From Candidatus Omnitrophota bacterium (GTDB taxonomy: Bacteria > Omnitrophota > Gorgyraeia > Zapsychrales > JAKLDJ01): a stretch of 64,000 bases of DNA. The number at the start of each line of letters is the position of its first letter. Position 1 is the first letter of the stretch. The DNA lies in NCBI GenBank assembly GCA_022703585.1, contig JAKLDJ010000001.1, positions 54,891-118,890 on the forward strand, read 5' to 3'. Of the stretch, positions 1 through 64,000 are shown in pieces. The notes under the pieces were generated by a model. It was given only the letters and a program-made list of their open reading frames with translations. It did not search any database and was not told where the DNA came from. A program made the position numbers and the translations under genes.

Positions 1-996
1 TAACATGTCTTCGGGCTTGATATGTTTGTTCATAGCTTCTAATTCTTCGGCAATCGGAGATTCAAAACCAATACAAACCATGTTAATGCCCGCCTGGCGC
101 ATTGCTAAAAGAAGCTCCGGATCCTTGGCTTTATCCAGTCTTATTTGAGCAGTAAAATCGAGCCTTTTACCGATACGCGCTTGATAATCTTTAAGCATCC
201 GGCAAAATTGAACCGTGTCCTCGCGCTGTTGCCCGAAAAGATCATCAACAATAAAAAAGTGCCTCGCATCCCTAGTCTCGACTAAGAGCCTGATTTGCTC
301 TAGCAATCGGTCAGGGCATGCCGCGCGTGCTTGCCCCTTGACGGTGCAAAACTCACAATCCATACCGCATCCCCGGATACGCTCGACCGGATAAACTTTT
401 ATCTTGGCATACCGCACCAAAGAAAAATCCGGCAGCGGCAGTGTATCGAAATCCAACAACTGGTCCCTCGCGGAAGTGCGAATGAGTTTTCCGTCTTTTA
501 AATAGGCAATGCCTTTTATCTGAGAAATATCCCGCTTGCCTTCGATCCCCTCTAAGAGTTCTCGAATGGCCTCCTCGCCTTCTCCGATAACAACATAGTC
601 TATTCCCTGAGACAAAGCATCCATGATATTATCATCAACAAAATGCTGCCCTCCGGCGACCGTAATCACTCCTTTATCTTTATAAAGACGGGCAATCTCA
701 TAGAGCCGCGGGATCGTGCTGGTTAACCCGCCATAAATCCCAACGACATCCGCCGGCCGCTGTTGCTGCAAAAATTCATGGTCAGCACCCCTGGCTTTAC
801 TCCTCGGCCCATGCAAGCGAAGATTATTTTCATCGATAACCTCGGCATCCCAGTTGGACATTTTGTTGACATTCGTAGCCACATAAACCGGCCCCAAAGA
901 TGTCGTCATGCTTGCAATATTGGAATAGATGTTAAATGCCGGATAGGCAGGCACGATCATTCTGAATCGATATCTTTTTTTGGTAGCATTCAACAT
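1..996 (-). CDS. B12-binding radical SAM protein (class B rSAM), 5' part only; gene runs off the window start
   Basis: Minus-strand translation from ATG at 996: MLNATKKRYRFRMIVPAYPAFNIYSNIASMT... Contains CGMDCEFC (CxxxCxxC radical SAM motif) after an N-terminal B12-binding-like domain. AAGGGG RBS 6 nt upstream. Absent from the ORF track because there is no stop inside the window. Confidence 0.7.
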   Translation of the reverse strand, partial: MLNATKKRYRFRMIVPAYPAFNIYSNIASMTTSLGPVYVATNVNKMSNWDAEVIDENNLRLHGPRSKARGADHEFLQQQRPADVVGIYGGLTSTIPRLYEIARLYKDKGVITVAGGQHFVDDNIMDALSQGIDYVVIGEGEEAIRELLEGIEGKRDISQIKGIAYLKDGKLIRTSARDQLLDFDTLPLPDFSLVRYAKIKVYPVERIRGCGMDCEFCTVKGQARAACPDRLLEQIRLLVETRDARHFFIVDDLFGQQREDTVQFCRMLKDYQARIGKRLDFTAQIRLDKAKDPELLLAMRQAGINMVCIGFESPIAEELEAMNKHIKPEDML

Positions 997-1013
997 GCAC
1001 AACCCCTTGTTTC

Positions 1014-1271
1014 TTAAGTTTCCTTAAATACAAAAATAACTTTTGCAGAAGGCACACTCGTACAAACCCCTTCGCAAAAAGAATCTTTCTCCCCTTTCAG
1101 CATTGCAACACCTTTGCTGATGTCAAATACATTCGGAGCCACTTTTTTGCAGAAAACAATGCAAAGATTCTGCTCGTTCCGGCGATCTTCAGGGTTCTCG
1201 ATGACATTTCGGGGAGCAAAATATCGATAAAACTCTCCAACAGCATAATCCGGGATGATTTCCTTTTCCAT
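1014..1271 (-). CDS. Hypothetical 85-aa protein with four Cys (CIVFC...CEGVC)
   Basis: ORF with strong GGGAGGA RBS. Sits 15 bp after the receiver gene and 17 bp before the rSAM gene, so likely co-transcribed. No recognisable family. Confidence 0.5.
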   Translation of the reverse strand: MEKEIIPDYAVGEFYRYFAPRNVIENPEDRRNEQNLCIVFCKKVAPNVFDISKGVAMLKGEKDSFCEGVCTSVPSAKVIFVFKET

Positions 1272-1286
1272 ATCCTAATCCTCCCA

Positions 1287-1652
1287 TTAAAAAACTTGAT
1301 TAATTAAATCAATCAACATTTTGCCGTTAAACGGTTTTTGCAAAAATCCCACGGCCCCTGCTTTTAAAGCCCGTTCCTTAAACCCGCTATTTTTATCTCC
1401 CGAAATAAGAATAACCGGGCGCTTGGATCCTGATGCAACAATACGTTTGTGTGCTTCCCACCCGTCCATTCCCGACATATGAACATCCATAATCAAACAT
1501 CCCAAAGCGCTATACGGCACGGCACTAAAGAATTTCTCTGCCGAGGTGAATGTTTCTACTACAAAATCGTAAGTAACCAGCAGGGCTTTAAGCGCGCGGC
1601 ATACGGATTCATCGTCATCCACAATATAAACTTGTTTTTTGTCTGGCATCAT
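1287..1652 (-). CDS. Stand-alone response regulator receiver domain (CheY-like)
   Basis: VYIVDDDESVCRAL... has the D-D-K receiver signature. 121 aa with no output domain. Confidence 0.8.
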   Translation of the reverse strand: MMPDKKQVYIVDDDESVCRALKALLVTYDFVVETFTSAEKFFSAVPYSALGCLIMDVHMSGMDGWEAHKRIVASGSKRPVILISGDKNSGFKERALKAGAVGFLQKPFNGKMLIDLINQVF

Positions 1653-1761
1653 TCAGCCACATTCCTCAAACCGTATTGTTCTTTGTCTGTAGTTATAGTG
1701 TAGAAGAATGTGAAATTAAATCAATTGTACCGAGGTATAATGGCACAATTCGGAAGAATGG

Positions 1762-2388
1762 TTACGCCTTAGGGGAGATAAGTTCGGCTTTTTGGGCGAA
1801 GTGGATGAGTTCGGTGACGGTTTTAGCCTGCATCTTGTACATGACCCGGCTGCGGTGGACTTTAATCACCTGGAGAGAAGTTCCGCGCTTAAAGGCAATC
1901 TGCTTGCTTAACATCCCGTTAGCCACTAAACGGAAAACTTCAAGCTCGCGAGGCGAGAGAGTTTTGATACGCCGCCAGATTTTTGCTACCTCAGCCTGTT
2001 CTTTAATCAGGGCTTTGCTTTTTACAATAGCTTCCTCAATCGCGTTAATTAGTTTTTTTACGGTGAACGGTTTGGGAAGAAAATCTACGGCTCCTCCCTT
2101 CATCGCTTTCACGCTCTTGGGGATATTCCCATGCCCTGAAATAAAAATAATCGGGATAGCCAGCCCTTGCGTCGTCATTGTCTCCTGCAAGACAAGCCCA
2201 CTCATATTAGGGAGGCGTAAATCCGAAACGAGGCACGAGATAGTTTTGGGGTGTTTAAAAGCCAGGAAATCTTTAGCGCGCGTAAATGCCTCAACTCTAA
2301 ACCCGTGTGCTTTTAACAGTAACGCTAACGCCCTGCAGACAGAAGTATCATCGTCAACAATATAAACGATCGGACTGCCGCTGGTCAT
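1762..2388 (-). CDS. Two-component response regulator, FixJ/NarL (LuxR HTH) family
   Basis: N-terminal receiver (IVYIVDDDTSVCRAL) plus C-terminal LuxR-type HTH (LSPRELEVFRLVANGMLSKQIA). 4-bp overlap with the upstream kinase gene. Confidence 0.85.
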   Translation of the reverse strand: MTSGSPIVYIVDDDTSVCRALALLLKAHGFRVEAFTRAKDFLAFKHPKTISCLVSDLRLPNMSGLVLQETMTTQGLAIPIIFISGHGNIPKSVKAMKGGAVDFLPKPFTVKKLINAIEEAIVKSKALIKEQAEVAKIWRRIKTLSPRELEVFRLVANGMLSKQIAFKRGTSLQVIKVHRSRVMYKMQAKTVTELIHFAQKAELISPKA

Positions 2389-3758
2389 GAGACATCCTTC
2401 TTGTCGACAGAAATGGTGAAATAAAAAGTTGCCCCTCTGTCAGGATTATTCTTAGCTTCCAAACGGCCACCATGTTCTTCCACAATAGACCGGCTGATAG
2501 ACAATCCCATGCCCAAACCATCGGGCTTGCTGGTAAAAAAGTGACTGAAGAGTTTTTTCATGTTCTCCGCCGGAATACCGCAGCCCGAATCCTTCACCTC
2601 CACCAGGATCATGTTCGGACCTTTGCGAGAGGTAGAAATCACCAGTTCACGGGAATCATCGCGGCCCTCCATCGCGTCTAAACTGTTGCTGATAAGATTT
2701 AGAAGAACCTGTTGCAATTGTATTCGATCGCCGCGAATAGCCGGGAGATTCGTATCCAATTCGGTCTTAAGCACCTTGTTCCTTACGGTAACATCGGTTG
2801 CCATGAGCATGGCCGTTTCATTAATGAGAACGTTAATATCAAAAGACTCCAATGTCGGCTTACTCTTTTTCAACAACGATCTTAAGCGCCGGATAACCTC
2901 GCTGGCACGCTGGTCGTCATTAATGATATACTGCAAAATTTCTTGAAGTTGCGGCTCTCGCCCTGCCAGTATGCGCTGGGCAGCCTGAGCATAAGAGAGA
3001 ATAGCGGTTAAAGGTTGGCTGATTTCGTGGGCCAGGGAAGAGACAAACTCCGCAAGTTTCCCCACCCGCGTAACATGCAAAAGCTCCTCACGCTGCTCTT
3101 TAATCTCCAAATCCCTTTCCCGTATTAACGTAACATCAGCCTGAATCCCGACATAATGAGTAACCGTGCCGCTTGGATCACGCACCGGAGCAATGCGCAG
3201 TAAATCCCAGTATTTTTTGCCGTTCTTTTGAAAGCTGAGCATTTCTCCGTGAAAAGATTTCCCTTGAAGCATCGTATGTTTTATTTCCCGAACGATACGG
3301 GGATCAGCATCAGTTCCGTAAAGATCAAAATAATCCCGACCAAGGATCTCCCTTTTTGTATAGCCGGTCATTTTCTGAAAAGACTGATTGGTATAGATAA
3401 CGGGAAAGTTGGGCTTTTGGGCGTCGATAATAAAAATACCATCGGCGGTCGAATCCATCGCCTTGGTACGAATATGGACCTGCTCTTCCGCCAATCTGTC
3501 TTTATCTTCCCAACTCCTTATCTGGCCATTCTTAAATTTTAACTCATCCGCTTGTTGGCGAATCACCTCTCCTAAATGATTACGAGTTTTATCTTGATCA
3601 GAAGCCCGTCTCTTAAGCTGCCGGCGCTTCTGGTTACGGATACTGTTTTTCGGTAACGACTTTTTCTTTTGTCCGCTTAACTTTAAACTTATTCCGCTTT
3701 TCTTAGAAATCAGCGGTTTTTGCTTAAGCTTAGGACTTTTTTTCTTTATTGTTTTCAT
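2385..3758 (-). CDS. PAS-domain sensor histidine kinase
   Basis: Lys-rich N-terminus, PAS region, HisKA H-box (HEISQPLTAI) and HATPase_c (DSGCGIP...GLGMGLSISRSIVEEHGG). Confidence 0.85.
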   Translation of the reverse strand: MKTIKKKSPKLKQKPLISKKSGISLKLSGQKKKSLPKNSIRNQKRRQLKRRASDQDKTRNHLGEVIRQQADELKFKNGQIRSWEDKDRLAEEQVHIRTKAMDSTADGIFIIDAQKPNFPVIYTNQSFQKMTGYTKREILGRDYFDLYGTDADPRIVREIKHTMLQGKSFHGEMLSFQKNGKKYWDLLRIAPVRDPSGTVTHYVGIQADVTLIRERDLEIKEQREELLHVTRVGKLAEFVSSLAHEISQPLTAILSYAQAAQRILAGREPQLQEILQYIINDDQRASEVIRRLRSLLKKSKPTLESFDINVLINETAMLMATDVTVRNKVLKTELDTNLPAIRGDRIQLQQVLLNLISNSLDAMEGRDDSRELVISTSRKGPNMILVEVKDSGCGIPAENMKKLFSHFFTSKPDGLGMGLSISRSIVEEHGGRLEAKNNPDRGATFYFTISVDKKDVS

Positions 3759-3814
3759 TTGTAGTTATTTCCTGAATTCAAGAAAGCCACACCAGTTCCG
3801 GAATATATTTTATT

Positions 3815-3858
3815 CCAAACAAAAACCCTCTGCAATTTATTTTATGCAGAGGGTTGGA
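3815..3858 (-). terminator. Rho-independent terminator downstream of the 178-aa membrane protein gene
   Basis: aaccctctgca/tgcagagggtt stem, followed by a T-tract on the minus strand. Confidence 0.5.
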
Positions 3859-3940
3859 TATCCAAAACCATTTCCTCGCCGGAGAAAACTCATCTATCCC
3901 GCACCGTCAATCTCCTGTAATAAGTGCCGATTACAAAAAA

Positions 3941-4477
3941 TTAAAATAAAAGCGGTTTTAAAAACAAACCATATCCCAAAAGCACTATCGCGCCAAACCC
4001 AAAGATAAGGCCAACGCCCCACATGTATTTCTTTTTGACCAGTGCGCTCACCGAAGAAAGCATGATGGCAATCTGAAAGAAAACCACCGAGATCGAAAAG
4101 AAGTTTCCTTTTTGGGTCAGGAGCTTATTGAGCGCTCCCGTATCTTCGGCTTCTTTTCTTATCTGGCTTTTCTCGGCATCATAACGGCCGATTTCTTGCG
4201 TGGCAATTTTAAGCTTGCTGTCATAAGCCGCTTTCTGGATGTTGTTAGCGGCGCCGAGGATTTCGACTTCAAAAGCGTTCTTTTGACTTTCCGCCAAGTT
4301 TTGTTTGATACTTTTGGCTTGATAATACGCCCATTTGCTTGATTCAATGGCCGTCAAAAGCTGTGTCTTGGCACCGCATGCCGCTCCGCGGGCAGCGGCA
4401 ATAGCGGTCATGACCGCCAGGCAGGTTGTGGTAACGGCAACTCCCTTCATCCATTTTTCCGGTAATAGATCTGCCAT
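3941..4477 (-). CDS. Membrane protein, DUF4337-like (N-terminal TM, coiled coil, C-terminal TM pair)
   Basis: Hydrophobic N- and C-terminal segments and a central Lys/Glu-rich helical region. Confidence 0.45.
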   Translation of the reverse strand: MADLLPEKWMKGVAVTTTCLAVMTAIAAARGAACGAKTQLLTAIESSKWAYYQAKSIKQNLAESQKNAFEVEILGAANNIQKAAYDSKLKIATQEIGRYDAEKSQIRKEAEDTGALNKLLTQKGNFFSISVVFFQIAIMLSSVSALVKKKYMWGVGLIFGFGAIVLLGYGLFLKPLLF

Positions 4478-4603
4478 GCCTCGCCTCCTTTATTAAGCTA
4501 TGTTTTTGGCCAATAACGCCGGCCTTCGCACAACAAACATAATGCTAAAGCCCTCATTTCTATGGGCTGGGAAAAACTTACAGCGTCAAGATAATGACTT
4601 CTT

Positions 4604-4762
4604 TTAGCGGCCGCTATCTTTTCTTTTTGAATAACAGTCTCTGCAGTAAATGGGACGATCGCCTTTGGGCTTAAAAGGAACTTCGCATTCTTTCTTGCAA
4701 TCTGAACAAACCGCTTTATGCATCTCTCGCGGGCCTCTATCGTATCCACCTTGAAAAGCCAT
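4604..4762 (-). CDS. Small zinc-ribbon protein (CxxC-x17-CxxC), 52 aa, paralog A
   Basis: MAFQGGYDRGPREMHKAVCSDCKKECEVPFKPKGDRPIYCRDCYSKRKDSGR. AAAGGAG RBS. A near-identical paralog lies at 7930-8088 with conserved upstream DNA. The overlapping 97-aa track ORF (4498-4791) is not conserved in the paralog. Confidence 0.55.
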   Translation of the reverse strand: MAFQGGYDRGPREMHKAVCSDCKKECEVPFKPKGDRPIYCRDCYSKRKDSGR

Positions 4763-4867
4763 TGTTTCTCCTTTTTTTCTGGCGCTTTCATTCGAAAGCT
4801 CCGGGTTAATTAATTATACTGCCAGATAAAACAAATCTCACCTGAAGAAATAGGGTCCCTCTTTAGC

Positions 4868-5062
4868 CTAGCGGCCGTACGGGTTATCGGCGGTCGCGTC
4901 CTTGCCTTTATACCCTTCGGCAGCGCCTTCGGTCACGCCACCGATGGTGTCAGCCCCCTGGCCCACGACAGTACCGGCGGCTGTTGTTCCCTTCTTTACA
5001 GTTTCGCAACCGGCAACACAAATGATTCCTGCTAATATAATCATCACAAAAGAAAGTCTCAT
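4868..5062 (-). CDS. Small Gly/Ala-rich lipoprotein (signal peptide plus lipobox VAGC)
   Basis: MRLSFVMIILAGIICVAGC... 64 aa, low-complexity mature region. Confidence 0.5.
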   Translation of the reverse strand: MRLSFVMIILAGIICVAGCETVKKGTTAAGTVVGQGADTIGGVTEGAAEGYKGKDATADNPYGR

Positions 5063-5086
5063 TTTTTCCCCTTTGATTGATTCCGA

Positions 5087-5992
5087 TTATTCCTGAACAA
5101 TATCCCCTTTGGAAATCTCCTCGGCCTTGCCGCTCGTAATCTGTGCCTTGGAGAATTTCTCCTGGACTTCGCTGATCTTGATATCCGCTATTTTTGTTCT
5201 CTCGCTACCAAGATTCATCCCCGTGTCGGGATCGGTCAAGGCCTCGCCTTCTTTATAAACGGCGAACGTATTTCCTGTCTGGACACCCGCCGTCGTACCG
5301 GAATTCACGTAGACCAATCCGTCTTTAACCGTCACCACTTTCCCTTCCCAGGGGAGCGAAGACAATTTTCTGGAAAGATAGTCCACCGCCTGATCGATCG
5401 TGATCTGGATAACCTTGCCTAAAGGGGTTTTCTTAAAGTTGGAAGAATTAATGTCAATCGCCCCGCTATAACCAAGGCTGACTCCGCCCCCGGTCGATTC
5501 GCCTTCGACCCGTTTTGATTCGATAATTTCACCGGTGGTAGAATCGATCAGCTGGATAATCACCGCCATGTGCGTGGCTGATTTTTTCATCCCCAAAGAG
5601 ACCCCGTGAATCGAAAGCCCCTGCCCGCCACCAGAGGTGTCTTCTTCAAATTCGGTAATCTGACCCTTAATCAAAATCTGGGCCGGGACAATCTTTCCAA
5701 TCTTGGCCGTATTGGATTTGGCCATGCGGTCGCTCGCCGCGAGATCCTGTTCTGCCATCACCACGTCTAAGTCCTTGCGGGTCAAAACAATAAATTTTCC
5801 ACTTTGCACCAGGGCATCGGATAACTGGGTTGAAAAATCCTGCCCCAGGGTCGCGATGCTCGAATAACCCGAATCGTTTTGAAATTCAAAAACCGCCACC
5901 GTTTTCTTAAGCGCACCGGAACAAAAACCAGCCGTCGTCCATCCCAGGCTTAAAGCCACAACGGTTAAGAATATTAATACTTTGCTCTTCAT
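5087..5992 (-). CDS. CsgG/LpoB-like family lipoprotein
   Basis: Likely start MKSKVLIF...AGFC (lipobox) with AAGGAGAGGG RBS. TVAVFEFQN matches the CsgG-family 'AV..F.N' motif near the N-terminus. Family assignment is from motif memory. Confidence 0.5.
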   Translation of the reverse strand: MKSKVLIFLTVVALSLGWTTAGFCSGALKKTVAVFEFQNDSGYSSIATLGQDFSTQLSDALVQSGKFIVLTRKDLDVVMAEQDLAASDRMAKSNTAKIGKIVPAQILIKGQITEFEEDTSGGGQGLSIHGVSLGMKKSATHMAVIIQLIDSTTGEIIESKRVEGESTGGGVSLGYSGAIDINSSNFKKTPLGKVIQITIDQAVDYLSRKLSSLPWEGKVVTVKDGLVYVNSGTTAGVQTGNTFAVYKEGEALTDPDTGMNLGSERTKIADIKISEVQEKFSKAQITSGKAEEISKGDIVQE

Positions 5993-6015
5993 TGCTCCCT
6001 CTCCTTTTCTGGATG

Positions 6016-6657
6016 TTAATGACATAAGCTTTTCTCAATATCAACCGGATCCTGGATATTCGTTATGGTTTTCGCCTTTTTCCCGTTCACGGTATAAATG
6101 TTGTACACCGAACGCTGCTGGCCTTGTTGGAGGACAATATAATTATTTTTATCGGGACACCGGACCATGTTAAAATCTTCTGCCGTACCCAAAGAAAATT
6201 TATCCTCGTTCGAGAGATTGACCCCGTAGACAATATTCTCTCCCGCGGGAGTGAGCCCGAGATAATACATAAAATCCTCATCCTGTGAAAACATAACTTT
6301 ATCGTTCGCGCCGCGGGGCGTGTATTCAACAATCATGCGTCTTTTGCCGTTCTTTTTATCGGTGATCCAGACGCGTTTAACATATTTCGATTCCGATTTC
6401 TTCTTGTAGACTTCCAGGGCATGCTGGACCGGGTCGGTACTTTCTTCAACCTTCCAGCGCTTGAGGTCATAAACCGCAGGTTTCGTGGATTCTCCGGAGT
6501 CGGGTGTATGGACGACAACATAATCCTTTGAGTTAGCCCTATTCCGGGGAAGAATGTTCTCGGCAAACAGCATTTCCCTCTCCAGCACAAGGCCGCAGAT
6601 GAGAAGAATAAAAACGCCGACTTTTCTTAAATAGTGAGAATTCTTTCGCATATCCAT
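6016..6657 (-). CDS. Hypothetical secreted protein (signal peptide), probably co-operonic with the CsgG-like gene
   Basis: N-terminal hydrophobic signal. 23-bp gap to the downstream gene on the same strand. Confidence 0.45.
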   Translation of the reverse strand: MDMRKNSHYLRKVGVFILLICGLVLEREMLFAENILPRNRANSKDYVVVHTPDSGESTKPAVYDLKRWKVEESTDPVQHALEVYKKKSESKYVKRVWITDKKNGKRRMIVEYTPRGANDKVMFSQDEDFMYYLGLTPAGENIVYGVNLSNEDKFSLGTAEDFNMVRCPDKNNYIVLQQGQQRSVYNIYTVNGKKAKTITNIQDPVDIEKSLCH

Positions 6658-6804
6658 GTCATTGATCCTTATGTCTTATAGATTGAGCCGCTGAGGCACG
6701 GGATCAGACCCGCCTGACAACACCAGCAATCTGACACAAAAAGAATTATACATCAAAAATAACGGTAAATCCTAAAAAACTGTGAAAGTCCGCGGGTTTG
6801 TACC

Positions 6805-7800
6805 CTATACTGCGTGAAGCAAGACAGTTTTAAGCAAGACCGCGGACAAGAAACTTTCCTTCATTAAACCGCTCCCGCGAAATTCAATATCCTGGCCCAT
6901 GCGGCTGGACTCGATGATTTTGCGCCCGGTCTTCTTGGCCGCGATGTGCGCCCACTCTTCCAATTGCGGGCGGGAAATAGAGCTTAAGTTCGTGGAAACA
7001 AAAAGCATGCCCTCGCCGGTCAACGCGCGCAAGGCTTTTTCAATCAGCAGGGGCATATCTTTCTTAACGCTAAAAACTGTTCCCTCAAACCGCGAGAACG
7101 ACGGCGGGTCGAGAATGATGATATCAAAAAGATTATTGCGCTTCGCGGCCCGTTCCAAGTAGCGAACGGCGTGATCGCGGACAAACTCACTGCGGCCCTC
7201 ATGCAGATGGTTCAGGCGGTAATTTTCTTTTCCTTTATTTAAGAATTTCGCGCTAATATCCACATTGGTCACTCGAGTTGCGCCGAATTTCCGGCAATAC
7301 ACCCCGAACGAGCACGTATAAGCAAAACAATTTAAGACCGCGCGGCCCGGGGCATGAAAAGCCACCAACTTGCGGTTCTTGCGCATGTCCAGAAATAATC
7401 CCTGGTTAAGATGGTCATTTAAGTCCACGTGAAAACGTAAACCATTTTCTTCGACGATTGTTTGGGAGTTTCCTTGGCCGATCAAGACATCGACCGCGAT
7501 ACGGGAGGCGCTGCGGGTGCCGGACACGGTGCGGTCCTTACATACCAGGTAGGCAACTTCAAAATGTTCACACAGGGCATCGGCAATCGTTTTTTGATGC
7601 GGATGCCAACGGGCATCGAGGATATAGACCACAAAATGCTGGTTGAAACGGTCAATGATCAGCCCCTCAAGGCCGTCGCCTCGGCTATTGACCAAACGCA
7701 GTGCATTGGTAGCGAGCCCTAAGGATTCACGATAACTGAACGCGTTTTTCAACCGAAGAGTGATTTCTGCGGGGGAATAGGACGTTAAAGACATAAACAT
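6805..7800 (-). CDS. Class I SAM-dependent rRNA methyltransferase, RlmI-like (PUA plus MTase)
   Basis: VLNCFAYTCSFG (SAM-binding motif I analogue), DIIILDPPSFS (motif IV DPP), overall RlmI/YccW architecture. Confidence 0.65.
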   Translation of the reverse strand: MFMSLTSYSPAEITLRLKNAFSYRESLGLATNALRLVNSRGDGLEGLIIDRFNQHFVVYILDARWHPHQKTIADALCEHFEVAYLVCKDRTVSGTRSASRIAVDVLIGQGNSQTIVEENGLRFHVDLNDHLNQGLFLDMRKNRKLVAFHAPGRAVLNCFAYTCSFGVYCRKFGATRVTNVDISAKFLNKGKENYRLNHLHEGRSEFVRDHAVRYLERAAKRNNLFDIIILDPPSFSRFEGTVFSVKKDMPLLIEKALRALTGEGMLFVSTNLSSISRPQLEEWAHIAAKKTGRKIIESSRMGQDIEFRGSGLMKESFLSAVLLKTVLLHAV

Positions 7801-7929
7801 TCTGTTTCCGTCACTGCAACCTGCTCGGAAAAATTACCAAGCGTGAAACTATAAACAATAAACCTCTTACAACACATCCGATGTAAAAGGTTTATTGCTC
7901 ATTCGCTATTTTGGAAAAACAGCGCCCTT

Positions 7930-8088
7930 TTAGCGGCCGCTATCCCTATGCTTCGAAAAACAATCCCGGCAATAAACCGGACGGTCTTCACGCGGTTTGA
8001 AAGGGACTTCGCATTCTTTTTTGCAATCGGCACAAATCGCTTTGTGCATCTCTCTTGGGCCTTTGTTGTACCCGTCTTGAAAAGCCAT
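7930..8088 (-). CDS. Small zinc-ribbon protein (CxxC-x17-CxxC), 52 aa, paralog B
   Basis: MAFQDGYNKGPREMHKAICADCKKECEVPFKPREDRPVYCRDCFSKHRDSGR. About 80% identical to paralog A. The -10 region, UTR hairpin and RBS are conserved. Confidence 0.55.
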   Translation of the reverse strand: MAFQDGYNKGPREMHKAICADCKKECEVPFKPREDRPVYCRDCFSKHRDSGR

Positions 8089-8435
8089 CTTGGCTCCTTT
8101 GTCTGGCGCTTAAAATGAAAGCGCCGGGTTAATAGGCTATAACTTCCGGATAAATAATGTTTAACTCAAAACTGGGACATCTCTCCGGCTACATGAGAAA
8201 AGCCCCTTCCTAGTTTAATAGCGGTATTATATGGGCAATATTACTTTATGGCAAGAAATTTCGGATTTCAGAGAAGTGCCCCCTCGGATTCTTCCGCGCT
8301 ACAAAGCCCAAACGCGAAATCCTCAGGAGAAGAAGCATCCTATTTGTCTGGTATTTTTTAGGAAGGACTGCCAGGACGGCCACCGGGGTAGAAAAATATC
8401 CCCTTACGTCTGCTCCTGCAGGATGAACGCTGAAT

Positions 8436-9647
8436 CTATTTGCCTCCTCTTTGACCTTCTCCCAGCCCGGGAGGCGACTTTCTCCAGGGATATCCCTGCG
8501 AGGCCTCTTTAAAGCCTAAATCAAAGAGTGCCTGCATTTCAATGGGATCAAAAAGTTCTTTCGCTTTAGACACATGAGTTGCCGGGATATAGGCAAGATT
8601 AAAATCACCCTTACCACCTTGAGCAAAAAAGTATAATTGATAAAGGTCGCCTATGCCCTGGGCATTGGCCATCGTGTCAACCGTACGCTCGGCGATCGCG
8701 GAAAGTTTATCGGAAACTTCTCGATAAATCGGTTCAACATAACCATTCCTTATGATATAAATTGCATACTTATTCACGGCGACATCAATACCTTTTTCTT
8801 TAAGGGCCTTGTCAAACCCCTGTAAGACATCATAAAGAAAAAATACTTGTTTGCTTATCCCGCCGTCAACATGCATTTCGTCATACATCTTATCATCAAC
8901 CTCCACGCTTAAATAGACCGGCGGAAAGGCAATGGGAATAGATGCTGATGCCAAAATAACTTTTCGAAACAACTTTAAGGCCTTGTCATCGCCGACAGAT
9001 GCTATTTTCCCCATATCCCAGATTACAAGCCGCTGAGCATCCAGATTAGTCGTCCCTACATAAAGCCGGCGACCCTTGTTGTATTCGAGGGCAATCTCTT
9101 TTAGCAATTTTGCGTCAAAATAGCGCTCGATAAGCCGCTCTAATGGCCGGGTGCTGGCAAATGAATTAATAACCGGGACACGTATTCGAACGATATCTTT
9201 TGTGGAATACCTTGTGTAGAATTCTTTTAAGCGATCGTCATATTTACTGCCCAAAAAGGCGAACGGCGCGATGATCGCTCCGGTGCTTATGCCGGTAACA
9301 ACCTTAAAAACCGGGCGTGTCCCTGATTGCGACCATCCGCTTAATAAACCCGCGCCATACGCACCATTCGCGGCTCCTCCTGAAATAGCCAGCATGGAAT
9401 AGGCCCGGCTGGTTTTGAAATTAAAAAAAGAAGGACTTTCTTTTTCTTCTTGTTCCAATAATCTAATAAAATCTTTCTTGAAGGGATCGCTCGGGCTGCC
9501 GCTGAACGCCCGGATATCCTGCATACCGAAAATCCGAACATTGTTTAATAAATCCGGGGGAGCCGCATGCCGCGTGCTGGCACAGCCGGAAATAAAAAAA
9601 ACGAATATACAAAAAAGATATACTCGTTTTTTTATCTCAAAAGACAT
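8436..9647 (-). CDS. Patatin-like phospholipase, lipoprotein
   Basis: Likely start MSFEIKKRVYLFCIFVFFISGCAS (lipobox), GxSxG (GISTG) nucleophile elbow, DGG catalytic Asp motif. The track ORF extends further 5' (to 9773). Confidence 0.75.
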   Translation of the reverse strand: MSFEIKKRVYLFCIFVFFISGCASTRHAAPPDLLNNVRIFGMQDIRAFSGSPSDPFKKDFIRLLEQEEKESPSFFNFKTSRAYSMLAISGGAANGAYGAGLLSGWSQSGTRPVFKVVTGISTGAIIAPFAFLGSKYDDRLKEFYTRYSTKDIVRIRVPVINSFASTRPLERLIERYFDAKLLKEIALEYNKGRRLYVGTTNLDAQRLVIWDMGKIASVGDDKALKLFRKVILASASIPIAFPPVYLSVEVDDKMYDEMHVDGGISKQVFFLYDVLQGFDKALKEKGIDVAVNKYAIYIIRNGYVEPIYREVSDKLSAIAERTVDTMANAQGIGDLYQLYFFAQGGKGDFNLAYIPATHVSKAKELFDPIEMQALFDLGFKEASQGYPWRKSPPGLGEGQRGGK

Positions 9648-9741
9648 GGGTATTAAATTCTTTTCAAGGATTTCTGGATCCTGGAGCAAGCCGCTATTTT
9701 GCTTAAATTCCTTCAGAGCTTTCCTGGGGATACCCCTCATC

Positions 9742-11151
9742 CTACAGCTCCCCATCTCCTCCGAGAACAGCAAAAAGCCTCACCTGATGGACCAGCCTGC
9801 TTAAATGCAAATACGTAAGGCTTTGTTGCGCGGCATAGAGAGACCGTTGTGCATCCCACACACTCAAATAGCCGTCAATCCCTTGATTGTAACGTTGCTG
9901 GGATAATTCATAGACTTTCTTCGCGGAATCAACAACCGCTTCTTGTGCCGCCAGTTGATCATCCACCGTGCCCAGAACAGCAAGCACATCCGCCACCTCC
10001 TTAAACGCTACCTGGATGGTCTTTTCGTACTGGGTCAGAGCAATTTCACGCGCGGCTTTACTGACCCTATACGCAGCCCAGGTGCGGGCATCAAAGATCG
10101 GCATGCTGGTCTGCGGAGAAAAGTTCCATGTGCTTGAACCGGCTTTGAATAAACCCGAAAGCTCACTGCTGGCAGTTCCAATCGCCGTGGTCAAGGAGAT
10201 CTGAGGGAAAAATGCTGCCCGAGCTGCTCCGATAAAGGCGTAAGCTGCCTTCAGGTCATGTTCTGCGGCTAAAATATCCGGCCGACGTAAAAGCACATCC
10301 GATGATAATCCCGGGGAAATATCTTTGGGCGGCGTCACACCTGTTAAGTCGGACGGCAGTAACTCTTCCGGAACAGGAGATCCTGCAAGGAGATTCAAGG
10401 CATTCTCGTCTTGAGCCACCCATTGTGTGTAACGGGCAATATCTCCTTTAGCCTTATCCACTTGAGATTTGGAACGGCGAAGATCAATTTCGGTAGCGAC
10501 GCCGTGGTCGTAGCGTAAACGAATCACATCATGAACACCCTGCTGTGCCTCGAGCGTGGATTGAGCGAGTTTGAGATTCTCGCGATCCGCAGCCAGCGTT
10601 AGATACACACGCCCCACTTCGCTGATCAATGCGTTCTGTGCGTTACGCTGCGCTTGTTCGGTGCTCAAGTATTCCTGCAGGGCCTGCTCCTTTAGGCTCC
10701 GGATGCGGCCAAAAAAATCAACCTCCCAGGCCGTGATTCCAAGGTCAACGCTGTATTGCTCCACCACCATCGTTTTTCCCGTTGTAGCAACATAGGCGCG
10801 CTGTTTGCTTCGAGCGCCGGTTGCGGATACGGAAGGAAACAGTTCCGCCCGTTGAACACCGTAAAGGGCGCGCGCTTGTTCCACATTCAACGCAGCAAGC
10901 CTCAAGTCCCGGTTGCACAGCAATGAGATTTCGATAACCTTCTGCAGTTTTTCATCCGGAAAAACATTTTGCCACTTAAGGCCTTCCGCAGAAAGGACTC
11001 CTTCGTGCGCAGACCGATCGTCTTTGTATGCCTCACCCGTCGGCAAGGTAGCCGGGACCGGCGACTGCGGGCGCGTATATTTCGGTATCATCGTGCAACC
11101 GCTCAGGAAAAGAATTGTTCCGGCAATCAAAATTATTTGTTTTCTGTTCAT
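9742..11151 (-). CDS. RND efflux outer membrane factor lipoprotein (NodT/OprM family)
   Basis: Signal plus lipobox LSGC, two-repeat OMF architecture, 4-bp overlap with the RND permease gene. Confidence 0.85.
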   Translation of the reverse strand: MNRKQIILIAGTILFLSGCTMIPKYTRPQSPVPATLPTGEAYKDDRSAHEGVLSAEGLKWQNVFPDEKLQKVIEISLLCNRDLRLAALNVEQARALYGVQRAELFPSVSATGARSKQRAYVATTGKTMVVEQYSVDLGITAWEVDFFGRIRSLKEQALQEYLSTEQAQRNAQNALISEVGRVYLTLAADRENLKLAQSTLEAQQGVHDVIRLRYDHGVATEIDLRRSKSQVDKAKGDIARYTQWVAQDENALNLLAGSPVPEELLPSDLTGVTPPKDISPGLSSDVLLRRPDILAAEHDLKAAYAFIGAARAAFFPQISLTTAIGTASSELSGLFKAGSSTWNFSPQTSMPIFDARTWAAYRVSKAAREIALTQYEKTIQVAFKEVADVLAVLGTVDDQLAAQEAVVDSAKKVYELSQQRYNQGIDGYLSVWDAQRSLYAAQQSLTYLHLSRLVHQVRLFAVLGGDGEL

Positions 11152-14100
11152 CGCGTTGAGATTCCTTCTGACGCGCTTGTTTTTGCATTCTTCTCTGCTC
11201 GAAGCGTCTTGCGCCTCGCAAAAGTCTTTTCGATCAAAACATAAAAAAGTGGCGCAAATAAAACCACAAACAGGGTTCCGGTAATCATGCCTCCTAAGAC
11301 CGACGTACCGATGGCTCTCATGGCTCCGGCTCCCGCACCCGTGCTGAGCGCCAGCGGCAAAACGCCGAATCCGAAAGCCAGCGAAGTCATGATGATGGGA
11401 CGAAACCGCAGCTTTGTTCCTTCCAGCGCAGACTCGACGAGCCCCGCCCCTCCCTCCACCTTGGCCTTGGCGAACTGAACAATCAGAATGGCATTCTTAG
11501 TGGTCAAACCCAGAGTTGTCAACAAGCCAATCTGGAAATAAACGTCATTAGGCAGGCCCCGTAATGTAGATGCAATAACACCACCTATAACACCCAAAGG
11601 CAAAACCAACAAAATGGCAATGGGAATAGGCCAGCTCTCGTAAAGAGCTGCGAGGCATAAGAAAATCACGAACACGGAGAATGCGTACAACAAAGGCGCC
11701 TGCGAACTTGACATCCGCTCCTGGTAAGAAAGTCCGGTCCAATCGAAACCCATGCCCTTAGGTAATTTTTCTACCGCCTCTTCCATAGCCTGCATCGCCT
11801 CACCTGAGCTTCTGCCCCGGGCAGCCTCACCCCAAATTTTGATTGTCGGAAATCCGTTGTAACGCGACAGCTGGGGAGGGCCGGAAATCCAACGGCCGGA
11901 GGCAAAGGAAGAAAATGGCACCATCATGCCCTGTGCATTGCGGACATAAAGATTTTCAAGATCTTTAGGCAACATGCGATAGGGGGCGTCCGCTTGAACG
12001 TACACCCGCTTGATCCTTCCGCCCTGCATAAAATCATTGACATAGGCGCTGCCAAAAGAAGCCGAGATGGTTCTGTGGATCGAGGTGATGGGAACCCCTA
12101 AAGCTCCGGCCTTGTCCCAGTCCACGTCGATACGATATTCGGGTACGTCTTCCATGCTGTTAGGCCGGACAGAAGTCACCCTCTTATCCTGAGCCGCTAT
12201 GCCGAGCAACTGATACTGGGCCTCCATCAGGGCTTGGTGGCCAAGACCACCCCGGTCCAACAACTGAAAATCAAAACCCTTGGCCATACCCAACTCTGTG
12301 ACAGCAGGCGGAGAAAAGACAAACACCATGGCATTACGAATTCCGGAAAGAGCTCCCATGGCCCGCATCGCAACAGCCTTAGCCTCCAAATCTTCCCTTT
12401 GGCGCAAGTCCCAGTCCTTGAGTTTGATAAACACCATGCCGTTATTTTGTCCTCTTCCGGAAAAACCGACGCCAGTAATAGCCATCACAGTTTCCGTCGC
12501 CTCTTTTTCATGTTCTTGAAAATAATCTGCGATCTGCTTCGAGACCTCGCCAGTCTGTTCTAATGTGGAACCCGTCGGCATAATGATCTGGGCAAGAAGA
12601 ACTCCCTGGTCTTCATCAGGGAGATAGGCGGTGGGCATGCGCAGATACAAAATCCCCAGGCAACCTATGATTACCAAGAAAACAGCCAGATAACGTTTTT
12701 TTCGAGAAAGAGAATGGCCGACCAGCCTCACGCACCCTTCGCGAAACCGGAAAAAGCTGCGGTCAAACCACAAGAAAAACGGACGTAAGAGTTTGTTCGC
12801 CCCTTCGGCGGCCTCATGGCCCTTGACCACGGGTTTAAGCATGTTCGCGCACAAGACCGGAGTCAGGATCAAAGCCACAACAACAGACAGCAACATGGAA
12901 GCAATGATGGTCACGGAGAACTGACGATAGATAACGCCGGTCGAGCCCGGAAAAAATGCCATGGGGCCAAACACCGCCGAGAGGACCAACCCGATCCCGA
13001 TCAGGGCGGGGGTGATCTGTTCCATGGATTTGGCTGTCGCTTCCGACGGAGAAAGGCCTTCCTCGCTCATGATACGCTCTACGTTCTCAACGACAACAAT
13101 AGCATCGTCAACCAGTAAGCCTATGGCCAGAACCATGGCAAACATGGTCAACATGTTAATGGAGTACCCAAAGAGCCCCAGCATGGCGAAGGTTCCCAAC
13201 AGAACAACCGGTACCGCGATCGTGGGGATAAGAGTGGCCCTCATGTTTCCCATAAAGATCCACATGACCAGAAAGACGAGAAAAATGGCTTCAAATAAAG
13301 TCTTGACCACTTCATCAATGGCTACCTTAATAAAAAGGGTGGAATCCATGGGGTAAACGACCTTCAATCCTTCGGGAAAGAACCGGCTCATTTCTGCCAT
13401 CTTGGCCTTGACAGCATCGGCCGTGTCCAAGGCGTTTGCGCCCGCGGCCTGACGAATAGCAAGGCCGCCGATAGGCTTGCCGTTGTAAGAAGTTATGATA
13501 TCGTATAACTCGGTTCCCAACTCGGTCCGACCGACATCGCGGATTCGCACAACAGAACCGTCCTGGTTAATACGGATTGGGATAGCGCCAAACTCTTCGG
13601 GGGATTGGAGCATGTTTTGAATAACAATCGAGGAGTTCAAGCGCTGACCTTTGACCGCAGGCCCGCCGCCGAACTGGCCAGCAGAAATTTCAACGTTATA
13701 GACCTTTAGTGCCTGGATCACATCTTCCACGGTCAGATTGTAATCCGTGAGCCTGTCAGGATTAAGCCAGACGCGCATGGCATAGCCCGAGCCGAAAATT
13801 TCCACCTCGCCGACACCCGGCACCCGCGAGATAACGCTCTCCAAATTGGTTTTGGTAAAGTCTATTAAATCTTTCATGTCCATACGGCCGCTTTCGGAAG
13901 TCAGGCCGACAATCAGCAAGTAGTTGTGAGTGGATTTTGTTACCTGGACCCCTCGGCTCTGGACCGTATCGGGAAGGCTCGACATGGCAAATTGGAGCTT
14001 GTTCTGCACTTGAGACCAGGCGAGATCGGGGTTGGTCCCCGGGTCAAATGTCAACTCGACGCGCGAACTACCTGACGAATCACTGGTGGCGGACATATAA

Positions 14101-14330
14101 AGCAGGTTATCAAAACCCGTCATCTTCTCTTCAATGACCTGCGTCACGCTGTTTTCCACGGTCTCGGCCGAAGCCCCGGGATAAAATGCAGAAATAGAGA
14201 TGGTCGGCGGAGCTATCGGCGGATACTGGGAAATAGGTAAGTTGTAAATTGCGAGCAAACCGGCCGCCATGATTATAATGGCGATAACCCAGGCGAAGAC
14301 CGGACGCTTCAAGAAAAATTTCGACAACAT
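11148..14330 (-). CDS. RND multidrug efflux permease (AcrB/MexB family)
   Basis: True start MLSKFFLKRPVFAWV, the canonical AcrB N-terminus. 12 TM segments and the large periplasmic loops typical of AcrB. The track ORF has a spurious 78-aa N-terminal extension. Confidence 0.9.
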   Translation of the reverse strand: MLSKFFLKRPVFAWVIAIIIMAAGLLAIYNLPISQYPPIAPPTISISAFYPGASAETVENSVTQVIEEKMTGFDNLLYMSATSDSSGSSRVELTFDPGTNPDLAWSQVQNKLQFAMSSLPDTVQSRGVQVTKSTHNYLLIVGLTSESGRMDMKDLIDFTKTNLESVISRVPGVGEVEIFGSGYAMRVWLNPDRLTDYNLTVEDVIQALKVYNVEISAGQFGGGPAVKGQRLNSSIVIQNMLQSPEEFGAIPIRINQDGSVVRIRDVGRTELGTELYDIITSYNGKPIGGLAIRQAAGANALDTADAVKAKMAEMSRFFPEGLKVVYPMDSTLFIKVAIDEVVKTLFEAIFLVFLVMWIFMGNMRATLIPTIAVPVVLLGTFAMLGLFGYSINMLTMFAMVLAIGLLVDDAIVVVENVERIMSEEGLSPSEATAKSMEQITPALIGIGLVLSAVFGPMAFFPGSTGVIYRQFSVTIIASMLLSVVVALILTPVLCANMLKPVVKGHEAAEGANKLLRPFFLWFDRSFFRFREGCVRLVGHSLSRKKRYLAVFLVIIGCLGILYLRMPTAYLPDEDQGVLLAQIIMPTGSTLEQTGEVSKQIADYFQEHEKEATETVMAITGVGFSGRGQNNGMVFIKLKDWDLRQREDLEAKAVAMRAMGALSGIRNAMVFVFSPPAVTELGMAKGFDFQLLDRGGLGHQALMEAQYQLLGIAAQDKRVTSVRPNSMEDVPEYRIDVDWDKAGALGVPITSIHRTISASFGSAYVNDFMQGGRIKRVYVQADAPYRMLPKDLENLYVRNAQGMMVPFSSFASGRWISGPPQLSRYNGFPTIKIWGEAARGRSSGEAMQAMEEAVEKLPKGMGFDWTGLSYQERMSSSQAPLLYAFSVFVIFLCLAALYESWPIPIAILLVLPLGVIGGVIASTLRGLPNDVYFQIGLLTTLGLTTKNAILIVQFAKAKVEGGAGLVESALEGTKLRFRPIIMTSLAFGFGVLPLALSTGAGAGAMRAIGTSVLGGMITGTLFVVLFAPLFYVLIEKTFARRKTLRAEKNAKTSASEGISTR

Positions 14331-14343
14331 ACTGCGCCTTTCG

Positions 14344-15540
14344 TTATTTCGTTTTTTGCTTTGGCTGATTTGGGTTAACGGCCTGATCCTTGTCCTTCGA
14401 ACCGGAATTGACTGGAGCAATAGCCACAGGAACACCGGGCCGCACACGCTGCAGCCCCTCGGTAATGACCCGGTCCCCGGCGGCAAGGCCCGACGAAACG
14501 AGCCACTTATTCCCGATAGCACGGTCGATGGCAAGCATCCGCATCGCTGCCTTTCCGGATTCATCCACTACCAAGGCAAAAGGCTCTCCCTTTTGATTTC
14601 GACCGACACATGACTGGATAACAAGGATACCGTCTTCAATAATACCTTCTTCTATCACGGCGCGAACGAACATGCCCGGCAAAAGCGCGCTGTCGGGATT
14701 AGGAACCACGACCCGAAGAATCACGGAACCGGTAGTCGGGTTTACCGTGACATCACGAAATTCCAACGTCCCTTGCTGTGGATACGGAGTCCCGTCTTCC
14801 CGAATAATGGCAACCTTGTTCTGGCTCTTGTTGTCAGAGCTGAATTTTCCGCCCTCCATCCGGCGTTGAAGTTTTAGCATTTCCGACGTCGACTGCGGGA
14901 CATCCACATAAATCGGATCCAGCTGCTGCACAGTAGCAAGCGGAACAGGCTGATAGGCTGTAACAATTGCTCCTTCGGTTACACTGGAACGGCCGATGCG
15001 CCCAGAAATCGGCGACTTGATTGGCGTGTAAGACAAATTAACCGCTGCTATTTCCAAAGCTGCTTTGCTGTATTCCAATTGGGCTTCTGCCTGGCGTAAT
15101 GCCGCCAGCGCATCATCATACTCCTGCTCTCCTATCGCACGGCTGGCGACAAGTTCTTTATAGCGCTCCTCCCTTGAGCGGGCAGCCGGTAAACTTGCTT
15201 CACTTAAAGCAACGGCTGCCTTAGCATGGTCGTAGGATGCCTGGTATTGGGTGGGGTCAACCTGGTACAACAAATCCCCTTCCTTGACTAAAGATCCTTC
15301 CTCGAAAGCCCGTTTCACAATAAGCCCGCTCACCTGGGGCCGGATATCCGCCACCCGATAGGCTGCTGTCCGGCCAGGAAGTTCTGTAGCCAGCACGACA
15401 CGTTCTGTCTGCACCGTAACAACACCCACTTCCGCTATTCCCCTCTGCGGCGCCCCCTGGGCACCGCGAGGAGAGCACCCAGCCAGCAAAAGACCAGCGA
15501 CAAGGGCCAGTATCCATTCTCTTTTCGGTAAATTTTTCAT
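14344..15540 (-). CDS. RND efflux periplasmic adaptor (membrane fusion protein, AcrA/MexA family)
   Basis: Lipoprotein signal LLAGCS, biotinyl/lipoyl-like and beta-barrel MFP regions. GGAAAGGA RBS before ATG at 15540. Confidence 0.85.
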   Translation of the reverse strand: MKNLPKREWILALVAGLLLAGCSPRGAQGAPQRGIAEVGVVTVQTERVVLATELPGRTAAYRVADIRPQVSGLIVKRAFEEGSLVKEGDLLYQVDPTQYQASYDHAKAAVALSEASLPAARSREERYKELVASRAIGEQEYDDALAALRQAEAQLEYSKAALEIAAVNLSYTPIKSPISGRIGRSSVTEGAIVTAYQPVPLATVQQLDPIYVDVPQSTSEMLKLQRRMEGGKFSSDNKSQNKVAIIREDGTPYPQQGTLEFRDVTVNPTTGSVILRVVVPNPDSALLPGMFVRAVIEEGIIEDGILVIQSCVGRNQKGEPFALVVDESGKAAMRMLAIDRAIGNKWLVSSGLAAGDRVITEGLQRVRPGVPVAIAPVNSGSKDKDQAVNPNQPKQKTK

Positions 15541-15651
15541 AACACAATATCCTTTCCACAATGCGCTTGTTCTAAAATGACCGATAAATTTTTATGCAAT
15601 CTGGAGCAAAGGCTGTTTGAGAAATCGCCCCCAGCTATTTTCTTGGCCAAC

Positions 15652-16344
15652 TTACTCATTTGCCCTGCCTCCTACTCCCAATCCTCTCCATAAAGCCTTT
15701 AGCTGACGCATATAGTGATATTCGCGGCTGTTACTCTTGCCAAATTTGATTGCCAACAATGTCCCGGTGATAATTGTCATTAGAGAAACAACGACATCAT
15801 CCGCTTTAGTTTTCGGAGGCAGTTCGCCGTTTTTTAGAGCTAAGGCGACACATTCTTTTAACCATTCGTCCAGAATGACCGACGGTGTTTCTTCGATGCC
15901 CTCGCAATTCGGAAAAGCCATCTTTTTTTCGAGAGCAGAGATATCTATTTTTTTGGGCCTCTCGCTGCGGACCAGTAGCACAGAAAAAATCTGATAAATC
16001 ACATTATTATTGTTTAATTCCAGCGACATCTGGCTTAGCACAGAATCAATCAAGGAAAGATATTTTCCCGCCGGAGCCTCTTTCTTGGCTTTCCAAATGA
16101 TCTTTAAAGTAGCCAAATGGAGGTAATAACCAACCACGTCAATCTTTTCGGGAAAATAATTAAAGAACGTTCCTTCGGCAACCTCAACCTCTTGGCATAC
16201 TTCTCTAATGGAGATATCGTCAAACCGATTATACTTTAGCCGCTCCATAAAGGCGTTCATCAAGCCGACCTTTGTCCGGGCGTACTTCTTTTCCCTCAGG
16301 GAATAGTCTTCATTCTGTATAACAATCTGATTTATAGTGTTCAC
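15652..16344 (-). CDS. TetR/AcrR family transcriptional regulator (likely efflux operon repressor)
   Basis: N-terminal HTH ISIREVCQEVEVAEGTFFNYFPEK, located immediately upstream of the RND operon. Confidence 0.8.
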   Translation of the reverse strand: MNTINQIVIQNEDYSLREKKYARTKVGLMNAFMERLKYNRFDDISIREVCQEVEVAEGTFFNYFPEKIDVVGYYLHLATLKIIWKAKKEAPAGKYLSLIDSVLSQMSLELNNNNVIYQIFSVLLVRSERPKKIDISALEKKMAFPNCEGIEETPSVILDEWLKECVALALKNGELPPKTKADDVVVSLMTIITGTLLAIKFGKSNSREYHYMRQLKALWRGLGVGGRANE

Positions 16345-16422
16345 AGTAAAAATGTAGCATGCTATAATTTTGATGTCAAGTTCATTATCGTTTATTTACG
16401 CTGACCTGCCCCCTTCTGGGGC

Positions 16423-16460
16423 ATAAAAATAGCGCTGATCCTCATTTAGAATCAGCGCTA
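16423..16460 (-). terminator. Terminator hairpin downstream of tRNA-His
   Basis: agcgctgat/atcagcgct stem plus T-tract on the minus strand. Confidence 0.45.
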
Positions 16461-16496
16461 TCCTTCCTTAGCCTCTCGCCAAGAGGGGCATATTAC

Positions 16497-16575
16497 TGGG
16501 GTGGGTGAGGGGATTTGAACCCCCGACCCCAAGATCCACAATCTTGTGCTCTAACCGAGCTGAGCTACACCCACC
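16497..16575 (-). tRNA. tRNA-His (GTG) with G-1 and encoded CCA
   Basis: Cloverleaf fits: acceptor gtgggtg/cacccac with extra 5' G, anticodon loop ttGTGga, T-loop ttcaaat, 3' CCA encoded. Confidence 0.85.
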
Positions 16576-16579
16576 ATTA

Positions 16580-16830
16580 GCCTTAAAGCTTTTGTTTAGA
16601 AGAAATGGTGAGGAGTCCCGGCATCCTTGATGCTGATTCCAGAAAAAAGCCGGGGCACCCACCAAATTACCTTAATGTACATCCAGAAAATTTGGTGGAG
16701 CCCCGACAACCTTAATGTTTATTCCAGAGAACGTCGGGGCACCCACCATCATCCTTAAATCTTTTATTCAGAAAAAATGGTGAGGAGTCCCGAGTGTTTT
16801 TTGCGAGGGACACCCACCACCTTTTATTTA
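16580..16830 (-). repeat. Three tandem ~85-bp hairpin repeat units that look like internally deleted tRNA-His copies
   Basis: Plus-strand units begin tggtgaggagtcccg(g) / tggtggagccccgac and end c(c)ggggcacccacca. The ends match the tRNA-His acceptor 5' and 3' ends (ggtgggtg... / ...cctcacc) and pair as long stems. Unit 2's loop is shared with a hairpin beside tRNA-Arg. Confidence 0.6.
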
Positions 16831-16843
16831 ATTCTATCAAAAT

Positions 16844-17935
16844 CTATTTTACCAAAGAACCTTGCACCTTTGTAGAATCTTTGTTCTCATTCGTCGGCGC
16901 CTGATTGAACACATTGCCCGAGAAAGAAATAGATTCGATCTTAAAATCATCCATTTTTGTCTTAAATTTAAAATCAATCACAATCTCTTTAGCGGCCGAT
17001 TGCAAACCTCCCAGAATAAGGTTTTCAACCGAAAAAGAAGAAAGCTCCTTATCTTTCTGCGCATTTAAAATAAAGTCTTTGGTAACAAGTTTTCCGCGAA
17101 CCGCCATGTCGTTACGGCGCGATTCCAAGTCGACCGAAAGATCAACAACAATATGTTGAAGGTCTGAGTTAAGAGACTCGCCGTAATACGGCGAGAACAC
17201 CTTCCCGTCTAAATCGCTGACCGTTAGCTTCGCCTGCATATCTTTCCTGGCAAAATCAACCCAACCGCGGCCCTCGATTTTCCCAGCTAATGAAGACGCA
17301 TCGGCCAGCACCAGAAAAGCCCTGCAATCAAACCGGGTTTTTCCGGGGCCTAAAGGAAAACCGGCATCCCGCAATCTAAAATCAATATTACGCAGCGTAA
17401 TCCGAAAGGGCGTGTTACCGATTGAATAATCGACAAAATCTACGGTACCGTTTCTTACAATAAGCCTTTCTGCCGAGAATCTTAAGGGAACTCTTGTGCC
17501 CTCTGTTTCTTGCCCCGGGCGGGAAACAGCATCGACGGGAGTTTGAGATGCCGGCCCGGAAGCGGATTGATTTTCAGCCCCGGGAAGACTGCCAAAAATA
17601 ACCCTGGAATCCTTGGTCCTTTGAATCGTCACTCTGGGCCGAGTCAAAACCAGATCGCCAAAGGCCAGGTGATTGCTTAAAAGATAAAACACCCCCAGAT
17701 TAGCGTAGACTTCATCCGCCTGCCCGTAACCGTCGACATTAAAATTCCTGAAACGAAGCCCTAAAGGAAACAAAACCTGTATCTGGCCGATATCAACTTT
17801 TTTCCCCAGAAGAGAAGAAAGCCTCGCAGTTATCGCCTGCTTGCCCTTGAACGCGACAAAAATAAAGGCACCGGAAAATATCAGCGTTGTCAGAATCAAC
17901 GCCGCGAGTAAAATTCTTAAAATAATTTTCTTCAT
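16844..17935 (-). CDS. AsmA/DUF748-like membrane-anchored protein
   Basis: Likely start MKKIILRILLAALIL (N-terminal TM) followed by a long beta-rich region. The track ORF extends 5' toward tRNA-Arg. Confidence 0.45.
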   Translation of the reverse strand: MKKIILRILLAALILTTLIFSGAFIFVAFKGKQAITARLSSLLGKKVDIGQIQVLFPLGLRFRNFNVDGYGQADEVYANLGVFYLLSNHLAFGDLVLTRPRVTIQRTKDSRVIFGSLPGAENQSASGPASQTPVDAVSRPGQETEGTRVPLRFSAERLIVRNGTVDFVDYSIGNTPFRITLRNIDFRLRDAGFPLGPGKTRFDCRAFLVLADASSLAGKIEGRGWVDFARKDMQAKLTVSDLDGKVFSPYYGESLNSDLQHIVVDLSVDLESRRNDMAVRGKLVTKDFILNAQKDKELSSFSVENLILGGLQSAAKEIVIDFKFKTKMDDFKIESISFSGNVFNQAPTNENKDSTKVQGSLVK

Positions 17936-18011
17936 GTTTAGGGGATGATTTTTATGAGGCATCCTGCGCCCCCGCCATTGTTTCAATGGCGGGGGCGCAG
18001 AAGAATTCACG

Positions 18012-18085
18012 CGTCCCTGGGCCGATTCGAACGGCCGACCCTTTGCTTAGAAGGCAAATGCTCTATCCACCTGAGCTACAGGGAC
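18012..18085 (-). tRNA. tRNA-Arg (TCT)
   Basis: Acceptor gtccctg/cagggac, D-arm gctcaggtggatagagc, anticodon loop ctTCTaa, T-loop ttcgaat. No encoded CCA. Confidence 0.85.
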
Positions 18086-18124
18086 GGACATCATTTACGC
18101 CTTTATTTAGCTAAGTCCGTCCCA

Positions 18125-18164
18125 GCCCCGACAACCTTTTTTGTCGTTCCAGAAAGGTCGGGGC
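18125..18164 (-). repeat. Palindromic element gccccgac...ttccagaaagg...gtcggggc, related to the tRNA-His-associated repeats
   Basis: Shares ccccgacaacctt...ttccaga...gtcggggca with repeat unit 2 at 16700-16745. Confidence 0.4.
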
Positions 18165-18342
18165 AGGGGCAGAAATTCTCAGCACAACATCCAGATAAAT
18201 CCGTTCCAGTCTCAGCATCCTCCTTAAACATTTTAGAAAAGCCGAGACAGGGACATGACAATCAAATTCTTAGAGATTTATTTTCCCGCAATTGACGAAG
18301 ATATTATATCAGGCAAGGTAAAATTGGCAAGAAGGTTATCAG

Positions 18343-18388
18343 GCAAAAAAGAGGGCGGCTCCCCCTTCCCAGGGGGAGCCGCCCTCTT
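18343..18388 (-). terminator. Strong rho-independent terminator after the 914-aa secreted protein gene
   Basis: 16-bp GC-rich stem agagggcggctccccc/gggggagccgccctct with T-tract on the minus strand. Confidence 0.65.
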
Positions 18389-18452
18389 TCCTGCACAGGC
18401 TGACAATCGAAAACAATTACTCCTCGTTGTTGCGCACAACCCTTCGTTCCCT

Positions 18453-21197
18453 CTAATAAGACGGTACCCTCCTCATGGGCTTCTTATCCTTTTTCTTCAT
18501 CTCCACACCTAGCCCAAGGGGCTTCTCAAAGATCCACTCGTCCACATCTTCCTGAATCGGCCTGTAAACATTTTTCAGTACCTTGGAATTAACCGCAGCT
18601 GACTTTTCCTGTGAAGCAGCCACCACGGGTATATTCGTTCCGTTAATAGCACCGACGATGAATTGGGCAAATATCGGACCTATCGTCCGGTTCGCAAGGC
18701 TGTTCGGATGCCCGTCCGCCGTTGTATGGGAAAGTTCGTATTCATACTTAATGTAATTAAAGTTTTGAGAGCCGGCATTGCTATCCGTGATATATCCCCT
18801 GAAATCAAAAACGGAGATATTGGCATGCGGCCCGTTTTCGGTTAAGAAATCCGTCTTCAGCCATTCTGAAAACTCCGTCGCTCTTGCGGCCTGGTCTGGA
18901 TAGCCTGTTAACCGATGCCGTGGCGGCAAGGTCCAGATGATAAATTTCTTAGCAGGGTATTGATCCATTAAATTCCTTAAGCCGCGGTACTGCGTCTTAT
19001 AATTCTCAAGAGACTGGACGCTGGAATTTATATTGGGGTTGCCCGTATCCGCGACGACGCCGGACGCCGGAAAACAATGCTTGAAGATGATGACGTCATA
19101 GTTTTGCGTCAAATCATCCAGACAAGGAGCCCCGTATCTGGAATCCCTGCATTTTTGATTACCCCATAAATCCCAATAGTGAAAAGGATAATTGACTCCG
19201 CCGTAAATACTGCCGCTGGCGGGGAACCATAAATCGGAAACCTGGTAGCCGGTACCGTTGGTCGAATTATAATTGCTAATCCACCCGGCAACTCCTCCTC
19301 CGCTATAATTGTAGAGATTCCCTCCTGTAGAATGATGCAAAAAGATTATTTTTTGATTACCAGCTGGTACAGGAGGCAAAACAAGGCCGTAATTTGCAAA
19401 GCAGGCTGCCCGGTCATTTTGATCCTTGCGCTGAGCCATTATGACAATATCCGTTAAATTGATACGTCCGTCATGGTTCAAGTCAAAGATGCCCGGAAAA
19501 TTAGTCTGCCCGTTCGCCGCTGAACTGTAGTAGTCCTGGATGCCTTTAAAAAGACCATTGCACCAGTCGACATTCAAATAGTTAGACTGGTCATAGGCAT
19601 TGGTAAACTGCGCCTGGCAAGTCGTGTCATCCCCTGCATTGTACATGGTCATCAGCAGAGAATTGTCTTGCGCATCCGCAATGTTATCGTTATTAATATC
19701 CGCGACGGCATTGTACTGCCCGGCGCTTAAAGCCGAATCAACAATTCCCGAGAGGGCGCTGCACCAAGGATTGAAGGACGCGGGAAGAGAGACTTCTTGC
19801 GGCGTTACAGCCTGGGCCTCGCTCGAATGAGCTGAAACGTTACCGGCGGCATCGTACGCCACCACGGTATAATAATAGGCCGTGTTCGCTGTAAGCTCCG
19901 TATTCTGATAAGTATTCGTATTGACATTAGCAATTTGGGCATACGGCCCTCCTGCCGTTACGCTCCGTAAAACATTATAGCCAACAACGCCCACATTATC
20001 CGTCGACGGGCTCCAGAAAAGATTGATTTGCGATGACGATACGGGGCTGGCGATAAGATTGGCCGGTGCCAAGGGAGCTATCGTATCCGCGGGAGGCGGA
20101 TTACCAGAACCTCCAAAGGTGACCGGAAAGCCCTGTTGGTTGGCCTGCTCATTCTCGTTAACAACGTAGAGATACTTCGGGGTGCCACTTGCCAGGGCCC
20201 CCTGCTTGACCATAATCTGAAGAGAATTATTATTCCATGCGCTGGGAATTTGCATCTCGCAATTGCCTCGCGCGTTCCACGCGGAACCCTCGCACACTTC
20301 CACCCGTGCCGCCGTGGTGTCGATATAAACATCGCTAACCCAGAAATTAGCCGGGCAACCGCTCGTCGTGCAGTTGTCCCGCGCATAATATCCGTTCAAA
20401 AAAACATTGGTCCACAGAGGTGCTGACGCCGTTCGGTTTTGGACCAAATCATTCATCTGGCTTGCCTTAAGCTCGCCGTCCAGCCAGCGATAATAATAGG
20501 CATTCGCAACACCTATCTCATCATTGGCCTTAAAGAAGTATTGGTAATGATGCCAAGCGCCCGGCATAAGAGCATAACCATTGGTATAGTTATTATGAAT
20601 GCTGCGATTGTCGTAATCTGCAAAATAACTATGCCCGCTACCGTTGATGGGATACATGTCATGCCGGAATTCTGCATAGTTACCAGGAACGCCCCAGTCT
20701 CCGGCCCCGCCCTGCCTGAGCGACATGAGCTTGAAATTCCGGCTTTTATCCTGGGCGGTCGGGTCAATCTCGGCATACATATGAAACGACACAAAATACT
20801 TTGTGCTGCCCGAAGGGTTATACAGCCCGAAATTACAATTGTACTGATTAGGGGTCGTATAATCCTGCTTGACAGAAACTAAACTTAGGCCTCTCGGCTT
20901 TTCATCAGAATAGAGCGGATAATCGCCCGCGCGCCTCTCGGTGTACCAGCCGTTACCGACTCTTTGACCGATAACGCCGCTCTCGAAACCATCCCACTTT
21001 AACGGTTCGGCCGGATTCTTTACCCCAAAACCGGAACCAGTGATGACAACGGAAGCATTCTGGACAAAAGATCCTGCCGCACTAGTGATTTGAGGAGCAG
21101 CAGTTTGGGCGTAGACACCCTGCTGAGGGAGAATGAATACCAAGGAAAGAATACTAAAAATAATAGCGGTATTAAACCATCGCTCCGTGGCTTTCAT
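18453..21197 (-). CDS. Large secreted protein (914 aa) with a fibronectin type III domain and dockerin-like Ca-binding repeats
   Basis: Signal peptide. FN3-like segment (PLAPANLIASPVSSSQINLFWSPS...YYYTVVAYDAAGNVS). Two D-x-N/D-x-D repeat pairs (DINNDNIADAQD, DLNHDGRINLTD). Large uncharacterised N- and C-terminal domains. Confidence 0.65.
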   Translation of the reverse strand: MKATERWFNTAIIFSILSLVFILPQQGVYAQTAAPQITSAAGSFVQNASVVITGSGFGVKNPAEPLKWDGFESGVIGQRVGNGWYTERRAGDYPLYSDEKPRGLSLVSVKQDYTTPNQYNCNFGLYNPSGSTKYFVSFHMYAEIDPTAQDKSRNFKLMSLRQGGAGDWGVPGNYAEFRHDMYPINGSGHSYFADYDNRSIHNNYTNGYALMPGAWHHYQYFFKANDEIGVANAYYYRWLDGELKASQMNDLVQNRTASAPLWTNVFLNGYYARDNCTTSGCPANFWVSDVYIDTTAARVEVCEGSAWNARGNCEMQIPSAWNNNSLQIMVKQGALASGTPKYLYVVNENEQANQQGFPVTFGGSGNPPPADTIAPLAPANLIASPVSSSQINLFWSPSTDNVGVVGYNVLRSVTAGGPYAQIANVNTNTYQNTELTANTAYYYTVVAYDAAGNVSAHSSEAQAVTPQEVSLPASFNPWCSALSGIVDSALSAGQYNAVADINNDNIADAQDNSLLMTMYNAGDDTTCQAQFTNAYDQSNYLNVDWCNGLFKGIQDYYSSAANGQTNFPGIFDLNHDGRINLTDIVIMAQRKDQNDRAACFANYGLVLPPVPAGNQKIIFLHHSTGGNLYNYSGGGVAGWISNYNSTNGTGYQVSDLWFPASGSIYGGVNYPFHYWDLWGNQKCRDSRYGAPCLDDLTQNYDVIIFKHCFPASGVVADTGNPNINSSVQSLENYKTQYRGLRNLMDQYPAKKFIIWTLPPRHRLTGYPDQAARATEFSEWLKTDFLTENGPHANISVFDFRGYITDSNAGSQNFNYIKYEYELSHTTADGHPNSLANRTIGPIFAQFIVGAINGTNIPVVAASQEKSAAVNSKVLKNVYRPIQEDVDEWIFEKPLGLGVEMKKKDKKPMRRVPSY

Positions 21198-21273
21198 AGT
21201 TATCTCCTTTCAATGCAATTACATGATGCCCATACAAATTTGCTTAACACCCGTCGCTCTCTTAGACGGTTGC

Positions 21274-24213
21274 TTAGCGTGACGGCAATGGATCATTATT
21301 TACCGTTGTTAACAATACCCGCGCATCCACAGCGGGCAAGATCAAATTCTGAATTGTTGCCCCGGAATTCGCCACATGATCCTGGACGCCATTGATCAAT
21401 CTAAATTCCTGGCCCAAATCAATGGTAGCCGGCGGCGTGCCGTAATAATTGTTATTCAAAATAACGATCCCGTGCTGAAAATCCCGCCGCCAGATATTCG
21501 GCTGCACCTGATAGGGCTCGCCTACCGGATCGCCGAGATAGCCCCTGCCGATACTGCCATTCGTGGTCGGAACCCCGGCCTGCCAGTCAACCCAGAACTC
21601 ATCATACCAGAGCATGTGCCTGTACCCGATAGCCCCGTCGGTAGGAGTAGGCATATGATAGACACCCCCTAGCAGGCTGGCAACCAAACCGTAGCGAGAA
21701 TAACGATAATTAGCCTGATTTGTGAGAAATATATTCCAGTTCATGTGTGGCGTTTTACTATGCATTTGCCAGTACAAAAAACTATTATCGTTGCTTGGAT
21801 TTAAGAACGTGTCTAAATTCCAAACACCATTACGATGAAGCATAGACTCCCACATCTTTCCGTTATAGAGACCGTGGTGCATATCTGCATTATTACCGAC
21901 GACTAAAACATCCTGCCCCAATTTAGCCCTCGTTAATTCCATTAATCTTTGCAGGCCGTTGCCCCACAGAGACCTGACCTCGGCAAAAACGCCAGAGTCA
22001 TTGAGATCTTCATCGACCCCGTCTAAATCATAATCCATAGGCTGGGTAAATGTATGATGGGCATAATCATATAAGAACCAGAAGGTGGTGTCCGGCCCAT
22101 CATAGCCAATACCATCCCAATCCCCTTTGGCAATCGCATTTTTTTCCAAGTGATCCGTCAATGCTTCCGAAAAGGGTACGGCGGGATTAAGGTTATAATT
22201 CAACTGATTCGGGTAATACAGGTTAATGGCGTATTCCCCCGCGACATTGTGCAAACGCCAGCTGTCTTGCAACTGTTCCGCCAAATCCGCACTCGCGATG
22301 TCGCTGACACCATAAAGCGTATTGGATAACGCATACTGGTACATCACCAATAAGATATTGGGATTGGCCTCCCTAATCTGACGCAAGACCAAAGACCGGT
22401 TAAGATTATTATTGCTCGGCAATACGTAGTCATACCGGGCAATATCGCTGGCTTCCGTCGGAGCTATGACGTTACCCGTGAAATATAAAGCAAGTTTCGG
22501 ATAATTATTATTGACCGGGGGCAAAACACGTAAACGACGATACCAAGCATAATCATCGCCATTGTCACTGGCTCGGCATTTGATATAAAAATCATAGGAA
22601 GGAATCGTACTCCCGACCGGCTGTTGGATCGTGTGCGTAAAGCCATCGCTCGTCCGGACCTTTCGGGGTAAATGCGCGTAGACATCGGCCTCGCTGCCAT
22701 AGGCACAATGCATCGAGGATTCCGTGGTAAAACTAAGCTCGATACTATCTGTGTTCGCAATCACATAGCCATCGGGTCTCGTGACATTTATCTTGGGCCT
22801 CTGGACCAAAGCCCCATCCTCAAAAACCCTCGCATTCCTAGTAACCGCCACCTCAAGAACATCCCCCGCACTCTTTGGGCCGGCATAATAGAGATCATTC
22901 GGAGAAAACGGAACCCCTCGGATATAGTTCTCCCTGATCTCCTCACTGCTGAGTGCCTTGTTCAGGATCCTGAATTCATCCACCACGGCATTCGCATTAC
23001 CGATGACCAGATTGCCGTTCGCCGGGGCAAAATTAAAATCGTTAAAATGATTCTGGGAGATCTTAAAACCGTTTAGATAAAGACTGGACTTGTTCTCAGT
23101 CTTGGAATACGTCATGGACAGCAGCATAGGTTTATTGATCGGCACATTGTTATGCATCGTATTGATCTGGACAGCACCCCCCCAGGTCGGATCCACAAAA
23201 CCTTTGTGAACCGTAAATAAAAGGATCCCTTCGGCCGTTTTGATATTCATCATAAACAATTCGCCGGTTACCGGGTTTCGATACCGAAATATGTAAGGAT
23301 CACCCGTATTGGCATCATAAACACTGCTGGTGAGAGGCTGTCTGAGAGTTAGCCAAAGTTCAACCGTCCCTTCATCAAAATCTAAATTATCGTTAACGGC
23401 ATACTGGGCCTTGCCGCTCATGCCCGTTCCAAATTTTCCCGGCTCAAAATTAATATTCTCCGCTGCCACCTCGCACTCGCCGTCAGCCGTGTTCAAATTG
23501 CCGTCAAAATGAGCCAAAAATGTGGTAGAGGTTGTACCCGATTCGACCGGAACGCCGTTTAACCTCCATTCATAAGGAACTCCTGCGGGCAGAAAAGTCT
23601 GCGCGAGCACGATTTTATCTTCATAGGGTTTCTGAAGCGCTAAGATGAGAGTAGACATGATACCGCCTGGAATCACGACAGGTTCTACCGTTGGTTCTAG
23701 GGGTAAATCGTCAACGGATCCAAGATTGAGAGACGTAAGATCGGGTGTTTCTTCGAATATGGGGTCGCCGGAGGGTATTGGTTCGGCATTAACAGTTATC
23801 GGTTCTGCATCGATAGGCGCTGGTTGGACATCAACAGGTATTGGGTCTATGTCGAGAAGAGGAGCAACGTACGGCTGGCTTATGCCGTCAGAATAATCTT
23901 TTGCATCACCCGTATAAATTTTTTCTTCCGCAGAAGAAACCAGATCATGGCTTTGGGAATTCGGCGATCCGGACGCAAAATTGCCTGCAAAAGAACCGTC
24001 CCGGCGAGCGCCGTTGACAAACCCATAGTTATAACTCCTGCGGAGAAACGATTCCGAAGACGATGATTTGTGTGACTTTAAATGACGCGACTTGACTAAT
24101 TCGGAGCCCCCATTCTGAGCAAAAGTATTATCTTGCAATACAGTCAAAATAAAGACGGCGGTGAGACCCAAACCGAAACGCAGAAAATGATGGAATGTAT
24201 AATATCTTTTCAT
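21274..24213 (-). CDS. Large secreted protein (979 aa) with a LamG/concanavalin-like domain and a C-terminal glycoside-hydrolase-like domain (family uncertain)
   Basis: Signal peptide. LamG-like block (GTVELWL...VDEFRILNKALSSEEI). Trp/Tyr/Asp-rich C-terminal region typical of carbohydrate-active TIM-barrel folds. RBS AGGAGGG. Confidence 0.65.
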   Translation of the reverse strand: MKRYYTFHHFLRFGLGLTAVFILTVLQDNTFAQNGGSELVKSRHLKSHKSSSSESFLRRSYNYGFVNGARRDGSFAGNFASGSPNSQSHDLVSSAEEKIYTGDAKDYSDGISQPYVAPLLDIDPIPVDVQPAPIDAEPITVNAEPIPSGDPIFEETPDLTSLNLGSVDDLPLEPTVEPVVIPGGIMSTLILALQKPYEDKIVLAQTFLPAGVPYEWRLNGVPVESGTTSTTFLAHFDGNLNTADGECEVAAENINFEPGKFGTGMSGKAQYAVNDNLDFDEGTVELWLTLRQPLTSSVYDANTGDPYIFRYRNPVTGELFMMNIKTAEGILLFTVHKGFVDPTWGGAVQINTMHNNVPINKPMLLSMTYSKTENKSSLYLNGFKISQNHFNDFNFAPANGNLVIGNANAVVDEFRILNKALSSEEIRENYIRGVPFSPNDLYYAGPKSAGDVLEVAVTRNARVFEDGALVQRPKINVTRPDGYVIANTDSIELSFTTESSMHCAYGSEADVYAHLPRKVRTSDGFTHTIQQPVGSTIPSYDFYIKCRASDNGDDYAWYRRLRVLPPVNNNYPKLALYFTGNVIAPTEASDIARYDYVLPSNNNLNRSLVLRQIREANPNILLVMYQYALSNTLYGVSDIASADLAEQLQDSWRLHNVAGEYAINLYYPNQLNYNLNPAVPFSEALTDHLEKNAIAKGDWDGIGYDGPDTTFWFLYDYAHHTFTQPMDYDLDGVDEDLNDSGVFAEVRSLWGNGLQRLMELTRAKLGQDVLVVGNNADMHHGLYNGKMWESMLHRNGVWNLDTFLNPSNDNSFLYWQMHSKTPHMNWNIFLTNQANYRYSRYGLVASLLGGVYHMPTPTDGAIGYRHMLWYDEFWVDWQAGVPTTNGSIGRGYLGDPVGEPYQVQPNIWRRDFQHGIVILNNNYYGTPPATIDLGQEFRLINGVQDHVANSGATIQNLILPAVDARVLLTTVNNDPLPSR

Positions 24214-24263
24214 GTCTTTACCCTCCTAAGAAATTGGGGAGGGCCTTTATTAAGAAAGGCCTA

Positions 24264-24390
24264 TTCCCGGTTACCAAATAAAAAGAGGAATAAGCCGTGA
24301 GCCATTTGTTATTTTGATTCGGCAGTCAGGCTATCCTCTTTTTTAAGGACCCTCTAACTTTGCGCACCGCCCTTACGGACAGATTGCCTT
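24264..24390 (-). promoter_or_regulatory. Candidate c-di-GMP-I (GEMM)-like riboswitch with intrinsic terminator, in the leader of the 979-aa gene
   Basis: Sense strand: aaggcaatctgtccGTAAgggcggtGCGCAAAGttag...ctgactgccgaatc, then terminator hairpin agaggatagcc...ggcttattcctct plus ttttatttgg. Closely parallels the 49342-49492 element (ggcaaactattcGTAAggataGGACGCAAAGC...ctggctgccgaatc). Confidence 0.5.
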
Positions 24391-24765
24391 TATCGTCAAA
24401 ACATGATTTCTTTAATTATCTATTTAAAAGTATAGCACTGATTTAGGGGGAAACAAGGCAGGGAGACATGCTACCGGGAAGCGTTTTCCTGGAGAGATCA
24501 TCTTTGAATATTTAACCTTCGATGACAAGCGTCAAGAGTCAAGATTACACCTGAAAACACAGAGCAATAAATTGAATTATTTTAAGTTACTGCTGGATAG
24601 ATAGCAAAGACCTCGCAATCGGGCTGAAAAAACAATCCGATCAATTCGGAACATCTGACCCCTATTACTGATAAAGATTCTCCGCTAACAACAAGGGAAC
24701 AGCCGGGAAGGTTACGGCAGGAAATTATTTTGTTCCTAAGGCTGACGCGAATGAATTCTGCGCCG

Positions 24766-25269
24766 TTACGGCTTAGGCGCGGGATCCCCTGGGGCAGTCT
24801 GCATTAATTTCTGCAAAATCGCCAACGAGGTCTTAAACCCGGTTTCATCTCTTTGTTTCTCAAAGACCTCAACGCTCTTTTTAACGGCATCAATGGCTTC
24901 CGGCCTTTTGCCCTGGAGATCATAACAACCGCCCAGCATCAGATAGGCCTGGCCGTTATTGGGATCAATGCTTGCAACGGATTTGAAATTCTCTATAGCC
25001 TTGTCATAATTAGCCATTTGCATATACATTTGCCCCAAGACAAAATAGGCCCTGACATCATTAGGATTAATGACAACCGCCTGGTTAAAAGCCCCCATGG
25101 CATTAACCACATCCCCTTTAGCTAAATATTTTGCCCCGATTTCAACAAGATCGGTTTTTACCGCCGGCGCCTGGGGAGCAGACGCGGTATCTGTCTTTTC
25201 GGCGGGCTGACGAGAACCGCAACCTGCGAGCCACACAACAGCCATCAATACATAAATCATTCTTTTCAT
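24766..25269 (-). CDS. TPR-repeat lipoprotein
   Basis: Lipobox LAGCG. Three TPR-like repeats (AYFVLGQMYMQMANYDKAIENF, AYLMLGGCYDLQGKRPEAI). Confidence 0.7.
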   Translation of the reverse strand: MKRMIYVLMAVVWLAGCGSRQPAEKTDTASAPQAPAVKTDLVEIGAKYLAKGDVVNAMGAFNQAVVINPNDVRAYFVLGQMYMQMANYDKAIENFKSVASIDPNNGQAYLMLGGCYDLQGKRPEAIDAVKKSVEVFEKQRDETGFKTSLAILQKLMQTAPGDPAPKP

Positions 25270-25445
25270 TTTGTTTTCCTTTGTAGGTAGGTTTAGGAAA
25301 GCATTTTATCCCTAAGAGGCGCAATTTTCAATATAAAAATAAACGCGCCCGTTATTGCCGTTTCGGCCTAAATTCGATACCGGTTTAATGTTAATTGAAA
25401 TTCTTATTGTTTAAGAAACCTTGACTCGATACAATATAGATTGAG

Positions 25446-26006
25446 ATGAAGAAAACACTATTAATACTCTTTTGTTTTGTCTTTTTTGGCACTGCCTGCG
25501 AAAAAAACTCTCCCATAACAACAATCGACAGTGAAATGGAAACCATGCGCGAAGGCGGATTTGAGTTTGAACATCCCAGCGACTGGAAAATTTCCGGGAT
25601 CGAAGATGCCACAGCCACCGAGAAAAAGAAAGCCTCCTATCATTTTACCCATCCTAAAAATAAAATCTGCCGCGTCAGCATCGAAATATACAACCTCAAG
25701 GATTTAAGCCCGGAGCAACTCAATAAAATGATCGCGATGAAAGCCCGGGAATTAAAAGAGAATTTTGCCAAGGCCGGTTATGCAAACTTCTCTTTTGAGA
25801 CTTCCTCAACAGGAATGATCAGCAGAAAACCGGCCACGCGACTGACCGCCAGCGGCGTTAAAGACGGGGTCACCCGAAAAATCGTGATGGACATGATGAT
25901 TTACAAGAATTCTTTTTATGCCATTTCCTACCAGTGGCTTGATAGCTGGAGCAAGAGAATCGAATCCAGGCTTGCCGAAATAGCCGCTACGTTTCACATC
26001 CTCTAA
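25446..26006 (+). CDS. Lipoprotein of unknown function (DcrB/PsbP-like fold suspected)
   Basis: Signal plus lipobox FGTAC. 186 aa. One of only two plus-strand genes. Confidence 0.5.
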   Translation: MKKTLLILFCFVFFGTACEKNSPITTIDSEMETMREGGFEFEHPSDWKISGIEDATATEKKKASYHFTHPKNKICRVSIEIYNLKDLSPEQLNKMIAMKARELKENFAKAGYANFSFETSSTGMISRKPATRLTASGVKDGVTRKIVMDMMIYKNSFYAISYQWLDSWSKRIESRLAEIAATFHIL

Positions 26007-26034
26007 TAAATAACTGAAGTCAAGAAAACAGGGT

Positions 26035-26976
26035 TTACGACGGGGATTCTTTGTTTTCCGGCCCGGCCGGTTTAGGCAAAATCAAGGAAGCAATAATTGA
26101 AACGGAAAGAGTAGCAACCACCACCATGAGAGCCACTGCGACGGGTATGTGATAAAAATCACCTATGAGCATCTTCACGCCCACAAAAACAAGAATAGCG
26201 CAAAGCCCGTAATTAAGATAATGAAAAAGCTGCATGATCCGCGCCAAGACAAAATAGAGCGCGCGTAACCCCAAGATCGCAAAGACGTTCGAGGTGTAAA
26301 CGATAAAAGGATCCCGGGTAATCGCCAGAATGGCGGGAATCGAGTCAACGGCAAAAATAAGATCCGTCGTTTCAATCGTCAAGAGAACGATAAAAAGCGG
26401 CGTAGCAAACCACACCCCTTCTTTTTTGGCAAAGAAACTACTTCCTTCATAATCCCGGGTGACGGGGAAAAACCGTCTAAAGATTTTAAGAACAGGATTT
26501 CTTTCGGGGTGGATTTCTTTGTCTTTTTGCGACAGCATTTTAAAACCGGCCATGATCAGCAGGGCCCCAAAAAGATAAATGATCCAGTGGAATTTATCAA
26601 TCAGGGCTACGCCGGCAAATATAAAAATACCTCTCATGACCTGGGCGCCGAGTATGCCCCAGAATAAAATCTTATGCTGGTACTGTGAAGGAACCTTAAA
26701 GTAGGAAAAAATAAGAATAAAAACAAAAAGATTATCAACGCTTAAAGATTGTTCGATGATATAACCGGTCAGAAATTCCAGGGCCGGCTTGGGGCCTTTA
26801 TAGAAATAAATCCCTAAGTTAAAAAGAAGCGCCAGGGCAATCCAGGCAAAGCTCCAGGCAAGGGCCTCTTTCATCGAAACCACATGGGCCCGGCGATGAA
26901 AGACAGCCTGGTCTAAAATAAGCATAGCCACAACAAAAAGATTAAACCAGATCAACCAGGAAATTTGACCGGACAT
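26035..26976 (-). CDS. TerC/Alx family integral membrane protein
   Basis: Multi-TM protein with TerC-family conserved blocks (LSVDNLFVF..., FAVDSIPA...). Confidence 0.8.
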   Translation of the reverse strand: MSGQISWLIWFNLFVVAMLILDQAVFHRRAHVVSMKEALAWSFAWIALALLFNLGIYFYKGPKPALEFLTGYIIEQSLSVDNLFVFILIFSYFKVPSQYQHKILFWGILGAQVMRGIFIFAGVALIDKFHWIIYLFGALLIMAGFKMLSQKDKEIHPERNPVLKIFRRFFPVTRDYEGSSFFAKKEGVWFATPLFIVLLTIETTDLIFAVDSIPAILAITRDPFIVYTSNVFAILGLRALYFVLARIMQLFHYLNYGLCAILVFVGVKMLIGDFYHIPVAVALMVVVATLSVSIIASLILPKPAGPENKESPS

Positions 26977-27062
26977 AAAAACCTTTCTTTTTTAGTAGCC
27001 GGCGATTCGCCTTTTCGGCGAATCGCCGATATAAATCGGGTCAGAGAGTAATTTTCAACCCG

Positions 27063-27095
27063 TAATTAATCGGGGAGGAGAGATTTGCCCGCCTC
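27063..27095 (-). pseudogene. Short tRNA 3'-end fragment (T-arm/acceptor remnant ...aaatctctcctccccga)
   Basis: Sequence attaatcggggagg repeats the 3' acceptor end of the partial tRNA-Pro at 27179. Confidence 0.35.
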
Positions 27096-27178
27096 GTCCG
27101 CCAAATTGTGAAACAATTTGGCGCACGGGCGAGGTCTCGCCCCGCTTTGCGGGGCGGAAACTCTCAACCCTAAATTAA

Positions 27179-27243
27179 TCGGGGAGCCGGGATTTGAACC
27201 CGGGACCTCTTGCTCCCAAAGCAAGCACGCTAGCCAACTGCAC
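27179..27243 (-). pseudogene. Partial tRNA-Pro(TGG) copy (D-arm through 3' end) lacking a matching 5' acceptor strand
   Basis: The 3' ~65 nt fold well: anticodon loop ttTGGga, T-loop ttcaaat, acceptor 3' ctccccg. The required 5' cggggag is absent, replaced by a 50-nt hairpin (gcacctgactt...aagtcaggtgc). Confidence 0.5.
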
Positions 27244-27446
27244 CTGACTTCCTCTAAACTTAAAGAACTTCTATTGAGAAAAGTCAGGTGCTGCCCCAAC
27301 TTTCCACTAATCCTGTTTAGAAGAAGTTGGGACTGCACCGGCTTCTTCTAAAATAGAATCTTAAGGATGGCCGGGCTGCACTTGTTTCTTCTGAACGTAG
27401 ATCTTTTTATTCTAAGGAAAACAAGTGCTGCACCATCCTAAAAAAG

Positions 27447-27521
27447 TCGGGGCGGACAGATTTGAACTGTCGACCTTCTGCTCCCAAAGCAGACGCGCTA
27501 GCCAAGCTGCGCTACGCCCCG
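27447..27521 (-). tRNA. tRNA-Pro (TGG)
   Basis: Acceptor cggggcg/cgccccg, D-arm gcgcagcttggctagcgc, anticodon loop ttTGGga, T-arm gacagttcaaatctgtc. No encoded CCA. Confidence 0.85.
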
Positions 27522-27654
27522 AAAACGTAAATTCTTTTCAGGAATTGGGCTTAGTATAGCATGGGGCATATCGTTGCGCAATACCTGACGGCAAGGATCC
27601 CCTCAAAAGACATTCTATTGATGATTTAAAACGCATACGCTATAATACCTCTCC

Positions 27655-30516
27655 ATGAAACGCGCTATACAGATAACTGCCAGTATCCTCCTCGTTCTCC
27701 TTTTAGCCGGGGCCGGCACCCTTTTCTATATCAACAAGGCAGTTGTGCCGGTTACGATTAAGAAAGTTTTTGCAGAGAAAACCAAAGAAATGCTCGGCCG
27801 CAACCTTAGCATTTCTTCGGCCAAATTTTCCATCTTGAAAGGCTTCATCCTAAAAGATATCGTCATTTTCGAACAAGACTCGAAAACGCCTTTTATCCAC
27901 ATTGACAGTATTCGCTTTAACATTCTCTATTTTCCTATTTTTAAAGAAAAAAAAGTCATCATCCCCTCCATCACAATCGAAAAGCCGATTGTAACCATAA
28001 CCCGACGGCTGGATAATACCTGGAATTTTGACGATGCCATCATAAAGCTCACGGCTCCGCGAAACGAAAAAAATCCCTTCGCTGTCTTCATCGGCAACAT
28101 TCTTGTCAACAGAGGAAAGATCCATTTTGCCGACCAGCTCAGCAACCCCGGGATCTCCCAAACCATTGAAGACATCAGCCTTAAGGCAGGGTTATCCCTG
28201 CCGAAAAGCGCTAAGTTTTCGGCAGATGCCAAGATCGCCGATTCCCCCAAGCCTTCGGCCATACACACCGAGGGCAACTATGATTTTGTCTCAAAGACTT
28301 TAATCGCCCGCATTAATCTCGGTGAAGCAGTATTGACTAAATATGCCCAAGCCTACTATCAATCTCCCGATATCTATATTGAAAATGTCGCCTTGAAATC
28401 GGCCGATATTGTGCTGACCGTAACCGGCGATAAAATCGAAGCTCAAAACAATATCGACTTTAACCGCCTGGATATCCGAGTCGGCCCCGACAAAAAGATC
28501 TCAGGAAATCCTTTGCTTGATGTTGCCGTCCGCTACGACCCTTCCGCACAAACAAAGTTATCCTACGAAGGGTTTGTTGATGCGCGCTCCGTTGCCGTAA
28601 CCGGCATCCCCTATGCCGGGCAGGTAAAAGACGTCGCCGGCAAGATTTATTTTAAACCCGATGAAATTAAAAGCGAATCACTTACTCTTACCGTCGGCAC
28701 GGCCAAAATCCAAGCATCGGGGATGATAACCGATTTTAAGAATCCTGCCGCCGATATCCGCGCTGCTTCCCGCATTGATCTGGCAACCTTGCAAACACTT
28801 TTTCCCTCACTATTCGAGAACACAAAAATAAAACAATTAAGCGGACAAGCGTCTGTGGCCGTTGACTACAAAGGGCCGCTTGTCCCCTTTCAAATAGCAC
28901 AGTTGAATGCATCGGCAGACATCAGCAATGCAGCACTGACAACCGAGCAGATACCGGCCCCTCTCACAAAGATCTCCGGAAAAATCCAACACGCCTCGGA
29001 TTCAATTACCTTTAGAGATTTTGTCTTTTCCTTAAGCGATACCGCGATACAATTATCGGGAACGCTCACCGGCCTTAACCAGCCCGTGGCTGACATCCGT
29101 GCTTCCTCCGACGTTGATCTCCAGGCCATAAGCCTTATTTTCCCGGATATCTTTAACAAAGCGCCGATTGAAAATTTAAGCGGCCGCAGCAAAGTGGACC
29201 TTCAATACAAAGGCCCTTTAGCTACTCCCCAACAGGCCAAATTCGCTCTAACCGCCTTACTGAACAGCGTTAATCTTGATTTAAAAAACCCCGCCGCCAA
29301 ATTATCCGGCATCTCCGGAAAAGTTGAATACACGCCCAACAACGTCTCCTGGGAAAAGTTGGAACTGAATTTTAATAACACCGTTTACACGACCAACGGA
29401 ACTTTAGCCAACTTTTCTTCACCTATCGTCATGACAACGATCGAGGCAGTCGTCATGTCCCCTGATGCCAATTTGAAAACCAAGCTTAATATCTCACAAA
29501 ATTACAAAAAGTTTGAAGTCGCTTATTTAAAAGGACGCTATCTCGGTTCTGACTTCGATTTAAGCGGCGATGTTGATTTACCGGAAAATAGCGACCCCCT
29601 CTTTAGCCTGGCCGGTAAACTGTCGTTTGATCTAAAGAATTTGGGGTTAATCCCCGCCATTCCGGCTGAAACTATTAAAAACCTCAAACCCGCCGGCATC
29701 ATTACCGCCGAGGGTTCGGTAAAAAGCATCGGATCGTTAAAAGATTGGCCAAAATGGCAGATTTTGCTTAACGCCACGAGCCCTGAGATTATTTTAAACG
29801 GCTACCGCCTAAAAGAGAATTCTCTAAACTACACTCAGGACTTAGAGCAGGGCGGCTGGCTGGAAATGGCATCCCTTTTTTACAACGGGCCGCTAAAAAT
29901 CACAGCGCGCACAACCCCCTCCCAAAACAGCATACCTTATACGTTAACAGCCAATCTGGAAAAAACCGATTTAAGCCAATTAAAGGCTGACACCGTCTTT
30001 AAAGATAAAGATATTAGCGGGTATCTGGCGGCAACCCTATCAGCCCGGGGGTTATTGGATAATATACGCGGCATTGAAGGCGAAGGCGCCATTTTGATTA
30101 AAGAAGGAAGGCTTTGGCAGCTGGACCTTTTTAAAGGCCTGGCTAAATTTTTGGTTATCCCGGAATTTGACAGTATTATCGTCAAAAGTGCCGCGGGGGA
30201 TTTCACGATTGCCGACGAACGCGTTTCAACAAGCAATTTTGAGCTGGGAAGCGATTCTGTTATCCTGATGTGCGCCGGCTATGTCGATTTTGACACCAAT
30301 CTTAATTTTGATATTGCGGCCCAATTTAGCGAAGAGACCATTGCCCAGTCTCCGTCGTTAAAAAAGACTGTCACCGCATTTCTAACCCAAACCGGCGACT
30401 ATATCACCGTTAAATTAACCGGCACACTTTCAAATCCGAAGTATTCGGTCGTTCCCCTCTCCGTCAATCTCTTTAAAAAAGCCACAGGCATCCTGCAGGG
30501 AATTTTCAGTAAATAA
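27655..30516 (+). CDS. AsmA family protein (953 aa, N-terminal TM anchor)
   Basis: N-terminal signal-anchor, long repetitive beta-rich periplasmic region typical of AsmA/TamB-like proteins. Plus-strand gene divergent from the tRNA-Pro cluster. Confidence 0.55.
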   Translation: MKRAIQITASILLVLLLAGAGTLFYINKAVVPVTIKKVFAEKTKEMLGRNLSISSAKFSILKGFILKDIVIFEQDSKTPFIHIDSIRFNILYFPIFKEKKVIIPSITIEKPIVTITRRLDNTWNFDDAIIKLTAPRNEKNPFAVFIGNILVNRGKIHFADQLSNPGISQTIEDISLKAGLSLPKSAKFSADAKIADSPKPSAIHTEGNYDFVSKTLIARINLGEAVLTKYAQAYYQSPDIYIENVALKSADIVLTVTGDKIEAQNNIDFNRLDIRVGPDKKISGNPLLDVAVRYDPSAQTKLSYEGFVDARSVAVTGIPYAGQVKDVAGKIYFKPDEIKSESLTLTVGTAKIQASGMITDFKNPAADIRAASRIDLATLQTLFPSLFENTKIKQLSGQASVAVDYKGPLVPFQIAQLNASADISNAALTTEQIPAPLTKISGKIQHASDSITFRDFVFSLSDTAIQLSGTLTGLNQPVADIRASSDVDLQAISLIFPDIFNKAPIENLSGRSKVDLQYKGPLATPQQAKFALTALLNSVNLDLKNPAAKLSGISGKVEYTPNNVSWEKLELNFNNTVYTTNGTLANFSSPIVMTTIEAVVMSPDANLKTKLNISQNYKKFEVAYLKGRYLGSDFDLSGDVDLPENSDPLFSLAGKLSFDLKNLGLIPAIPAETIKNLKPAGIITAEGSVKSIGSLKDWPKWQILLNATSPEIILNGYRLKENSLNYTQDLEQGGWLEMASLFYNGPLKITARTTPSQNSIPYTLTANLEKTDLSQLKADTVFKDKDISGYLAATLSARGLLDNIRGIEGEGAILIKEGRLWQLDLFKGLAKFLVIPEFDSIIVKSAAGDFTIADERVSTSNFELGSDSVILMCAGYVDFDTNLNFDIAAQFSEETIAQSPSLKKTVTAFLTQTGDYITVKLTGTLSNPKYSVVPLSVNLFKKATGILQGIFSK

Positions 30517-30551
30517 TTTGAATCTAAATAGAGGATATTCTTTAGAAGGAA

Positions 30552-31157
30552 TTACTTTTTGCCGGCGAGATATTTCTTAAGGACTTTCTTAAATTTGGCA
30601 AGTGCCTTGGCACGGTGGCTGATTTTGGCTTTAATAACCGGGTCAAGCTCTCCAAAAGTCTTTTTATAGCGAGGAATTAAAAAAAGCGGGTCATACCCAA
30701 AACCGTTGCTGCCTTTTAATTTCAAGTCAATAACTCCAGAGCAACTCCCTTCCACCACATCAATGATTCCTTGGGCGTCCACCAGAGCGACACTGCAGCG
30801 GTAACGCGCCTGGCGCTTCTTTAAAGGCACGCCGCGCAATAGCCGCAATAATTTCTGATTATTTTTTGGGTCCGTCGCGTCAGGGCCGGAAAACCGAGCC
30901 GAATAAATGCCGGGTTCGTTTCTTAGGGCTTTGACTTGCAATCCCGAATCTTCGCCCAGAGTAAGCTTTTTTGTGTAGAGCGCGATCGTCGCCGCTTTTT
31001 TAAGGGCGTTTTCTTTAAAGGTCTTGCCGTCTTCATCGATTGTCGGCATACCGGAATAATCAGCCAGAGAAGTGACCTTTATGTCAAAATCCTTTAAAAG
31101 ATCTTTGATTTCTTCTAACTTCTTTTTATTGCGTGTGGCGACGAGAAGTTCTGTCAT
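30552..31157 (-). CDS. rdgB: Non-canonical purine NTP pyrophosphatase (RdgB/HAM1 family)
   Basis: LVATRNKKKLEEI...GFGYDPLF, the ITPase family signature. Confidence 0.85.
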   Translation of the reverse strand: MTELLVATRNKKKLEEIKDLLKDFDIKVTSLADYSGMPTIDEDGKTFKENALKKAATIALYTKKLTLGEDSGLQVKALRNEPGIYSARFSGPDATDPKNNQKLLRLLRGVPLKKRQARYRCSVALVDAQGIIDVVEGSCSGVIDLKLKGSNGFGYDPLFLIPRYKKTFGELDPVIKAKISHRAKALAKFKKVLKKYLAGKK

Positions 31158-31206
31158 TATCTAATTTCCAGTCATTATTTTAAGGGGAGCGCTTCATAAT
31201 CCCGTT

Positions 31207-31884
31207 TTACTGGGGACATTGCGCGAACTTGCAATCAGGCGGAACCCTGCCCACAGAACTGCCATCGGGACACAATTTAGCCTCTGCCGTGCACAAGACC
31301 TGTTTTTCCGCTTCTTTCCACCAGCCTCGTTTCTTCTCCATCGCCTCTTGGTGGAGTTTCTGGAACAATGCCGCATATTTTATATTTGCACCGCTAGTCA
31401 TGGGCTCAGCGTAGCCCGCTTTGATCATTGTAGAATTAACAAAAATGTAGGCATCTTCTCCAAATTTATAATCATACATTATGTTGGGCAGCACGTCACA
31501 GTGCGAGCATACCAACACATCTACATATGCCAACAATCTCCCGTTGGCATCTCTTTTTTCAACATCAAACTCCAGCCTTACCTTTTTATTCTCGACGAGA
31601 CTCTTAAGAAAGCTCATCGCCTCCTGCCCCTGCGGTAGCCGCATATATATTTCGGGATAATCAATGCCGATTAATTGCACTTTCTCGCCGTTTTCAAGTT
31701 CGAGCGTTTCCAGCCCCAAAACTCTCTTTACCGTAACATTGGAATAGATATCCGCTGATAACGGCGTTGCCCGGGTGACCGCATCCTGGGCAAAGAGCGG
31801 CGCGGCGAAAGTCAAAAAAAAGGCAAGCGCCAAAAGATTGACGCCGCCGGTGATATGCCCCATCTCATTCTTGTGAAAAAACAT
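31207..31884 (-). CDS. Secreted thermonuclease (SNase-like) with Cys-rich C-terminal tail
   Basis: Signal peptide. GEKVQLIGIDYPE matches the SNase core motif. C-terminal CxxxxxxC...CxxxxC segment. Confidence 0.7.
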   Translation of the reverse strand: MFFHKNEMGHITGGVNLLALAFFLTFAAPLFAQDAVTRATPLSADIYSNVTVKRVLGLETLELENGEKVQLIGIDYPEIYMRLPQGQEAMSFLKSLVENKKVRLEFDVEKRDANGRLLAYVDVLVCSHCDVLPNIMYDYKFGEDAYIFVNSTMIKAGYAEPMTSGANIKYAALFQKLHQEAMEKKRGWWKEAEKQVLCTAEAKLCPDGSSVGRVPPDCKFAQCPQ

Positions 31885-31892
31885 ATGCTTCT

Positions 31893-33398
31893 TTATTTTA
31901 TACTCCGCGCGCCCGGAAGAACCGCCTGGGTCACCTTGGGCAAATGGCCGTACATCTTCTTATAAAGCTCATTGTATTTATCTTTGCCGCCAACCAGCGA
32001 GCAGGTCAAAGGCATAACACGCTTGGCCTCTTTGCTCATAGCGCGAGCAACATTCTGGATATCCCATTGCGCGTGCGCGTCTTCTCTAAGACGCGACACA
32101 TGGCAAAGCTCGCGCGCGTTTAACCGCAAAAGGACACGGCGCCGATGGGCATTGGTCAAAACGTACGGCGCAGCTAGCGGAATTTCTTTTTGGATGGCCT
32201 TATAAACTTTATTTGTCTCGTCGATAATCTCCTTAAAATGTGCCTCCATGCCGATTTCTTTGATGGAATCCGGAATAGTAACGCCTAAATTGATATCATA
32301 GGGTTGCGTGGTTAAGGTCATAAGCCGGTGGCGTTTAAGCTGCCCAAAACAGGCAGCGGACAATACAACATTAAAGGTAAGATTAGCGTACTCAAATTCT
32401 CTAAGCATCGAATCATAAAATTGCATATTTTGGAGAGCAGTTTCAAATAATTTCTTCTTTTTGGTTAAAGAAAGTTTCTTGGCAATCGACCGGCACTCTT
32501 TATAGCTCCGATTGGTTGAAGCATGGAGCAGCGACGCAGCAACAATTGTATCAGCGTCTTGTGTATATTCGACCAGCTCGACTTCTTTGCCTTTTCTCTT
32601 GCCGGCAGATTTACCCGTAATACTGCCGGCAAGTTCCCGTAATTGCGGATAGGTCTTGGCGTCGCGGTCATTGGCTTCGTGGAATATAACAATGGACGGC
32701 GCGACTTCAGAAATCTGTTCGAAGAGCATTCTCCCTAAGGCCTGGACTTCAGCCAATGGGTGCGACGCGAACCGCCTTAGCAGTAATTCGAAATTGCGGG
32801 CGTTAACGGTCATTCCGACCTGTGATTCGGTTGCCAGCGCCGTGATATAGCGCGCGTCTTCCTTGGCCCAACCTTCCAGAAGATTATGATTCTTGGGATC
32901 TTGGGCAAGGTCAGCATGTTTTTTAAAGACATGCTCTTTGAGCTGCGCAAAAAACTTATGGTAGGCCCCATTTTGTTGCCGGATAACATCAATAAAAGCA
33001 TTTTCCAGGCGGGTCCCTTTGATTTCTTGGGGGATGACAAAATCTTTATCCAGTGTGATATAGCGTTGGGACTTTTCCGTATAGGAACACAAACGGAATT
33101 TTTCCACCTCTTCCATGCACAAACGCGAGACACCTAAGATGTCCAGGTTAAACACCGCGTGCTCGGCCACAGAATGATGCCCCATCTGGAAGATAATGGT
33201 TTTATTCGATTTGCGGGCACGCTCCACTTCGCCGCGGGAATCTTTACGTAATTCATTGATGGGCCGCGGGTCGCGGCTGATACGGGCATAGGCCGCCGAG
33301 AGGACTTCGGGTGTTACATCCACGCGCTTTTCTCCGCGTTCCTGCAATTCCTTAAGAACCGATGTGTCAACATTGTATCCGGCTAAATAAACTTTCAT
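31893..33398 (-). CDS. thyX: Flavin-dependent thymidylate synthase ThyX, tandem-domain (pseudo-dimeric) form
   Basis: Two ThyX-like halves. First has FRLCSYTEKSQRY (degenerate RHR...S...SxRY). Second has QLKRHRLMTLTTQ (intact RHR). Confidence 0.6.
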   Translation of the reverse strand: MKVYLAGYNVDTSVLKELQERGEKRVDVTPEVLSAAYARISRDPRPINELRKDSRGEVERARKSNKTIIFQMGHHSVAEHAVFNLDILGVSRLCMEEVEKFRLCSYTEKSQRYITLDKDFVIPQEIKGTRLENAFIDVIRQQNGAYHKFFAQLKEHVFKKHADLAQDPKNHNLLEGWAKEDARYITALATESQVGMTVNARNFELLLRRFASHPLAEVQALGRMLFEQISEVAPSIVIFHEANDRDAKTYPQLRELAGSITGKSAGKRKGKEVELVEYTQDADTIVAASLLHASTNRSYKECRSIAKKLSLTKKKKLFETALQNMQFYDSMLREFEYANLTFNVVLSAACFGQLKRHRLMTLTTQPYDINLGVTIPDSIKEIGMEAHFKEIIDETNKVYKAIQKEIPLAAPYVLTNAHRRRVLLRLNARELCHVSRLREDAHAQWDIQNVARAMSKEAKRVMPLTCSLVGGKDKYNELYKKMYGHLPKVTQAVLPGARSIK

Positions 33399-33440
33399 GC
33401 GTATCCTTTTTTAGGCGACTATCCTTTTTTCTAATTTAAT

Positions 33441-34157
33441 CTAGATCTTTAACCCCTCCAGAGACTTCTTTTGTATCTCAATCAATTCTCCTATGCCGTC
33501 TTTGGCTAAGGAAATCAAACTGTCCATCTGCTTTTTAGAAAAAGTTCTTCCCTCAGCAGTGCCTTGGATCTCGACAAACTCACTGTTGCCCAGCATCACC
33601 ACATTCATATCCACGTCAGCCTTGGAATCTTCTTCATAGGTCAAATCCAAAAGGAATTCTTTGTCCTTGATCCCGACACTCACCGCCGCCACAAAATCCG
33701 TGATCGGCATTTGGGTTATCAGGCTTTCCTTTTTTATCTTAAGAATCGCATCTGCCAAGGCAATAAACCCGCCGGTAATCGAGGCTGTCCTGGTGCCGCC
33801 GTCCGCCTGCAAGACATCACAATCGATTTTAACAGTGCGCTCGCCGAGTTTATTCATATCAACGACACTGCGCAGCGCCCGGCCGATGAGCCGCTGAATC
33901 TCAAAAGTGCGGCCGGAATTTTTGTCGCGCTGCACCCGGGTCTTGCAACTTCGCGGCAGCATGCCGTATTCCGCCGTGACCCAGCCGGTGCCGGTATTTT
34001 TTAAAAAGGGCGGGACATTTTCCTCAACAGTAGCCGTGCACATAACCCTGGTATCACCGAATTCAATCAGGCAAGAGCCTTCGGCGTATTTGGAACAGTT
34101 TTTTGTCACCTTGATTTTTCGTAACTTATCCGGCGAACGGCCGTCTTGTCGCGTCAT
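33441..34157 (-). CDS. rph: Ribonuclease PH
   Basis: GRALRSVVD..., [19 protein letters not shown] conserved RNase PH blocks. 238 aa. Confidence 0.9.
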
Positions 34158-34205
34158 AAAATATTCCTTTCCGGGAAAATCGTTAGCAAACTTTTAACAC
34201 CAATT

Positions 34206-34607
34206 TCAAGCCTTAGCCTGCGGGTACTCGGCCGACACTGTCGTTTGTATCCCGCCGCGGGGATTCATAACTGCCTCCACCTTCATCCAGCGCGGATTGC
34301 AGGCTTCAAGCAAGTCATCGAGTATTTTATTAACCAGATGCTCGTGAAATATCCCGACATCACGGTAGAAAATAAGGTAGAGCTTAAACGATTTTAATTC
34401 AATGCAGACTTTTGAGGGCCGGTAGCAGACCTTAATCGTCGCAAAATCCGGCAGACCTGTCTTGGGGCACACACAGGTAAATTCATTTGTCTCTATATCC
34501 ACGACATAGTCCCGGTCAGGGTATTTATTTTCCCAAACCTCTATTATAGGAGTTTTAAGATTGCGGATATTGCCCTGTAGGTTTTCGTATGTCTTTTTAT
34601 TTTTCAT
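34206..34607 (-). CDS. queF: NADPH-dependent 7-cyano-7-deazaguanine reductase (unimodular QueF)
   Basis: Catalytic Cys in FTCVCPKTGLPDF and the QueF motif ELKSFKLYL. Confidence 0.8.
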   Translation of the reverse strand: MKNKKTYENLQGNIRNLKTPIIEVWENKYPDRDYVVDIETNEFTCVCPKTGLPDFATIKVCYRPSKVCIELKSFKLYLIFYRDVGIFHEHLVNKILDDLLEACNPRWMKVEAVMNPRGGIQTTVSAEYPQAKA

Positions 34608-34610
34608 CGC

Positions 34611-35303
34611 TCACCTTAAGTTCATTAGCTTGTGCATCTGGGGTAGAATTCTAACATTATTAAGGTATTTAAGACAATCTTTTTGAAAGGCAATGCATTT
34701 TTCGAGCATACGGCCATTCATCTGAAAATAATTGGGCTGCAGGATAAATTCCAGCTTGCGGTCTTCCCGGGATACCAGCCGTGCGGCTTGGATCATGTCC
34801 TTCTTAGCCGTATCGCGGGCAATAACCGCCTTGATAAAAACATCGCGCCTGGATGCAACTCTTAGAAATTGCGCATGCTCCCTCCAAAACGGCCGGCACT
34901 TAGCCGAAGTGGGAAGTTTAATATCCATCGCGACAATATCAATGCTTTTAATGATACTTTTAAGCTCTCTATAAAAAAAACCGTTTGTATCCAGATAAAC
35001 CTTGATGCCCGCCTTCTTAAGAAGCGGCAAGAATTCCTTTAAGAATTCTGTCTGCACCAGCGGTTCGCCGCCGGTTAAGCTGACCGAATGGCAATTTTTA
35101 TAAAGCCGTTTGACCCGGAGAAAAAGTTCCCGCGCAGAATATTCGCTGAAGCGGCCTTTTTTGTCGCCCCTTGACTGCAATGTGTCACACCAGTCACAGG
35201 CCAAATTACAACCGTAAAAACGGACAAAGACCTGACGGACACCCGCGTATTTCCCCTCACCCTGGACAGATTGAAAAATCTCGGAAATCTTCGCTTTCAT
35301 CAC
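34611..35303 (-). CDS. queE: 7-carboxy-7-deazaguanine synthase (radical SAM)
   Basis: IFQSVQGEGKYAGVRQVFVRFYGCNLACDWCDT, the QueE N-terminus with CxxxCxxC-type cluster motif. Confidence 0.85.
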   Translation of the reverse strand: MMKAKISEIFQSVQGEGKYAGVRQVFVRFYGCNLACDWCDTLQSRGDKKGRFSEYSARELFLRVKRLYKNCHSVSLTGGEPLVQTEFLKEFLPLLKKAGIKVYLDTNGFFYRELKSIIKSIDIVAMDIKLPTSAKCRPFWREHAQFLRVASRRDVFIKAVIARDTAKKDMIQAARLVSREDRKLEFILQPNYFQMNGRMLEKCIAFQKDCLKYLNNVRILPQMHKLMNLR

Positions 35304-35986
35304 TGAATCACCGCGAGCAACGGATCTTTTATCCCAAGCTGGTCAAAACCTTTTTTACGCAAAATACAGCTGTCGCACCGGCCACAAGGGGTTTCCCCGC
35401 CCCGGTAACAAGACCAGGTCATCTGATAGGGAACTTTGAGGCTTAAGCCAAGTTTAATAATCTGGGATTTGTCCTTACGGATAAGCGGCGTTTTTATTTC
35501 AATGGTTTTGCCTTCCACGCCCGCCTTGATACCTTTGGCAAGAACCTGTCGAAAGGCCTTAAAAAATTCCGGGCGGCAATCGGGATAACCCGAATAATCT
35601 CTGATATTGGCGCCGATAAAAATCGCTTGGGCACCCACCGCCTCGGCGTAGGAAGCCGCGAAACTTAAGAAAATAATATTGCGGGCCGGAACGTAGGTCG
35701 CGGGAATCTTATTTTTAAGTATTTTGACAAGGTTCCGGTTTTGGGGCAGGGATATATTCTTGTCCAATAAAGCCGACCCTTTCCAGGGGAGATTGATTTT
35801 CAGCACCGTATAAACACAACCAATCTCGCGTGCTATTTTTTGAGCCACCTTTATTTCTTTTCGGTGGCGCTGACCGTAATCAAAAATAAGCGCGAAAACC
35901 TTATAGCCCTGCGCCCGGGCAAAAAAAAGCGCCGTCGTCGAATCTAACCCGCCGGATAATAAAACAACCGCCCGCTTATTATTCAT
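35300..35986 (-). CDS. queC: 7-cyano-7-deazaguanine synthase
   Basis: VVLLSGGLDSTT PP-loop, C-terminal Zn motif CGRCDSC. 4-bp overlap with queE. Confidence 0.9.
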   Translation of the reverse strand: MNNKRAVVLLSGGLDSTTALFFARAQGYKVFALIFDYGQRHRKEIKVAQKIAREIGCVYTVLKINLPWKGSALLDKNISLPQNRNLVKILKNKIPATYVPARNIIFLSFAASYAEAVGAQAIFIGANIRDYSGYPDCRPEFFKAFRQVLAKGIKAGVEGKTIEIKTPLIRKDKSQIIKLGLSLKVPYQMTWSCYRGGETPCGRCDSCILRKKGFDQLGIKDPLLAVIQ

Positions 35987-36371
35987 AGTAAGTGATGCTG
36001 GACGTGTCCGATTCCCAAACCGTGACCCTTTTCATTTTCAAAGGACGGCATTTTTTGGAGAATTCGTTAAAGATATATTTGGCCAAATGTTCCGTGGTGG
36101 GATTAACCTTCTTAAAATAAGGCAAATGATTTAAATGCACATGGTCCAGCTTCTCGAGAAAAGCCTTGAACTGTTTTTTGATAACGGCAAAATCAACCAC
36201 CATCCCAATCTTGTTTAAACGCTCGCCGGTAAATACCGCTTCCACCTTCCAGGTATGGCCGTGGAGTTTCTTGCATTTGCCTTTGTAATCAGGCAAATAG
36301 TGCGAGGCGGCAAAATCGCTTTTTATAGAAAGTTCATACATCGCTGGACCTTTTGACATTACGGATATCAT
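35979..36371 (-). CDS. queD: 6-carboxy-5,6,7,8-tetrahydropterin synthase
   Basis: PTPS-family motif CKKLHGHTWKVEAVF. Confidence 0.85.
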   Translation of the reverse strand: MISVMSKGPAMYELSIKSDFAASHYLPDYKGKCKKLHGHTWKVEAVFTGERLNKIGMVVDFAVIKKQFKAFLEKLDHVHLNHLPYFKKVNPTTEHLAKYIFNEFSKKCRPLKMKRVTVWESDTSSITYYE

Positions 36372-37143
36372 ATCCTAAAAACCGTTTGGCTAATTTACGA
36401 AAATGTTTTGGCTGGTCGCTGACCCAGAACAGGTGTTTTGGAGAATGTCTTCTGTTGTTTTCTAAGCCGGTTTCTTTTAAAAGCTTCTTAACCTCGCTGG
36501 CGACTTCTTTGGCCGAATCAACCAAGGTAACCTTGTTTCCTAAAACCTTTTGGATAACGGATCGTAAAAGCGGGTAATGGGTGCAGCCTAAGATGACCGT
36601 ATCCGCCCTCGAGGCAACAATGGGTTTCAAATATTCCCGTGCCACAGAGAAGGTCACATCATTATTAAACCATCCCTCTTCAGCCAAAGGAACAAACAAG
36701 GGGCAAGCCTGAGATGCCACCCGAATGGAGTGATTTAATTTCTTTATCCCCTTGGCATAGGCCTCGCTATTGATCGTCGCGGAAGTGGCGATAACGCCGA
36801 TTTTTTTATTTTTTGTCACTCGAACCGCTTTTTTGACACCGGGCTCGATAACACCGATAATGGGAATCCGAAACGATTGTTTTAAAAGCGGCAAGGCCAG
36901 GCTGGAAGAAGTATTGCAGGCAATAACCACCATCTTGACTTTGTTCTTAATCAGAAATAAAACATTTTCCATTGAAAACCGGACAATGGCTTCTTTGGAC
37001 TTCGTCCCGTACGGGACGCGGGCGGTATCGCCGAAATAAACAATTTTCTCATACGGCAGCTGCCGCATCAGTTCTTTAACAGCCGTTAATCCGCCTAAAC
37101 CGGAATCAAATACACCGATAGCATTTTCTTTATTGTCGAGCAC
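36334..37143 (-). CDS. murI: Glutamate racemase
   Basis: IGVFDSGLGGLTAV and CNTSSS catalytic Cys block. Confidence 0.85.
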   Translation of the reverse strand: MLDNKENAIGVFDSGLGGLTAVKELMRQLPYEKIVYFGDTARVPYGTKSKEAIVRFSMENVLFLIKNKVKMVVIACNTSSSLALPLLKQSFRIPIIGVIEPGVKKAVRVTKNKKIGVIATSATINSEAYAKGIKKLNHSIRVASQACPLFVPLAEEGWFNNDVTFSVAREYLKPIVASRADTVILGCTHYPLLRSVIQKVLGNKVTLVDSAKEVASEVKKLLKETGLENNRRHSPKHLFWVSDQPKHFRKLAKRFLGYDIRNVKRSSDV

Positions 37144-37197
37144 AAGCGTCTCCGTTAAAAAATATTTTAGAAGATCGTCAATCGTTGGATTTGTTTT

Positions 37198-38238
37198 CTA
37201 TCGGCTGGCATAACCGACAAAACCTTCCGCTAAACTGTCGGCTATCTTTTGTCGGTAGGAACTTGACTTTAACAGATCTCCTTCTTGCCTATTGGAAAGA
37301 AAACCAACCTCAACCAAGACCGCGGGGATAACGGTATTACGCAGCACCACATAACGCGCGGATTTGCTGCCGCGGTTTTTTGAATTAATCGCATCCGCCG
37401 TATTGCGGGTAATATATTCCGCCAGCCGGCTGCTCTCGGCCTGCTTGTAAGCAGCCATCATCGACGACACAATACCCTCAAGAGCCGAATCATTTTTCTG
37501 CATAGAAAAATGGTTAAAGGCCATTTTGTAATTTTTGTTCATCTCCACGTCATACGGGGAAACCTCATCAGCCCCTTTAAGATAATAGACCTCGAATCCG
37601 CTGGCACTCCTGGCCCGGCTGGCATTGGCGTGAATACTGATAAACAGATCCGCCCCCGACCGGGCAGCTATCCGGGGACGCTCTTCCAGAGAAAGAAAAG
37701 TATCGCCGTCCCGGGTCATAATAACTTTAATGCCTTTCCCTTCAAGTTCCTGCTTTAAGCGTTTAGCAATATCCAAAACAACTTCTTTTTCTTTTAATCC
37801 GTCCCGTCCGATAGCCCCGGGGTCCTGGCCGCCGTGGCCCGGGTCGATAACAACCGCACGGAATTTCTTGAGCGTGTAATCAAATTTTTGCGTCAAGCGG
37901 TCAATCACCTTGTGCTTAAAATCCGGCGGGACAAGAATCGTGCCCCGGTCCATCTTTAATGGAGCGCTTAATTTTATTTTTTCATCCCCCATGACAATAA
38001 GGTCGCTGCCGGCCATCGCCTTGGCCTTAAGACCCTGACGGGTCAACGTAACCACTTGACTCACGCTGTCCCATTCCCATTGAACGTCGTAGCGCTGGCA
38101 TAAGTCCTTAAGGACGGCTTCTTCGGGCGAGACAGAAATCGGGGCAGTGGCGCAGCCGTAAACCGATAGCGCTAAGATAATCAACAGCGCTATTTTTATT
38201 CTACCTTTCGGAAAATTTGATGGATTATAATTTCTCAT
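37198..38238 (-). CDS. N-acetylmuramoyl-L-alanine amidase (AmiC-like, N-terminal AMIN-type domain)
   Basis: Lipoprotein signal. VIDPGHGGQDPGAIG Amidase_3 motif. Confidence 0.8.
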   Translation of the reverse strand: MRNYNPSNFPKGRIKIALLIILALSVYGCATAPISVSPEEAVLKDLCQRYDVQWEWDSVSQVVTLTRQGLKAKAMAGSDLIVMGDEKIKLSAPLKMDRGTILVPPDFKHKVIDRLTQKFDYTLKKFRAVVIDPGHGGQDPGAIGRDGLKEKEVVLDIAKRLKQELEGKGIKVIMTRDGDTFLSLEERPRIAARSGADLFISIHANASRARSASGFEVYYLKGADEVSPYDVEMNKNYKMAFNHFSMQKNDSALEGIVSSMMAAYKQAESSRLAEYITRNTADAINSKNRGSKSARYVVLRNTVIPAVLVEVGFLSNRQEGDLLKSSSYRQKIADSLAEGFVGYASR

Positions 38239-40067
38239 TTTGCTGTAGAAGAACACCCCGACGCGCCGCCTACTTTCCCCTGGGAAAGACAGTTGACTAC
38301 CGACGTGTCCGCCTGGACATCTCCGGTCATAATTTCAGGGGTTAAAAAGATAACCAATTCCGTTTTCTTCACTTGCCTGTCTTTGTTGCGGAAGGCAAAA
38401 CCCAAAAGCGGCAAATCGCCCAAGAGCGGAACCTTGTTAATCGTTTCAACTTTTTCGTCTTTGATTAATCCGCCGATGACAATCGTAACGCCGTTTTTGA
38501 CCATCACCACCGTCTCGGCTTGCGAAGTTTCCACGATAGGAATCTTATTATTCTGACTGGTCGGGAGATAGCTGGTTACGGAACTGACCTCGGGCTTTAT
38601 CTTCATCGTGATAAAGTTGTCCTTGTGGATCGTCGGGGTAACGTATAGTTTTACCCCTACGTCGATAAAATTCACGCTTTCGGCAGTGGTCGCCGGCCCC
38701 GTCGCCGGTGTCGTGGTCGTGCTCGTAACATACGGCTCGGTGGAACCGACGAGAATTTTTGCCTCCTGATTGTTGATAGCGGTAATATGCGGACTGGCGA
38801 GAATATTGGTGACCCCGACAATATCCAACGCCTCCAACAAAACAGTATAGTCGTCCTGAGAGAGAGTGCCGATACTCAGCTTCCCTCTTTTGTCGCTGGT
38901 TCCCAGGATATTAAAATCACCGGTCAAATCCAGTTTGTGAAAATTATTAACAATAGCCTCCCAGTTAACCCCCATTTTATATTGGTCTTTTAAAACAATC
39001 TGTGCAATTTTTGCCTTGATCAAAACCTCTTCATGCCTGGTATCAAAAGCCTTAACGATATTTTCAATCTGCTCGAGCTTTTGGGGAGTATCGGTAACAA
39101 CGATTCTGTTGGAACGCACATCAAACTTGATGCTGCCGACATTCTTTGTCAACACCTCGGTTATTTTCTTGGAAAGGTCCTCGGCCTGAGAATAACTAAG
39201 CTCAAACATCTTGGTCTTTATCGGCACATCGATTTCTTTAACCAGCATTTCCATGGCCTCTATCTTCTCGGGAGTCTCCATCAAGACAACAGTATTTGAT
39301 TTATCATCGGCAATAACCTTACCGATAATACTTTTCATCTGGGTCAAAAGAAGCAAAACATCCGCCGCATTGGCGTTTTTAAGCTGGATGATTTTTATCT
39401 GGGTCTTTTCTCCGAATTTACGCCCATAGGTCAGCTCATAGTCCTTCCCTGTCATCACTTTTAGAATCCCACCTTCTTCTACATAGGCCATATTGTTTGA
39501 TTCCAGAATAATGCGCAGTGCGTCGCGGACATCCACATCTTTCAGGTAGATTGTAATTTTTCCCCGGATATCCTGCCCGGCTACGATATTAAGGCCGCTT
39601 TTCTTGGAGATTAATTTTAAAACATCCGCGATCTCCATATCCTTTAATTCCAGAACATCAATAATCGATTGAGGTTTTGACGGCCCCACCTGCGCCTGAT
39701 CAGAAGGCAGCAGGACATCCTGCGCCTGAGGCTGAGGTGCCGGGGCTTGGGTTTCCCCAACTTCTGCTGCGGCCTGCGGATACGGCACCGCCAGCATTTC
39801 TTCCTTTGCCGTTTCTACGACAACAGGGGCGGGAAGCATGGGTGCACCCGCATTCCGGTTAATGATTTTTCCTTCGGCAGGGCGCGGCATTTCTTCCGGA
39901 ATAGAATTTTGGCCTTCGGAAACAACACCCGGCTCCTGTTCCAGCGTATCCAGAGCTTGGTCAACGGTAGAACGGTATTCGTTGCCCTGCTGCGCACAGG
40001 ATTCATAACAAAAAGCCGTAACCGCCGCCAAAAAAATTCCCGCAAAAACAACTGTTCTTTTATTCAT
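38235..40067 (-). CDS. Type IV pilus / type II secretion secretin (PilQ/GspD family)
   Basis: N-terminal signal, secretin C-domain with VPLLGDLPLLGFAFR. TATAAT at 40104-40109 (minus sense) upstream. Confidence 0.8.
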   Translation of the reverse strand: MNKRTVVFAGIFLAAVTAFCYESCAQQGNEYRSTVDQALDTLEQEPGVVSEGQNSIPEEMPRPAEGKIINRNAGAPMLPAPVVVETAKEEMLAVPYPQAAAEVGETQAPAPQPQAQDVLLPSDQAQVGPSKPQSIIDVLELKDMEIADVLKLISKKSGLNIVAGQDIRGKITIYLKDVDVRDALRIILESNNMAYVEEGGILKVMTGKDYELTYGRKFGEKTQIKIIQLKNANAADVLLLLTQMKSIIGKVIADDKSNTVVLMETPEKIEAMEMLVKEIDVPIKTKMFELSYSQAEDLSKKITEVLTKNVGSIKFDVRSNRIVVTDTPQKLEQIENIVKAFDTRHEEVLIKAKIAQIVLKDQYKMGVNWEAIVNNFHKLDLTGDFNILGTSDKRGKLSIGTLSQDDYTVLLEALDIVGVTNILASPHITAINNQEAKILVGSTEPYVTSTTTTPATGPATTAESVNFIDVGVKLYVTPTIHKDNFITMKIKPEVSSVTSYLPTSQNNKIPIVETSQAETVVMVKNGVTIVIGGLIKDEKVETINKVPLLGDLPLLGFAFRNKDRQVKKTELVIFLTPEIMTGDVQADTSVVNCLSQGKVGGASGCSSTAK

Positions 40068-40236
40068 AACGCTTCCTCATAATTTTGAAAACCGTGAAAA
40101 CTATTATACCAGTTTTAAGGATGGATGACATCTTTTTGAACGCGCAAAAAAATCAGGATATCAAATCATTTATACAAACAAAAGGATGCCCCTGCCCTCT
40201 TTTACCCCGATAGAGAATGAAGTTCTCTAACGGGGT

Positions 40237-40854
40237 TTACTGCGTCAACTCGATCCTTTGCTCAGAAAAGTTAAGAATAACCTTGCTTTCCTGGATATCC
40301 TCGACAACAGCCTCACGGATACGATCCCCCTTATGCAGGAAAAATGTCCGCTGGGCATTGGCATCCTCGATAATAGCCTGGGAATTACTATCCAAGACAA
40401 TCCCCACCAGCCGTAAATTCTTCGTCAATTCAGAACCCGCCTCTGGGGCCTTGGCATCACCCATAGTCCTTTTATACACCGGAGACTGAAAGATGTCCCG
40501 TTTCGCAATCTGTTCGGAATAATAACTGTATGGTTTTGGATTTACCGATTCAGCTGACGGAATCGCAACCTCTTCCGTCGTCCCGGCCGGCTCCTTAAAA
40601 GATTTTAAACGATCGTCCGTAATAAATAAAAATTCATAGGCAACAAATCCCAGCAAAACAAAAACAGCGACTAAAAGCAACCGGTCGGCAATCTTAAATA
40701 AAATCCCCGATTCCTTCCCAGAATCCTGTCTCTGCGCCAAACCTTTCTGTTCCGGCGCACTTTGTTTCTTCCCGGCGAGGATTTTTCCCTGGGATTGGTC
40801 TTTCTTACGGATAAGACCCAGTAATTTTTCTTCCGGAGAGACCGGTTCAACCAT
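40237..40854 (-). CDS. PilP/GspC-like pilus assembly protein (membrane-anchored)
   Basis: N-terminal TM (LLLVAVFVLLGFVAYEFLF) plus C-terminal beta-domain LRLVGIVLD...ILNFSEQ. Assignment tentative. Confidence 0.4.
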   Translation of the reverse strand: MVEPVSPEEKLLGLIRKKDQSQGKILAGKKQSAPEQKGLAQRQDSGKESGILFKIADRLLLVAVFVLLGFVAYEFLFITDDRLKSFKEPAGTTEEVAIPSAESVNPKPYSYYSEQIAKRDIFQSPVYKRTMGDAKAPEAGSELTKNLRLVGIVLDSNSQAIIEDANAQRTFFLHKGDRIREAVVEDIQESKVILNFSEQRIELTQ

Positions 40855-40951
40855 CGATTAACACCCCGTAAAACTAGTTTTTGTAGTTACTTCTATCAAA
40901 ATCAGCGGGTGCTGCGCCCGACGAACTATTAATAATTTATGTGACAAGGCG

Positions 40952-41776
40952 CTAGCTCCATTTACCTTCTTCTTGAATAAGCGAACTGACTAAATCTCCG
41001 CTGACCATTTCCCGGTTTTCCATCACCAGCCGTTCCAGGCAATTATGGCAGATCAAAGCGATCTTGCGCGGATAGCCTTGGCTAAATTCATAGATCCTTT
41101 GCACCGCCTCCTGACTGAACAGGCTGCGGTCCCCGCCAAACCCGGCCTGTCGCAGACGAAAATCAATCATCTCTTTTGTCTCTTTTTCATCGAGAGGATT
41201 GATCATGTATTTCAAGCTCACCCGGTCCATAAAATTGCGGATTTTCTTGACCCTGGGCAAGAGTTCCATCTGCGACATAATAATCAGTTGCAGTAATTTA
41301 TATTCGTTGGTTTCATAGTTAAGCAAAGTCCTTAGCACCTCAAGAAGAGGCTGGCTGAGCTTTTGACCCTCATCAACAAGGAGTACAACCGTCTTTTTTT
41401 CTTCAACGCCTTTCTGGAAAAGATATTTTTCAATGGCCTCCCGATGATCCATCGCCGAGCGAAAGAACGGGCTGACACCGAAGATTTTTGTCAGAGAGGA
41501 TAAGAATTGGTACTCGGATTTAAAATCAGGATCCAGGACCATGTGGAATATAAAATTGTCCTCTTCCCCGCTAAAGGATTGAAGAAGAGCTCTGGACAAG
41601 GTAGTCTTGCCGGTCCCGACATCGCCCAAGACAAGGCACAAGCCTCGTCTTAAGCGTATAGAAATTTCCAGACGGCGTAAAACCGTCGTATGCTCGGGGG
41701 AATGATAAAAGAAAGTCGGGTCAGGGCTGGTAGAAAAAGGCTCTTTTTGAATATTGAGGACAGTGTAATAACTCAT
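40952..41776 (-). CDS. ExeA/GspA-like AAA+ ATPase
   Basis: Walker A GDVGTGKTTLSRALLQ, Walker B LLVDEGQ. ExeA-type architecture. Confidence 0.7.
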   Translation of the reverse strand: MSYYTVLNIQKEPFSTSPDPTFFYHSPEHTTVLRRLEISIRLRRGLCLVLGDVGTGKTTLSRALLQSFSGEEDNFIFHMVLDPDFKSEYQFLSSLTKIFGVSPFFRSAMDHREAIEKYLFQKGVEEKKTVVLLVDEGQKLSQPLLEVLRTLLNYETNEYKLLQLIIMSQMELLPRVKKIRNFMDRVSLKYMINPLDEKETKEMIDFRLRQAGFGGDRSLFSQEAVQRIYEFSQGYPRKIALICHNCLERLVMENREMVSGDLVSSLIQEEGKWS

Positions 41777-41813
41777 CGGCTTTACCGTCTCGTTAAAAAC
41801 CTTGTTGCTGAAG

Positions 41814-42044
41814 TCAACCTTGTCCGCCTAGCTGCCCAGCGACTTTTTTAAGCGAAAACCCTTGCAAGCGCATTTCCTTGATTCGATTGAGCGTCTGTAT
41901 AGTTGAATCATCAAAGTAACGGAAATTGGTCTCCGGTCCCCGGCCTATTTCTTTAAATAAGCCGAGCTTGAGGTAATATTTGAGCGTGTGTGTTGAGTAG
42001 CCGCTTACCCTGGATAGATCTTTCAGAAGGTATATATTTGTCAT
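41814..42044 (-). CDS. Small MerR-family HTH transcriptional regulator (76 aa)
   Basis: IYLLKDLSRVSGYSTHTLKYYLKLGL, the MerR-type HTH. Confidence 0.6.
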   Translation of the reverse strand: MTNIYLLKDLSRVSGYSTHTLKYYLKLGLFKEIGRGPETNFRYFDDSTIQTLNRIKEMRLQGFSLKKVAGQLGGQG

Positions 42045-42053
42045 AGGTTTATG

Positions 42054-42078
42054 GTTAACTCTCTACTTGGAGAGTTAA
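42054..42078 (-). promoter_or_regulatory. Perfect 9-bp inverted repeat (ttaactctc-N6-gagagttaa) immediately upstream of the MerR-like gene
   Basis: Located 11-34 bp before the ATG. Candidate autoregulatory operator. Confidence 0.3.
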
Positions 42079-42175
42079 TTAGATTCTCATACGCGTAAAC
42101 ATCATTGTCAAGGAAATTTTGGCAAAAAAATCCTAGGCTGCGTTGTAATTCTTTTTTTATAACAGGGAACGGCCT

Positions 42176-42712
42176 TTAGGAAGGAATGAGTATCTTGCTT
42201 AGGGTCAGGCGGCACTTAATTTGGGCCGTGCGTATAGAGCTTTTTTCGAAATAGACTTCGTCTATGCTAAAGAAATGGGGAGAATTTTGCAGGATATACA
42301 GAAAATGGACAATCGAAACCAGCTCGCCATCCATGGTCAGGCTCACCGAGAAATTATTATAGAAATCTACTCTTTTAACCTTTTTGGGTTTCATGTCGGC
42401 CACGCCCAGCTTGATTTCATTGGCAACCGACTGTATCTCGGAAAGGATCGATGCCATCTCCTGCTCATCAGAAAGTTTTTGCCGCAAAGAAAAAATCTGC
42501 TGTTCATATGCCTTGCTGACACTGTCCTTCCTCTTATTAATCTTCAAAATCTTCTTTAGCTGAGTCTCCTTGGCTTCGATTTTCTCTTCTAGGGCAGCCA
42601 AGTCTTCCTTAAGCGGCTTAAAAATAAACCGATAGCTGACAAAAACAAAGATAACAAACAGGCAAACAATAAAAATGCGCGTTTCTCTTTTGGAAAGGCG
42701 TCGTGGAATCAT
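42176..42712 (-). CDS. PilO/GspM-like pilus assembly protein
   Basis: N-terminal TM, coiled coil (LAALEEKIEAKETQLKKIL), C-terminal ferredoxin-like region. 4-bp overlap with upstream gene. Confidence 0.5.
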   Translation of the reverse strand: MIPRRLSKRETRIFIVCLFVIFVFVSYRFIFKPLKEDLAALEEKIEAKETQLKKILKINKRKDSVSKAYEQQIFSLRQKLSDEQEMASILSEIQSVANEIKLGVADMKPKKVKRVDFYNNFSVSLTMDGELVSIVHFLYILQNSPHFFSIDEVYFEKSSIRTAQIKCRLTLSKILIPS

Positions 42713-44223
42713 GGCGTTTCTTCCTTTGCCTTGACAAGATGACAGGTGATCTTAAAATCTGTCAGCTCGCCTTTAAAAATCTTCCTTTTAGTGGCATATT
42801 GCAAAGTTACGTTTCCAAACAGAGAAGAATTAACCAGCCGCCTCTGCAGGGCATTAACACCACTACCGGTTTCGGAGGTACCCTGAAGGTCAAGCGTTCC
42901 GTCTTCTCCCAGGTGCACCATGCTGAAAGAAATCTCCGCCGGTGCCAGATTATATAATTCATAAATAATATCAATACCGGTCGCAACGGGATTAAATCGT
43001 TCTTTGATAAAATTAAGACGCCTTACCTTTTCCTTTACCTCGCGGACAGCCGGCTCTGCCTCGCTGATTTTTCCCTGGAGTTGCTGAAGATACATGGAAT
43101 TCTTATAAATTTTAACCGCGATCGTACCCATGAACAGAAGAACGACTCCGACCAGAAGAATAATGAGCCTGGACCATTCCTGCCTTCTTTTCCTGTTTTC
43201 CCTGGTGCTGCTGACTTCTGAGGGAATCAGATTAACGAGGCCTTCGGGTTTTTCTAAGACCAGCCCCAGCCCCACCGCCAGCGACACACCGGCCTGCTCC
43301 AAGGCAATCGGTTTTTTAAAACTCTTTTTTTGCGGAATATTTGTTAGCGGGTTAAGTGTTTCGGGATTAACCGCATACAGACGCCGCCCTCTTTCGGCCT
43401 CGGTATTATCCCCGGACTCAGCGCCGGAAGCCAAAGCCTTATTCTCCGCTTCCATCCTTTCGCGTAAAATTGCGATCTGTGAGAGCGAAGAGACCAGAAG
43501 CCCCCGGGAAATATTTTCTCCGATATTTTCCTTAACGTAAGTAGCCACAGTGAGGTTGATCTCTTCGATGAGGTTGGCAATGCCTGCCTCGTTTAAATCC
43601 CTAGCCCCGAAATTAATACTCCGGGAAAATAATAGTTTTCGATTATGACAAAAACAAATTTCCGTATTCAGCGTATCAACATTGATAACCACGGCGGGAG
43701 AGGTATCTTTCTGCCTTAACCGCGACTGCTGAAAGACAAACCAACGCATCAACCCCACCGAACTTAAAGTCAGCCGTTGGATCGGCAGGCCGGCATCATT
43801 AAAGATCTTTAAATACCTGCCGACTACTTCCTTGTGGATCGCGAAGACCAGGACCTTGGAATAACCCGTCGATTCTTTGGCTAAAACGGCATGGTCGAGG
43901 ATAACGTCCTCCCGGGGATACGGCACCTGCTTGATAATCTGCAGGTTGATCATCTTTCTTATTTCTTCATCCGCATGAGAAGGAAGCGTCAGATGCCGGA
44001 GAATGGCAAAACGCCTGGGGATAATACCGATAAGATTTGAGGCGCGGACCTTGCCATTAGCAGCCATCACAGCGATCGTCCTAGAAACTTCAGCGTCGGA
44101 ATACTGCACAATTTCCCTAACGTCACAATAGGTCAAAACCGCGCCGCCGTGAGACACCATTGCCTGCACAAGCTTGATATGGGTATCCGTAATTTCAACG
44201 CTGGTTAAAAGATTTTTTCCCAT
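42709..44223 (-). CDS. Fused PilM (actin-like ATPase) - PilN pilus assembly protein
   Basis: N-terminal PilM-like ~350 aa, internal TM (LIILLVGVVLLFMGTIAV), C-terminal PilN-like segment. Confidence 0.7.
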   Translation of the reverse strand: MGKNLLTSVEITDTHIKLVQAMVSHGGAVLTYCDVREIVQYSDAEVSRTIAVMAANGKVRASNLIGIIPRRFAILRHLTLPSHADEEIRKMINLQIIKQVPYPREDVILDHAVLAKESTGYSKVLVFAIHKEVVGRYLKIFNDAGLPIQRLTLSSVGLMRWFVFQQSRLRQKDTSPAVVINVDTLNTEICFCHNRKLLFSRSINFGARDLNEAGIANLIEEINLTVATYVKENIGENISRGLLVSSLSQIAILRERMEAENKALASGAESGDNTEAERGRRLYAVNPETLNPLTNIPQKKSFKKPIALEQAGVSLAVGLGLVLEKPEGLVNLIPSEVSSTRENRKRRQEWSRLIILLVGVVLLFMGTIAVKIYKNSMYLQQLQGKISEAEPAVREVKEKVRRLNFIKERFNPVATGIDIIYELYNLAPAEISFSMVHLGEDGTLDLQGTSETGSGVNALQRRLVNSSLFGNVTLQYATKRKIFKGELTDFKITCHLVKAKEETP

Positions 44224-44227
44224 CAGT

Positions 44228-45304
44228 CTATTCTTTCTGCCAGAAAACTATTGATAAATCATTCCTGTCAATAACAGCTTCCAAGACAGAATCAATCCCC
44301 AGGCCCTCATCTTTACCTACCGCACGGACACGCAAATAATTGGAGACATCGGTTACACTACCTGACAATGAAAGGAATATCGCCATTTCTTTTTGATTAA
44401 GGCCTAATTCATTCGCGATAATCTTCCGGTCATCCGAGGTGTATTCTTGGCCGTCTTCTCCTCGCCGGTAAGAAATAATCTTAGCTGCCATGCTGTCGGC
44501 ATCGGACAACTCCGTGTTGGTCTGAAACCCTGCCTTACTGCGCGCCAATGCCCGGATAACAATTTCGGGAGCCGTATTCATATTAATCATCAATCGCGAA
44601 TCATCCTGAGGAAAAACCGTCACGTAATTCTTAACTTTTGAATATATCTCCGGAGTCATCCCCTTAAGCAAGAGAAGTTCCTCCGGACTTTCAAAAAAGA
44701 AATTCTTGCATCGATAAGAATACTCGGATTCTTCGGTCGCGGACGGCGCATTAGTCGCGGCGGCATCGCTATCCCGCCAGTCGACGGCGGCCATGGCGAT
44801 TGTTTCAGCCAGGACATCCTCAAACCCCAGAACAGAAATCAAAGAGCTCAAAACATTATAATTCTGCCGCGACAGGGCATTGATATTAATTCTGCCTTCT
44901 TCATCCCGCAGGCCGTAATGGGTTTTTTTTAGACCCGTCAGCGGGTCTTGAGTAACAAAGCTGACGTCAAAACGGCCATCGCCCAACCGGACTTCCTTAA
45001 AGATATCTTCCGGCACCTGCCCTTCCTCTAATGTGATACCACAAAGATACGCGGTGTCGAGGCCGGCCGCGGCACTATCCTCGCTGTCCTTTTTAATCTG
45101 GTCAATCGCGTACATCAAACCCGCCCAGGCAAGGTTTGAGGCCCTGGATTGGCCGACGGCAAATTTTGTCAAAGCCAAGTCAATACTGGTCCGCCGTCCC
45201 AGGCCGACCGCCAGAAAAGACAGAATAACCATCATCCATAATACAACCAGAAGTATTATACCAGAATCATTCCTCGTTCTAAATCTCGGTAAACAATATT
45301 TCAT
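44228..45304 (-). CDS. Minor pseudopilin GspK-like
   Basis: N-terminal SGIILLVVLWMMVILSFLAV hydrophobic segment typical of GspK. 358 aa. Confidence 0.6.
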   Translation of the reverse strand: MKYCLPRFRTRNDSGIILLVVLWMMVILSFLAVGLGRRTSIDLALTKFAVGQSRASNLAWAGLMYAIDQIKKDSEDSAAAGLDTAYLCGITLEEGQVPEDIFKEVRLGDGRFDVSFVTQDPLTGLKKTHYGLRDEEGRININALSRQNYNVLSSLISVLGFEDVLAETIAMAAVDWRDSDAAATNAPSATEESEYSYRCKNFFFESPEELLLLKGMTPEIYSKVKNYVTVFPQDDSRLMINMNTAPEIVIRALARSKAGFQTNTELSDADSMAAKIISYRRGEDGQEYTSDDRKIIANELGLNQKEMAIFLSLSGSVTDVSNYLRVRAVGKDEGLGIDSVLEAVIDRNDLSIVFWQKE

Positions 45305-45307
45305 ATC

Positions 45308-46030
45308 TTAAAGATTTTCTTCCGTTAGGTATCCTGACGGAATATAAACATCTTTAGTAAAAACGATAGGCTGCTTTACCTTGCCCGGTTTTATGAAGGT
45401 CGCTTTGATCCGCACCCCCGAAGGAGTGTACGGCTTTTCCCACGAATCCTTCCAGGTAATCTTCTCGTCTTCCTCCTGCCCTTCGAGGTAAGCAAAAGAA
45501 AAACTTAAACTCCCCTCTTGAATATGAGGGCTTAAAATATCCTTTTCGACTTTTGCCTGCGCATTATCGGTTAAGTAATCGGTAAACAGTTTTTCTTCGC
45601 GGACCAGTGAATACAAAACAAATTTTTCCTCGTAGCGAACGGTCAAGGAACGGTTTTTGTTCGTGTGGCCGCCGATAACAACTTTGTGCACCGTCGTCTG
45701 GTCGGGTAATTCAAGATAATAGCTGATAACCTTAAGGCCCGTATCCGTTGCGGATACGAAGGAAATTTTATCCGAATTTCCGGAGAATGCGGTTAGCTTA
45801 GGGTAAGAATTGGCAAAATTAAAAGCGCGCATGCGCTCTAAATCTCCCGCTATCTGATCCAGGGCCCAGCGAGCCTCGCGGTAAATGCCGTTGACATCAT
45901 CCGACCGGCGGCTTAATCGTAGCGCGCTATCCAACGTCCCATACAGGCTTACGGCAATGATAGAAAAAATGCTCAAACCCAGAAGCACTTCGATCAGCGT
46001 GAAGCCTTTAAAAGAATATTTTGATCGCAT
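45308..46030 (-). CDS. Minor pseudopilin GspJ-like (prepilin-type N-terminus)
   Basis: Likely start MRSKYSFKG|FTLIEVLLGLSIF, a class III signal with Gly-1 and Glu+5. Confidence 0.6.
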   Translation of the reverse strand: MRSKYSFKGFTLIEVLLGLSIFSIIAVSLYGTLDSALRLSRRSDDVNGIYREARWALDQIAGDLERMRAFNFANSYPKLTAFSGNSDKISFVSATDTGLKVISYYLELPDQTTVHKVVIGGHTNKNRSLTVRYEEKFVLYSLVREEKLFTDYLTDNAQAKVEKDILSPHIQEGSLSFSFAYLEGQEEDEKITWKDSWEKPYTPSGVRIKATFIKPGKVKQPIVFTKDVYIPSGYLTEENL

Positions 46031-46074
46031 ACGTATTTCTTTCCAGGACGGTTTGCCGTTTTTCGACCACATTT

Positions 46075-46485
46075 CTATGCCGGCGGCTGAAGAAGATAGG
46101 TCACCGCAGAAATAGACCGCTCCTTGGGGCCCGAACGCCAAAAGACAGTCAATTTAACCTCATTCAACAATCCTGACGTCGATTCGCTAACGACTTTCTT
46201 TGTTTCCAATCGATAGAAAAACTTTTCATACGGCTCGGGAAAAATATCCTCTATATCAATAGAATCTTTGATAAAACCTTTTTGTCTTAAATCGGACATT
46301 TCATTTCCTAATAAAATCACGGCCATGGAGTAATCGGCGCTATACGCCGTCGCCTTCAGGCTGGACACCAGGGAGCGGATAACAACCGTCAACCCGATCG
46401 AAAGGATAGAAATCGTCAGCAAGGCCTCGACTAAAAGCGAGCCTTTTTTACTCAATTTTGCCTTCAAATATTTGAACATAGCCAA
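46075..46485 (-). CDS. Minor pseudopilin GspI-like
   Basis: KKGSLLVEALLTISILSIGL prepilin-type N-terminus. Confidence 0.6.
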   Translation of the reverse strand: MAMFKYLKAKLSKKGSLLVEALLTISILSIGLTVVIRSLVSSLKATAYSADYSMAVILLGNEMSDLRQKGFIKDSIDIEDIFPEPYEKFFYRLETKKVVSESTSGLLNEVKLTVFWRSGPKERSISAVTYLLQPPA

Positions 46486-47080
46486 ATTGGTCCTGGGTTG
46501 AAACGGTAAAATAGCTATCGCGATTATCGCGCAGGTAGAGCCGAACCTTTTCTATCTTCCCGTCGGGATAAAATAGGATAGCCGGCTTATCTGCTTCCAT
46601 CTTAATCCCTTCAGGGATAGAGAGCGGCTGCCCCATCTTCCCTGAGATCGGCTGAAAGCTAACCTCCTCATCCCCTTGGTCCGAGCCAAGATCTACTTCC
46701 TGCGTCAGCCGGCATTGATTGTGCACAGCGTCAAGCTCAAGGCGATGCAGATTTTTTTTGACAATGGCCCTTCCTTGGGCATACCGCATCAAGAAGGCAA
46801 CGTTCTTTGTCGCCTCCGATAGCTGAAGATTAGAATAAAGCTGACTGAAATTGGGAACGGCGAGACCGGCAACGACGCCTAAGAGTAAAACCACCAGCAG
46901 GATTTCGACAAGAGTAAACCCGGTTAGAAAACTTCGTTCTTCTACCCTGTTAGAAAACGAATCTTTTCTAATGAGGCTAAAATCGGCGGCTTTCTCCAAC
47001 GGGGTAAATGATTTGTGATGAGCAAGGCAATGGAAAGCTCCGGGAGAGATTCGTCTTTGGATATTTCCTTCTTTTTTCAT
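46448..47080 (-). CDS. Minor pseudopilin GspH-like with unusually long N-terminal leader
   Basis: ATG at 47080 forms an ATGA overlap with the gspG stop. Prepilin motif G|FTLVEILLVVLLLG follows a ~58-aa leader. No in-frame ATG closer to the motif. Confidence 0.5.
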   Translation of the reverse strand: MKKEGNIQRRISPGAFHCLAHHKSFTPLEKAADFSLIRKDSFSNRVEERSFLTGFTLVEILLVVLLLGVVAGLAVPNFSQLYSNLQLSEATKNVAFLMRYAQGRAIVKKNLHRLELDAVHNQCRLTQEVDLGSDQGDEEVSFQPISGKMGQPLSIPEGIKMEADKPAILFYPDGKIEKVRLYLRDNRDSYFTVSTQDQFGYVQIFEGKIE

Positions 47081-47529
47081 TGCCCATCCGGCGTTTTGGC
47101 CTCTTCCCAATTTGTGACATCGTCTCCTGCGCCCTCTGCACCATCCCGGCCGTAAGAAGACAGGTCATACGATTCGACATTATGGCTGCCCGGGGAGATA
47201 TACGCATAATCCTTACCCCACGGATCCTTGGGAATTCTTTTTTTCTTTAAATACGGGCCACTCCAGTTTTCCGGAACAGGCGAGGCGGTAGGTGCCTCAA
47301 CTAAGGCTGCCAGCCCCTGCTCCGTGGTCGGATAGCGGCCGTTGTCCAATTCGTATAAATCCAGCGCCGTCCCTAAATTGGTTTCAATATCGGCCTTAGC
47401 GGCCATGCGCCTGGCTTGTTCCCCCCGGCCGGCTAAGTTCGGGACAACCATCGCCACCAAAACACCGATAATAATAACGACAAGCATGATTTCAACCAGC
47501 GTAAAACCTTTTATTTGCTTGGTCTTCAT
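47077..47529 (-). CDS. gspG: Type II secretion major pseudopilin GspG
   Basis: MKTKQIKG|FTLVEIMLVVIIIGVLVAMVVPNL, the GspG signature. 150 aa. Confidence 0.85.
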   Translation of the reverse strand: MKTKQIKGFTLVEIMLVVIIIGVLVAMVVPNLAGRGEQARRMAAKADIETNLGTALDLYELDNGRYPTTEQGLAALVEAPTASPVPENWSGPYLKKKRIPKDPWGKDYAYISPGSHNVESYDLSSYGRDGAEGAGDDVTNWEEAKTPDGQ

Positions 47530-47566
47530 TGACTGACCTCCTTAAAAGTTATTAGAATTCCCAATC

Positions 47567-48826
47567 CTATCGTATCATGAGATTCATCTTAAAGATCGGC
47601 AGCAGCATGGCAACCACGATAAAGGCCACAACCGAGCCGACCACGATAATCATCACCGGCTCCAGAAGAGAAGTCACCGTCTTAACCATCCGGTCGGATT
47701 CCCTTTCATAAGCATCGGCGATCTTGTATAAGGCCTGCTCCAGGTGCCCGGATTCCTCCCCTACCATCACCATATTAACGGCTGTTTCGGGAAAATATTT
47801 ACATTTCTTAAGCGCCGCTGTCAGGCTGTCGCCGCCGGCAACGTCTGCCGACAGCTTCTTGACTTCTCCTTTTAAGGCCTCGTTATCCAGAACCGCCCAG
47901 ACCGAATCCAAAGCCGAGACAATGACCACCCCGCCGTCTAAAAGGGTCCCCAGGCTTCTGGCTAAACGTCCCATTTCCGAATCCCTTATAAAACTTCCCA
48001 CCAAGGGAATCTTTAATTTAAGAGTATCCCATTTTAATTTGCCTGAAGGTGAACTGCAAAATCTTTTAAAATAAAAAAACAGCAGGTAGGCAAGGCCAAA
48101 GACCAGCCACCAAAAACGGCTTAGGAAATTACTGACCGCCATCAAAATAAGAGTCAGTAACGGCAGCGTCTCGGATAGGTCTTCAAACATCACCGTGATG
48201 CGAGGAATGACAAAGGTCAGTAAAACAAAAATCGTAATAACACCCACAATAAAAATAAGAGCCGGGTAAGCTAAGCTGGAACGTATTTTGCTTCGTGTCT
48301 CGAGGTCTTTCTCGGAAAAATCCGCCAGGCGATTCAAGACGGTATCCAGGTTGCCGCTGATTTCCCCGGCACGAACCATGTTCACGTACAACGGCGAAAA
48401 AACCTGCGGATGCCGGCTTAGGGCCTGAGAAAATGTACCGCCGTCCTGCACGAAGGTTTCTATCTGATGAATCATTTCCTTAAAATGAGGATTTTTCCCT
48501 TGATTCGATATGATGCGTAGTGCCCTCAGCAGAGGCACGCCCGCCCCCACCAGATCGGCGACCTGCCGGGTAAACAATCCGACCTCCGCAGGGTTAACAA
48601 AACTGTGAAAACTCAAGAAGGCGAAAGAAGGCAGTTTGGGCTTAGGGGGAAGTTTTACTTCTTTGGCAGTCGCAAGCGAAATATCAATCGGAACGTATCC
48701 GAGTTTTGTTATTTTATCGAGGGCGCTGTCCAGATTTTCTGCCTCGATAGTACCGTCGAGAATATCGACGGGGCCTTTCTTGGCCTTATAAATAAAAAGG
48801 GGCATATTTGATGGTGATTTTAACAC
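47567..48826 (-). CDS. gspF: Type II secretion / type IV pilus platform protein (GspF/PilC family)
   Basis: Two T2SSF repeats and three TM segments. 419 aa. Confidence 0.9.
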   Translation of the reverse strand: MLKSPSNMPLFIYKAKKGPVDILDGTIEAENLDSALDKITKLGYVPIDISLATAKEVKLPPKPKLPSFAFLSFHSFVNPAEVGLFTRQVADLVGAGVPLLRALRIISNQGKNPHFKEMIHQIETFVQDGGTFSQALSRHPQVFSPLYVNMVRAGEISGNLDTVLNRLADFSEKDLETRSKIRSSLAYPALIFIVGVITIFVLLTFVIPRITVMFEDLSETLPLLTLILMAVSNFLSRFWWLVFGLAYLLFFYFKRFCSSPSGKLKWDTLKLKIPLVGSFIRDSEMGRLARSLGTLLDGGVVIVSALDSVWAVLDNEALKGEVKKLSADVAGGDSLTAALKKCKYFPETAVNMVMVGEESGHLEQALYKIADAYERESDRMVKTVTSLLEPVMIIVVGSVVAFIVVAMLLPIFKMNLMIR

Positions 48827-48970
48827 ACCCCCGAACCTATTTCAAGGCAAAGCTACGGATGATGCATGAGAATAGAGTTAAAACAATGATTTGCGTAAGA
48901 ATAACTTTGGGTGATTTTAAGAAGAGGCCTCGAGGGACATTCAAATCATACCACTGGAGGGAAATTGTTT

Positions 48971-49324
48971 TTATTTGTAGGCGATTGTCTTTTTGACATA
49001 CTGCGAAGACTGGAGCACAAAAACTTTATCGCCCAGAACAACATACTGGCTGCCAACAACCTTGTAGAGAACTTTGTCTTTGCGCTGGCGGGTGTTTCGG
49101 TTACGGATAATAAAAGTCTGGGGAGGGGCGCCTTCCTTTTTCTTCTGATTAAGGAAAAGCTCCAGGTCAAAGGGATCAGTAAACTCCAGGATTTCTTTAA
49201 CCGCATAGACGGTCTTTTTCTCGAGCTCCTGGACCGCACCCGTATTCTCCATAAGCTCTGAAGAAAAAAGCTCTGTCCTTTTTTTGTCCTTAGAAACACT
49301 GTTGCGGAATAACAATTCGTGCAT
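48971..49324 (-). CDS. Hypothetical 117-aa protein, first gene downstream of the riboswitch
   Basis: GGAGGA RBS 5 nt before ATG. No recognised domain. Confidence 0.5.
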   Translation of the reverse strand: MHELLFRNSVSKDKKRTELFSSELMENTGAVQELEKKTVYAVKEILEFTDPFDLELFLNQKKKEGAPPQTFIIRNRNTRQRKDKVLYKVVGSQYVVLGDKVFVLQSSQYVKKTIAYK

Positions 49325-49341
49325 ATCTTCCTCCGCTCAAT

Positions 49342-49492
49342 AAAAAAACCTATCCGCAAAAATACTTAAGGATAGGTTTTAAAAACCCTGCGCCTAGATT
49401 CGGCAGCCAGACTGTCCCACACCCGGCTGGTGAGGTGTGGGATTCTTAGCTTTGCGTCCTATCCTTACGAATAGTTTGCCTTTTCGTCTAAC
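49342..49492 (-). promoter_or_regulatory. c-di-GMP-I (GEMM) type riboswitch aptamer plus intrinsic terminator
   Basis: Sense strand: ...gacgaaaaGGCAAACtattcGTAAggataGGACGCAAAGCtaag...cccacacc/ggtgtggg hairpin...ctggctgccgaatc. Matches the GEMM consensus (GCAAAC, GNRA loop, GGACGCAAAGC). Followed by cctatcc...ggatagg hairpin plus T7 and then the RBS. Confidence 0.65.
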
Positions 49493-49650
49493 TAAAATCG
49501 TACGAAAGAGCTTCTGTCTTAGCTACACTCTAAATATAACACTTATATAGTCATAAACAAGGGGTTGGAGGCGGTTTTGGGAAAGCGGTTTCTTTGAAGG
49601 GCAATTTTTGTACATTTTGGCTCAAGCGAAGGAGTGTTTTTGGAAAGAAA

Positions 49651-49694
49651 GAAAATCAAAGGGCGGCCCCCGCACGCCGCGCGGGGGCCGCCCC
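49651..49694 (-). terminator. Rho-independent terminator after gspE
   Basis: 13-bp GC stem gggcggcccccgc/gcgggggccgccc with T-rich tail on the minus strand. Confidence 0.65.
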
Positions 49695-49723
49695 TATTTA
49701 GCTTTATTGAAAAATCCCCTAAC

Positions 49724-51424
49724 CTATACCGCCTCTTCCTGAGTTACCCGCATAACCTCGCCGGGTGTGGTAATTCCATTCTTTATTTTTTCCCAGCCGT
49801 CCTGGCGTAATGTCCTCATTCCTGCCTGGATGGCCTTATTCTTGATTTGCTGGGCCGTGGCACGATTTAGAATCATATCTCGGATCTCTTCATTTAAGAC
49901 CAGAAATTCATAAATCCCCTCACGGCCCCGATACCCTGTAAATTTACAAGCCTCACACCCTTTGCCTTCATAAAATACAATTTGAGAAACTTCTTGTTCG
50001 TTAAGCCCAAAGTCTTTGGCCATATCAACCGCTGCCTTGACAGGCTGTTTGCATCGCGGGCATATAATACGCACTAGTCTCTGAGCGATAAAACATTCCA
50101 CCGAACTCGAGACAAGATACGGCTCCACCCCCATATCGATAAGCCTCACCACACCGCTGGCGGCATCGTTGGTATGCAGTGTCGAAAAAACCAGATGCCC
50201 GGTCAGGGCAACTTGAATAGCGATCTCTGCCGTTTCAAAATCCCTGACCTCTCCCACCATCATGATGTCGGGATCGTGCCGCAGCATGGAGCGCAATCCG
50301 GCTGCAAAAGTAAGGCCGATACGCGGGTTAATTTGAATTTGCGTTACCCCGCCTAACTGATATTCAATGGGGTCTTCAATGGTAATGATCTTCCGGTCGA
50401 CTTTATTTACCCGTGAAAGACAGGCATACAGTGTCGTCGTCTTACCGCTGCCGGTAGGGCCGGTAACAAAAACGACTCCGTGTGGTTTCTTAATAAGCAT
50501 ATCAAGAATATTCAAATCACGCCTGGACAATCCCAGCTCTTCAAAGCTGTAAAGCTTTGCGGCGCTTAGAATCCTGATTACCACGCTCTCGCCGTAAACC
50601 GTAGGAAGAAAGGAGATCCTTAAATCAAGATCAATATCCCCGACTCTAACCTTAAAACGTCCGTCCTGGGGAAGGCGTTTCTCAGCGATGTTTAAGTTCG
50701 CCATAATTTTAATGCGCGAATTAATTGAATCCTTAAAATGCTTAATCGTGGGCGGGACTTTAGCATCATATAAAATACCGTCAATCCGGTAGCGGATTTT
50801 TAATTCGTCCTCAAAAGGCTCAATATGAATATCCGTTGCCCTGTCTTTGTAAGCCTCTAGGAGGATCTGGTTGACAAATTTACCGATGGAAGCCTCGGAA
50901 TCTATTTCCTCAATATCCTCGACGCGCATCTCCTCTTTTGTGCGCACCCCCACCGTATCCATCATCTTCTCAATTGTTTCGGCTCCAACCCCATAGTATT
51001 TGCGCACGGCCTCCATGATATCTTTTTCGCTGGCCAAAACGGACTTGAGTCTTGATTTAACCACCAAACCGATATCATCCAGGACATGGATATCCAGCGG
51101 CCTGGTTAAAGCGACGGTCAAGGTTTCATTTTTGTAGTCAATGGGCATAATGCGATAATGATAGGCAAATTTGGCAGGGATTTTATTGATAGCCTCGGGG
51201 GGCACACGGACTTCCTTAAGATTGACAAACTCAACACCCAGCTGCTCCGCCAGGATCGGCAGATAGACCGTCTCTTCGTTTACAAGCCCCAGACGCAACA
51301 GCGTAATCCCCAGCATCTCTCCGGTCTTCTGCTGTTCTTTAAGGGCGGTTTGCAATTGCTGCTCGGTAATAACTTTCTTATCAACCAACAATTGGCCTAA
51401 GAAACTTTTGGATTTCGTTTTCAT
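49724..51424 (-). CDS. gspE: Type II secretion / type IV pilus assembly ATPase (GspE/PilB family)
   Basis: N-terminal T2SSE_N domain, Walker A GPTGSGKTTT, Asp/His boxes, C-terminal tetracysteine CPRC...CEAC. Confidence 0.9.
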   Translation of the reverse strand: MKTKSKSFLGQLLVDKKVITEQQLQTALKEQQKTGEMLGITLLRLGLVNEETVYLPILAEQLGVEFVNLKEVRVPPEAINKIPAKFAYHYRIMPIDYKNETLTVALTRPLDIHVLDDIGLVVKSRLKSVLASEKDIMEAVRKYYGVGAETIEKMMDTVGVRTKEEMRVEDIEEIDSEASIGKFVNQILLEAYKDRATDIHIEPFEDELKIRYRIDGILYDAKVPPTIKHFKDSINSRIKIMANLNIAEKRLPQDGRFKVRVGDIDLDLRISFLPTVYGESVVIRILSAAKLYSFEELGLSRRDLNILDMLIKKPHGVVFVTGPTGSGKTTTLYACLSRVNKVDRKIITIEDPIEYQLGGVTQIQINPRIGLTFAAGLRSMLRHDPDIMMVGEVRDFETAEIAIQVALTGHLVFSTLHTNDAASGVVRLIDMGVEPYLVSSSVECFIAQRLVRIICPRCKQPVKAAVDMAKDFGLNEQEVSQIVFYEGKGCEACKFTGYRGREGIYEFLVLNEEIRDMILNRATAQQIKNKAIQAGMRTLRQDGWEKIKNGITTPGEVMRVTQEEAV

Positions 51425-51448
51425 TTTAATTTTAAAAAGGAGTTCTGG

Positions 51449-51997
51449 CTACTTATTGATGACAACGCGGTAATAATTGTTCTTAAAGTCATCAAGTTTC
51501 TTTTCGACAGGATTAACGTAGGAAATAAGGTCAAGGGTGCTGACGACGGTGACATCGGCAATCTTAGATTCCCCTTCATAGACACCTAAAGCGCTCCCGG
51601 GCCGCAGGCCGTTGACGGCGCCGAGATTAACCATCATCGAGGAGCTTTTGCGGTCAACCCAGAAAACACCTTCTTTGCGGTTCATCTCCTGCTTACCGTA
51701 GATACTCTCTGCCCTGGCAAGAAAATCCTCAAGCTTAACGGGCGTCCTTTTGACCCGCATAGCATCTTCTTCGTTTAAATTAGCGTCCGCTTTCTCGGCG
51801 ATCGAATTCGCCAGACGCACTTCCAGGGCAGCAGCCTTCTCCTGATTCTCCTGGTTAACTCCTCCTAAGAAAAAAAGAATGGCCGCCACGCATATAAACG
51901 CAACCGCCACCAAGGAAAACCCGATAATCAATTTTATTTTTATCTTGTCAGCCATCGAATGATATCCGGTTAAAATACCTAGTATCATTTTTAACAC
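51449..51997 (-). CDS. Membrane-anchored protein with C-terminal beta-domain, possible pilus/T2SS accessory (CpaB/PilP/GspC-like)
   Basis: N-terminal TM (LIIGFSLVAVAFICVAAILFFLGG). 24-bp gap to gspE on the same strand. Confidence 0.4.
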   Translation of the reverse strand: MLKMILGILTGYHSMADKIKIKLIIGFSLVAVAFICVAAILFFLGGVNQENQEKAAALEVRLANSIAEKADANLNEEDAMRVKRTPVKLEDFLARAESIYGKQEMNRKEGVFWVDRKSSSMMVNLGAVNGLRPGSALGVYEGESKIADVTVVSTLDLISYVNPVEKKLDDFKNNYYRVVINK

Positions 51998-52119
51998 GTT
52001 CGACGGGTCTTGTCAATCGCACGTAAGAAATTGTTCCCCAATACACCGCAGAGAAGAACCCGGAAGATAAACGATCCTCGCCCCCTAATAGAGTTCCAAT
52101 CGTAAAATTAAAACCGGGG

Positions 52120-52281
52120 TTATTGTTTCGGGGTTTTGGACGAGGATTTTTTATCTTTTAATGCCGCCTGGCAGCAACAGCCTTCGCAAGAAACTCCCTT
52201 GTTGCGCAACTTAAGATAAATCACAATCAGCAGAGTCACGACAACAACAGCTATAGCAATAATGGATTGAATATCGTGCAT
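52120..52281 (-). CDS. FeoB-associated Cys-rich membrane peptide (53 aa)
   Basis: MHDIQSIIAIAVVVVTLLIVIYLKLRNKGVSCEGCCCQAAL: single TM plus Cys cluster, immediately after feoB. Confidence 0.6.
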   Translation of the reverse strand: MHDIQSIIAIAVVVVTLLIVIYLKLRNKGVSCEGCCCQAALKDKKSSSKTPKQ

Positions 52282-52318
52282 ACCTTCTCCTGTCTTAAGG
52301 TCTGATACCGGCCCGGAA

Positions 52319-54433
52319 TTACTGAAACCCGAGCAATTTCCCTCCCTGAAAAATACACAGGGCAATAACGTACGCTAATCCCGTCAGGTACGCCACCTGA
52401 AATAAGGGCCAGCGCCAACTGTTAGTCTCTCGTTTGACAACAGCAATCGTGCTAATGCACTGCATGGCAAAAACATAAAACACCATCAGGCTAATGCAGG
52501 TTAGCGGCGTAAAAACCATAGCTCCGTCAGGCCAGGTAGCATTTCTAAAGGCATCGCGCAACGGTTCCGTCTGCGACGTATGCCCCTGGATATTAAAGAC
52601 GATATTCATCGTGCTGACAAACACCTCCCGGGCCGCAAACGAACCGACGAGCCCGATACCGATACGCCAATCAAAACCCAGCGGTTTAATAAGCGGCTCC
52701 AGGACTGAGCCGATCATCCCGGCAAAACTTCCTCTTAGGCTTTCAGCCGGCGACACGTCCAAGACTTTAGGATATGACATTAACGCCCACATGAGAATCG
52801 AAAAACAAAAAATGACCGTGCCCGCCCGTCTTAAGAAAATCAGGCTCCGTTCCCATATCTGCAGCACAATTGTTTTAAAAGAAGGTAGCCTGTACGGCGG
52901 CAGTTCCATGATAAAAACCGGCGTCTGGCTTTTAAGCAATGTCTTTTTGAAAAACCATGCCATGACAAACGCTCCCACCATTCCCAGTAAATACATCGCC
53001 AGCATAATGGATGCCTTTTGCCATGCGGACGCCCCAGGGATAAGCGCAGCAATCATAATCGTATAAATCGGCAGCCGCGCCGAACAGCTGAATAACGGTG
53101 CCACCAGAATCGTCACCAGCCGGTCCTTGGGGCTTTCAATAGTGCGGGCTGCCATAATCCCCGGCACCGCGCAGGCAAAAGAACTTAAGAGAGGTATAAA
53201 CGATTTCCCATGCAACCCCACCCGGCTCATCAATTTATCCATGATGAAAGCCGCACGTGCCATATATCCTGTATCCTGTAGTAAACCGATAAAGAAAAAT
53301 AAAATTAAAATCTGAGGCAAAAAGACCACCACCGCCCCCACGCCCGCAATCATTCCGTTGGCTATCAGGTCACGCAAATCCCCCGGCGGCATAGAGTTTT
53401 TGACAACATCACCCAGCCGGGCAAAAAAATGATCAATCATTTCCATCGGAAAGCTTGCTACCGAAAAGATAGTAAAAAACATAATCGCCATGAGCCCCAC
53501 AAAAATAAACCATCCCCAGATGCGGTGTGTCAGGATCGCATCCAGCCGGTCGGTCAAGGCTATCTTCTTGCTGCCCGTCTGGCGGACAATATCTTTTAAG
53601 ATTTTTTGAATCCAATCATACCGGGCCTCCACAACAGCCGAACGCCAGTTAATCCCCCATTCGGTCAAACGCCCGCGGATTTCCTTGACACATTCCTCTA
53701 TTCGTTTTTTACCGATTAACCAACCCGACTTCTTTTCATCTTCTTTCGAAATCAAAATTAATGCCTCGGCAAATGCCGTTGTTTTATCCAAATGCATACA
53801 TTCACTGATAACCCCGGCAAGACGCTCTATTTCTATTTCCATTGCTTCCGGCAGCCGCCACTGTCTCTCGGGCATAGAGTGCGACCCAGAAAGGATCGCC
53901 GTTTTTAACGCCTCGATTCCTTTGCCTTCGGTTGCAACACAAGCAATAACAGGGACTCCAAGCCCCTGCGCAAGACGCGTCGCATCGATCTCCTTACCCT
54001 GTTGCGCTGCCGTATCCATCATATTGAGCACAACTACCATCGGCAGCCGCAAGTCCTGAATCTGATTAACAAGATAAAGATTGCGCTCAAGATTGCTCGC
54101 ATCCACGATGCAAACAACCATATCCGGCTGCGGCGTATCTTTCATGCGCCCCAAAAGGATATCACGGGCCACCCTCTCGTCAGGAGAACGCACCGCGAGG
54201 CTGTAAGTCCCGGGCAAATCCAAGACGTAAACTTCCCTTTCCCCAGAAACAATCATCCTCCCTATCTTCTTCTCAACCGTAACACCAGGGTAATTACCCA
54301 CCTTTTGGCGTAAATTCGTCAAGGCGTTAAAGACAGTCGTTTTTCCTGAGTTGGGATTTCCCGCCAGGGCGATCATCTTGAGTTCCTTCGTATCCTCGGC
54401 AGAAGATTTAAATATCATAGTTTCTTCAGGCAT
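52319..54433 (-). CDS. feoB: Ferrous iron transporter FeoB
   Basis: N-terminal G-domain (GNPNSGKTTVFNALT, DLPG), C-terminal polytopic membrane domain. 704 aa. Confidence 0.9.
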   Translation of the reverse strand: MPEETMIFKSSAEDTKELKMIALAGNPNSGKTTVFNALTNLRQKVGNYPGVTVEKKIGRMIVSGEREVYVLDLPGTYSLAVRSPDERVARDILLGRMKDTPQPDMVVCIVDASNLERNLYLVNQIQDLRLPMVVVLNMMDTAAQQGKEIDATRLAQGLGVPVIACVATEGKGIEALKTAILSGSHSMPERQWRLPEAMEIEIERLAGVISECMHLDKTTAFAEALILISKEDEKKSGWLIGKKRIEECVKEIRGRLTEWGINWRSAVVEARYDWIQKILKDIVRQTGSKKIALTDRLDAILTHRIWGWFIFVGLMAIMFFTIFSVASFPMEMIDHFFARLGDVVKNSMPPGDLRDLIANGMIAGVGAVVVFLPQILILFFFIGLLQDTGYMARAAFIMDKLMSRVGLHGKSFIPLLSSFACAVPGIMAARTIESPKDRLVTILVAPLFSCSARLPIYTIMIAALIPGASAWQKASIMLAMYLLGMVGAFVMAWFFKKTLLKSQTPVFIMELPPYRLPSFKTIVLQIWERSLIFLRRAGTVIFCFSILMWALMSYPKVLDVSPAESLRGSFAGMIGSVLEPLIKPLGFDWRIGIGLVGSFAAREVFVSTMNIVFNIQGHTSQTEPLRDAFRNATWPDGAMVFTPLTCISLMVFYVFAMQCISTIAVVKRETNSWRWPLFQVAYLTGLAYVIALCIFQGGKLLGFQ

Positions 54434-54462
54434 AAATTATTTTCTCTATATTTCGCTTAAGA

Positions 54463-54702
54463 TCATTTTGTTTTCAATGATACTTCCACGCTCGCGGCTT
54501 CCCGGCGCCGCAAAGACAAGTGATACCCTCTCACCTTGATGTCAATAGGGTCTCCCATGGGCGCAAAACGTATGACCTCAACCGTCGCTCCGGGCGTAAG
54601 GCCCATTTCAAGTAAACGCTGTGATACGTGGGCATTCCCGCTGATTCGCCGTACTTCACCGCATTGCCCTACCGCTAATTTATCCAAAGGAATATCGTTC
54701 AT
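54463..54702 (-). CDS. feoA: FeoA family protein
   Basis: SH3-like FeoA domain (MNDIPLDKLAVGQCGEVRRI...). The track ORF starts at a TTG further upstream. Confidence 0.8.
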   Translation of the reverse strand: MNDIPLDKLAVGQCGEVRRISGNAHVSQRLLEMGLTPGATVEVIRFAPMGDPIDIKVRGYHLSLRRREAASVEVSLKTK

Positions 54703-54751
54703 TTCTAAATAACCTTTCTCCCAGCTGCTGTCGTCAAACAAAATTGAGAAA

Positions 54752-55219
54752 TTAACCTGCCGTGTCTTTGCACAAACGGCAATACCCGTTAACCGTATTT
54801 ATCCTTCGCACCGCCAAAAATTGTTCCTTCCGGCAGATCCTAGTTTGTATCCCGATTAAATCGGGTGAATAAAATTCAACGATCTTCCCGCATCGCAAGC
54901 AACGCAAGTGATCATGATCCCTGTGGCCCAAGGTGTGCTCGTAAACAATCGATCCCACTCCCGCGATAGATTCACGCAAAAGACCGGCATCCATAAGAAA
55001 CGGCAGCGCCCGATAAACGGAAGTCTTGGCAATCCTTGCCTTCGGGTTATGCCGGCGGATATTTCGAAGCAAATCATCGACCGCAAAATGCCCCTCGAGA
55101 CGATACAGGGCCTTAATCATAGTCTCACGCTCAAGCGTGTAGCGCATCTGCTTTTTCTTGCAATAGTCTTTAAATATCGTAAGCGCCTGGTCGGTTTCTT
55201 TTAAATAGTTTCCGGGCAT
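54752..55219 (-). CDS. fur: Fur family transcriptional regulator
   Basis: HTH region plus metal-site motifs HHDHLxC...C. Confidence 0.85.
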   Translation of the reverse strand: MPGNYLKETDQALTIFKDYCKKKQMRYTLERETMIKALYRLEGHFAVDDLLRNIRRHNPKARIAKTSVYRALPFLMDAGLLRESIAGVGSIVYEHTLGHRDHDHLRCLRCGKIVEFYSPDLIGIQTRICRKEQFLAVRRINTVNGYCRLCKDTAG

Positions 55220-55233
55220 AAACAGCCTCTTTT

Positions 55234-55258
55234 CTTATTGCATCTTAGTTGCAATAAG
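55234..55258 (-). promoter_or_regulatory. AT-rich perfect inverted repeat (cttattgca-N7-tgcaataag), candidate Fur box upstream of fur-feoAB
   Basis: Palindrome directly 5' of the fur RBS. Resembles AT-rich Fur-box hexamer arrays. Confidence 0.35.
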
Positions 55259-55330
55259 AATACACCGTAAACAACCCTGTGTCAATGACTTTTAAGAGAG
55301 GTAAACAGAAGAGATAACGGGAAGGAGAAT

Positions 55331-56605
55331 CTATTTTCTTCCGAGCAATTCAAACATCTTTTTCTTATACGCCTCGACCCCGGGTTGGTCAAAAGGATTA
55401 ACGCCCAGAAGATAACCGGAAATCGCAACAGCCTTTTCAAAAAAATAATACAGCTGGCCCAAAGTCGTAGCGCTAATATCGCTAACCGTAATCGTCATAT
55501 TCGACACCCCGCCCTCATAATGGGCCATGGCTGTTGCCCGATAGGCTTGCTTATTGACAAAATCCAGATCCTTCGCGGCGACACAATTAAAGTTATCCAG
55601 GTTATCCTTATCCGAAGGAATAGTAAGCTTATATTTCGGTTTATCGACGATAAGAAAGGTCTCGAAAACATTCCTCACCCCGTCCTGCATCAATTGCCCC
55701 ATGGAATGAAGGTCAGCCGTGAGATTTAAAGAAGCCGGGAAAATGCCTTGGCCGTTTTTACCTTCGCTTTCTCCAAAGAGCTGCTTCCACCACTCGGCAA
55801 CATAAAACATATTCGGATAAAAAGACGACAAAACCTCAATAGCCTTTCCCTTTTTGTAAAGCAGATATCGCGCGGCCGCGTACTGGTAAGCAATATTCTT
55901 TTCCAAATCCATCTTGGAGAATTCCGATTGCGCTAAGCGAGCGCCGGCAATCAGCGCTTTTACATCAACCCCGGCAATACTTAACGGCACCAGCCCCACG
56001 GGTGTTAAAACCGAAAATCTTCCGCCCACATCGTCGGGAATAATAAAAGTTTGGTAGCCTTCTTTTTCGGCTATCTTACGCAGCGCCCCCTTTTTCTCAT
56101 CGGTGACGCAGATAATGCGCTTCTTTAATTCCTTGGCGGAATATTTCTTGTGCATGAATTTCTTAATGATGCGAAATGCTACAGCCGGCTCCGTGGTTGT
56201 TCCGGATTTAGAAATCACGACCACGGTTACTTTTTTGCTTTTTAAATCATCCAGCAAATCATGCAAACCGTCACTGCTTAAGTTTTGTCCGGCGTAATAA
56301 ACGGGAAACTTTCTGTCCGTTCCCAAGAATTCAATGGTAGCCCGGATCCCTAAATAAGAACCACCGATGCCGATACTCACCAGGCAATCCGAATTCTTCC
56401 TTACCTCCCGCCCTAATTTCGTGACGTCGGCCAAGAAAGAATCTTTAATTCTTCCGGGCAAATCCACCCATCCGGTAAATTCGGCTCCCGGACCATTTCG
56501 CTTTTCAATGGCCTCATGGGCTTTTTGAATTTCAAGAATAAGTGCTTTGAACTCCGCCTCATCGACAAAACCCTTTAAATTATCTCTATTAAACGTGATA
56601 TTCAT
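55331..56605 (-). CDS. pgi: Glucose-6-phosphate isomerase
   Basis: GGRFSVLTPVGL (PGI signature 1) and the C-terminal sugar-isomerase domain. Confidence 0.85.
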   Translation of the reverse strand: MNITFNRDNLKGFVDEAEFKALILEIQKAHEAIEKRNGPGAEFTGWVDLPGRIKDSFLADVTKLGREVRKNSDCLVSIGIGGSYLGIRATIEFLGTDRKFPVYYAGQNLSSDGLHDLLDDLKSKKVTVVVISKSGTTTEPAVAFRIIKKFMHKKYSAKELKKRIICVTDEKKGALRKIAEKEGYQTFIIPDDVGGRFSVLTPVGLVPLSIAGVDVKALIAGARLAQSEFSKMDLEKNIAYQYAAARYLLYKKGKAIEVLSSFYPNMFYVAEWWKQLFGESEGKNGQGIFPASLNLTADLHSMGQLMQDGVRNVFETFLIVDKPKYKLTIPSDKDNLDNFNCVAAKDLDFVNKQAYRATAMAHYEGGVSNMTITVSDISATTLGQLYYFFEKAVAISGYLLGVNPFDQPGVEAYKKKMFELLGRK

Positions 56606-56635
56606 TTAAATTTAAGCCCCTTTTACAAAAAGAAT

Positions 56636-57115
56636 TTAACGGTTGATCTCTTCAATACTTTCGCGCACCGCCGCATAAAAATACATAATAACATCTCTTC
56701 GTCCTAAAACACCAATCAGCGCCCCCTCTTTAACAACCGGCAGCGTATGGATTTTCTTAGTGCACATCATATTGACCGCATCCAAAAGAGTGGCTTCTTC
56801 GGCAATCGTGCTGACGTTCTTAGTCATAACCGCCTTAACGGATAAATCCTTACGAAGAGACTGATTGTCATGCACAAACGACCCGTCTTTAATTTTTCCC
56901 ATCAGGTTTAACAAATCGGTTATGGTAACAATGCCCGTCATTTCTCCGACACCATTTAAAACCGGCGCTCCGCTGATCTTTGTGCGGATCAACAAATCCG
57001 CCAGGCTGGAAAGCGTTTCATCTTCACGCATGGTGATAACCGAACGGGTCATGATATTTTTGACTTTAATTCTCTTGAGTTTCTCGGATATTCTTTCTTC
57101 AACTGTAGGAGTCAT
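56636..57115 (-). CDS. CBS domain pair protein
   Basis: Two CBS motifs (IMTRSVITM..., VMTKNVSTI...). Confidence 0.75.
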   Translation of the reverse strand: MTPTVEERISEKLKRIKVKNIMTRSVITMREDETLSSLADLLIRTKISGAPVLNGVGEMTGIVTITDLLNLMGKIKDGSFVHDNQSLRKDLSVKAVMTKNVSTIAEEATLLDAVNMMCTKKIHTLPVVKEGALIGVLGRRDVIMYFYAAVRESIEEINR

Positions 57116-57144
57116 GGCAAAGCCTCGTTTTAAGAATAATTTGG

Positions 57145-58245
57145 CTAAATCTTCGCCGCTTCTTTAATAACCCCGCCGCCTAAAACCACATCATCTTGAT
57201 AAAACACAACCGACTGGCCCGGGGTAATCGATTTTTGCGGCTCCTTAAACTCGACTAACGCGTGCCCGTCTTCATGTAAAGTCAGACGGGCTTTTACCTC
57301 AGGATGATTATAGCGGATTTTTGCTTTTATAGAAATGGTATTTCTGGGTAAATTATCCGTTAAGAAATTAAGCTGCCCCGCGATAAGAGAACGGGCATAG
57401 AGATTGGAAACGTCCCCCACATAAACAGTGTTGGCCGCTTTGTCGATTCTATAGACATAGACCGGCCGGCCCAAGGCAATCCCCAACTTATCTCTCTGGC
57501 CGATCGTGTACCGGGCAATACCTTTATGCTGGCCGACAATGTTGCCGCCGCTATCCTTAAATGGGCCCGGCACGATCATTTTTTGTTCAATCCTATCTTC
57601 GATAAATTTTTGATACCCTCCGTCGGGAACAAAACATATATCCTGACTGGCCGGCTTTTCGGCATTAGGTAATTTGTATTTGCGGGCCAATATCCGCACC
57701 TGCTGCTTGGTTAGATTGCCCAACGGAAACAGGACAAAAGGCAAAATCTTTTTCTTCACACTATAGAGAAAATAGGTCTGATCCTTAAGCGTGTCCTTGC
57801 CTTTTTTTAACTCAAATCGTTGTGACGCTTTATCATACTCTATCCTGGCATAGTGTCCGGTGGCCAAATAATCCCCGCCGATTTCTCGGATCCGGTCAAA
57901 AAGCGCCCCGAATTTAAGATACCGGTTGCATTGGACGCAAGGATTGGGTGTCCTGCCGCTTAAATATTCGCTGGTAAAATTCGCGATAACATGTTGATCG
58001 ATTTCTTTGGCAAAATTAAAGACATAGTGCGCAATGCCGAGGGTATACGCCGCGCGCTTGGCATCCTGAATTCCGTCTGCGCCGCAACAAGAAGGTTTTT
58101 TACTCTTGGGATGGCTGATATTAAAGCACATCGTGACTCCGACGACATCGTAACCAGCCTCCTTCATCATCCCGGCCACGACCGAAGAGTCCACCCCTCC
58201 GCTCATCCCTACGTAAACTTTTTTCTTTTTATTGTGGACGTTCAT
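57145..58245 (-). CDS. mnmA: tRNA-specific 2-thiouridylase
   Basis: PP-loop VYVGMSGGVDSSV. Conserved Cys residues. Confidence 0.9.
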   Translation of the reverse strand: MNVHNKKKKVYVGMSGGVDSSVVAGMMKEAGYDVVGVTMCFNISHPKSKKPSCCGADGIQDAKRAAYTLGIAHYVFNFAKEIDQHVIANFTSEYLSGRTPNPCVQCNRYLKFGALFDRIREIGGDYLATGHYARIEYDKASQRFELKKGKDTLKDQTYFLYSVKKKILPFVLFPLGNLTKQQVRILARKYKLPNAEKPASQDICFVPDGGYQKFIEDRIEQKMIVPGPFKDSGGNIVGQHKGIARYTIGQRDKLGIALGRPVYVYRIDKAANTVYVGDVSNLYARSLIAGQLNFLTDNLPRNTISIKAKIRYNHPEVKARLTLHEDGHALVEFKEPQKSITPGQSVVFYQDDVVLGGGVIKEAAKI

Positions 58246-60263
58246 AGCGCTTCCGTTACAGCTTTAATGGCGCAATAAGTACCTGTAAGCAATGTTTTTA
58301 ATTCAGCCGTTGAAATCGCCAAAGGCGGCATCAAAACAATCACATTGCCCAAGGGGCGTAAAATAATGCCGTGTTCCCTGGCTTCCCGGCAAACCTTCAC
58401 GCCTGTCTTTTCCTGCCAAGGATAGGGCTCATTGGTTTTTCTGTCACGGACAAGTTCTATGCCGATCATAAAACCCTTTTGTCGGACTTCGCCGACATGA
58501 TTTAGATTATAAAACTTTCTTAATTCCCGGCTCAAGAATTTTATTTTAGGCTGAAGTTTTTTAAGCGTATGCTCTTTTTTAAAGATATCCAAATTCGCCA
58601 GTGCCGCCGCACAGGCTAAGGGATTTGCAGTATAGGTATGACCGTGAAAAAAAGTCTTCTGCTCCTTGTAATCGAATAGAAATCCTTTAAACACGCGTTC
58701 GGTAACCAGCGTTGCCGCCAAAGGAATATAGCCGGCGGTCAGCCCTTTGGCCAGACACATAAAATCTGGCGTGACGCCCTCGTGTTCACAGGCAAACATC
58801 TTTCCCGTCCGCCCGAAACCGGCAGCCACCTCGTCGGCAATCAGGAAGACATCATATCGGTCGCATAGCCGTCGGATTTCTTTAAGCATGCCCTCGGGCC
58901 AAAGAAGCATCCCGGCCGCTCCCTGAATAAGCGGTTCGATAACAACGGAACAAACAGAATCGTGATTCTTTATCAAAAATGATTTAAGATTCTTTAAATG
59001 CGGCGCCTTGATTTTGACCGCATCAAAAATAAGGCCTTTGTAAACTTTGTGGAATAGCTCAATCCCTCCGACACTGACGCTGCCGAGCGTATCGCCGTGG
59101 TAGGAGTTTTCAAAATAGATTATTTTGTTCTTCTTTTTATTGCCGATATTCTGCCAGTACTGATAAGACATTTTTAAGGCGATCTCGACTGCCGTCGAAC
59201 CATTATCCGAGTAGAAAACTTTTGTCAAGCCCTTGGGGGCGATTTCAATTAAACGTTTAGCTAATTTAACCGCCGGCTCATTAGAAAGCCCTAAGAATGT
59301 CGAATGGCTGACCTTCCGCATTTGCGCTTCAATGGCTGCGTCCATTTTCGGATGCCGATGCCCATGAACATTCACCCAAAGGCTGGAAACTCCGTCTAAA
59401 AACAAACGGCCTTGCGTATCTTTTAAATAACAACCTCTTCCCTCTTCAATAATCAACGGCTCTTCCTTAAGCCAATCTTGCATTTGGGTAAATGGATGCC
59501 AGACGTACTTTTTATCCCACCGGGCGAGCTGCCGGGTTGCTGGGTTTATTGGGTTTATTGGGTTTCTTGAGTTCTTTGAGTTTATTGCGTCGCTTAAGAA
59601 GGGGTCCAAATTTATCTTGGAAGAGCATTTACGGATGACAGTCGTCCTATCAATCGCTTCTAAATGCGGAATGATGCCTAAGACCGGCACGCCGGTTAAT
59701 TTCGCTATAATTTTCGGGTTAGTTTTTTCCGGGAGCCCCGATTTCGAAGAATCCGTCTGGCTCAGAATAATTCCGCGCACGTTAATCCCCCGACGCTGAG
59801 CTTCTTTGACTGTTAAAAGCGTATGATTAATCGCGCCTAAACCTAGCCGCGAAACGATAATGGCGCCTAATTCTAAATCGCGGATTAAATCGCAAACTAA
59901 ATAATTTTCTTTAATAGGCACCAGGAGGCCCCCGGCGCCTTCAACGATTAAAAAGTCATGCTTCAGTTGAAGGCGCCGGAACATCTCAATAATTCGACCG
60001 ACCTTAATCTTAATTTTCGCCCGCTTAAACGCCAAATGAGGCGACAACGGCTCAGGCGCACGGTAAGGATTAATTTCACTTAAAGAATCGCCTACTCCCA
60101 AGGACTTTCTTAGAAACTGCGCATCATTGCCCGCACACTGGACAGGTTTCATTATGCCGATGTCGATACCTTTTTCCTGCAAAAGTACGCCTAGGACAAA
60201 CGAGGCAATCGTTTTGCCGGCTCCGGTATCAGTTGCGGTTATAAAAATAGACTTGCTTTTCAT
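58242..60263 (-). CDS. bioDA: Bifunctional dethiobiotin synthetase / 7,8-diaminopelargonic acid aminotransferase (BioD-BioA fusion)
   Basis: N-terminal BioD P-loop ATDTGAGKT. Linker NPINPINP. C-terminal class-III aminotransferase (BioA) region. Confidence 0.8.
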   Translation of the reverse strand: MKSKSIFITATDTGAGKTIASFVLGVLLQEKGIDIGIMKPVQCAGNDAQFLRKSLGVGDSLSEINPYRAPEPLSPHLAFKRAKIKIKVGRIIEMFRRLQLKHDFLIVEGAGGLLVPIKENYLVCDLIRDLELGAIIVSRLGLGAINHTLLTVKEAQRRGINVRGIILSQTDSSKSGLPEKTNPKIIAKLTGVPVLGIIPHLEAIDRTTVIRKCSSKINLDPFLSDAINSKNSRNPINPINPATRQLARWDKKYVWHPFTQMQDWLKEEPLIIEEGRGCYLKDTQGRLFLDGVSSLWVNVHGHRHPKMDAAIEAQMRKVSHSTFLGLSNEPAVKLAKRLIEIAPKGLTKVFYSDNGSTAVEIALKMSYQYWQNIGNKKKNKIIYFENSYHGDTLGSVSVGGIELFHKVYKGLIFDAVKIKAPHLKNLKSFLIKNHDSVCSVVIEPLIQGAAGMLLWPEGMLKEIRRLCDRYDVFLIADEVAAGFGRTGKMFACEHEGVTPDFMCLAKGLTAGYIPLAATLVTERVFKGFLFDYKEQKTFFHGHTYTANPLACAAALANLDIFKKEHTLKKLQPKIKFLSRELRKFYNLNHVGEVRQKGFMIGIELVRDRKTNEPYPWQEKTGVKVCREAREHGIILRPLGNVIVLMPPLAISTAELKTLLTGTYCAIKAVTEAL

Positions 60264-60264
60264 A

Positions 60265-60328
60265 TGATCGAATTTCAGCTATCAGTCATCAGCTTTCAGC
60301 AGCTGATAGCTGACAGCTGAGAGCTGGA
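60265..60328 (-). other. Extended imperfect palindrome (tcagctatcagtcatcagc...gctgatagctgacagctga) between bioC and bioD/A
   Basis: Seen directly in sequence. Intercistronic stem-loop of unknown role. Confidence 0.3.
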
Positions 60329-61117
60329 CTACTTTCTTGCCCTTGCCCACACCACTTCAAACGTCGCATAAATCCTGCCCTTATCGTCGCTAAAATTCTT
60401 CGCATAAAAATCATTAATGCCGGTCAATTGCTTCTTGCCCACAAATAAATTCTTTCCCGCCGTATTGGCACCGATGGTTTTAAGCCATTTGAGCAGAACC
60501 GTCGCCGCCGGGAAATAAGCTTTCATAGTTTCGGTCTTTACCTGAAAATCACAAAATCCGCTGTGCATAACGGCATTAGCAATATCTTCTTTGCCGGACA
60601 TTTTTGCCGCAGAAAAAGACGATCTCTCCATTCCCTTCATCCCGCTGCCTTCAATCGAAGAAAATAACTCCCCCAGCGTTTGAGGCCCGAACGAGCTAAG
60701 ATAAAATGCCCCGCCATCTTTAAGAACATTAAAAACTCTTTCAAAAGCCCCGGACAGGTCATCCACCCATTGATATGCCAAATTAGAGACAACCATGTCG
60801 AAAGTATTTTCTTTAAAAGGAAGTTTTCTCGCATCAGCCTGGATAATCCGGAAGTAGGGATTTCTTTTACGCGCATATTCAATCATGCCGTCGGAGAAAT
60901 CCATTCCAAAAATTTCGGCATTCGGAAATTGGGCACAAAGATTTTCCGTCAGCGCCCCTGTCCCCATGCCGATATCAAGAATGCTTTGCGGTTTCTCGTG
61001 GGCAATCGTCTTAAGCAAACGAAATCCCACTGATTGCTGCAGAGTCGCCAGCTGGTCATAATGCACGGCGGCTTTAGAGAATGCCCGCTGGACTCTTTGA
61101 GTAATCGTTTGTGTCAT
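60329..61117 (-). CDS. bioC: Malonyl-ACP O-methyltransferase
   Basis: SAM-MTase motif I ILDIGMGTG, BioC-like size (262 aa), position in bio operon. Confidence 0.75.
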   Translation of the reverse strand: MTQTITQRVQRAFSKAAVHYDQLATLQQSVGFRLLKTIAHEKPQSILDIGMGTGALTENLCAQFPNAEIFGMDFSDGMIEYARKRNPYFRIIQADARKLPFKENTFDMVVSNLAYQWVDDLSGAFERVFNVLKDGGAFYLSSFGPQTLGELFSSIEGSGMKGMERSSFSAAKMSGKEDIANAVMHSGFCDFQVKTETMKAYFPAATVLLKWLKTIGANTAGKNLFVGKKQLTGINDFYAKNFSDDKGRIYATFEVVWARARK

Positions 61118-61920
61118 GCCGTCTTTAAGAAATCTTCCAGAACTGCATTAAACTCATGCGGCTTACTTAAAAAAGGGAAATGGCCGCAGCCCGCAAAATC
61201 ATCAAAGCGCGCCCGAGGCAACATTGCTCTTAAAAACCCTACTGTCTCACGGTTGCAAATCGTGTCCCCGGTACCGTTAATAAACTGCACCGGCACGGTA
61301 ACGCTCTTTAAAACATCCCTCAAATCCTCTTGCTCCAAAATATCCAGATACTCCAGCAGGGCCTCGCGCATCGGCGCCTGGTCGTTCTGCCGGAATCTTT
61401 GCAGCCATTTAAACCGGCGGCTGGCACGCTCCTCTTTCGTAAAAAGAGAACGGAAAAATATATTGATTACCGACGGGAAAGTCGTGCGGAGTTGTTGCCC
61501 GAGCTTGCGTATTTGCGCCACATCCAACCCAAACGGATAATCCCGGGATTTAGAAAATTTGGGCATGGAGCCGACGAAGATAATTTTCTTTATGTTCGAC
61601 GCGCAGGCCTGGTAAAGCCTTAAACTAAAAATACCGCCAATGGAACTGGCCACAATGGTGATTTCCCTAATCTGCAAACCATCTAAAATCGACTTTAAAT
61701 CCTGCGCCATCACGGATAAAGAAACCTTTTGCCAACTGCTTTCCCCGTGGCCGGGCAAATCAATAGTCAAAACTTTATATCCTTGCGAAAAATATTTAGA
61801 CTGCTGGCGCCAAATCCTTTTGTCCACTCCCCAGCCATGGAGAAACAAAAGAAATTCGCTGCCCTCACCTTCAAGGTCATAGTGCCAAATGATTCCGCTA
61901 GGTGTTTTTAAGGTAGGCAT
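61114..61920 (-). CDS. bioH: Pimeloyl-ACP methyl ester esterase (BioH-like alpha/beta hydrolase)
   Basis: Alpha/beta hydrolase with FLHGWG... and catalytic SxG region. Position between bioF and bioC. Confidence 0.6.
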   Translation of the reverse strand: MPTLKTPSGIIWHYDLEGEGSEFLLFLHGWGVDKRIWRQQSKYFSQGYKVLTIDLPGHGESSWQKVSLSVMAQDLKSILDGLQIREITIVASSIGGIFSLRLYQACASNIKKIIFVGSMPKFSKSRDYPFGLDVAQIRKLGQQLRTTFPSVINIFFRSLFTKEERASRRFKWLQRFRQNDQAPMREALLEYLDILEQEDLRDVLKSVTVPVQFINGTGDTICNRETVGFLRAMLPRARFDDFAGCGHFPFLSKPHEFNAVLEDFLKTA

Positions 61921-63119
61921 TAAATTAAACTCAACTCCTTTCCTGTTTTCATAAATTTCTCAACCGCTAAATCTAAATCGTTGCACGAATGTGTCGCCAT
62001 AACCGTCACCCGAAGCCGACTGGTATTGACCGGTACCGTCGGAGGACGAATGGCCTGGACAAAAATCCCTTCCGCAAGAAGTCTTCTAGAAAATTCAACT
62101 GCCAGTTTCGATTCTTTGGCTAAAACCGGGATAATCGGTGTTTGTGAGCCCAGTGTATCAAATCCGAGATCGTCTAATTTCTTTTTTAGATATTTCGTAT
62201 TCTCCCATAATTTTTCACGCCTTTGTGGTTCATTTTCAATAATTTCAATAGCCTTTAAAGACGCCGCGGCAATCGCCGGCGGCAAGGCGGTCGAGTAAAT
62301 AAAGCTGCGAGATTTATTTACCAGAAAATCAATCAGCTCTTGCGAGCCGCAAACATAGGCACCAAAACTTCCCACGGCCTTGCTCAACGTCCCCATCTGG
62401 ATATCTATCTTTCCGTCCAGGCCAAGATATTCGACCGCACCTTTGCCTTTTTCTCCCAGGACGCCAAAGGCATGGGCTTCATCAACCATCACCCAGGCAT
62501 CGTATTGTTCCGCAAGTCTGGAAATTTCGCTTAAAGGCGTGATGTCTCCGTCCATGCTGAAAACCGTGTCTGTAATAATAGCGCGTTTCTTAAAGCCTCC
62601 GGCGTTTTTAAGAAAGCCTTCCAGCGCCTGCACATCTTTATGCGGATAGCGCTTAAATTCCGCCCCGCTTAAAATAATTCCGTCAACAATCGAGGCGTGG
62701 TTAAGTTTATCCGAGAAAATAATATCCCCTCGGCCAAAGAGCCCCGAGATAATTCCTACATTGGCCGCGTAGCCGCTGTTAAAAACAAGACAACTTTCAA
62801 CCCCTTTAAATTGGGCTATCTTTCTCTCAAGCCGCCTATGGGCGCTCATATTACCACACACCAGCCTCGAAGCGCCGGATCCCAGGCCCTCTTTTTTAAT
62901 GCATTCAATCGCCGCTTGGCACAAACGCTCGTCATCTGCCAGGCCCAAATAATTATTAGAACAAAAATTCAAGACTTCTTTGCCGTTAAGCATAATCCTG
63001 GCATTTTGCGGCCCGTCGAGACTTTTAAGCTCACGCTTGAGGCCTTTTTGGGCAAGATCATCCAGGATGTTTTTAAGAAAATTGTCTTTTATCATTTGAG
63101 ACACCAGGCTAAAAATCAA
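61920..63119 (-). CDS. bioF: 8-amino-7-oxononanoate synthase
   Basis: PLP-dependent AONS/SPT family. PLP-lysine region GTLSKAVGSFGAY. Confidence 0.85.
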   Translation of the reverse strand: MIFSLVSQMIKDNFLKNILDDLAQKGLKRELKSLDGPQNARIMLNGKEVLNFCSNNYLGLADDERLCQAAIECIKKEGLGSGASRLVCGNMSAHRRLERKIAQFKGVESCLVFNSGYAANVGIISGLFGRGDIIFSDKLNHASIVDGIILSGAEFKRYPHKDVQALEGFLKNAGGFKKRAIITDTVFSMDGDITPLSEISRLAEQYDAWVMVDEAHAFGVLGEKGKGAVEYLGLDGKIDIQMGTLSKAVGSFGAYVCGSQELIDFLVNKSRSFIYSTALPPAIAAASLKAIEIIENEPQRREKLWENTKYLKKKLDDLGFDTLGSQTPIIPVLAKESKLAVEFSRRLLAEGIFVQAIRPPTVPVNTSRLRVTVMATHSCNDLDLAVEKFMKTGKELSLI

Positions 63120-63183
63120 TACTTTAGCTATTATCCTAACAAAAATCCCTTTATGGGAATAATCATAAAGGGACTTCTTTGTA

Positions 63184-63217
63184 TTGTCAACCGGATTATA
63201 AATATGAGTTTACATTG
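63184..63217 (-). promoter_or_regulatory. BirA operator (bioO) overlapping the bio promoter
   Basis: Minus-strand TGTAAAC-N15-GTTGACA, the classical TTGTAAACC/GGTTTACAA half-sites. Spacer contains TTTATAAT (-10). Lies 65-100 bp upstream of the bioF ATG. Confidence 0.55.
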
Positions 63218-63266
63218 AAGGAACGAGAGCTCTTGGTGGCAGGGATCGCCCCCTCTTTCTTAACAC

Positions 63267-63620
63267 CTAAAGATCCCGCGGCCCCCCGGAGAAATACCCG
63301 AGATTCTGACCTTCCTTTTTATATTCGAGCGGCGTCATTTTCTTAACAACTTCAGCAATATTGCCGGGAAGCGTGTAGTAAATACGCACCCGCTCGCCCG
63401 CCTGAAACTCTTTTATATCGCTACTGACATAAATAAAACTCCGCAACTCCCTCTCTTCTTCGTCGTATATCGTAATCGTGTTGCGCTTTATATCTTTAAT
63501 AACGCCCGTGGCCTTGCCCTGGCCCCTGATGGAGTTGATAATCCTTGAGTCATCCGCCGCAGCAACACCGACGAAGACAAAAGTCGAAAGAGTTAAAAGA
63601 AGCAAAATATTTTTAACCAT
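63267..63620 (-). CDS. Hypothetical secreted protein (117 aa)
   Basis: Start MVKNILLLLTLSTFVFVGVAAA (signal peptide). Confidence 0.45.
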   Translation of the reverse strand: MVKNILLLLTLSTFVFVGVAAADDSRIINSIRGQGKATGVIKDIKRNTITIYDEEERELRSFIYVSSDIKEFQAGERVRIYYTLPGNIAEVVKKMTPLEYKKEGQNLGYFSGGPRDL

Positions 63621-63705
63621 CAACGCCTCTCTTTCCCAGCGTCGGGCTCTGTGCATCATCGACTAATTTCAGGATCCGGAAAACAGGAGTCTGGCAGCCA
63701 AGAGA

Positions 63706-63957
63706 TTATTTTACTAATCTATTATAAACCCAGGCGAAGACCGCACCGCAAATGGCCCCGTCAACAAGGCCCCAGGCCAAACCGATGAGGCTTCCCATAG
63801 GAGTAACCGTGTAGCCAAAATAGAATTTTCCGATAATAGCGAGGTCATCGGACTTGCCGCCAAAAGCAATAAGCCACCACGTCATCAAAAAAAGATACGC
63901 TGCCCAGACAATGGCACAGGTCAAAGCAAAGGCCTTCACGCTTAGCTTCATATTCAA
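63706..63957 (-). CDS. Small hydrophobic membrane protein (83 aa)
   Basis: Two predicted TM helices (Trp/Gly-rich). Confidence 0.4.
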   Translation of the reverse strand: MNMKLSVKAFALTCAIVWAAYLFLMTWWLIAFGGKSDDLAIIGKFYFGYTVTPMGSLIGLAWGLVDGAICGAVFAWVYNRLVK

Positions 63958-64000
63958 TCCCCTTTTTAATAATACTTGGCCACCTAAGCTTAAAATCAGC

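Follow-up and report, generated by a model that had tools for sequence, protein, structure and literature searches.

Tandem hairpin units resembling the tRNA-His acceptor stem in a bacterial tRNA leader, with a putative role in processing

Why should a tRNA gene be preceded by several copies of its own 5′ end? In the 64-kb window (the whole stretch of DNA analysed here), a tRNA-His(GTG) gene lies on the minus strand at 16497..16575 (ARAGORN, 16574-16497; Rfam RF00005, 67.1 bits). It encodes both G-1 (16575) and CCA, and its acceptor is GGTGGGTG / CACCCACC. The sequence TGGTGGGTG, comprising U-2, G-1 and the 5′ acceptor strand, is found in tRNA-His itself (16576-16568) and at three minus-strand sites upstream (16819-16811, 16748-16740 and 16664-16656), each the start of a unit. 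These are the only four matches in the window, where 0.31 are expected and none of 100 shuffles reaches four. A first-pass annotation of this DNA had described three units 5′ of tRNA-His opening with the tRNA 5′ end, and so they do: each of the three 5′ arms matches tRNA-His U-2..G7 exactly (9-10 nt).

On the minus strand the units follow one another in the order C, B, A. Unit C (16778..16819, TGGTGGGTGTCCC..GGGACTCCTCACCA) has a short loop and an ortholog, C′, at 1279-1322 of the related metagenomic sequence L091. Unit B (16693..16748), which also has an ortholog in L091, consists of TGGTGGGTG and CCCCGAC, a loop of the leader type described below (L-type) and GTCGGGG with CTCCACCA. Unit A (16606..16664) consists of TGGTGGGTG and CCCCGGC, an L-type loop and GCCGGGA with CTCCTCACCA. 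The 3′ ends read ...GGGACTCCTCACCA in A and C and ...GGGGCTCCACCA in B; such arms (...C(TC)CACCA or RCCA) had been called acceptor-like, and their CCACC-A does resemble tRNA-His C69-C73. Loops are 15-28 nt long and each unit is followed by a short U-rich run. Spacer C-B (16749..16777, TTTTTTCTGAATAAAAGATTTAAGGATGA), spacer B-A (16665..16692, AATTTTCTGGATGTACATTAAGGTAATT) and the leader next to tRNA-His (16576..16605, TTTCTTCTAAACAAAAGCTTTAAGGCTAAT) complete the array, all on the minus strand. Spacers and unit loops carry one AT-rich motif (TTTTCT..TTAAGG, the L motif) in like orientation, and the loops resemble the true tRNA-His leader. Start-to-start spacings of the TGGTGGGTG copies are 71, 84 and 88 nt, and TRF reports a period of 85 (2.5 copies, 69% matches, 16568-16782); the initial figure of about 85 bp per unit thus suits B and A and is too long for C. 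Unit A looks recombinant, its 5′ half being B-like and its 3′ arm plus following spacer 89% identical to the unit C counterparts. The Logan assembly of SRR5007146 holds an array identical to that of the window, making a mis-assembly peculiar to the source of the window less likely if that assembly is truly independent.

The first idea, that the units are internally deleted tRNAs, is not supported, for no residual core is detectable. The tRNA covariance model (RF00005) did not match them even at E<=10, and ARAGORN found only the four annotated tRNAs in the window. Instead of a residual core, the interior holds a covarying helix and the leader-like AT-rich motif. Comparison with known Rfam families gave only chance miRNA-like hairpin matches, far below threshold, and the t-element T-arm motif GGTTCRANYCC is absent from the units. 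What they share with tRNA is acceptor-strand homology, and in structure and position, between the DUF748 stop codon and tRNA-His, they agree with acceptor-stem-like processing stem-loops. That they are neither CRISPR nor REP had been recognized from the start: arm orientation alternates, the ‘spacers’ all repeat a single AT-rich motif, and the dispersal of REP, REPIN or BIME elements is not seen, copies in the window and about 80 kb of relatives being tRNA-linked only.

Several other readings were tried and rejected. Small ORFs, suggested by an SD-like AAGG and AUG at unit starts, fail because the period of 85 is not divisible by 3, the frame in L092 meets an early stop and a start codon is missing from several units; when the codons of unit B and its L091 ortholog were compared by eye, the changes looked mostly non-synonymous. 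As a sigma-70 or sigma-54 promoter the L motif misfits in spacing and key bases, and the scan was negative. A CsrA sponge was considered for the GGA in loops and spacers, which is unconserved in relatives.

As predicted RNA, the units fold into hairpins without a cloverleaf core, as had been proposed, at -32.1 kcal/mol for B (z -6.2), -25.8 for A (z -2.4) and -18.0 for C (z -2.4), the weakest of the three. The 3′ arm of B and the 5′ arm of A can form an alternative hairpin with spacer B-A as its potential loop (-29.6 kcal/mol, z -5.9), matching the units themselves in stability. Because the spacers share the loop motif in like orientation, each arm is able to pair with either neighbour. Sense and antisense fold energies show no difference (sense is favoured in 8 of 15; Wilcoxon p=0.64), so pairing could also take place at the DNA level or on the opposite strand. 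RCCA is present in all 10 units of the window and its relatives, and the predicted folds pair it with UGGU; if ACCA is counted as a tail, ~11 bp are left. The RNase P minihelix criterion used for comparison is a helix of ~12 bp, a 5′ leader and a single-stranded 3′ RCCA.

In thermodynamic models the native acceptor stem has a probability of 0.88-1.0 when the leader is <=30 nt, and of 0.99-1.0 in L213 and L215, two relatives that lack units; a 3′ arm without its 5′ arm brings it to 0.00 in the window, L091, L092 and L220. With complete units, equilibrium models often give a strand-swapped fold that disrupts tRNA-His, and in such models this fold looks costly, not useful, unless folding is kinetic.

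The array occupies the 3′UTR of a gene for a DUF748/AsmA-like membrane protein (16844..17935, minus strand; Pfam PF05359, E 3.9e-19), which lies between tRNA-His and a tRNA-Arg(TCT) gene (18011..18085, minus strand; ARAGORN and Rfam; acceptor GTCCCTG / CAGGGAC, no encoded CCA). Upstream of this whole stretch the promoter scan found one good minus-strand candidate, a sigma-70-like TTGCCA-16-TATAAT (18303..18330; 11/12, with TG); the same scan of the unit region found none. L219 has an equivalent promoter upstream of its Arg leader and none in its DUF748-to-His spacer. Downstream of tRNA-His, a terminator-like hairpin followed by TTTTTAT (16429..16461, minus strand) is the probable operon end, and an intrinsic terminator consensus scan of 16575-16850 found nothing. 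A perfect 17-bp stem with a 3-nt loop and no U tract (17964..18000, minus strand), between tRNA-Arg and the DUF748 start, is a candidate mRNA 5′-end structure. On this sequence layout a single transcript most likely runs from the promoter through leader hairpins, tRNA-Arg, DUF748 mRNA, units C-B-A and tRNA-His to the terminator. Co-transcription is inferred, as are the cleavage sites and stability effects of the units discussed below.

The neighbouring tRNA-Arg has a unit of its own (18116..18175, minus strand; -28.4 kcal/mol, z -3.5), with outer arms TCTGCCCCTG / CTGGGACGGA. These copy the tRNA-Arg leader plus 5′ end and the 3′ strand plus G73, the 3′ arm being the inverse complement of leader and acceptor at 10 of 11 positions. 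Its inner stem and L-type loop are those of His unit B, and the first-pass annotation had already seen the shared loop: CCCCGAC-N-GTCGGGG occurs in the window only at 16701-16739 and 18126-18163 (0.02 expected), 1.4 kb apart, with loops 80% identical and 15 nt (AAGGTTGTCGGGGCT) shared exactly. Another hairpin of this leader, again with an L-type loop (GTCTCGGC-TTTTCTAAAATGTTTAAGGAGGAT-GCTGAGAC; 18206..18251, minus strand) folds at -19.5 kcal/mol (z -4.1). The tRNA-Pro locus of the window holds a pseudo-tRNA-Pro truncated at its 5′ side, the tRNA-Pro 3′ end in a third copy and four hairpins, with L-type loops in both orientations and a diverged copy of the inner stem and loop shared by B and the Arg unit. 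Together with tRNA 3′ fragments, which are also found in L214 and L221, the pseudo-tRNA-Pro suggests a rearrangement-prone setting. Throughout the window and about 80 kb of relatives (about 143 kb in all), hairpins with L-type loops occur at tRNA loci only. Farther afield, the 15-nt GAATAAAAGATTTAA of spacer C-B recurs in a hairpin loop in a tRNA cluster of Candidatus Dadabacteria CSP1-2, which shares a tRNA-His 30-mer with the window and has no units.

Related metagenomic genomes show that the array is not unique to this locus, nor a generic GC-rich repeat, dispersed copies being absent from the window and the relatives. Between the DUF748 stop codon and tRNA-His, two units are found in L091, one in L092, one in L100, two in L219 and one in L220, all five sharing the order tRNA-Arg, DUF748, tRNA-His; copy number over the six genomes including the window is thus 1-3. 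Hairpin z-scores of the relatives' units range from -2.1 (the L091 short-loop unit) to -8.4. Most of these genomes have diverged to synonymous saturation: identity at DUF748 4-fold sites is 0.64 for window and L091 and 0.25-0.46 (saturated) for the remaining pairs. Five of the eight inner-helix pairs show double compensatory changes, and 97.9% of inner-helix cells are paired, a level reached in 0 of 500 shuffles and compared with 29-50% in slid controls; between unit B and its L091 ortholog there is a compensatory C-G to U-A change. The RCCA end is followed by a T-rich run in 10/10 His units, a TTTTCT-like run lying within 0-3 nt of every unit. The tRNA-proximal leader keeps its length (28-31 nt) and pattern in the six genomes, with a mean identity of 0.67 vs 0.56 in composition-matched shuffles and with its best pairs (0.77) above all shuffles.

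Arms partly track the tRNA of their own genome. The L220 unit starts with TGGTGGATGT, identical to its own A5 tRNA, and CATCC in the 3′ arms of L100 and of L219 unit 1 matches the 3′ strands of their tRNAs; in L100 and in L219 unit 2 the 5′ arm has diverged from the tRNA sequence. Arg leaders likewise contain copies, 7-14 nt long, of the tRNA-Arg 5′ end, and these share its lineage-specific changes (e.g. GGCCCCG in L219), and in L100 and L219 a 14-nt copy flanks an inserted element. Unit interiors are mixed, with L-type loops, other hairpins and, in L219, a 95-nt element E. The tRNA-Arg-DUF748-tRNA-His synteny itself is wider (L092, L213, L214, L215, L219, L220, L100). L213, L214, L215-218 and L221 have it with a plain spacer of 9-80 nt and no units, and this patchy distribution indicates that the modules are dispensable. 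Among 51 distinct tRNA-His loci from metagenomes that share the D-arm, upstream acceptor copies are confined to this clade. Broader searches were less informative: a viral-contig scan for GGTGGGTGCCCCGRC gave 88 single chance matches, nhmmer with an 18-member L-motif profile yielded no significant match (so short and AT-rich a motif is unsuited to it), and a loose TGGYG..CCRCCA hairpin regex was dominated by chance matches in GC-rich loci. A match in L146 and L173, near tRNA-His of another lineage, was rejected as lying inside a coding region on the opposite strand.

Our tentative preference, held with a confidence somewhat short of even, is that the units are lineage-specific, tandemly duplicated stem-loop modules, read as RNA in the DUF748 3′UTR and pre-tRNA leader, that imitate the acceptor stem. 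Their probable role is punctuation, for processing or for stability, together with sequestration of the 3′ arm that would otherwise invade tRNA-His; processing punctuation, a putative function, is the most plausible of the roles first proposed, and roles as substrate or decoy of RNase P or the CCA-adding enzyme, proposed alongside it, are conjectural. The leader is a conserved structured one, apparently of a kind not previously described, rather than junk or a generic repeat. Each module has the build of an acceptor stem closed on a foreign interior, with a 5′ arm copying U-2, G-1 and G1-G7 of tRNA-His, a 3′ arm complementary to that copy and ending in RCCA, and between them a freely covarying helix and a loop copying the AT-rich tRNA leader. 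Unequal exchange among identical TGGTGGGTG copies would change the size of the array. After an RNase P cut at tRNA-His, the hairpins would form the DUF748 mRNA 3′ end and may shield it against 3′ exonucleases. The 5′ arm may be kept because it sequesters the 3′ arm. Since the tRNA has one 3′ strand and each of the four 5′ copies can pair with it, tRNA-processing enzymes may find alternative acceptor-like sites in the modules, which would be ‘punctuation’ in the manner of t-elements.

A bolder and improbable extension makes the units a bacterial counterpart of t-elements co-evolving with their cognate tRNA, RNase P cutting at every UGGUGGGUG copy to give minihelices or decoys. The enzyme may be guided by the shared 3′ strand or by the RCCA arm of each unit, and the cuts may release acceptor-stem minihelices of about 55-60 nt with G-1:C73. 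Once 3′-trimmed and CCA-added, these could be substrates that HisRS recognises or even charges; in another version the units could be decoys that tune the availability of RNase P or HisRS. A register-shifting array could also time tRNA-His maturation against DUF748 mRNA release.

The serious rival, doubtful as we consider it, grants the units no positive function: tRNA loci of this lineage would be prone to partial duplications and small insertions in which tRNA ends are copied, and the units would be debris of this, multiplied by slippage between TGGTGGGTG copies. The hairpin would then be retained only since an unpaired 3′ arm poisons tRNA-His folding, a case of constructive neutral evolution, or else its arms would be matched by quasi-palindrome template-switch repair, which can keep palindromes perfect without selection. 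Much of the above suits such a by-product, including the patchy presence in 1-3 copies, the heterogeneous interiors, the recombinant look of unit A, the pseudo-tRNA, hairpins and extra 3′ end at the Pro locus, the tRNA-Arg 5′ copy around the inserted element of L100 and L219, and the lack of strand asymmetry; the in silico loss of the acceptor stem with a lone 3′ arm gives a purely defensive reason for the 5′ arm. It accounts less well for the same site and terminal features (UGGUGG...CCRCCA, U-rich run) in six genomes with saturated synonymous divergence, or for leader-like loops and spacers conserved above composition-matched chance. Deleting a whole unit, moreover, would remove the ‘poison’ more easily than the upkeep of two arms, yet units persist and multiply. 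Leaky intrinsic terminators or attenuators of DUF748, whose alternative pairings would set read-through into tRNA-His, appear unlikely. The TTTTCT-like runs 0-3 nt past each unit, the mutually exclusive hairpins of equal stability and a tRNA-His without a separate promoter are what attenuation would call for, but the terminator scan was negative here, loops of 15-28 nt compare with a typical 3-8 nt, the U runs are short and interrupted, and no sensing element was identified. Because a presumably essential tRNA-His depends on read-through for want of its own promoter, efficient termination would be impossible.

Mobility of one kind or another has also to be weighed. That the units are miniature palindromic elements (REP/REPIN-, MITE- or PATE-like) with a preference for tRNA leaders is quite unlikely, even if an inner stem and loop shared by His unit B and the Arg unit with a diverged Pro copy, both loop orientations at the Pro locus, the patchiness among relatives and the related loop hairpin in the tRNA cluster of the Dadabacteria MAG all hint at movement. 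Copies off tRNA loci are absent from the about 143 kb, there are no conserved terminal inverted repeats, and stems vary while loops are conserved, the opposite of MITEs; the outer arms are locus-specific copies of the adjoining tRNA. A Pfam scan of five ORFs around the locus found no transposase, and the stretches around these loci showed neither RAYT nor transposase. Remnants of att sites, left by site-specific integration that struck tRNA-His repeatedly, were one option of the first-pass annotation; they fit poorly and are very improbable. Integration has its hot spots in tRNA genes, a large-serine-recombinase island lies directly 3′ of tRNA-His in L091, and tRNA 3′ fragments lie at the Pro locus and in L214 and L221. 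The units themselves, however, sit upstream and copy only 9-10 nt of the 5′ end, are closed by a complementary arm without element remnants, and show compensatory conservation across saturated synonymous divergence; no integrase flanks them in the window.

Known systems resemble the preferred module reading in part. In the tyrT operon of Escherichia coli (rtT region), 178-bp repeats carry the tRNA-Tyr 3′ end and are transcribed with the tRNA; they too are tandem and next to a tRNA gene, each with a short copy of one tRNA end, but they lie downstream, copy the 3′ 19 nt and do not form hairpins that the two acceptor strands close. Elements of the REP/BIME type number hundreds of dispersed copies with a family-wide consensus and a cognate RAYT, and can stabilise upstream mRNA 3′ ends. 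The enterobacterial ones are GC-rich palindromes of alternating orientation with short conserved linkers, as here, whereas our units are confined to tRNA leaders and take their arms from the adjoining tRNA. Hairpin substrates of bacterial RNase P include precursor 4.5S RNA and acceptor/T-stem minihelices. The units share with these a long helix starting with G and a 3′ RCC(A), but their RCCA is base-paired with UGGU and there is no T-loop; cleavage of the units is putative. RNase P cleavage is controlled by leader structure, and leader switches have been designed (PMC7897497; PMC9433436). The likeness to the units would lie in an influence on RNase P of the leader, through its structure and its pairing with RCCA.

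In plant mitochondria, t-elements and acceptor-stem-like stem-loops at the ends of mRNAs have been proposed as signals for RNase P/Z (Forner et al. 2007, PMC1920247), which would be punctuation by an RNA other than a tRNA. Like the units, they imitate acceptor stems beside mRNA termini in polycistronic transcripts; unlike them, they keep a T-arm motif and a cloverleaf-like fold. They are also organellar, whereas the units are bacterial and tandem, copy the adjacent cognate tRNA and sit in its leader. In E. coli, RNase P cuts between secG mRNA and leuU, after which the mRNA, being unprotected, decays in <30 s (Mohanty & Kushner 2008, PMC2241853). There, as probably in the window, a coding gene precedes a tRNA in one transcript and the RNase P cut, putative here, makes the mRNA 3′ end. 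secG has no protective structure, whereas 1-3 stable hairpins separate the DUF748 stop codon from the tRNA, and the DUF748 gene is additionally preceded by a tRNA.

If the modules act as RNA, bacteria would have a natural ‘punctuation by tRNA mimicry’ of an mRNA between two tRNAs, in which hairpins copying the acceptor stem of the downstream tRNA shape the mRNA 3′ end. The modules would then offer a testable system for the effects of structured leaders and leader-acceptor competition on RNase P site choice, effects so far studied mainly with designed leaders, for mRNA stability control in tRNA-mRNA operons, and for how short tRNA-end copies remain matched over long divergence. If they are by-products, they would be a case of constructive neutral evolution in which half-loss would poison an essential tRNA, and tRNA leaders would be recurrent end-copying sites in this uncultivated lineage.

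The inner stem GCCCCGAC/GTCGGGGC equals the ends of the window's tRNA-Pro in swapped order; we take this as coincidence because the inner stems of relatives differ and covary freely. Logan contigs stop in or beside the tRNA-His and tRNA-Pro loci, arrays of such kind being ones that break short-read assemblies.

The 275 nt immediately 5′ of tRNA-His(GTG) (16574-16497, − strand; both its G-1, at 16575, and its CCA are encoded) comprise three units parted by 28-30-nt spacers: reading 5′ to 3′ on the − strand, unit C (16819-16778), unit B in the middle (16748-16693) and unit A nearest the tRNA (16664-16606). Every unit starts with TGGTGGGTG, an exact match to tRNA-His U-2, G-1 and G1-G7; the 64-kb window holds four copies of this 9-mer, all at the tRNA-His locus, where 0.31 would be expected. 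The 3′ ends are CTCCTCACCA in units A and C and CTCCACCA in unit B. TRF calls a tandem repeat of period 85 with 2.5 copies, and the array is identical in an independent Logan assembly, whose contig stops within tRNA-His. These data confirm the first-pass annotation's observation of units with acceptor-like ends at this tRNA, and its interpretation holds in part. Mimicry of the acceptor ends is supported: the outer helix, UGGUGG(G)/(U)CCACCA, is identical to the uppermost pairs of the tRNA-His acceptor stem, G-1:C73 among them. The suggestion that they are internally deleted tRNAs is not supported; the units match neither Rfam families nor a partial tRNA model.

Units are built of an outer helix, a small internal loop, an inner helix (GCCCCGAC/GUCGGGGC in unit B) and an AT-rich loop of the pattern TTTTCT..TTAAGG. 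All three are predicted to fold as hairpins: unit B at −32.1 kcal/mol (z −6.2), unit A at −25.8 (z −2.4) and unit C at −18.0 (z −2.4), the last being the marginal one of the ten units known here and in relatives. The AT-rich L motif recurs, with orientation unchanged, in the inter-unit spacers and the 30-nt tRNA-adjacent leader, so that the array has the order X-L-X'-L-X-L-X'-L-X(tRNA). Each 3′ arm thus has two possible partners, the preceding or the following 5′ copy, and an alternative hairpin spanning spacer B-A rivals the units in stability (−29.6, z −5.9). In relatives without units the plain leader is L-like, which suggests that L represents the ancestral tRNA-His leader, from which the unit loops would have been copied. 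Copy number is 1, 2 or 3 among genomes and unit A resembles a B/C recombinant; the variation fits unequal exchange between identical 9-mers.

Relatives were recovered using the DUF748 protein, encoded just upstream of the array, and the tRNA-His D-arm as anchors. Five further metagenomic genomes have units at the same site: two units orthologous to window C and B in L091 (DUF748 78% identical), one in L092 (40% identical), one each in L100 and L220, and two plus an inserted 95-nt element in L219. Four other lineages (L213, L214, L215-218 and L221) have a plain 9-80-nt spacer in the same synteny, and among 51 distinct metagenomic tRNA-His loci with the same D-arm, upstream acceptor copies are confined to this clade. 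Folding is stable in nine of the ten units, with z from −2.1 (the short-loop unit of L091) to −8.4 for the seven in relatives. At DUF748 four-fold degenerate sites, the window and L091 share an identity of 0.64, and all other pairs fall in the saturated range of 0.25-0.46. Despite this synonymous divergence three features persist. The inner helix shows five double compensatory substitutions in eight pairs, with 97.9% of cells paired, a value reached by 0/500 shuffles (slid controls, 29-50%). RCCA is the 3′ terminus of every one of the ten units, and a T-rich run comes after it. Leaders next to the tRNA are 0.67 identical, against 0.56 for composition-matched shuffles, and the best pairs exceed every shuffle.

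Arms also follow the cognate tRNA, in part. The first reading noted a unit loop shared with a palindrome beside tRNA-Arg(TCT) (18085-18011, −), and this is confirmed: the palindrome, an Arg unit upstream of that tRNA, matches His unit B in both inner stem and loop. The outer arms are instead TCTGCCCCTG, resembling the tRNA-Arg leader and 5′ strand, and CTGGGACGGAC, a 10/11 inverse complement of that leader and strand which resembles the tRNA-Arg 3′ strand and G73 without CCA; tRNA-Arg likewise lacks an encoded CCA. His and Arg units alike have their junction immediately 3′ of tRNA position 7. The L220 unit begins with TGGTGGATGT of its own tRNA, and CATCC, lineage-specific in the tRNA 3′ strand, appears also in the 3′ arms of L100 and of L219 unit 1; drift has altered the 5′ arms of L100 and of unit 2 in L219. 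In L100, L219 and L220 the Arg leader repeats 8-14 nt from the 5′ end of tRNA-Arg, and the L219 copy mirrors two lineage-specific acceptor changes.

The DUF748/AsmA-like gene (16844-17935, −) has the units as its 3′ untranslated region and is itself preceded by tRNA-Arg. The only good sigma-70-like match upstream on the − strand (18330-18303) precedes two further hairpins and tRNA-Arg; none was found in the unit region on this strand. A terminator-like hairpin lies 3′ of tRNA-His. Relatives keep the order tRNA-Pro (often leading), tRNA-Arg, DUF748, tRNA-His, and in L219 the sole promoter is again upstream of the Arg leader. Given this promoter placement and gene order, the most economical reading is a single transcript with tRNA-Arg, mRNA, units and tRNA-His. 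A strong sigma-70-like match on the + strand (16340-16368, TTCACA-17-TATAAT, 11/12, with TG), divergent from the TetR-like gene, is directed antisense to tRNA-His and its array, which may therefore also be transcribed in antisense. Between tRNA-Arg and the DUF748 start codon, 17 perfectly paired bp form a GC-rich stem capped by a 3-nt loop, with no U tract (17964-18000); L100 has a comparable hairpin in the same position.

We favour the reading that the units are RNA stem-loop modules, duplicated in tandem and kept by selection, in the 3′UTR/pre-tRNA leader of a tRNA-mRNA-tRNA operon, where they would serve as punctuation. Once RNase P has cleaved at tRNA-His, the modules would remain on the upstream mRNA and protect its 3′ end. 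In contrast, E. coli secG mRNA decays within 30 s after RNase P separates it from leuU (PMC2241853). The 5′ arm would hold the acceptor-complementary 3′ arm and keep it from invading the tRNA. In thermodynamic models, the native acceptor stem forms with P = 0.88-1.0 whether the tRNA has no leader or one of 30 nt. With 60 nt, which adds a 3′ arm without its 5′ arm, P is 0.00 in the window, L091, L092 and L220, and 0.99-1.0 in unit-less L213 and L215. With complete units, minimum-energy folds are often strand-swapped, the unit 5′ copy pairing with the tRNA 3′ strand and the unit 3′ arm with the tRNA 5′ strand; in the window a single tRNA 3′ strand has four equivalent 5′-copy partners. The 3′ arm is thus a potent competitor needing a partner, and the array presents alternative acceptor-like helices. 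These are equilibrium models; under co-transcriptional folding in the cell each local hairpin would form first. Since they imitate the acceptor stem, the modules may themselves be recognised by enzymes of tRNA processing, a role suggested for t-elements and acceptor-stem-like stem-loops of plant mitochondria (PMC1920247). Leader structure and leader-RCCA pairing modulate RNase P in designed and natural leaders (PMC7897497, PMC9433436). We found no description of bacterial leader hairpins copying the cognate tRNA in the literature searched or in Rfam. Conceptually they come nearest to organellar t-elements, mRNA-tRNA cotranscripts, tyrT repeats and REP stabilisers.

A strong rival, which we consider less likely, is a non-adaptive origin with the hairpin retained only defensively. 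Template-switch repair can keep palindromes matched, and the lineage clearly produces tRNA-end debris, as the window's tRNA-Pro locus attests. Sister lineages without modules indicate that they are dispensable there. Folds are equally stable in sense and antisense, so support for an RNA-level role on the tRNA strand comes only from context. In favour of retained modules stand the features that outlast synonymous saturation. Other explanations fit more poorly. That the units are leaky terminators is improbable, and that they are mobile palindromes slightly more so; across the window and about 80 kb of relatives, hairpins of this large-loop type occur nowhere but at tRNA loci, so over that span they are not a dispersed REP family, in keeping with the first-pass view that this is no standard REP. 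Scars of integrase attachment, also raised there, are very improbable.

At the Pro locus, intact tRNA-Pro(TGG) (27521-27446, −) is accompanied by a 5′-truncated pseudo-tRNA-Pro (27253-27180, −), which matches the tRNA model from position 9 to 63 only and has its 5′ acceptor strand replaced. Between them are four adjacent hairpins with differing stems (ACTTGTTT, CCGGC, CCCAACTTC and ACCTGACTT) and AT-rich L-type loops in both orientations, linked by GCAG(C/T), which matches the pseudo-tRNA D-arm start; in hairpin c (GTCCCAAC..GTTGGGGC) the His/Arg inner stem recurs in diverged form. The tRNA-Pro 3′ end and trailer occur a third time at 27050-27087, 82% identical to 27159-27196 and 63% to the real tRNA-Pro (27427-27464). 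The close copies flank ~70 nt with two GC-rich hairpins (27095-27127 and 27131-27163), which looks like an att-type duplication or small insertion.

Partial tRNA-Arg copies occur in two unit-less relatives, a repeated 3′ half beside restriction-modification genes in L214 (4330-4700) and a 3′ fragment with an insertion, after tRNA-Arg, in L221 (1-264), which suggests that rearrangement or integration has recurred at tRNA-Arg in the clade. Directly 3′ of tRNA-His, the closest relative, L091, has an island (1865-7000) encoding a large serine recombinase, DUF2924, a DNA methylase and a Vsr endonuclease, whose place in the window is taken by a TetR-like gene and an RND efflux operon. Leaders of tRNA-Arg and tRNA-His in relatives contain a structured, conserved element E of ~95 nt (L219 11198-11286 and ~9725-9846; L100 ~1470-1354, −). 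In Arg leaders, a 14-nt copy of tRNA-Arg positions 1-14 lies on one side of E and the real tRNA on the other. Each of its two hairpins has a closing helix that contains a tandem GA/GA internal loop (UAAAU-GA-G[stem]C-GA-AUUUA and AUCCU-GA-G[stem]C-GA-AGGAU), with compensatory changes among the three copies and z −4.75 for one; it has no match in Rfam. In Candidatus Dadabacteria CSP1-2 (L090 4640-4726; also L105/L129/L141), a compact tRNA-Pro, tRNA-Arg, tRNA-His cluster lacks the DUF748 gene and units, and its Pro-Arg interval has one hairpin, with 15 nt of the loop (GAATAAAAGATTTAA) found also in window spacer C-B.

Elsewhere in the window, a perfect 14-bp inverted repeat (CCGGCGCCTTCAAC / GTTGAAGGCGCCGG; 59932-59979) with a 20-nt loop that is not L-like lies within a long ORF (58242-60263). 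Two c-di-GMP-I class riboswitch aptamers on the − strand, a GGC variant (60.5 bits) and a classic form (55.4 bits), at 49398-49489 and 24318-24398, both score above the Rfam gathering thresholds.

Follow-up and report, generated by a model that had tools for sequence, protein, structure and literature searches.

The locus described here lies in a 64,000-nucleotide stretch of DNA from a Candidatus Omnitrophota bacterium (the window, to which all coordinates refer), and it raises the question of whether a c-di-GMP riboswitch governs two neighbouring genes as one unit, and of what their exported products would do. The preliminary description had proposed adhesin-like or matrix proteins of giant size, co-ordinated with T2SS machinery encoded 25 kb away. 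We consider it fairly probable that the locus is instead a riboswitch-controlled single transcription unit for two exported multidomain carbohydrate-active enzymes which cut extracellular polysaccharide.

The aptamer and its probable transcription unit

Two co-directional genes for proteins of 979 and 914 aa had been described downstream of the aptamer that we call riboswitch 2, and the ORF calls agree exactly with this layout, ORF-A occupying 21274-24213 and ORF-B 18453-21197, both on the minus strand. The aptamer (24317-24398, minus strand) is a real c-di-GMP-I element, matching Rfam RF01051 over 24318-24398 with 55.4 bits (gathering score 35); its score against the variant model RF03167 is 56.1 bits, under that family's cut-off of 59. 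The ligand-site columns in the RF03167 alignment hold the canonical G, A and C, which we take to be the equivalents of G20, A47 and C92 of Vc2, and the diagnostic base of the variant is absent, its position being occupied by A, as in canonical c-di-GMP-I. In metagenomes, close relatives of this aptamer precede other secreted proteins (e.g., a CBM9 plus chondroitinase-B-like protein) and also pilus or T2SS genes. No GGDEF, EAL or HD-GYP domain was found among the approximately 50 window ORFs scanned against Pfam.

Folding of growing transcripts places a leader terminator, the predicted expression platform of riboswitch 2 and an element beyond the preliminary description, at 24276-24344 (minus strand). 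Its 5' arm, AAAAAAGAGGAUAGCCUG, is formed by the loop and the 3' strand of aptamer helix P1b, and its 3' arm, CACGGCUUAUUCCUCUUUUU, is followed by AUUU. Free folding favours the terminator state (-40.4 kcal/mol, vs. -30.9 kcal/mol with the aptamer enforced). Because the 3' half of the aptamer also supplies the 5' arm of this terminator, c-di-GMP should switch the operon ON, a polarity predicted from folding energies of one sequence; no ORF-A relative exceeds 57% identity, and hence there is no orthologous leader for covariation. The terminator is not of the textbook kind, due to its large internal loop and A/U-rich base. In the fold of the full-length leader, a hairpin CCCUCC...GGAGGG also covers the ribosome-binding site of ORF-A.

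A promoter-like site (24429-24456, minus strand), recognized by eye as TTGTTT, 16 nt and TGcTATACT with an extended -10, may start the unit some 30 nt ahead of the aptamer; it was missed by the consensus scan because its -35 hexamer matches at 3 of 6 positions. Further upstream, a terminator-like hairpin (24636-24650) sets the unit apart from a TPR gene. The intergenic spacer (21198-21273, minus strand; 76 nt) has a Shine-Dalgarno sequence, AAAGGAGA, at its end and a single 5-bp hairpin with no T run; the consensus scan returned no passing promoter match in it, and it contains no convincing terminator. The hexamer TGTAAT, a possible weak -10 by eye, is also present in the spacer. The intrinsic terminator that closes the operon lies 3' of ORF-B (18343-18394, minus strand) and was recognized as an inverted repeat with 24-nt arms (18343-18366 and 18371-18394), a fold energy of -51.9 kcal/mol and an adjoining T run, in keeping with the earlier statement that the sole strong terminator follows the second gene. 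On these sequence features, ORF-A and ORF-B form a probable bicistronic operon headed by a genuine c-di-GMP-class aptamer. ORF-B may also have a weak internal promoter of its own, as the consensus scan found a match, TTGCCA-17-TATCAT, at 21655-21683 within the 3' part of ORF-A; the region holds 20 promoter-like matches, a modest excess over the 11.9 (sd 3.1) averaged by shuffled sequences.

Domain architecture of the two proteins

ORF-A comprises a signal peptide, a disordered linker of about 155 aa, a LamG-type jelly roll, a beta-sandwich, a GHL15 (beta/alpha)8 barrel and a C-terminal beta-sandwich. The LamG or concanavalin-like domain (residues 274-426; 22936-23394, minus strand) is matched by Pfam Laminin_G_3 (E 6.7e-8, 33.3 bits, cut-off 27.6), and in the AlphaFold2 model this part resembles, by Foldseek, the jelly-roll half of the binding domains found in clostridial neurotoxins. 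The TIM-barrel glycoside-hydrolase-like domain (residues 615-915; 21469-22371, minus strand) is matched by Pfam GHL15 (E 9.9e-15, 55.6 bits, cut-off 27), and its residues D705, N774 and E789 are invariant columns across 19 relatives. Averaged in 10-residue blocks, the pLDDT of the model is mostly 70-94 for residues 190-979 and below 50 for residues 1-188. By Foldseek it comes closest to GH168 endo-fucanases (E 2e-14 to 6e-11, target TM-score 0.57-0.68), at an identity of 13-16% in the structural matches; sequence and profile searches gave no link between ORF-A and GH168, and the likeness is structural only. Like the GH168 enzymes (PDB 9nhf, 8rg3, 9f9v, 9joc; PMC12534559), ORF-A has a beta-sheet subdomain joined to its (beta/alpha)8 barrel; it differs from them in its Pfam assignment to GHL15, its additional LamG and beta-sandwich domains and its D-x-D-x-D-G loop. 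In GH168 enzymes the catalytic residues are a strand-4 Asp and a strand-6 Glu (PMC12534559), and the invariant Asp and Glu of ORF-A could match this pair. With its LamG module, GHL15 barrel and GH168-like fold, ORF-A looks like a glycan-cutting enzyme.

ORF-B combines a signal peptide, a lyase-like jelly roll, an FN3 domain, two EF-hand/dockerin-like modules, an SGNH-fold domain and a basic C-terminal tail. Its N-terminal domain (residues 31-362; 20112-21107, minus strand) has a short IPT/TIG-like start, a polysaccharide-lyase-like jelly roll and a beta-sandwich, and belongs to a family with 2763 cluster representatives at E<=1e-3. Pfam matches in this family are to TIG (10 of 40), Polysacc_lyase PF14099 (5 of 40, best 1.7e-6) and PL14 PF21294 (5 of 40), and its profile finds alginate lyase 6kcw in the PDB (E 0.013); ORF-B itself has no match to TIG, PF14099 or PF21294, nor to any lyase or esterase model in Pfam. 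The FN3 domain (residues 377-457; 19827-20069, minus strand) is matched by Pfam fn3 (E 1.3e-7), with the FN3 of chitinase A1 and others as PDB sequence matches. Residues ~478-600 (19398-19766, minus strand) read by eye as duplicated modules of about 60 aa, cysteine-flanked and with one calcium-loop-like D-x-N-x-D motif apiece; a similar region (38% identity, 115 aa) is found in protein P0135.

The C-terminal domain of ORF-B (residues ~612-860; 18618-19364, minus strand) adopts an SGNH esterase-like fold in the AlphaFold2 model (mean pLDDT 76.5), with S623, D828 and H830 as a candidate catalytic triad. Its Foldseek matches include acetyl xylan esterase 7ddy (E 2.5e-5, target TM-score 0.62), with further matches to PbeAcXE, GDSL esterases, PatB and sialate O-acetylesterase. 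As in the SGNH/GDSL esterases whose fold it shares (7ddy, PbeAcXE 7toh, sialate O-acetylesterase 6njc), strand 1 leads into an invariant Ser, and an Asp/His pair that is likewise invariant stands before the last helix. In contrast to those enzymes, block I reads HHSTG rather than GDS, block V is D-x-H instead of D-x-x-H, and blocks II and III have diverged beyond recognition. The HSTG and D-x-H motifs are invariant in this uncharacterised family, and no Pfam family covers the domain in any of its 569 relatives, nor in ORF-B. Protein P0145 joins the same domain to a GH114 hydrolase domain. ORF-B looks like a protein joining lyase-like and esterase-like domains.

The LamG, TIM-barrel hydrolase-like and FN3 domains named in the preliminary description are all recovered by Pfam (Laminin_G_3, GHL15 and fn3), and the signal peptides that it had claimed are borne out by eye at the N-termini of both proteins, which read as Sec signal peptides ending TFA/Q in ORF-A and VYA/Q in ORF-B. 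Its two dockerin repeat pairs are reduced to two single D-x-N-x-D loops, for Dockerin_1 matches one stretch only (residues 562-589; E 0.0016) at 19 bits, under the cut-off of 22.9. The ORF-B lyase-like and SGNH-fold domains had gone unnoticed. At 979 and 914 aa the proteins are not giant, and their domain content (a hydrolase; a lyase-like plus esterase-like protein) is enzymatic rather than adhesin-like.

In L007 and in L016/L017 the ORF-A homologue is immediately preceded by a gene that encodes the ORF-B N-terminal domain. Pairs of a lyase-like and an ORF-A-like gene occur again in Patescibacteria-type contigs, there with no riboswitch and adjoining such housekeeping genes as those for H+-PPase and NusA. 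The pair of lyase-like and LamG-GHL15 genes is an inherited cassette also seen in Patescibacteria, and the hydrolase alone is also seen in DPANN archaea, which carry relatives of ORF-A.

The T2SS locus and its riboswitch

The T2SS locus (38235-51424, minus strand; Pfam), 25 kb from the enzyme operon, is complete. It encodes gspE with an MshEN domain (49724-51424, minus strand), gspF, gspG, minor pseudopilins, gspK, PilM/N/GspL-like and PilO/GspM-like proteins, an ExeA-like ATPase, a GspB/C-like protein and a secretin (38235-40067, minus strand), from whose presence an outer membrane is presumed in the Omnitrophota host. A sister aptamer, riboswitch 1 (49398-49489, minus strand), matches RF03167 with 60.5 bits (cut-off 59) and has A at the variant's diagnostic G position; TTGTTT-N16-TATATT upstream of it (49533-49560) resembles the promoter-like site of riboswitch 2. 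The statement that a sister riboswitch stands over this machinery is borne out for aptamer and locus, but not for gspE: since riboswitch 1 lies between gspE and gspF, gspE, upstream and with a terminator of its own, is outside its unit.

The arms of the riboswitch 1 terminator (49342-49380, minus strand; CCUAUCC and GGAUAGG) carry the same sequence as the stem of aptamer helix P1a, which allows the two hairpins to exchange partners; P1a and the terminator are complementary over 15 nt, a length that 0 of 300 shuffles reached. Aptamer plus terminator folds at -52.1 kcal/mol vs. -50.3 kcal/mol for the antiterminator, and riboswitch 1 looks like an OFF switch for gspF and the following genes. In the predicted folds, the aptamer of riboswitch 2 has the terminator itself as its competitor, and that of riboswitch 1 an antiterminator. 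With platforms so built, high c-di-GMP would raise the enzymes and lower gspF onward, and the two units may be regulated reciprocally, not together.

This bears on the proposal that the T2SS is induced by c-di-GMP together with its cargo, ORF-A and ORF-B being large surface, matrix or adhesin proteins which that T2SS exports as one coordinated system. The completeness of the locus, the close relationship of the two aptamers, the likeness of the promoter-like sites at the two loci, the Sec-type signal peptides and the occurrence of related aptamers ahead of large secreted proteins as well as pilus/T2SS genes speak for it, as does a report of secreted dockerin-like and carbohydrate-degrading proteins near T2SS-like loci of Omnitrophota, with prey or host cell surfaces as their proposed targets (bioRxiv 10.1101/2023.11.21.568195). 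However, the predicted opposite polarities make such joint induction doubtful, gspE falls outside the riboswitch 1 unit, the domains are enzymatic, and nothing specific ties ORF-A or ORF-B to this T2SS; we therefore regard the proposal as unlikely. The Omnitrophota giants in that report, which makes no mention of riboswitches or c-di-GMP, are membrane-anchored and 30,000 aa or longer, whereas ORF-A and ORF-B each fall short of 1,000 aa, are encoded 25 kb away from the T2SS and stand under a riboswitch.

The proposed target polysaccharide and the place of the operon among known systems

The enzymes might otherwise process the cell's own exopolysaccharide in the manner of PelA, PslG or BcsZ, being made alongside the matrix at high c-di-GMP. 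The predicted ON polarity would suit such a role, the pairing of hydrolase and esterase-like protein recalls the hydrolase/deacetylase pairing of the PelA type, and the fusion in P0145 again joins an SGNH-like to a GH114-family domain. Yet Pfam finds 0 polysaccharide synthases, polymerases or exporters among the ~50 window ORFs, relatives of the cassette sit beside housekeeping genes, and relatives of ORF-A occur in DPANN archaea, which are not known to use c-di-GMP or matrix systems of the PelA/PslG/BcsZ type. We hold an own-matrix role to be improbable; the target glycan is most likely foreign (a host, prey or particle surface). It is very unlikely that the riboswitch is decorative, acts on ORF-A only or binds another ligand: RF03167 is the best Rfam model in a small-window search, and the match inside ORF-A and the spacer TGTAAT could give ORF-B a promoter, but the variant's diagnostic base is lacking, the position taken as the G20 equivalent is G and not the A of c-AMP-GMP-type variants, the aptamer-overlapping terminator argues for a working switch, and promoter-like matches in the region exceed the number in shuffled sequence by no wide margin.

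Control of secreted proteins and pili by c-di-GMP riboswitches is already well known, and the earlier remark that a system of this sort had not been described was overstated; links between T2SS loci and giant carbohydrate-active proteins had also been noted in the Omnitrophota report above. In Vibrio cholerae, the Vc1 c-di-GMP-I riboswitch upstream of gbpA mediates positive regulation by c-di-GMP (PMC4744006); there as here, a class I aptamer lies in the leader ahead of the coding region of an exported carbohydrate-binding protein, a putative one in the present case, but GbpA is a single chitin-binding colonisation factor of a gammaproteobacterial host, and the locus described here is a two-enzyme operon with a predicted polarity. 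In Clostridioides difficile, c-di-GMP riboswitches of opposite sign within one genome set surface or secreted proteins and pili, with surface proteins and type IV pili up and the ZmpI protease and flagella down (PMC6200980). The Omnitrophota window likewise has two such riboswitches, of predicted opposite sign; it differs in that both aptamers are class I, whereas most class I switches of C. difficile are OFF and the ON switches mostly class II, and in that the targets are glycan-active enzymes and a T2SS, in a bacterium that presumably has an outer membrane.

The reading that we favour, of a riboswitch-controlled enzyme operon, would operate as follows. With no ligand, the leader RNA would fold into its terminator and transcription would end before ORF-A; once c-di-GMP is bound, the aptamer would keep the shared strand, block the terminator and let polymerase read through ORF-A, the spacer and ORF-B up to the closing terminator. 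Both proteins would probably be exported by Sec. The LamG-type module of ORF-A would bind and its GHL15 barrel would serve as the glycoside-hydrolase domain, while ORF-B would bring together a lyase-like jelly roll, an FN3 spacer, two calcium-loop modules and an esterase-like domain. Together the enzymes would bind, de-esterify and cleave an extracellular polysaccharide, probably a substituted or anionic one, at high c-di-GMP, i.e., in a surface- or cell-attached state. The Omnitrophota lineage would in this manner have placed an inherited cassette under a resident c-di-GMP riboswitch, and a switch of this class over a secreted pair of polysaccharide-cutting enzymes would represent a new example of a type of control that is already known.

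The probable operon of ORF-A and ORF-B

Our analyses have identified a riboswitch-headed pair of genes, ORF-A (21274..24213(-), 979 aa) and ORF-B (18453..21197(-), 914 aa), each of which has a good Shine-Dalgarno sequence and encodes a protein whose N-terminus, judged by eye, looks like a Sec signal peptide. The aptamer ahead of ORF-A (24318-24398(-)) matches the c-di-GMP-I family RF01051 with 55.4 bits against a gathering threshold of 35 (Rfam), the two ORFs are co-directional, and a hairpin with arms of 24 nt and a T run (fold energy -51.9 kcal/mol) lies 3' of ORF-B; the arrangement reported in the preliminary description is therefore borne out. A terminator-like hairpin (24636-24650) is found 3' of the upstream TPR gene, and a promoter-like sequence read by eye, TTGTTT-N16-TGcTATACT, is located at 24429-24456; a near-identical TTGTTT-N16-TATATT is present upstream of the sister aptamer, riboswitch 1. 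Because the 76-nt spacer between the two ORFs contains neither a T-run terminator nor a promoter passing our scan, and because the strong hairpin follows ORF-B, co-transcription of ORF-A and ORF-B is plausible on sequence grounds. In the fold of the full-length leader, a CCCUCC...GGAGGG hairpin (24214-24262(-)) masks the ribosome-binding site of ORF-A; it competes in part with an adjacent GGCCUUU/AAAGGCC hairpin and may represent a second, translational layer of control.

The two proteins had been described as giant carbohydrate-binding or adhesin-like proteins carrying LamG, hydrolase-like, FN3 and dockerin-type domains. Pfam searches confirm Laminin_G_3 in ORF-A (residues 274-426), the hypothetical glycoside hydrolase GHL15 (PF14885) at residues 615-915 of the same protein (55.6 bits against 27, covering profile positions 2-270 of 271) and FN3 in ORF-B (residues 377-457), with dockerin falling below its cut-off. 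The PF00404 match in ORF-B is limited to one segment and reaches 19 bits against 22.9; residues ~478-600 consist of two duplicated, cysteine-flanked modules of ~60 aa with one D-x-N-x-D loop each, so that the two loops lie in separate modules and not in adjacent 22-residue segments.

Built with 19 relatives, the AlphaFold2 model of ORF-A is well supported from residue 190 onward, with residues 1-188 disordered. Its best Foldseek matches are the GH168 endo-fucanases 9nhf, 8rg3, 9f9v and 9joc (E 2e-14 to 6e-11; TM-score on target 0.57-0.68; identity 13-16%), and its jelly-roll part resembles neurotoxin binding domains. The match of ORF-A to the (beta/alpha)8 fold of GH168 is good. ORF-A is not placed in GH168 by sequence: neither phmmer nor the family profile retrieved a GH168 chain from the PDB, where sequence and profile searches gave FN3 or noise only. 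In GH168 the catalytic Asp sits on strand 4 and the catalytic Glu on strand 6 (PMC12534559). Residues D705, N774 and E789 of ORF-A are invariant in its relatives, and D705 ends a strand in the AlphaFold2 model; these residues are candidate counterparts of the GH168 catalytic residues.

The N-terminal domain of ORF-B (residues 31-362) belongs to a family of 2763 cluster representatives, many of which are stand-alone proteins of ~350 aa. Among 40 members scanned, TIG was found in 10, Polysacc_lyase (PF14099) in 5 (best E 1.7e-6) and PL14 (PF21294) in 5, and the family profile shows a weak match in the PDB to the alginate lyase 6kcw (E 0.013). The ORF-B domain itself has no Pfam match at E<=0.01 and is not placed in a lyase family by HMM. 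At the locus L014 (4662-12417), six tandem genes encode proteins of 365-523 aa, at least four of which contain this lyase-like domain and two of which also match Cu-binding_MopE; in this array the family has expanded locally into paralogues.

The C-terminal domain of ORF-B (residues ~612-860) has at least 569 family members, in none of which a Pfam family covers this domain, and its relatives often end in a T9SS sorting tail. The structure model of ORF-B covers the C-terminal region. This model (mean pLDDT 76.5) shows the SGNH alpha/beta/alpha fold and matches 7ddy in Foldseek against the PDB (E 2.5e-5, TM-score on target 0.62); its matches as a whole include acetyl xylan esterases, many GDSL esterases, PatB and sialate O-acetylesterase. 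When compared with the SGNH/GDSL reference blocks (viz. I (GDS), II (G), III (GxND), and V (DxxH)), the family shows two invariant motifs at the places expected for an SGNH protein, HSTG following strand 1 and D-x-H preceding the last helix; blocks II and III are unrecognisable in ORF-B, which has no Pfam GDSL match. In the metagenome protein P0145 (L015 8001-9443) an SGNH-like domain of the ORF-B type is fused to Glyco_hydro_114, which provides an independent tie of this uncharacterised domain to polysaccharide hydrolases of the GH114/GHL type.

The domain content of both proteins is enzyme-like, and on this basis the identification of ORF-A and ORF-B as giant adhesins is rejected. The interpretation given in the preliminary description is partly supported: a riboswitch heads a probable operon, whose exported, carbohydrate-active products look like enzymes rather than adhesins.

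Distribution of the paired genes

Copies of ORF-A with 100% identity are present on 19 contigs, and only 19 relatives were found among 5.8 billion clustered proteins. Its matches in genomes come from Patescibacteria, Woesearchaeota, Nanoarchaeum and three MAGs that carry the label 'uncultured Gammaproteobacteria'. At L004, L006, L007 and L016/L017 the ORF-A match has a tRNA downstream of it, at much the same distance and with the same Rfam score each time, and in L007 and L016/L017 the neighbouring ORFs, annotated as H+-PPase and NusA in the latter, are also of equal length. Because of this tRNA offset shared with L006 and L016/L017 and, for L007, the matching neighbours, we suspect that L004 and L007 are Patescibacteria-type contigs whose 'Gammaproteobacteria' label looks wrong; this evidence covers these two records and does not extend to the third, L012.

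In L007 and in L016/L017 the gene immediately 5' of the ORF-A homologue encodes a protein with the ORF-B-type N-terminal domain (1961 aa with two copies of the domain in L007, 1265 aa in L016/L017). The pairing of a lyase-like with an ORF-A-like gene is thus kept across phyla, in a gene order reversed relative to that of the window, and the 13 loci examined showed no riboswitch ahead of the ORF-A or ORF-B relatives. This cross-phylum pairing without a riboswitch supports the view that the two genes form a functional cassette, which would have been acquired horizontally and brought under a resident riboswitch. A search for signs of a genomic island (tRNA-end repeats and long direct repeats) found no boundaries enclosing the 18-24 kb region, only local duplications near tRNA-Pro and tRNA-His genes, and the GC content of the cassette (0.475-0.495) is only slightly raised over that of its flanks (~0.43-0.45).

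The local duplications comprise two tandem tRNA-Pro(TGG) genes within 27050-27521, where the 3' end of the tRNA, together with its flank, is present a third time as a partial copy (27050-27087); a duplicated tRNA-His leader at 16568-16792; and a 30-nt hairpin element repeated upstream of tRNA-His and tRNA-Arg (16614, 16699, and 18124). These copies and the 30-nt element may have been left behind by integration or duplication. The region holding the cassette lies between two DUF748/YhdP-like genes on opposite strands (16844-18010(-) and 27655-30516(+)).

Expected ligand and predicted polarity of the two riboswitches

A second aptamer of the same clan as riboswitch 2, the aptamer ahead of ORF-A, was detected with Rfam at 49398-49489(-) (riboswitch 1). 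In the cmscan alignments both aptamers have G as the unpaired base before the P1a GC, A as the first unpaired base 3' of CGC and, ahead of the closing helix, an unpaired GC that ends in C; we take these columns as equivalent to G20, A47 and C92 of Vc2. A small-window search called RF03167 (c-di-GMP-I-GGC) as the family of both aptamers, riboswitch 1 scoring slightly over its threshold of 59 (60.5 bits) and riboswitch 2 under it (56.1 bits). The diagnostic G of this model (position 37, consensus CGCGAA; the meaning of 'GGC' in the name is taken from the model consensus) is absent, both aptamers reading CGCAAAG. All 13 close relatives tested scored as RF03167 above the gathering threshold despite an A at the diagnostic position, an A that the search pattern for these relatives itself required. 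For this reason we take the RF03167 label as lineage similarity, with c-di-GMP as the expected ligand of both aptamers; c-AMP-GMP or another variant ligand is unlikely, judged from the binding-site bases. Rfam may mislabel canonical-site c-di-GMP-I aptamers of this lineage (L018-L048 and the two window aptamers) as the variant.

The P1b loop of riboswitch 2 and the 3' strand of this helix (AAAAAAGAGGAUAGCCUG) base-pair with CACGGCUUAUUCCUCUUUUU, which is followed by AUUU. In the folding of growing transcripts the terminator is the minimum-energy fold once this point has been transcribed, and its energy of -40.4 kcal/mol lies 9.5 kcal/mol below that of the fold in which the aptamer is enforced (-30.9 kcal/mol), which indicates a competing expression platform as seen in a single sequence without covariation. 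Because the 5' arm of the terminator is the P1b loop and 3' strand, an aptamer held by its ligand would preclude the terminator, and we infer that riboswitch 2 is an ON switch in which bound ligand should block termination.

Riboswitch 1 is situated inside the gsp cluster, 3' of gspE (49724-51424) and 5' of gspF (47567-48826(-)). The preliminary description had placed the secretion machinery under this riboswitch; gspE precedes the aptamer and is separately terminated by a terminator of its own (-39.7 kcal/mol). The terminator of riboswitch 1 (49342-49380(-)) is separate from the aptamer and its arms repeat the P1a stem, so that P1a and terminator are able to exchange partners. The complementarity extends over 15 nt, a length reached by 0 of 300 shuffles, and it recurs in a related leader group with another P1a sequence (13 nt, 0-4 of 300 shuffles); it is not present in riboswitch 2. 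The antiterminator (-50.3 kcal/mol) and the aptamer-plus-terminator fold (-52.1 kcal/mol) are nearly iso-energetic. Since the fold competing with the aptamer is an antiterminator, riboswitch 1 is predicted to be an OFF switch, in which c-di-GMP should favour termination. The ORF listed at 48946-49359 begins within this terminator; its true start is more likely the ATG near 49327, after GGAGGA.

If both polarities hold, the enzyme operon and the genes from gspF onward would respond oppositely to c-di-GMP. Simple co-induction of the enzyme operon with the T2SS, which the preliminary description had proposed as a coordinated export system, is doubtful in view of these predicted opposite signs; what is retained of it is a riboswitch heading a probable operon whose exported products are carbohydrate-active.

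The T2SS core is found in one locus by Pfam (viz. T2SSE, T2SSF, T2SSG, N_methyl, T2SSK, PilM/PilN/T2SSL, PilO/T2SSM, and Secretin), and no prepilin peptidase was found with Pfam among the window ORFs scanned. The GspE protein (49724-51424(-)) has an N-terminal MshEN domain (Pfam E 1.6e-18). MshEN domains bind c-di-GMP in some T2SS/T4P ATPases; binding by this GspE is uncertain because the leading Arg is missing from both copies of the motif (FLGQLL... and MLGITLL...). Should binding occur, there would be two levels of c-di-GMP sensing in the T2SS. No GGDEF, EAL or HD-GYP genes are present among the ~50 window ORFs scanned.

A pattern common to both window aptamers identified 31 metagenome loci. 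Downstream of these related aptamers, prepilin peptidase is encoded at 5 loci and PilM at 2. The other downstream genes encode a pseudopilin-like protein, two proteins of >1,290 aa that run off the contig end (one with GLUG repeats, one containing RCC1), an FN3 protein, a protein that combines CBM9 with a chondroitinase-B-like part, and a recurrent small secreted proline-rich protein. These downstream genes suggest that this riboswitch lineage generally controls pilus/T2SS parts and secreted proteins, targets which fit the long-known gene associations of the c-di-GMP riboswitch class (PMC7266159).

The small secreted protein is encoded by the first ORF after the aptamer in L018, L022, L027, L028, L035, L042, L044 and L047 and is 187-270 aa long where complete. 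Its core reads SRWAYNP.DTRGQGNMG...APYGHDKD...LYGN.GRVI and is followed by a proline-rich tail of the PEPTP type, complete ORFs usually ending in PPDYPPF; Pfam gave no meaningful match for the two members scanned (L022 and L027). In all eight loci the gene follows the same aptamer subtype, and the P1a-terminator complementarity is present in seven, L028 having been left out of the scoring as its aptamer is identical to that of L018.

Significance for the Omnitrophota

That c-di-GMP riboswitches control secreted or surface proteins and pili is already established, and in this respect the gain from the present work is incremental. The Vc1 riboswitch positively regulates the secreted carbohydrate-binding protein encoded by gbpA (PMC4744006), and in C. 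difficile c-di-GMP riboswitches of opposite sign shape the surface proteome and pili (PMC6200980). For Omnitrophota, a link has been drawn between T2SS-like loci and giant proteins with carbohydrate-active and dockerin domains, for which digestion of prey surfaces was proposed, in a paper that makes no mention of riboswitches or c-di-GMP (bioRxiv 10.1101/2023.11.21.568195); c-di-GMP is likewise absent from the phylum-wide survey of Omnitrophota. Members of this phylum are uncultured, largely ultra-small cells that are possibly predatory or parasitic. To our knowledge, and within searchable papers, the present work sketches the first concrete c-di-GMP riboswitch regulon for the Omnitrophota, and we know of nothing on how attachment functions are regulated in the phylum.

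Two uncharacterised enzyme families are worth expressing, viz. the LamG-GHL15 hydrolase, which is rare and found only in Patescibacteria-type genomes, DPANN and this Omnitrophota genome, and the SGNH-like domain of ORF-B, which represents a widespread family without a Pfam entry. A far-reaching and rather improbable reading is that the lyase-like and LamG-GHL15 pair is a horizontally shared kit for breaching cell-surface glycans, used by microbes that are ultra-small and depend on hosts (Patescibacteria, DPANN archaea and this Omnitrophota). In the Omnitrophota this kit would have been captured by a c-di-GMP ON switch, with the T2SS/pseudopilus operon under an OFF switch, so that a single messenger would switch the cell from searching or being piliated to being attached and digesting its host, and back. 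The main value of these results lies in the two enzyme families, their sharing among ultra-small lineages and the testable ON/OFF pair; if the opposite signs are real, they provide a simple, testable model in which a single messenger times the secretion machinery against the secreted enzymes.

Follow-up and report, generated by a model that had tools for sequence, protein, structure and literature searches.

To understand how the gene at 21274–24213 on the minus strand is controlled, it is necessary to establish what the RNA element in its leader is and how this element could act on expression. The locus lies in a window of 64,000 nucleotides from a Candidatus Omnitrophota contig. A first-pass annotation, made by reading the letters, had described a second, diverged GEMM-like riboswitch at 24214–24390, followed by a terminator-like hairpin and by a hairpin covering the ribosome-binding site (RBS). 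The sequence strings that it quoted do lie on the minus strand where it placed them.

Identity and extent of the aptamer

When the whole 64-kb window was searched against 4227 Rfam families with cmsearch, the check that the annotation had asked for, the c-di-GMP-I (GEMM-I) model RF01051 matched at 24318–24398 of the minus strand with 55.4 bits (gathering score, 35; E = 4.1e-8), covering model positions 1–87 of 87. As judged from its sequence, the element is a genuine class-I c-di-GMP riboswitch, an unexceptional case of a well-known aptamer family. The word "diverged" does not suit it, as the curated threshold is passed by 20 bits and the canonical G, A and C contact residues are present. The core marked in the annotation was found again, but the 5′ end of the aptamer lies further out, with the Rfam match extending to 24398 and P1 to 24399. 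The parts of the aptamer are as follows.

24314–24399, minus strand: c-di-GMP-I aptamer including P1, from the RF01051 match and the P1 pairing
24390–24316, minus strand: aptamer core AAAGGCAAUCUGUCCGUAAGGGCGGUGCGCAAAGUUAG...CUGACUGCCGAAUC, read from the sequence
24399–24394 with 24321–24314, minus strand: P1 stem, UUGACG with CG-AA-UCAA; P1 is seen in the RF03167 alignment
24367–24382, minus strand: P1a hairpin CUGUCC-GUAA-GGGCGG, with a GYRA-type GNRA tetraloop
24324–24359, minus strand: P2 (P1b) hairpin with an A-rich loop; the columns of the 11-nt tetraloop receptor are deleted in the Rfam alignment
24388, 24361 and 24322, minus strand: G, A and C, the equivalents of the ligand contacts G20, A47 and C92 by alignment to the Rfam consensus

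The contact residues are numbered after Vc2, in part according to what we take the Vc2 sequence to be. Every conserved aptamer position is intact, the two hairpins are joined by an AAA linker (GC-AAA-G at 24363–24358), and the consensus fold has an energy of −19.9 kcal/mol. Covariation among 18 related aptamers supports the helices: 82% of the cells were paired, compared with 73% in shuffles, and none of the 500 shuffles equalled this value. The P1a helix was paired in 98% of cases, with compensatory changes in five of its six pairs. The spacing between the G and A contacts is 27 nt, the same as in Vc2 and in Bc1 (Bc1 G11/A38; PMC11218506).

The focal RNA shares with Vc2/Vc1 of Vibrio cholerae (RF01051) the P1 stem, the GNRA-looped P1a, the AAA linker, P2, the equivalents of G20, A47 and C92, and a site in the 5′ UTR before a gene for a secreted or surface protein. 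It differs in its Omnitrophota MAG host, in its expression platform of ∼105 nt with extra alternative helices that reach the Shine-Dalgarno sequence (SD), and in having a GUAA (GYRA) loop but no 11-nt receptor, a subclass already known. The combination of this loop and the missing receptor agrees with the report that the 11-nt receptor is almost never found with GYRA loops (Weinberg 2007, PMC1950547).

Two related classes, which have their clan and overall fold in common with the focal RNA, were considered and rejected. The GGC variant (RF03167) scored 56.1 bits, below its gathering score of 59 and partly because that model includes P1; the focal RNA has A instead of G at the A47-equivalent (GACGCGAA, compared with UGCGCAAA in the model consensus). 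The cGAMP type (GEMM-Ib) is said, from work on Geobacter, to be marked by A at the G20-equivalent, where the focal RNA has G24388. With canonical G/A/C contact residues, the element is therefore of neither type. As far as sequence and folding models go, we count the identity of the aptamer, together with the complementarities and the thermodynamic coupling described below, as demonstrated, and the binding of c-di-GMP itself as predicted.

Regulated gene, candidate promoter and sister riboswitches

The aptamer shares its strand with the gene 21274–24213 and lies within the 5′ UTR of this gene, 100 nt 5′ of the AUG. The transcription unit is read as follows.

24429–24456, minus strand: candidate sigma-70-type promoter TTGTTT-N16-TGcTATACT, proposed from the sequence and from the layout in relatives
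24456–24451 and 24437–24429, minus strand: its −35 box TTGTTT and, after a 16-nt spacer, its extended −10 box TGcTATACT
21274–24213, minus strand: regulated gene, 979 aa, with a signal-peptide-like N-terminus and Laminin_G_3 (LamG) and GHL15 TIM-barrel glycosidase-like matches (Pfam)
18453–21197, minus strand: next gene, 914 aa, with fn3 and a weak dockerin-like match; the 76 nt that separate it from the regulated gene hold no U-run terminator

The candidate promoter would place the transcription start at ∼24422, and thus give a 5′ UTR of ∼210 nt; the 550-bp leader of the annotation corresponds to the intergenic distance, which is 552 bp. The gap between the promoter and the aptamer is ∼25–29 nt. 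The copy at 49.4 kb has a matching layout (TTGTTT-N16-TGtTATATT), and TTGnnn-N16-18-TA(T/C)A(C/T)T occurs 8–59 nt 5′ of the aptamer in 13 of 17 related riboswitch loci. A generic promoter scan missed the candidate because its −35 box agrees at only three of six positions. The counts from the generic promoter and terminator scan equalled the shuffle expectation, and the hairpins T1 and B:C described below exceed its loop limit of 3–8 nt. The 914-aa gene is probably co-transcribed with the 979-aa gene, and so also under the riboswitch.

The 979-aa protein is 100% identical to an annotated protein of a Candidatus Omnitrophota MAG. Sequence searches of the PDB and of NCBIfam returned nothing for it, and the glycosidase-like fold of its domain was identified by a fold search instead. 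With the AlphaFold model of residues 560–979 (pLDDT 74.7), the best solved matches were GH168 endo-1,3-fucanases (E = 2e-15; TM ∼0.53–0.61), and the PelA hydrolase domain was more distant. A protein-guided search of GTDB genomes found no relative of the protein, and its closest homologues in the protein database reach no more than 57% identity, most of them being assigned to Patescibacteria or to no named organism. Loci were retrieved for six homologues (P0002, P0014, P0006, P0017, P0012 and P0015), and in the Rfam scan of the homologue loci (L002, L004 and L006–L009) none had a c-di-GMP riboswitch in its leader.

The riboswitch has sister copies. The second copy in the window, at 49398–49489, lies inside a type II secretion cluster and adjoins a GspE ATPase gene with an MshEN domain. 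A third copy, L128, was found on a JGI contig of 1,168,112 bp that probably belongs to the same genome. The aptamers are closely related, as had been proposed for the 49.4-kb element, and a further relative, L066, has AGCCUGACUGCCGAAUCAA and the linker in common with the focal one. These copies bear out the suggestion of a small c-di-GMP regulon. Like the focal locus, the sisters have TATACT-type promoters 8–59 nt upstream, and the genes downstream mostly encode secreted proteins. In a regular-expression motif screen of the window ORFs, no GGDEF, EAL, HD-GYP or PilZ motif was found. A metagenome scan with CGCAAAGTTA-N15-40-AGCCTGACTGCCGAA returned only four loci, none with the focal platform and the focal locus not among them.

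The locus thus adds a clear c-di-GMP-I riboswitch with at least two sister copies for an Omnitrophota genome, and no paper describing a c-di-GMP riboswitch in Omnitrophota was found in the literature searched, where the papers listed for both terms concern ComFB receptor proteins. It connects c-di-GMP both with a secreted glycosidase-like enzyme and with a type II secretion cluster, which suggests that the extracellular equipment of these very small bacteria is under the control of this messenger.

Competing helices in the expression platform

Between the aptamer and the start codon, five strands were distinguished.

24321–24344, minus strand: strand A, AAAAAAGAGGAUAGCCUGACUGCC, made up of the 3′ strand of P2 and the GCC with the C92-equivalent; serves in A:B as the 5′ arm
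24276–24303, minus strand: strand B, GGCUCACGGCUUAUUCCUCUUUUU (24303–24280), running into the U-run UUUUUAUUU (24284–24276); pairs with A or C
24255–24268, minus strand: strand C, GGGAAUAGGCCUUU; pairs with B or D
24236–24248, minus strand: strand D, AAAGGCCCUCCCC, holding the anti-SD CCCUCC (24243–24238); pairs with C or E
24221–24226, minus strand: strand E, the Shine-Dalgarno sequence GGAGGG, 7 nt 5′ of the AUG (24213)

Their complementarities are long and almost perfect, and yield four mutually exclusive helices in a chain. The first, A:B (T1; −21.4 kcal/mol, 17-nt loop), is terminator-like: AGAGGAUAGCC (24339–24329) pairs with GGCUUAUUCCUCU (24296–24284), and UUUUAUUUGG comes next, the hairpin being followed by 8 U in 9 nt. 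The terminator-like hairpin of the annotation is therefore real, but it does not simply follow the aptamer, because its 5′ arm (24344–24321) is the 3′ strand of P2 plus GCC. The alternative pairing that had been anticipated between the 3′ end of the aptamer and the terminator hairpin is present in this shared segment, which is the classic GEMM competition. In B:C (−13.6 kcal/mol, 19-nt loop), GGAAUAGGCC (24267–24258) pairs with GGCUUAUUCC of strand B (24296–24287), and UUUCUUAAU follows. C:D (GGGA..GGCCUUU/AAAGGCC.UCCC) has −14.5 kcal/mol, and the last link, D:E, in which the anti-SD and SD are separated by 11 nt, has −8.8 kcal/mol. C:D was also considered as a third terminator, with CAAUUUCUU after the hairpin, and was dismissed, the U-rich stretch being offset and poor.

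Folding predicts two states of the leader, one with A:B, C:D and an open SD, and one with the aptamer, B:C and a closed SD. With the aptamer enforced, the probability was 0.99–1.00 for B:C and 0.99 for D:E, and the unpaired probability of the SD was 0.00; with A:B enforced, the values were 0.93–0.97 for C:D, 0.01–0.05 for D:E and 0.24–0.40 for the unpaired SD. These values were stable at 20 and 37°C and across three choices of transcript end. The pairing of CCCUCC with GGAGGG noted in the annotation thus exists, but it is not an independent addition to the riboswitch: the probability of D:E depends on the state of the aptamer (0.99, compared with 0.02 when the aptamer is disrupted), and the unconstrained minimum-energy fold has no SD hairpin, the stronger C:D hairpin competing with it. 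The annotation had raised the possibility that the ligand melts the RBS hairpin. Because D:E forms in each of the tested folds that have the aptamer, the models predict that c-di-GMP should instead close it. The accessibility of the SD fell from 0.44 to 0.002 when the aptamer formed, a drop matched by only 5 of 400 spacers with shuffled dinucleotides. When the 87-nt spacer was shuffled in this way, an exact CCCUCC arose in 7.4% of cases, and the hexamer alone is therefore weak evidence.

In folds of growing prefixes, A:B became the minimum-energy structure once strand B was transcribed (−34.8 kcal/mol, compared with −26.6 kcal/mol for the aptamer fold). The ensemble energies of the ligand-free and ligand-bound folds were −58.5 and −50.6 kcal/mol, a gap of ∼8 kcal/mol. 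All of the energies derive from nearest-neighbour models, in which ligand, tertiary contacts and folding kinetics play no part. Judged from the affinity of Vc2, the binding of c-di-GMP is worth ∼12–15 kcal/mol, which is sufficient to bridge this gap.

The long leader seems designed to switch transcription termination and ribosome access together. As the best overall explanation, which we put at somewhat less than an even chance, the models point to a canonical c-di-GMP riboswitch with a four-helix relay that gives incoherent control of transcription and translation. In the absence of c-di-GMP, strand B would invade the 3′ half of the aptamer and form A:B directly before UUUUUAUUU, making the terminator-like attenuator T1; the free strand C would then pair with D, so that the anti-SD is held and the SD is accessible. 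With c-di-GMP bound, the aptamer would retain strand A and T1 would be blocked; B would pair with C, and the freed strand D would shut the GGAGGG with its CCCUCC. The ligand would thus lift termination at T1 yet cover the ribosome-binding site, two effects of opposite sign. That T1 terminates, that the relay works in vivo and which sign the net regulation has are points that we infer from the models. For the net sign, we estimate that c-di-GMP would slightly more probably than not repress the gene or leave its expression flat, and take activation to be a lesser but substantial prospect, and a lack of function to be improbable. Several observations count against the relay. The SD is merely 24–40% unpaired in the "open" fold, the structure of the whole leader is unremarkable (z = −1.63; 11 of 200 shuffles fold equally well), the homologues examined offered no orthologous leader for a covariation analysis of the platform, and it is hard to see what would be gained from incoherent control.

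The same helices can be read more simply. If only A:B and its U-run were functional, the leader would be a plain transcriptional ON switch, essentially the model of the annotation, in which c-di-GMP blocks the terminator and allows read-through, and B:C, C:D and D:E are incidental or constitutive. This would be the classic GEMM architecture, terminators overlapping P2 in 78 of 322 GEMM RNAs (PMC1950547). A:B is the strongest helix of the leader and forms co-transcriptionally in the prefix folds, and we estimate that chance helices of 9–10 bp are to be expected in an AU-rich leader of 200 nt; the z-score of the overall fold is only −1.63. However, the productive state of such a switch, with the aptamer formed, has the SD fully paired, and a coupling as large as this arose in few of the shuffles. 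We consider the plain ON switch rather unlikely.

Terminators of the relatives and candidate modes of control

The terminators were compared with those of ∼18 relatives, which were sorted by eye and had defined hairpins scored, since an automated classifier that forced closing pairs before U-runs gave multibranch artefacts. In Omnitrophota, clear terminators overlapping the 3′ side of P2 are present in the relatives L035 (two copies) and L054, so ON-type switches occur in the phylum. The sister copies differ from the focal leader in having compact stand-alone terminators with good U-tracts 3′ of the aptamer, without a U-run-tailed A:B hairpin and without an anti-SD. The motif CCUAU(U)CC...GGA(A)UAGG plus a U-run forms such terminators in the 49.4-kb copy, L128, L013, L031, L036, L055 and L088, L047 has one with a different stem, and L066 has GCCUAUU...AAUAGGC plus a U-run in the same position. 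The motif of the sisters reappears as the focal B:C helix. The terminator d-score was −4 to −11 for T1, marginal or negative, and −23 for B:C, which has the poorest U-tract of the hairpins compared; the terminators of the relatives scored 0 to +38. T1 has an irregular stem as well as its 17-nt loop, which counts against the relay, and it falls short of the ON-type terminators of the relatives (d of +20 to +37) in both strength and regularity, a point against the plain ON switch. Its U-run nevertheless surpasses that after B:C (nT of 4.6, compared with 3.3; d of −4, compared with −23), which favours the plain ON switch.

The resemblance of strand C, the second partner of strand B, to the stand-alone terminators of the sisters means that the direction of control is not fixed by the sequence. 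In a coherent OFF switch, A:B would be an antiterminator whose U-run is a mere U-rich loop, and B:C followed by UUUCUUAAU would be the real, weakened terminator. The ligand would then let both the terminator and the anti-SD:SD helix form and repress at both levels, and without it A:B and C:D would keep the gene on. All four helices would pull the same way, and the stand-alone terminators of the sisters point in this direction, as does the alignment of the focal GGAAUAGGCC-UUUCUUAAUAAAGG in strand C with the 3′ arm and U-tract of the L066 terminator, AAUAGGC-UUUUUUAUUAUAGG. Terminator loops that are U-rich or long are also known from relatives that are clearly of the OFF type: L031 has UUUUUGA, and the 49.4-kb copy has a U-rich loop of 14 nt. 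Against this stand the 19-nt loop and the U-tract of B:C, and a hairpin of −16 to −21 kcal/mol abutting UUUUUAUUU ought to cause termination in what this model takes as the ON state. We regard the coherent OFF switch as unlikely.

For the incoherent relay, the closest precedent by analogy comes from Bacillus thuringiensis, in its riboswitch Bc1 (Liu et al., 2024; PMC11218506). When no ligand is bound, Bc1 forms its upstream terminator and leaves the RBS and AUG exposed; c-di-GMP unfolds T1, and both the RBS and the AUG are then trapped. This control of opposite sign was seen experimentally, and Bc1 showed no measurable response to c-di-GMP in vivo (PMC11218506). Bc1 and the focal leader both have a long platform with two successive hairpin-plus-U-run elements, and the thermodynamic models predict Bc1-type behavior for the focal leader, with the upstream terminator unfolded and the RBS trapped in the presence of ligand. 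Unlike the focal RNA, Bc1 has a GAAA loop with its receptor and two typical terminators 28 bp apart, of which T2 persists regardless of ligand. The focal B:C shares a strand with A:B and can therefore form only if A:B is absent, and the focal SD is shut by a dedicated CCCUCC anti-SD. The comparison sets a predicted platform beside an experimentally tested one, and no sequence homology of the platforms is claimed.

Bc1 also lends weight to a further possibility, in which a functional aptamer is joined to a decayed or non-responsive platform or acts through Rho, RNase access or a protein partner: it is a bound c-di-GMP-I riboswitch that leaves expression unchanged (PMC11218506). Both focal terminator candidates score below the sister terminators, and the riboswitch is missing from the homologues of the gene elsewhere, which makes its association with the gene recent and lineage-specific. 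By contrast, the intact conserved positions of the aptamer, the long and almost perfect complementarities, and a gap between the global folds that ligand could offset, as a working switch needs, argue against decay. We consider this possibility very improbable.

In its full form, the proposal is that a single aptamer drives a four-helix strand-exchange relay over ∼100 nt to the SD, with opposite effects of c-di-GMP on read-through and initiation. We think it quite unlikely that all of this holds. If it did, full-length mRNA would be made mostly at high c-di-GMP and translated mostly once the ligand is gone, a cis-encoded incoherent response of the falling-edge type for a secreted polysaccharide hydrolase. 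Only Bc1 has so far been dissected experimentally as a c-di-GMP example of such dual coupling, and the focal platform offers a compact natural candidate, a helix relay through which a single aptamer would act on termination as well as on ribosome access; with a non-functional relay, the locus would simply be another instance of GEMM-I. An OFF-type ancestor in which the antiterminator gained a U-run may have given rise to the relay.

The c-di-GMP-I riboswitch and its aptamer

The feature in the leader of the 979-aa gene (21274–24213, minus strand) is real and far above chance. When the whole window was scanned against Rfam 15 at gathering thresholds, c-di-GMP-I (RF01051) matched positions 24318–24398 on the minus strand with 55.4 bits (cutoff, 35; E = 4.1e-8), covering model positions 1–87 of 87. 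The RNA is thus a bona fide c-di-GMP-I riboswitch, a known class, and we consider this assignment nearly certain. The GEMM-type c-di-GMP identity proposed in the first-pass annotation was therefore correct, and all the strings quoted there occur on the minus strand where they were placed. The aptamer has the following parts:

24399–24314, minus strand: aptamer including P1
P1: UUGACG paired with CG(AA)UCAA
First hairpin: CUGUCC-GUAA-GGGCGG
Linker between the first and second hairpins: AAA
Second hairpin: AGUUAGAGGGUCCUU-AAAAAA-GAGGAUAGCCUGACU

Alignment to the Rfam consensus placed G24388, A24361, and C24322 at the ligand-contact positions, which gives the RNA the c-di-GMP signature; we take these residues to be the equivalents of Vc2 G20, A47, and C92. 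A20, which we take to be the signature of the cGAMP-sensing GEMM-Ib RNAs, is absent. The 27-nt spacing between the G and the A is the same in Vc2. Bc1, the c-di-GMP-I riboswitch of Bacillus thuringiensis, has an equal spacing (G11/A38; Liu et al., 2024, PMC11218506). The 11-nt tetraloop receptor is absent, as expected because the loop is of the GYRA type, with which the receptor is almost never present (Weinberg et al., 2007, PMC1950547). Under more permissive filters, RF03167 (c-di-GMP-I-GGC) scored 56.1 bits, slightly more than RF01051 because it alone includes the P1 stem. This variant was rejected, as the score was below its own cutoff of 59 and the alignment has an A at the variant-defining G position.

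We aligned 18 aptamers: the two window copies, a third copy (L128), 13 loci from Omnitrophota MAGs, and two unlabelled metagenome contigs (L129 and L130). The focal structure was 82% paired across this alignment, compared with 73% in column shuffles (none of 500 as high), and 16 pairs showed double changes. The first hairpin was 98% paired, and five of its six pairs were compensatory.

Predicted alternative helices in the expression platform

Successive segments A–E, of which A lies within the aptamer and E is the SD, can form a chain of four pairwise exclusive helices:

A:B, minus strand: A 24344–24321 (P2 3′ strand plus GCC) with B 24303–24280; −21.4 kcal/mol, then UUUUUAUUU
B:C, minus strand: GGCUUAUUCC 24296–24287 with GGAAUAGGCC 24267–24258; −13.6 kcal/mol, 19-nt loop, then UUUCUUAAU
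C:D, minus strand: GGGA..GGCCUUU with AAAGGCC.UCCC; −14.5 kcal/mol
D:E, minus strand: anti-SD CCCUCC (in D) with SD GGAGGG; −8.8 kcal/mol

The terminator-like hairpin described earlier as following the aptamer does exist, but the aptamer itself supplies its 5′ arm. Alternative pairing between the 3′ part of the aptamer and the terminator, which had been named as a test, was found in A:B. In prefix folding, A:B became the minimum-energy structure once B was transcribed (−34.8 vs. −26.6 kcal/mol for the aptamer fold). A:B represents the classic GEMM arrangement, with the terminator overlapping the aptamer, which was reported in 78 of 322 GEMM RNAs (PMC1950547).

When the aptamer was enforced, the probabilities of B:C and D:E were 0.99–1.00 and 0.99, and that of an unpaired SD was 0.00; when A:B was enforced, C:D reached 0.93–0.97, D:E 0.01–0.05, and the unpaired SD 0.24–0.40. 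These values were stable at 20 and 37°C and for three choices of transcript end. SD accessibility fell from 0.44 to 0.002 on aptamer formation; when the 87-nt spacer was shuffled with dinucleotides preserved, only 5 of 400 sequences showed a drop as large. The ligand-free fold had an ensemble energy of −58.5 kcal/mol and the ligand-bound fold one of −50.6, and the aptamer combined with C:D came to −47.7. The difference of 8 kcal/mol between the ligand-free and ligand-bound folds could be offset by c-di-GMP binding, given the affinities of Vc2. Therefore, the RBS hairpin is predicted to form on ligand binding, the reverse of the melting raised previously as a possibility to be probed. The platform helices are based on thermodynamic models and analogy, not on covariation, because there is no orthologous leader.

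We tentatively favor a two-fold relay that would act on both transcription and translation. Without ligand, T1 (A:B plus its U-run) would attenuate transcription while the SD stayed open; with ligand, T1 would be blocked, B:C formed, and the SD closed. This opposite-sign arrangement, predicted here, has been reported for Bc1, the long platform of which forms terminators and exposes the RBS and AUG when ligand-free, whereas c-di-GMP unfolds T1 and sequesters both the RBS and the AUG; the net response in vivo was flat (PMC11218506). A plain ON switch, with A:B as the working element and the relay incidental, seems unlikely. Two results count against the relay: the overall leader fold is unexceptional (z = −1.63), and the anti-SD hexamer by itself occurs in 7.4% of shuffles. 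Apart from the relay predicted here, with logic that may be incoherent, nothing about this riboswitch is unusual.

On the plus strand, 24276–24344 gave a weak Rfam match to Plastid-psbA-4 (19 bits, E = 0.68). This reading was rejected: the match is the reverse complement of A:B, whose A-run/U-run stem forms a hairpin on both strands.

Terminators of the relatives and the regulon

In most relatives, namely the 49.4-kb copy, L128, and the related loci L066, L013, L031, L036, L047, L055, and L088, a compact stand-alone terminator follows the aptamer. Complementarity of the terminator 5′ arm to one of the aptamer strands makes these OFF-type. Most of them share the stem CCUAU(U)CC...GGA(A)UAGG with a U-run behind it, and the focal B:C resembles this terminator; the focal GGAAUAGGCC-UUUCUUAAUAAAGG aligned with the 3′ arm and U-tract of the L066 terminator. 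The terminator of L128 is clean (CCUAUUCC...GGAAUAGG+UUUUUAUUUUU). In contrast, the aptamer contains the 5′ arm of the terminator in both copies of L035 and in L054, which are ON-type. The resemblance of B:C suggests a coherent OFF switch, with A:B as antiterminator and B:C as weak terminator. We regard this as unlikely. The d-scores (d'Aubenton-Carafa type) were −4 to −11 for A:B and −23 for B:C. Those of the relatives were 0 to +38, except for L066 (−11, a value that depends on the stem as drawn). Therefore, neither focal hairpin ranks as a strong terminator, with A:B outscoring B:C. A decayed platform, or one acting by another route, is improbable; the low d-scores are compatible with it.

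The 49.4-kb copy (49398–49489, minus strand), the second member of the same Rfam clan in the window, is related to the focal element, as had been proposed. Its best model was RF03167 (60.5 bits; gathering score, 59), but it has A, not G, at the variant-defining position and therefore looks like a canonical c-di-GMP-I RNA caught by the variant model. This copy would be OFF-type, since GGAUAGG, the 3′ strand of P1a, is complementary to the 5′ arm of its terminator, CCUAUCC. It lies within a type II secretion-like cluster (genes 49724–51424 and 42709–49324), between a gspE ATPase gene with an MshEN domain, of a type known to bind c-di-GMP, and a 117-aa ORF without a family match, beyond which are gspF, gspG, pseudopilin-like genes, and gspK/L/M-like genes. 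L128 is upstream of a secreted-protein gene outside the window, on JGI contig Ga0265297_10000002 (1,168,112 bp), probably in the same genome; although the focal locus fits the search pattern, the metagenome scan did not recover it from that contig.

A pattern scan of GTDB species representatives turned up more than 118 loci, of which many belong to Omnitrophota. The genes 3′ of the scanned riboswitches mostly encode secreted proteins, including a TPS-domain exoprotein, NHL-repeat propellers, a transglutaminase-like protein, and small secreted proteins without known function; response regulators follow L036 and L130. The 49.4-kb copy and L128 support the small c-di-GMP regulon proposed earlier. 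Tandem or repeated c-di-GMP-I aptamers occur on other Omnitrophota MAG contigs: two aptamers precede one gene in L031 and L021, the 3′ end of another aptamer lies directly upstream in L047, and L035 has two consecutive units of riboswitch and small-secreted-protein gene, both with ON-type terminators.

Putative promoter, regulated gene, and neighbors

The 550-bp leader described earlier corresponds to an intergenic distance (552 bp) and not to the leader. A promoter-like TTGTTT-N16-TGcTATACT at 24456–24429 (minus strand), 29 nt before P1, points to a 5′ UTR of about 210 nt. The 49.4-kb copy has a counterpart, TTGTTT-N16-TGtTATATT, and TTGnnn-N16-18-TA(T/C)A(C/T)T occurs 8–59 nt 5′ of the aptamer in 13 of 17 related loci. 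Upstream of this candidate promoter, a terminator-like hairpin (24650–24636) with a poor score (d = −19), from a scan whose sites were no more numerous than in shuffled sequence, could terminate the preceding TPR gene. Additionally, UCAUGUUUU just 5′ of P1 (24408–24400) has a long-range 9–10-bp complementarity to AAAGACAUGA across the start codon (24220–24211, minus strand). The pairing was seen in full-length minimum-energy folds with a probability of up to 0.98, varying with the transcript ends; it would occlude the AUG and may have arisen by chance.

The 979-aa protein is 100% identical to an annotated protein of a Candidatus Omnitrophota MAG and occurs on contigs as long as about 1.6 Mb. 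Its N-terminus resembles a signal peptide, and it contains Laminin_G_3 and GHL15 domains. The AlphaFold model of residues 560–979 (pLDDT, 74.7) best matched GH168 endo-1,3-fucanases in Foldseek (E = 2e-15, TM about 0.53–0.61), and more distantly GH66, GH191, and the PelA hydrolase domain. We therefore infer a secreted, TIM-barrel, polysaccharide-hydrolase-like enzyme. Homologues are ≤57% identical, and an Rfam scan of six of their loci found no c-di-GMP riboswitch in the leaders. The closest (P0002–P0019; 37–57% identity) are longer and fn3-rich, with no intermediate relatives, and their named sources are Patescibacteria-group MAGs and one "Nanoarchaeum sp." record; the gene may have been transferred horizontally among ultra-small, host-associated lineages. 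The next gene, encoding a 914-aa fn3-containing protein, is probably co-transcribed, because it begins 76 nt downstream with no U-run terminator between. The window also contains a pair of tRNA-Pro(TGG) genes with about 200 nt between them (27180–27253 and 27446–27521, minus strand), the first of which is diverged, with an Rfam score of only 37 bits over model positions 9–63, and is full length according to ARAGORN.
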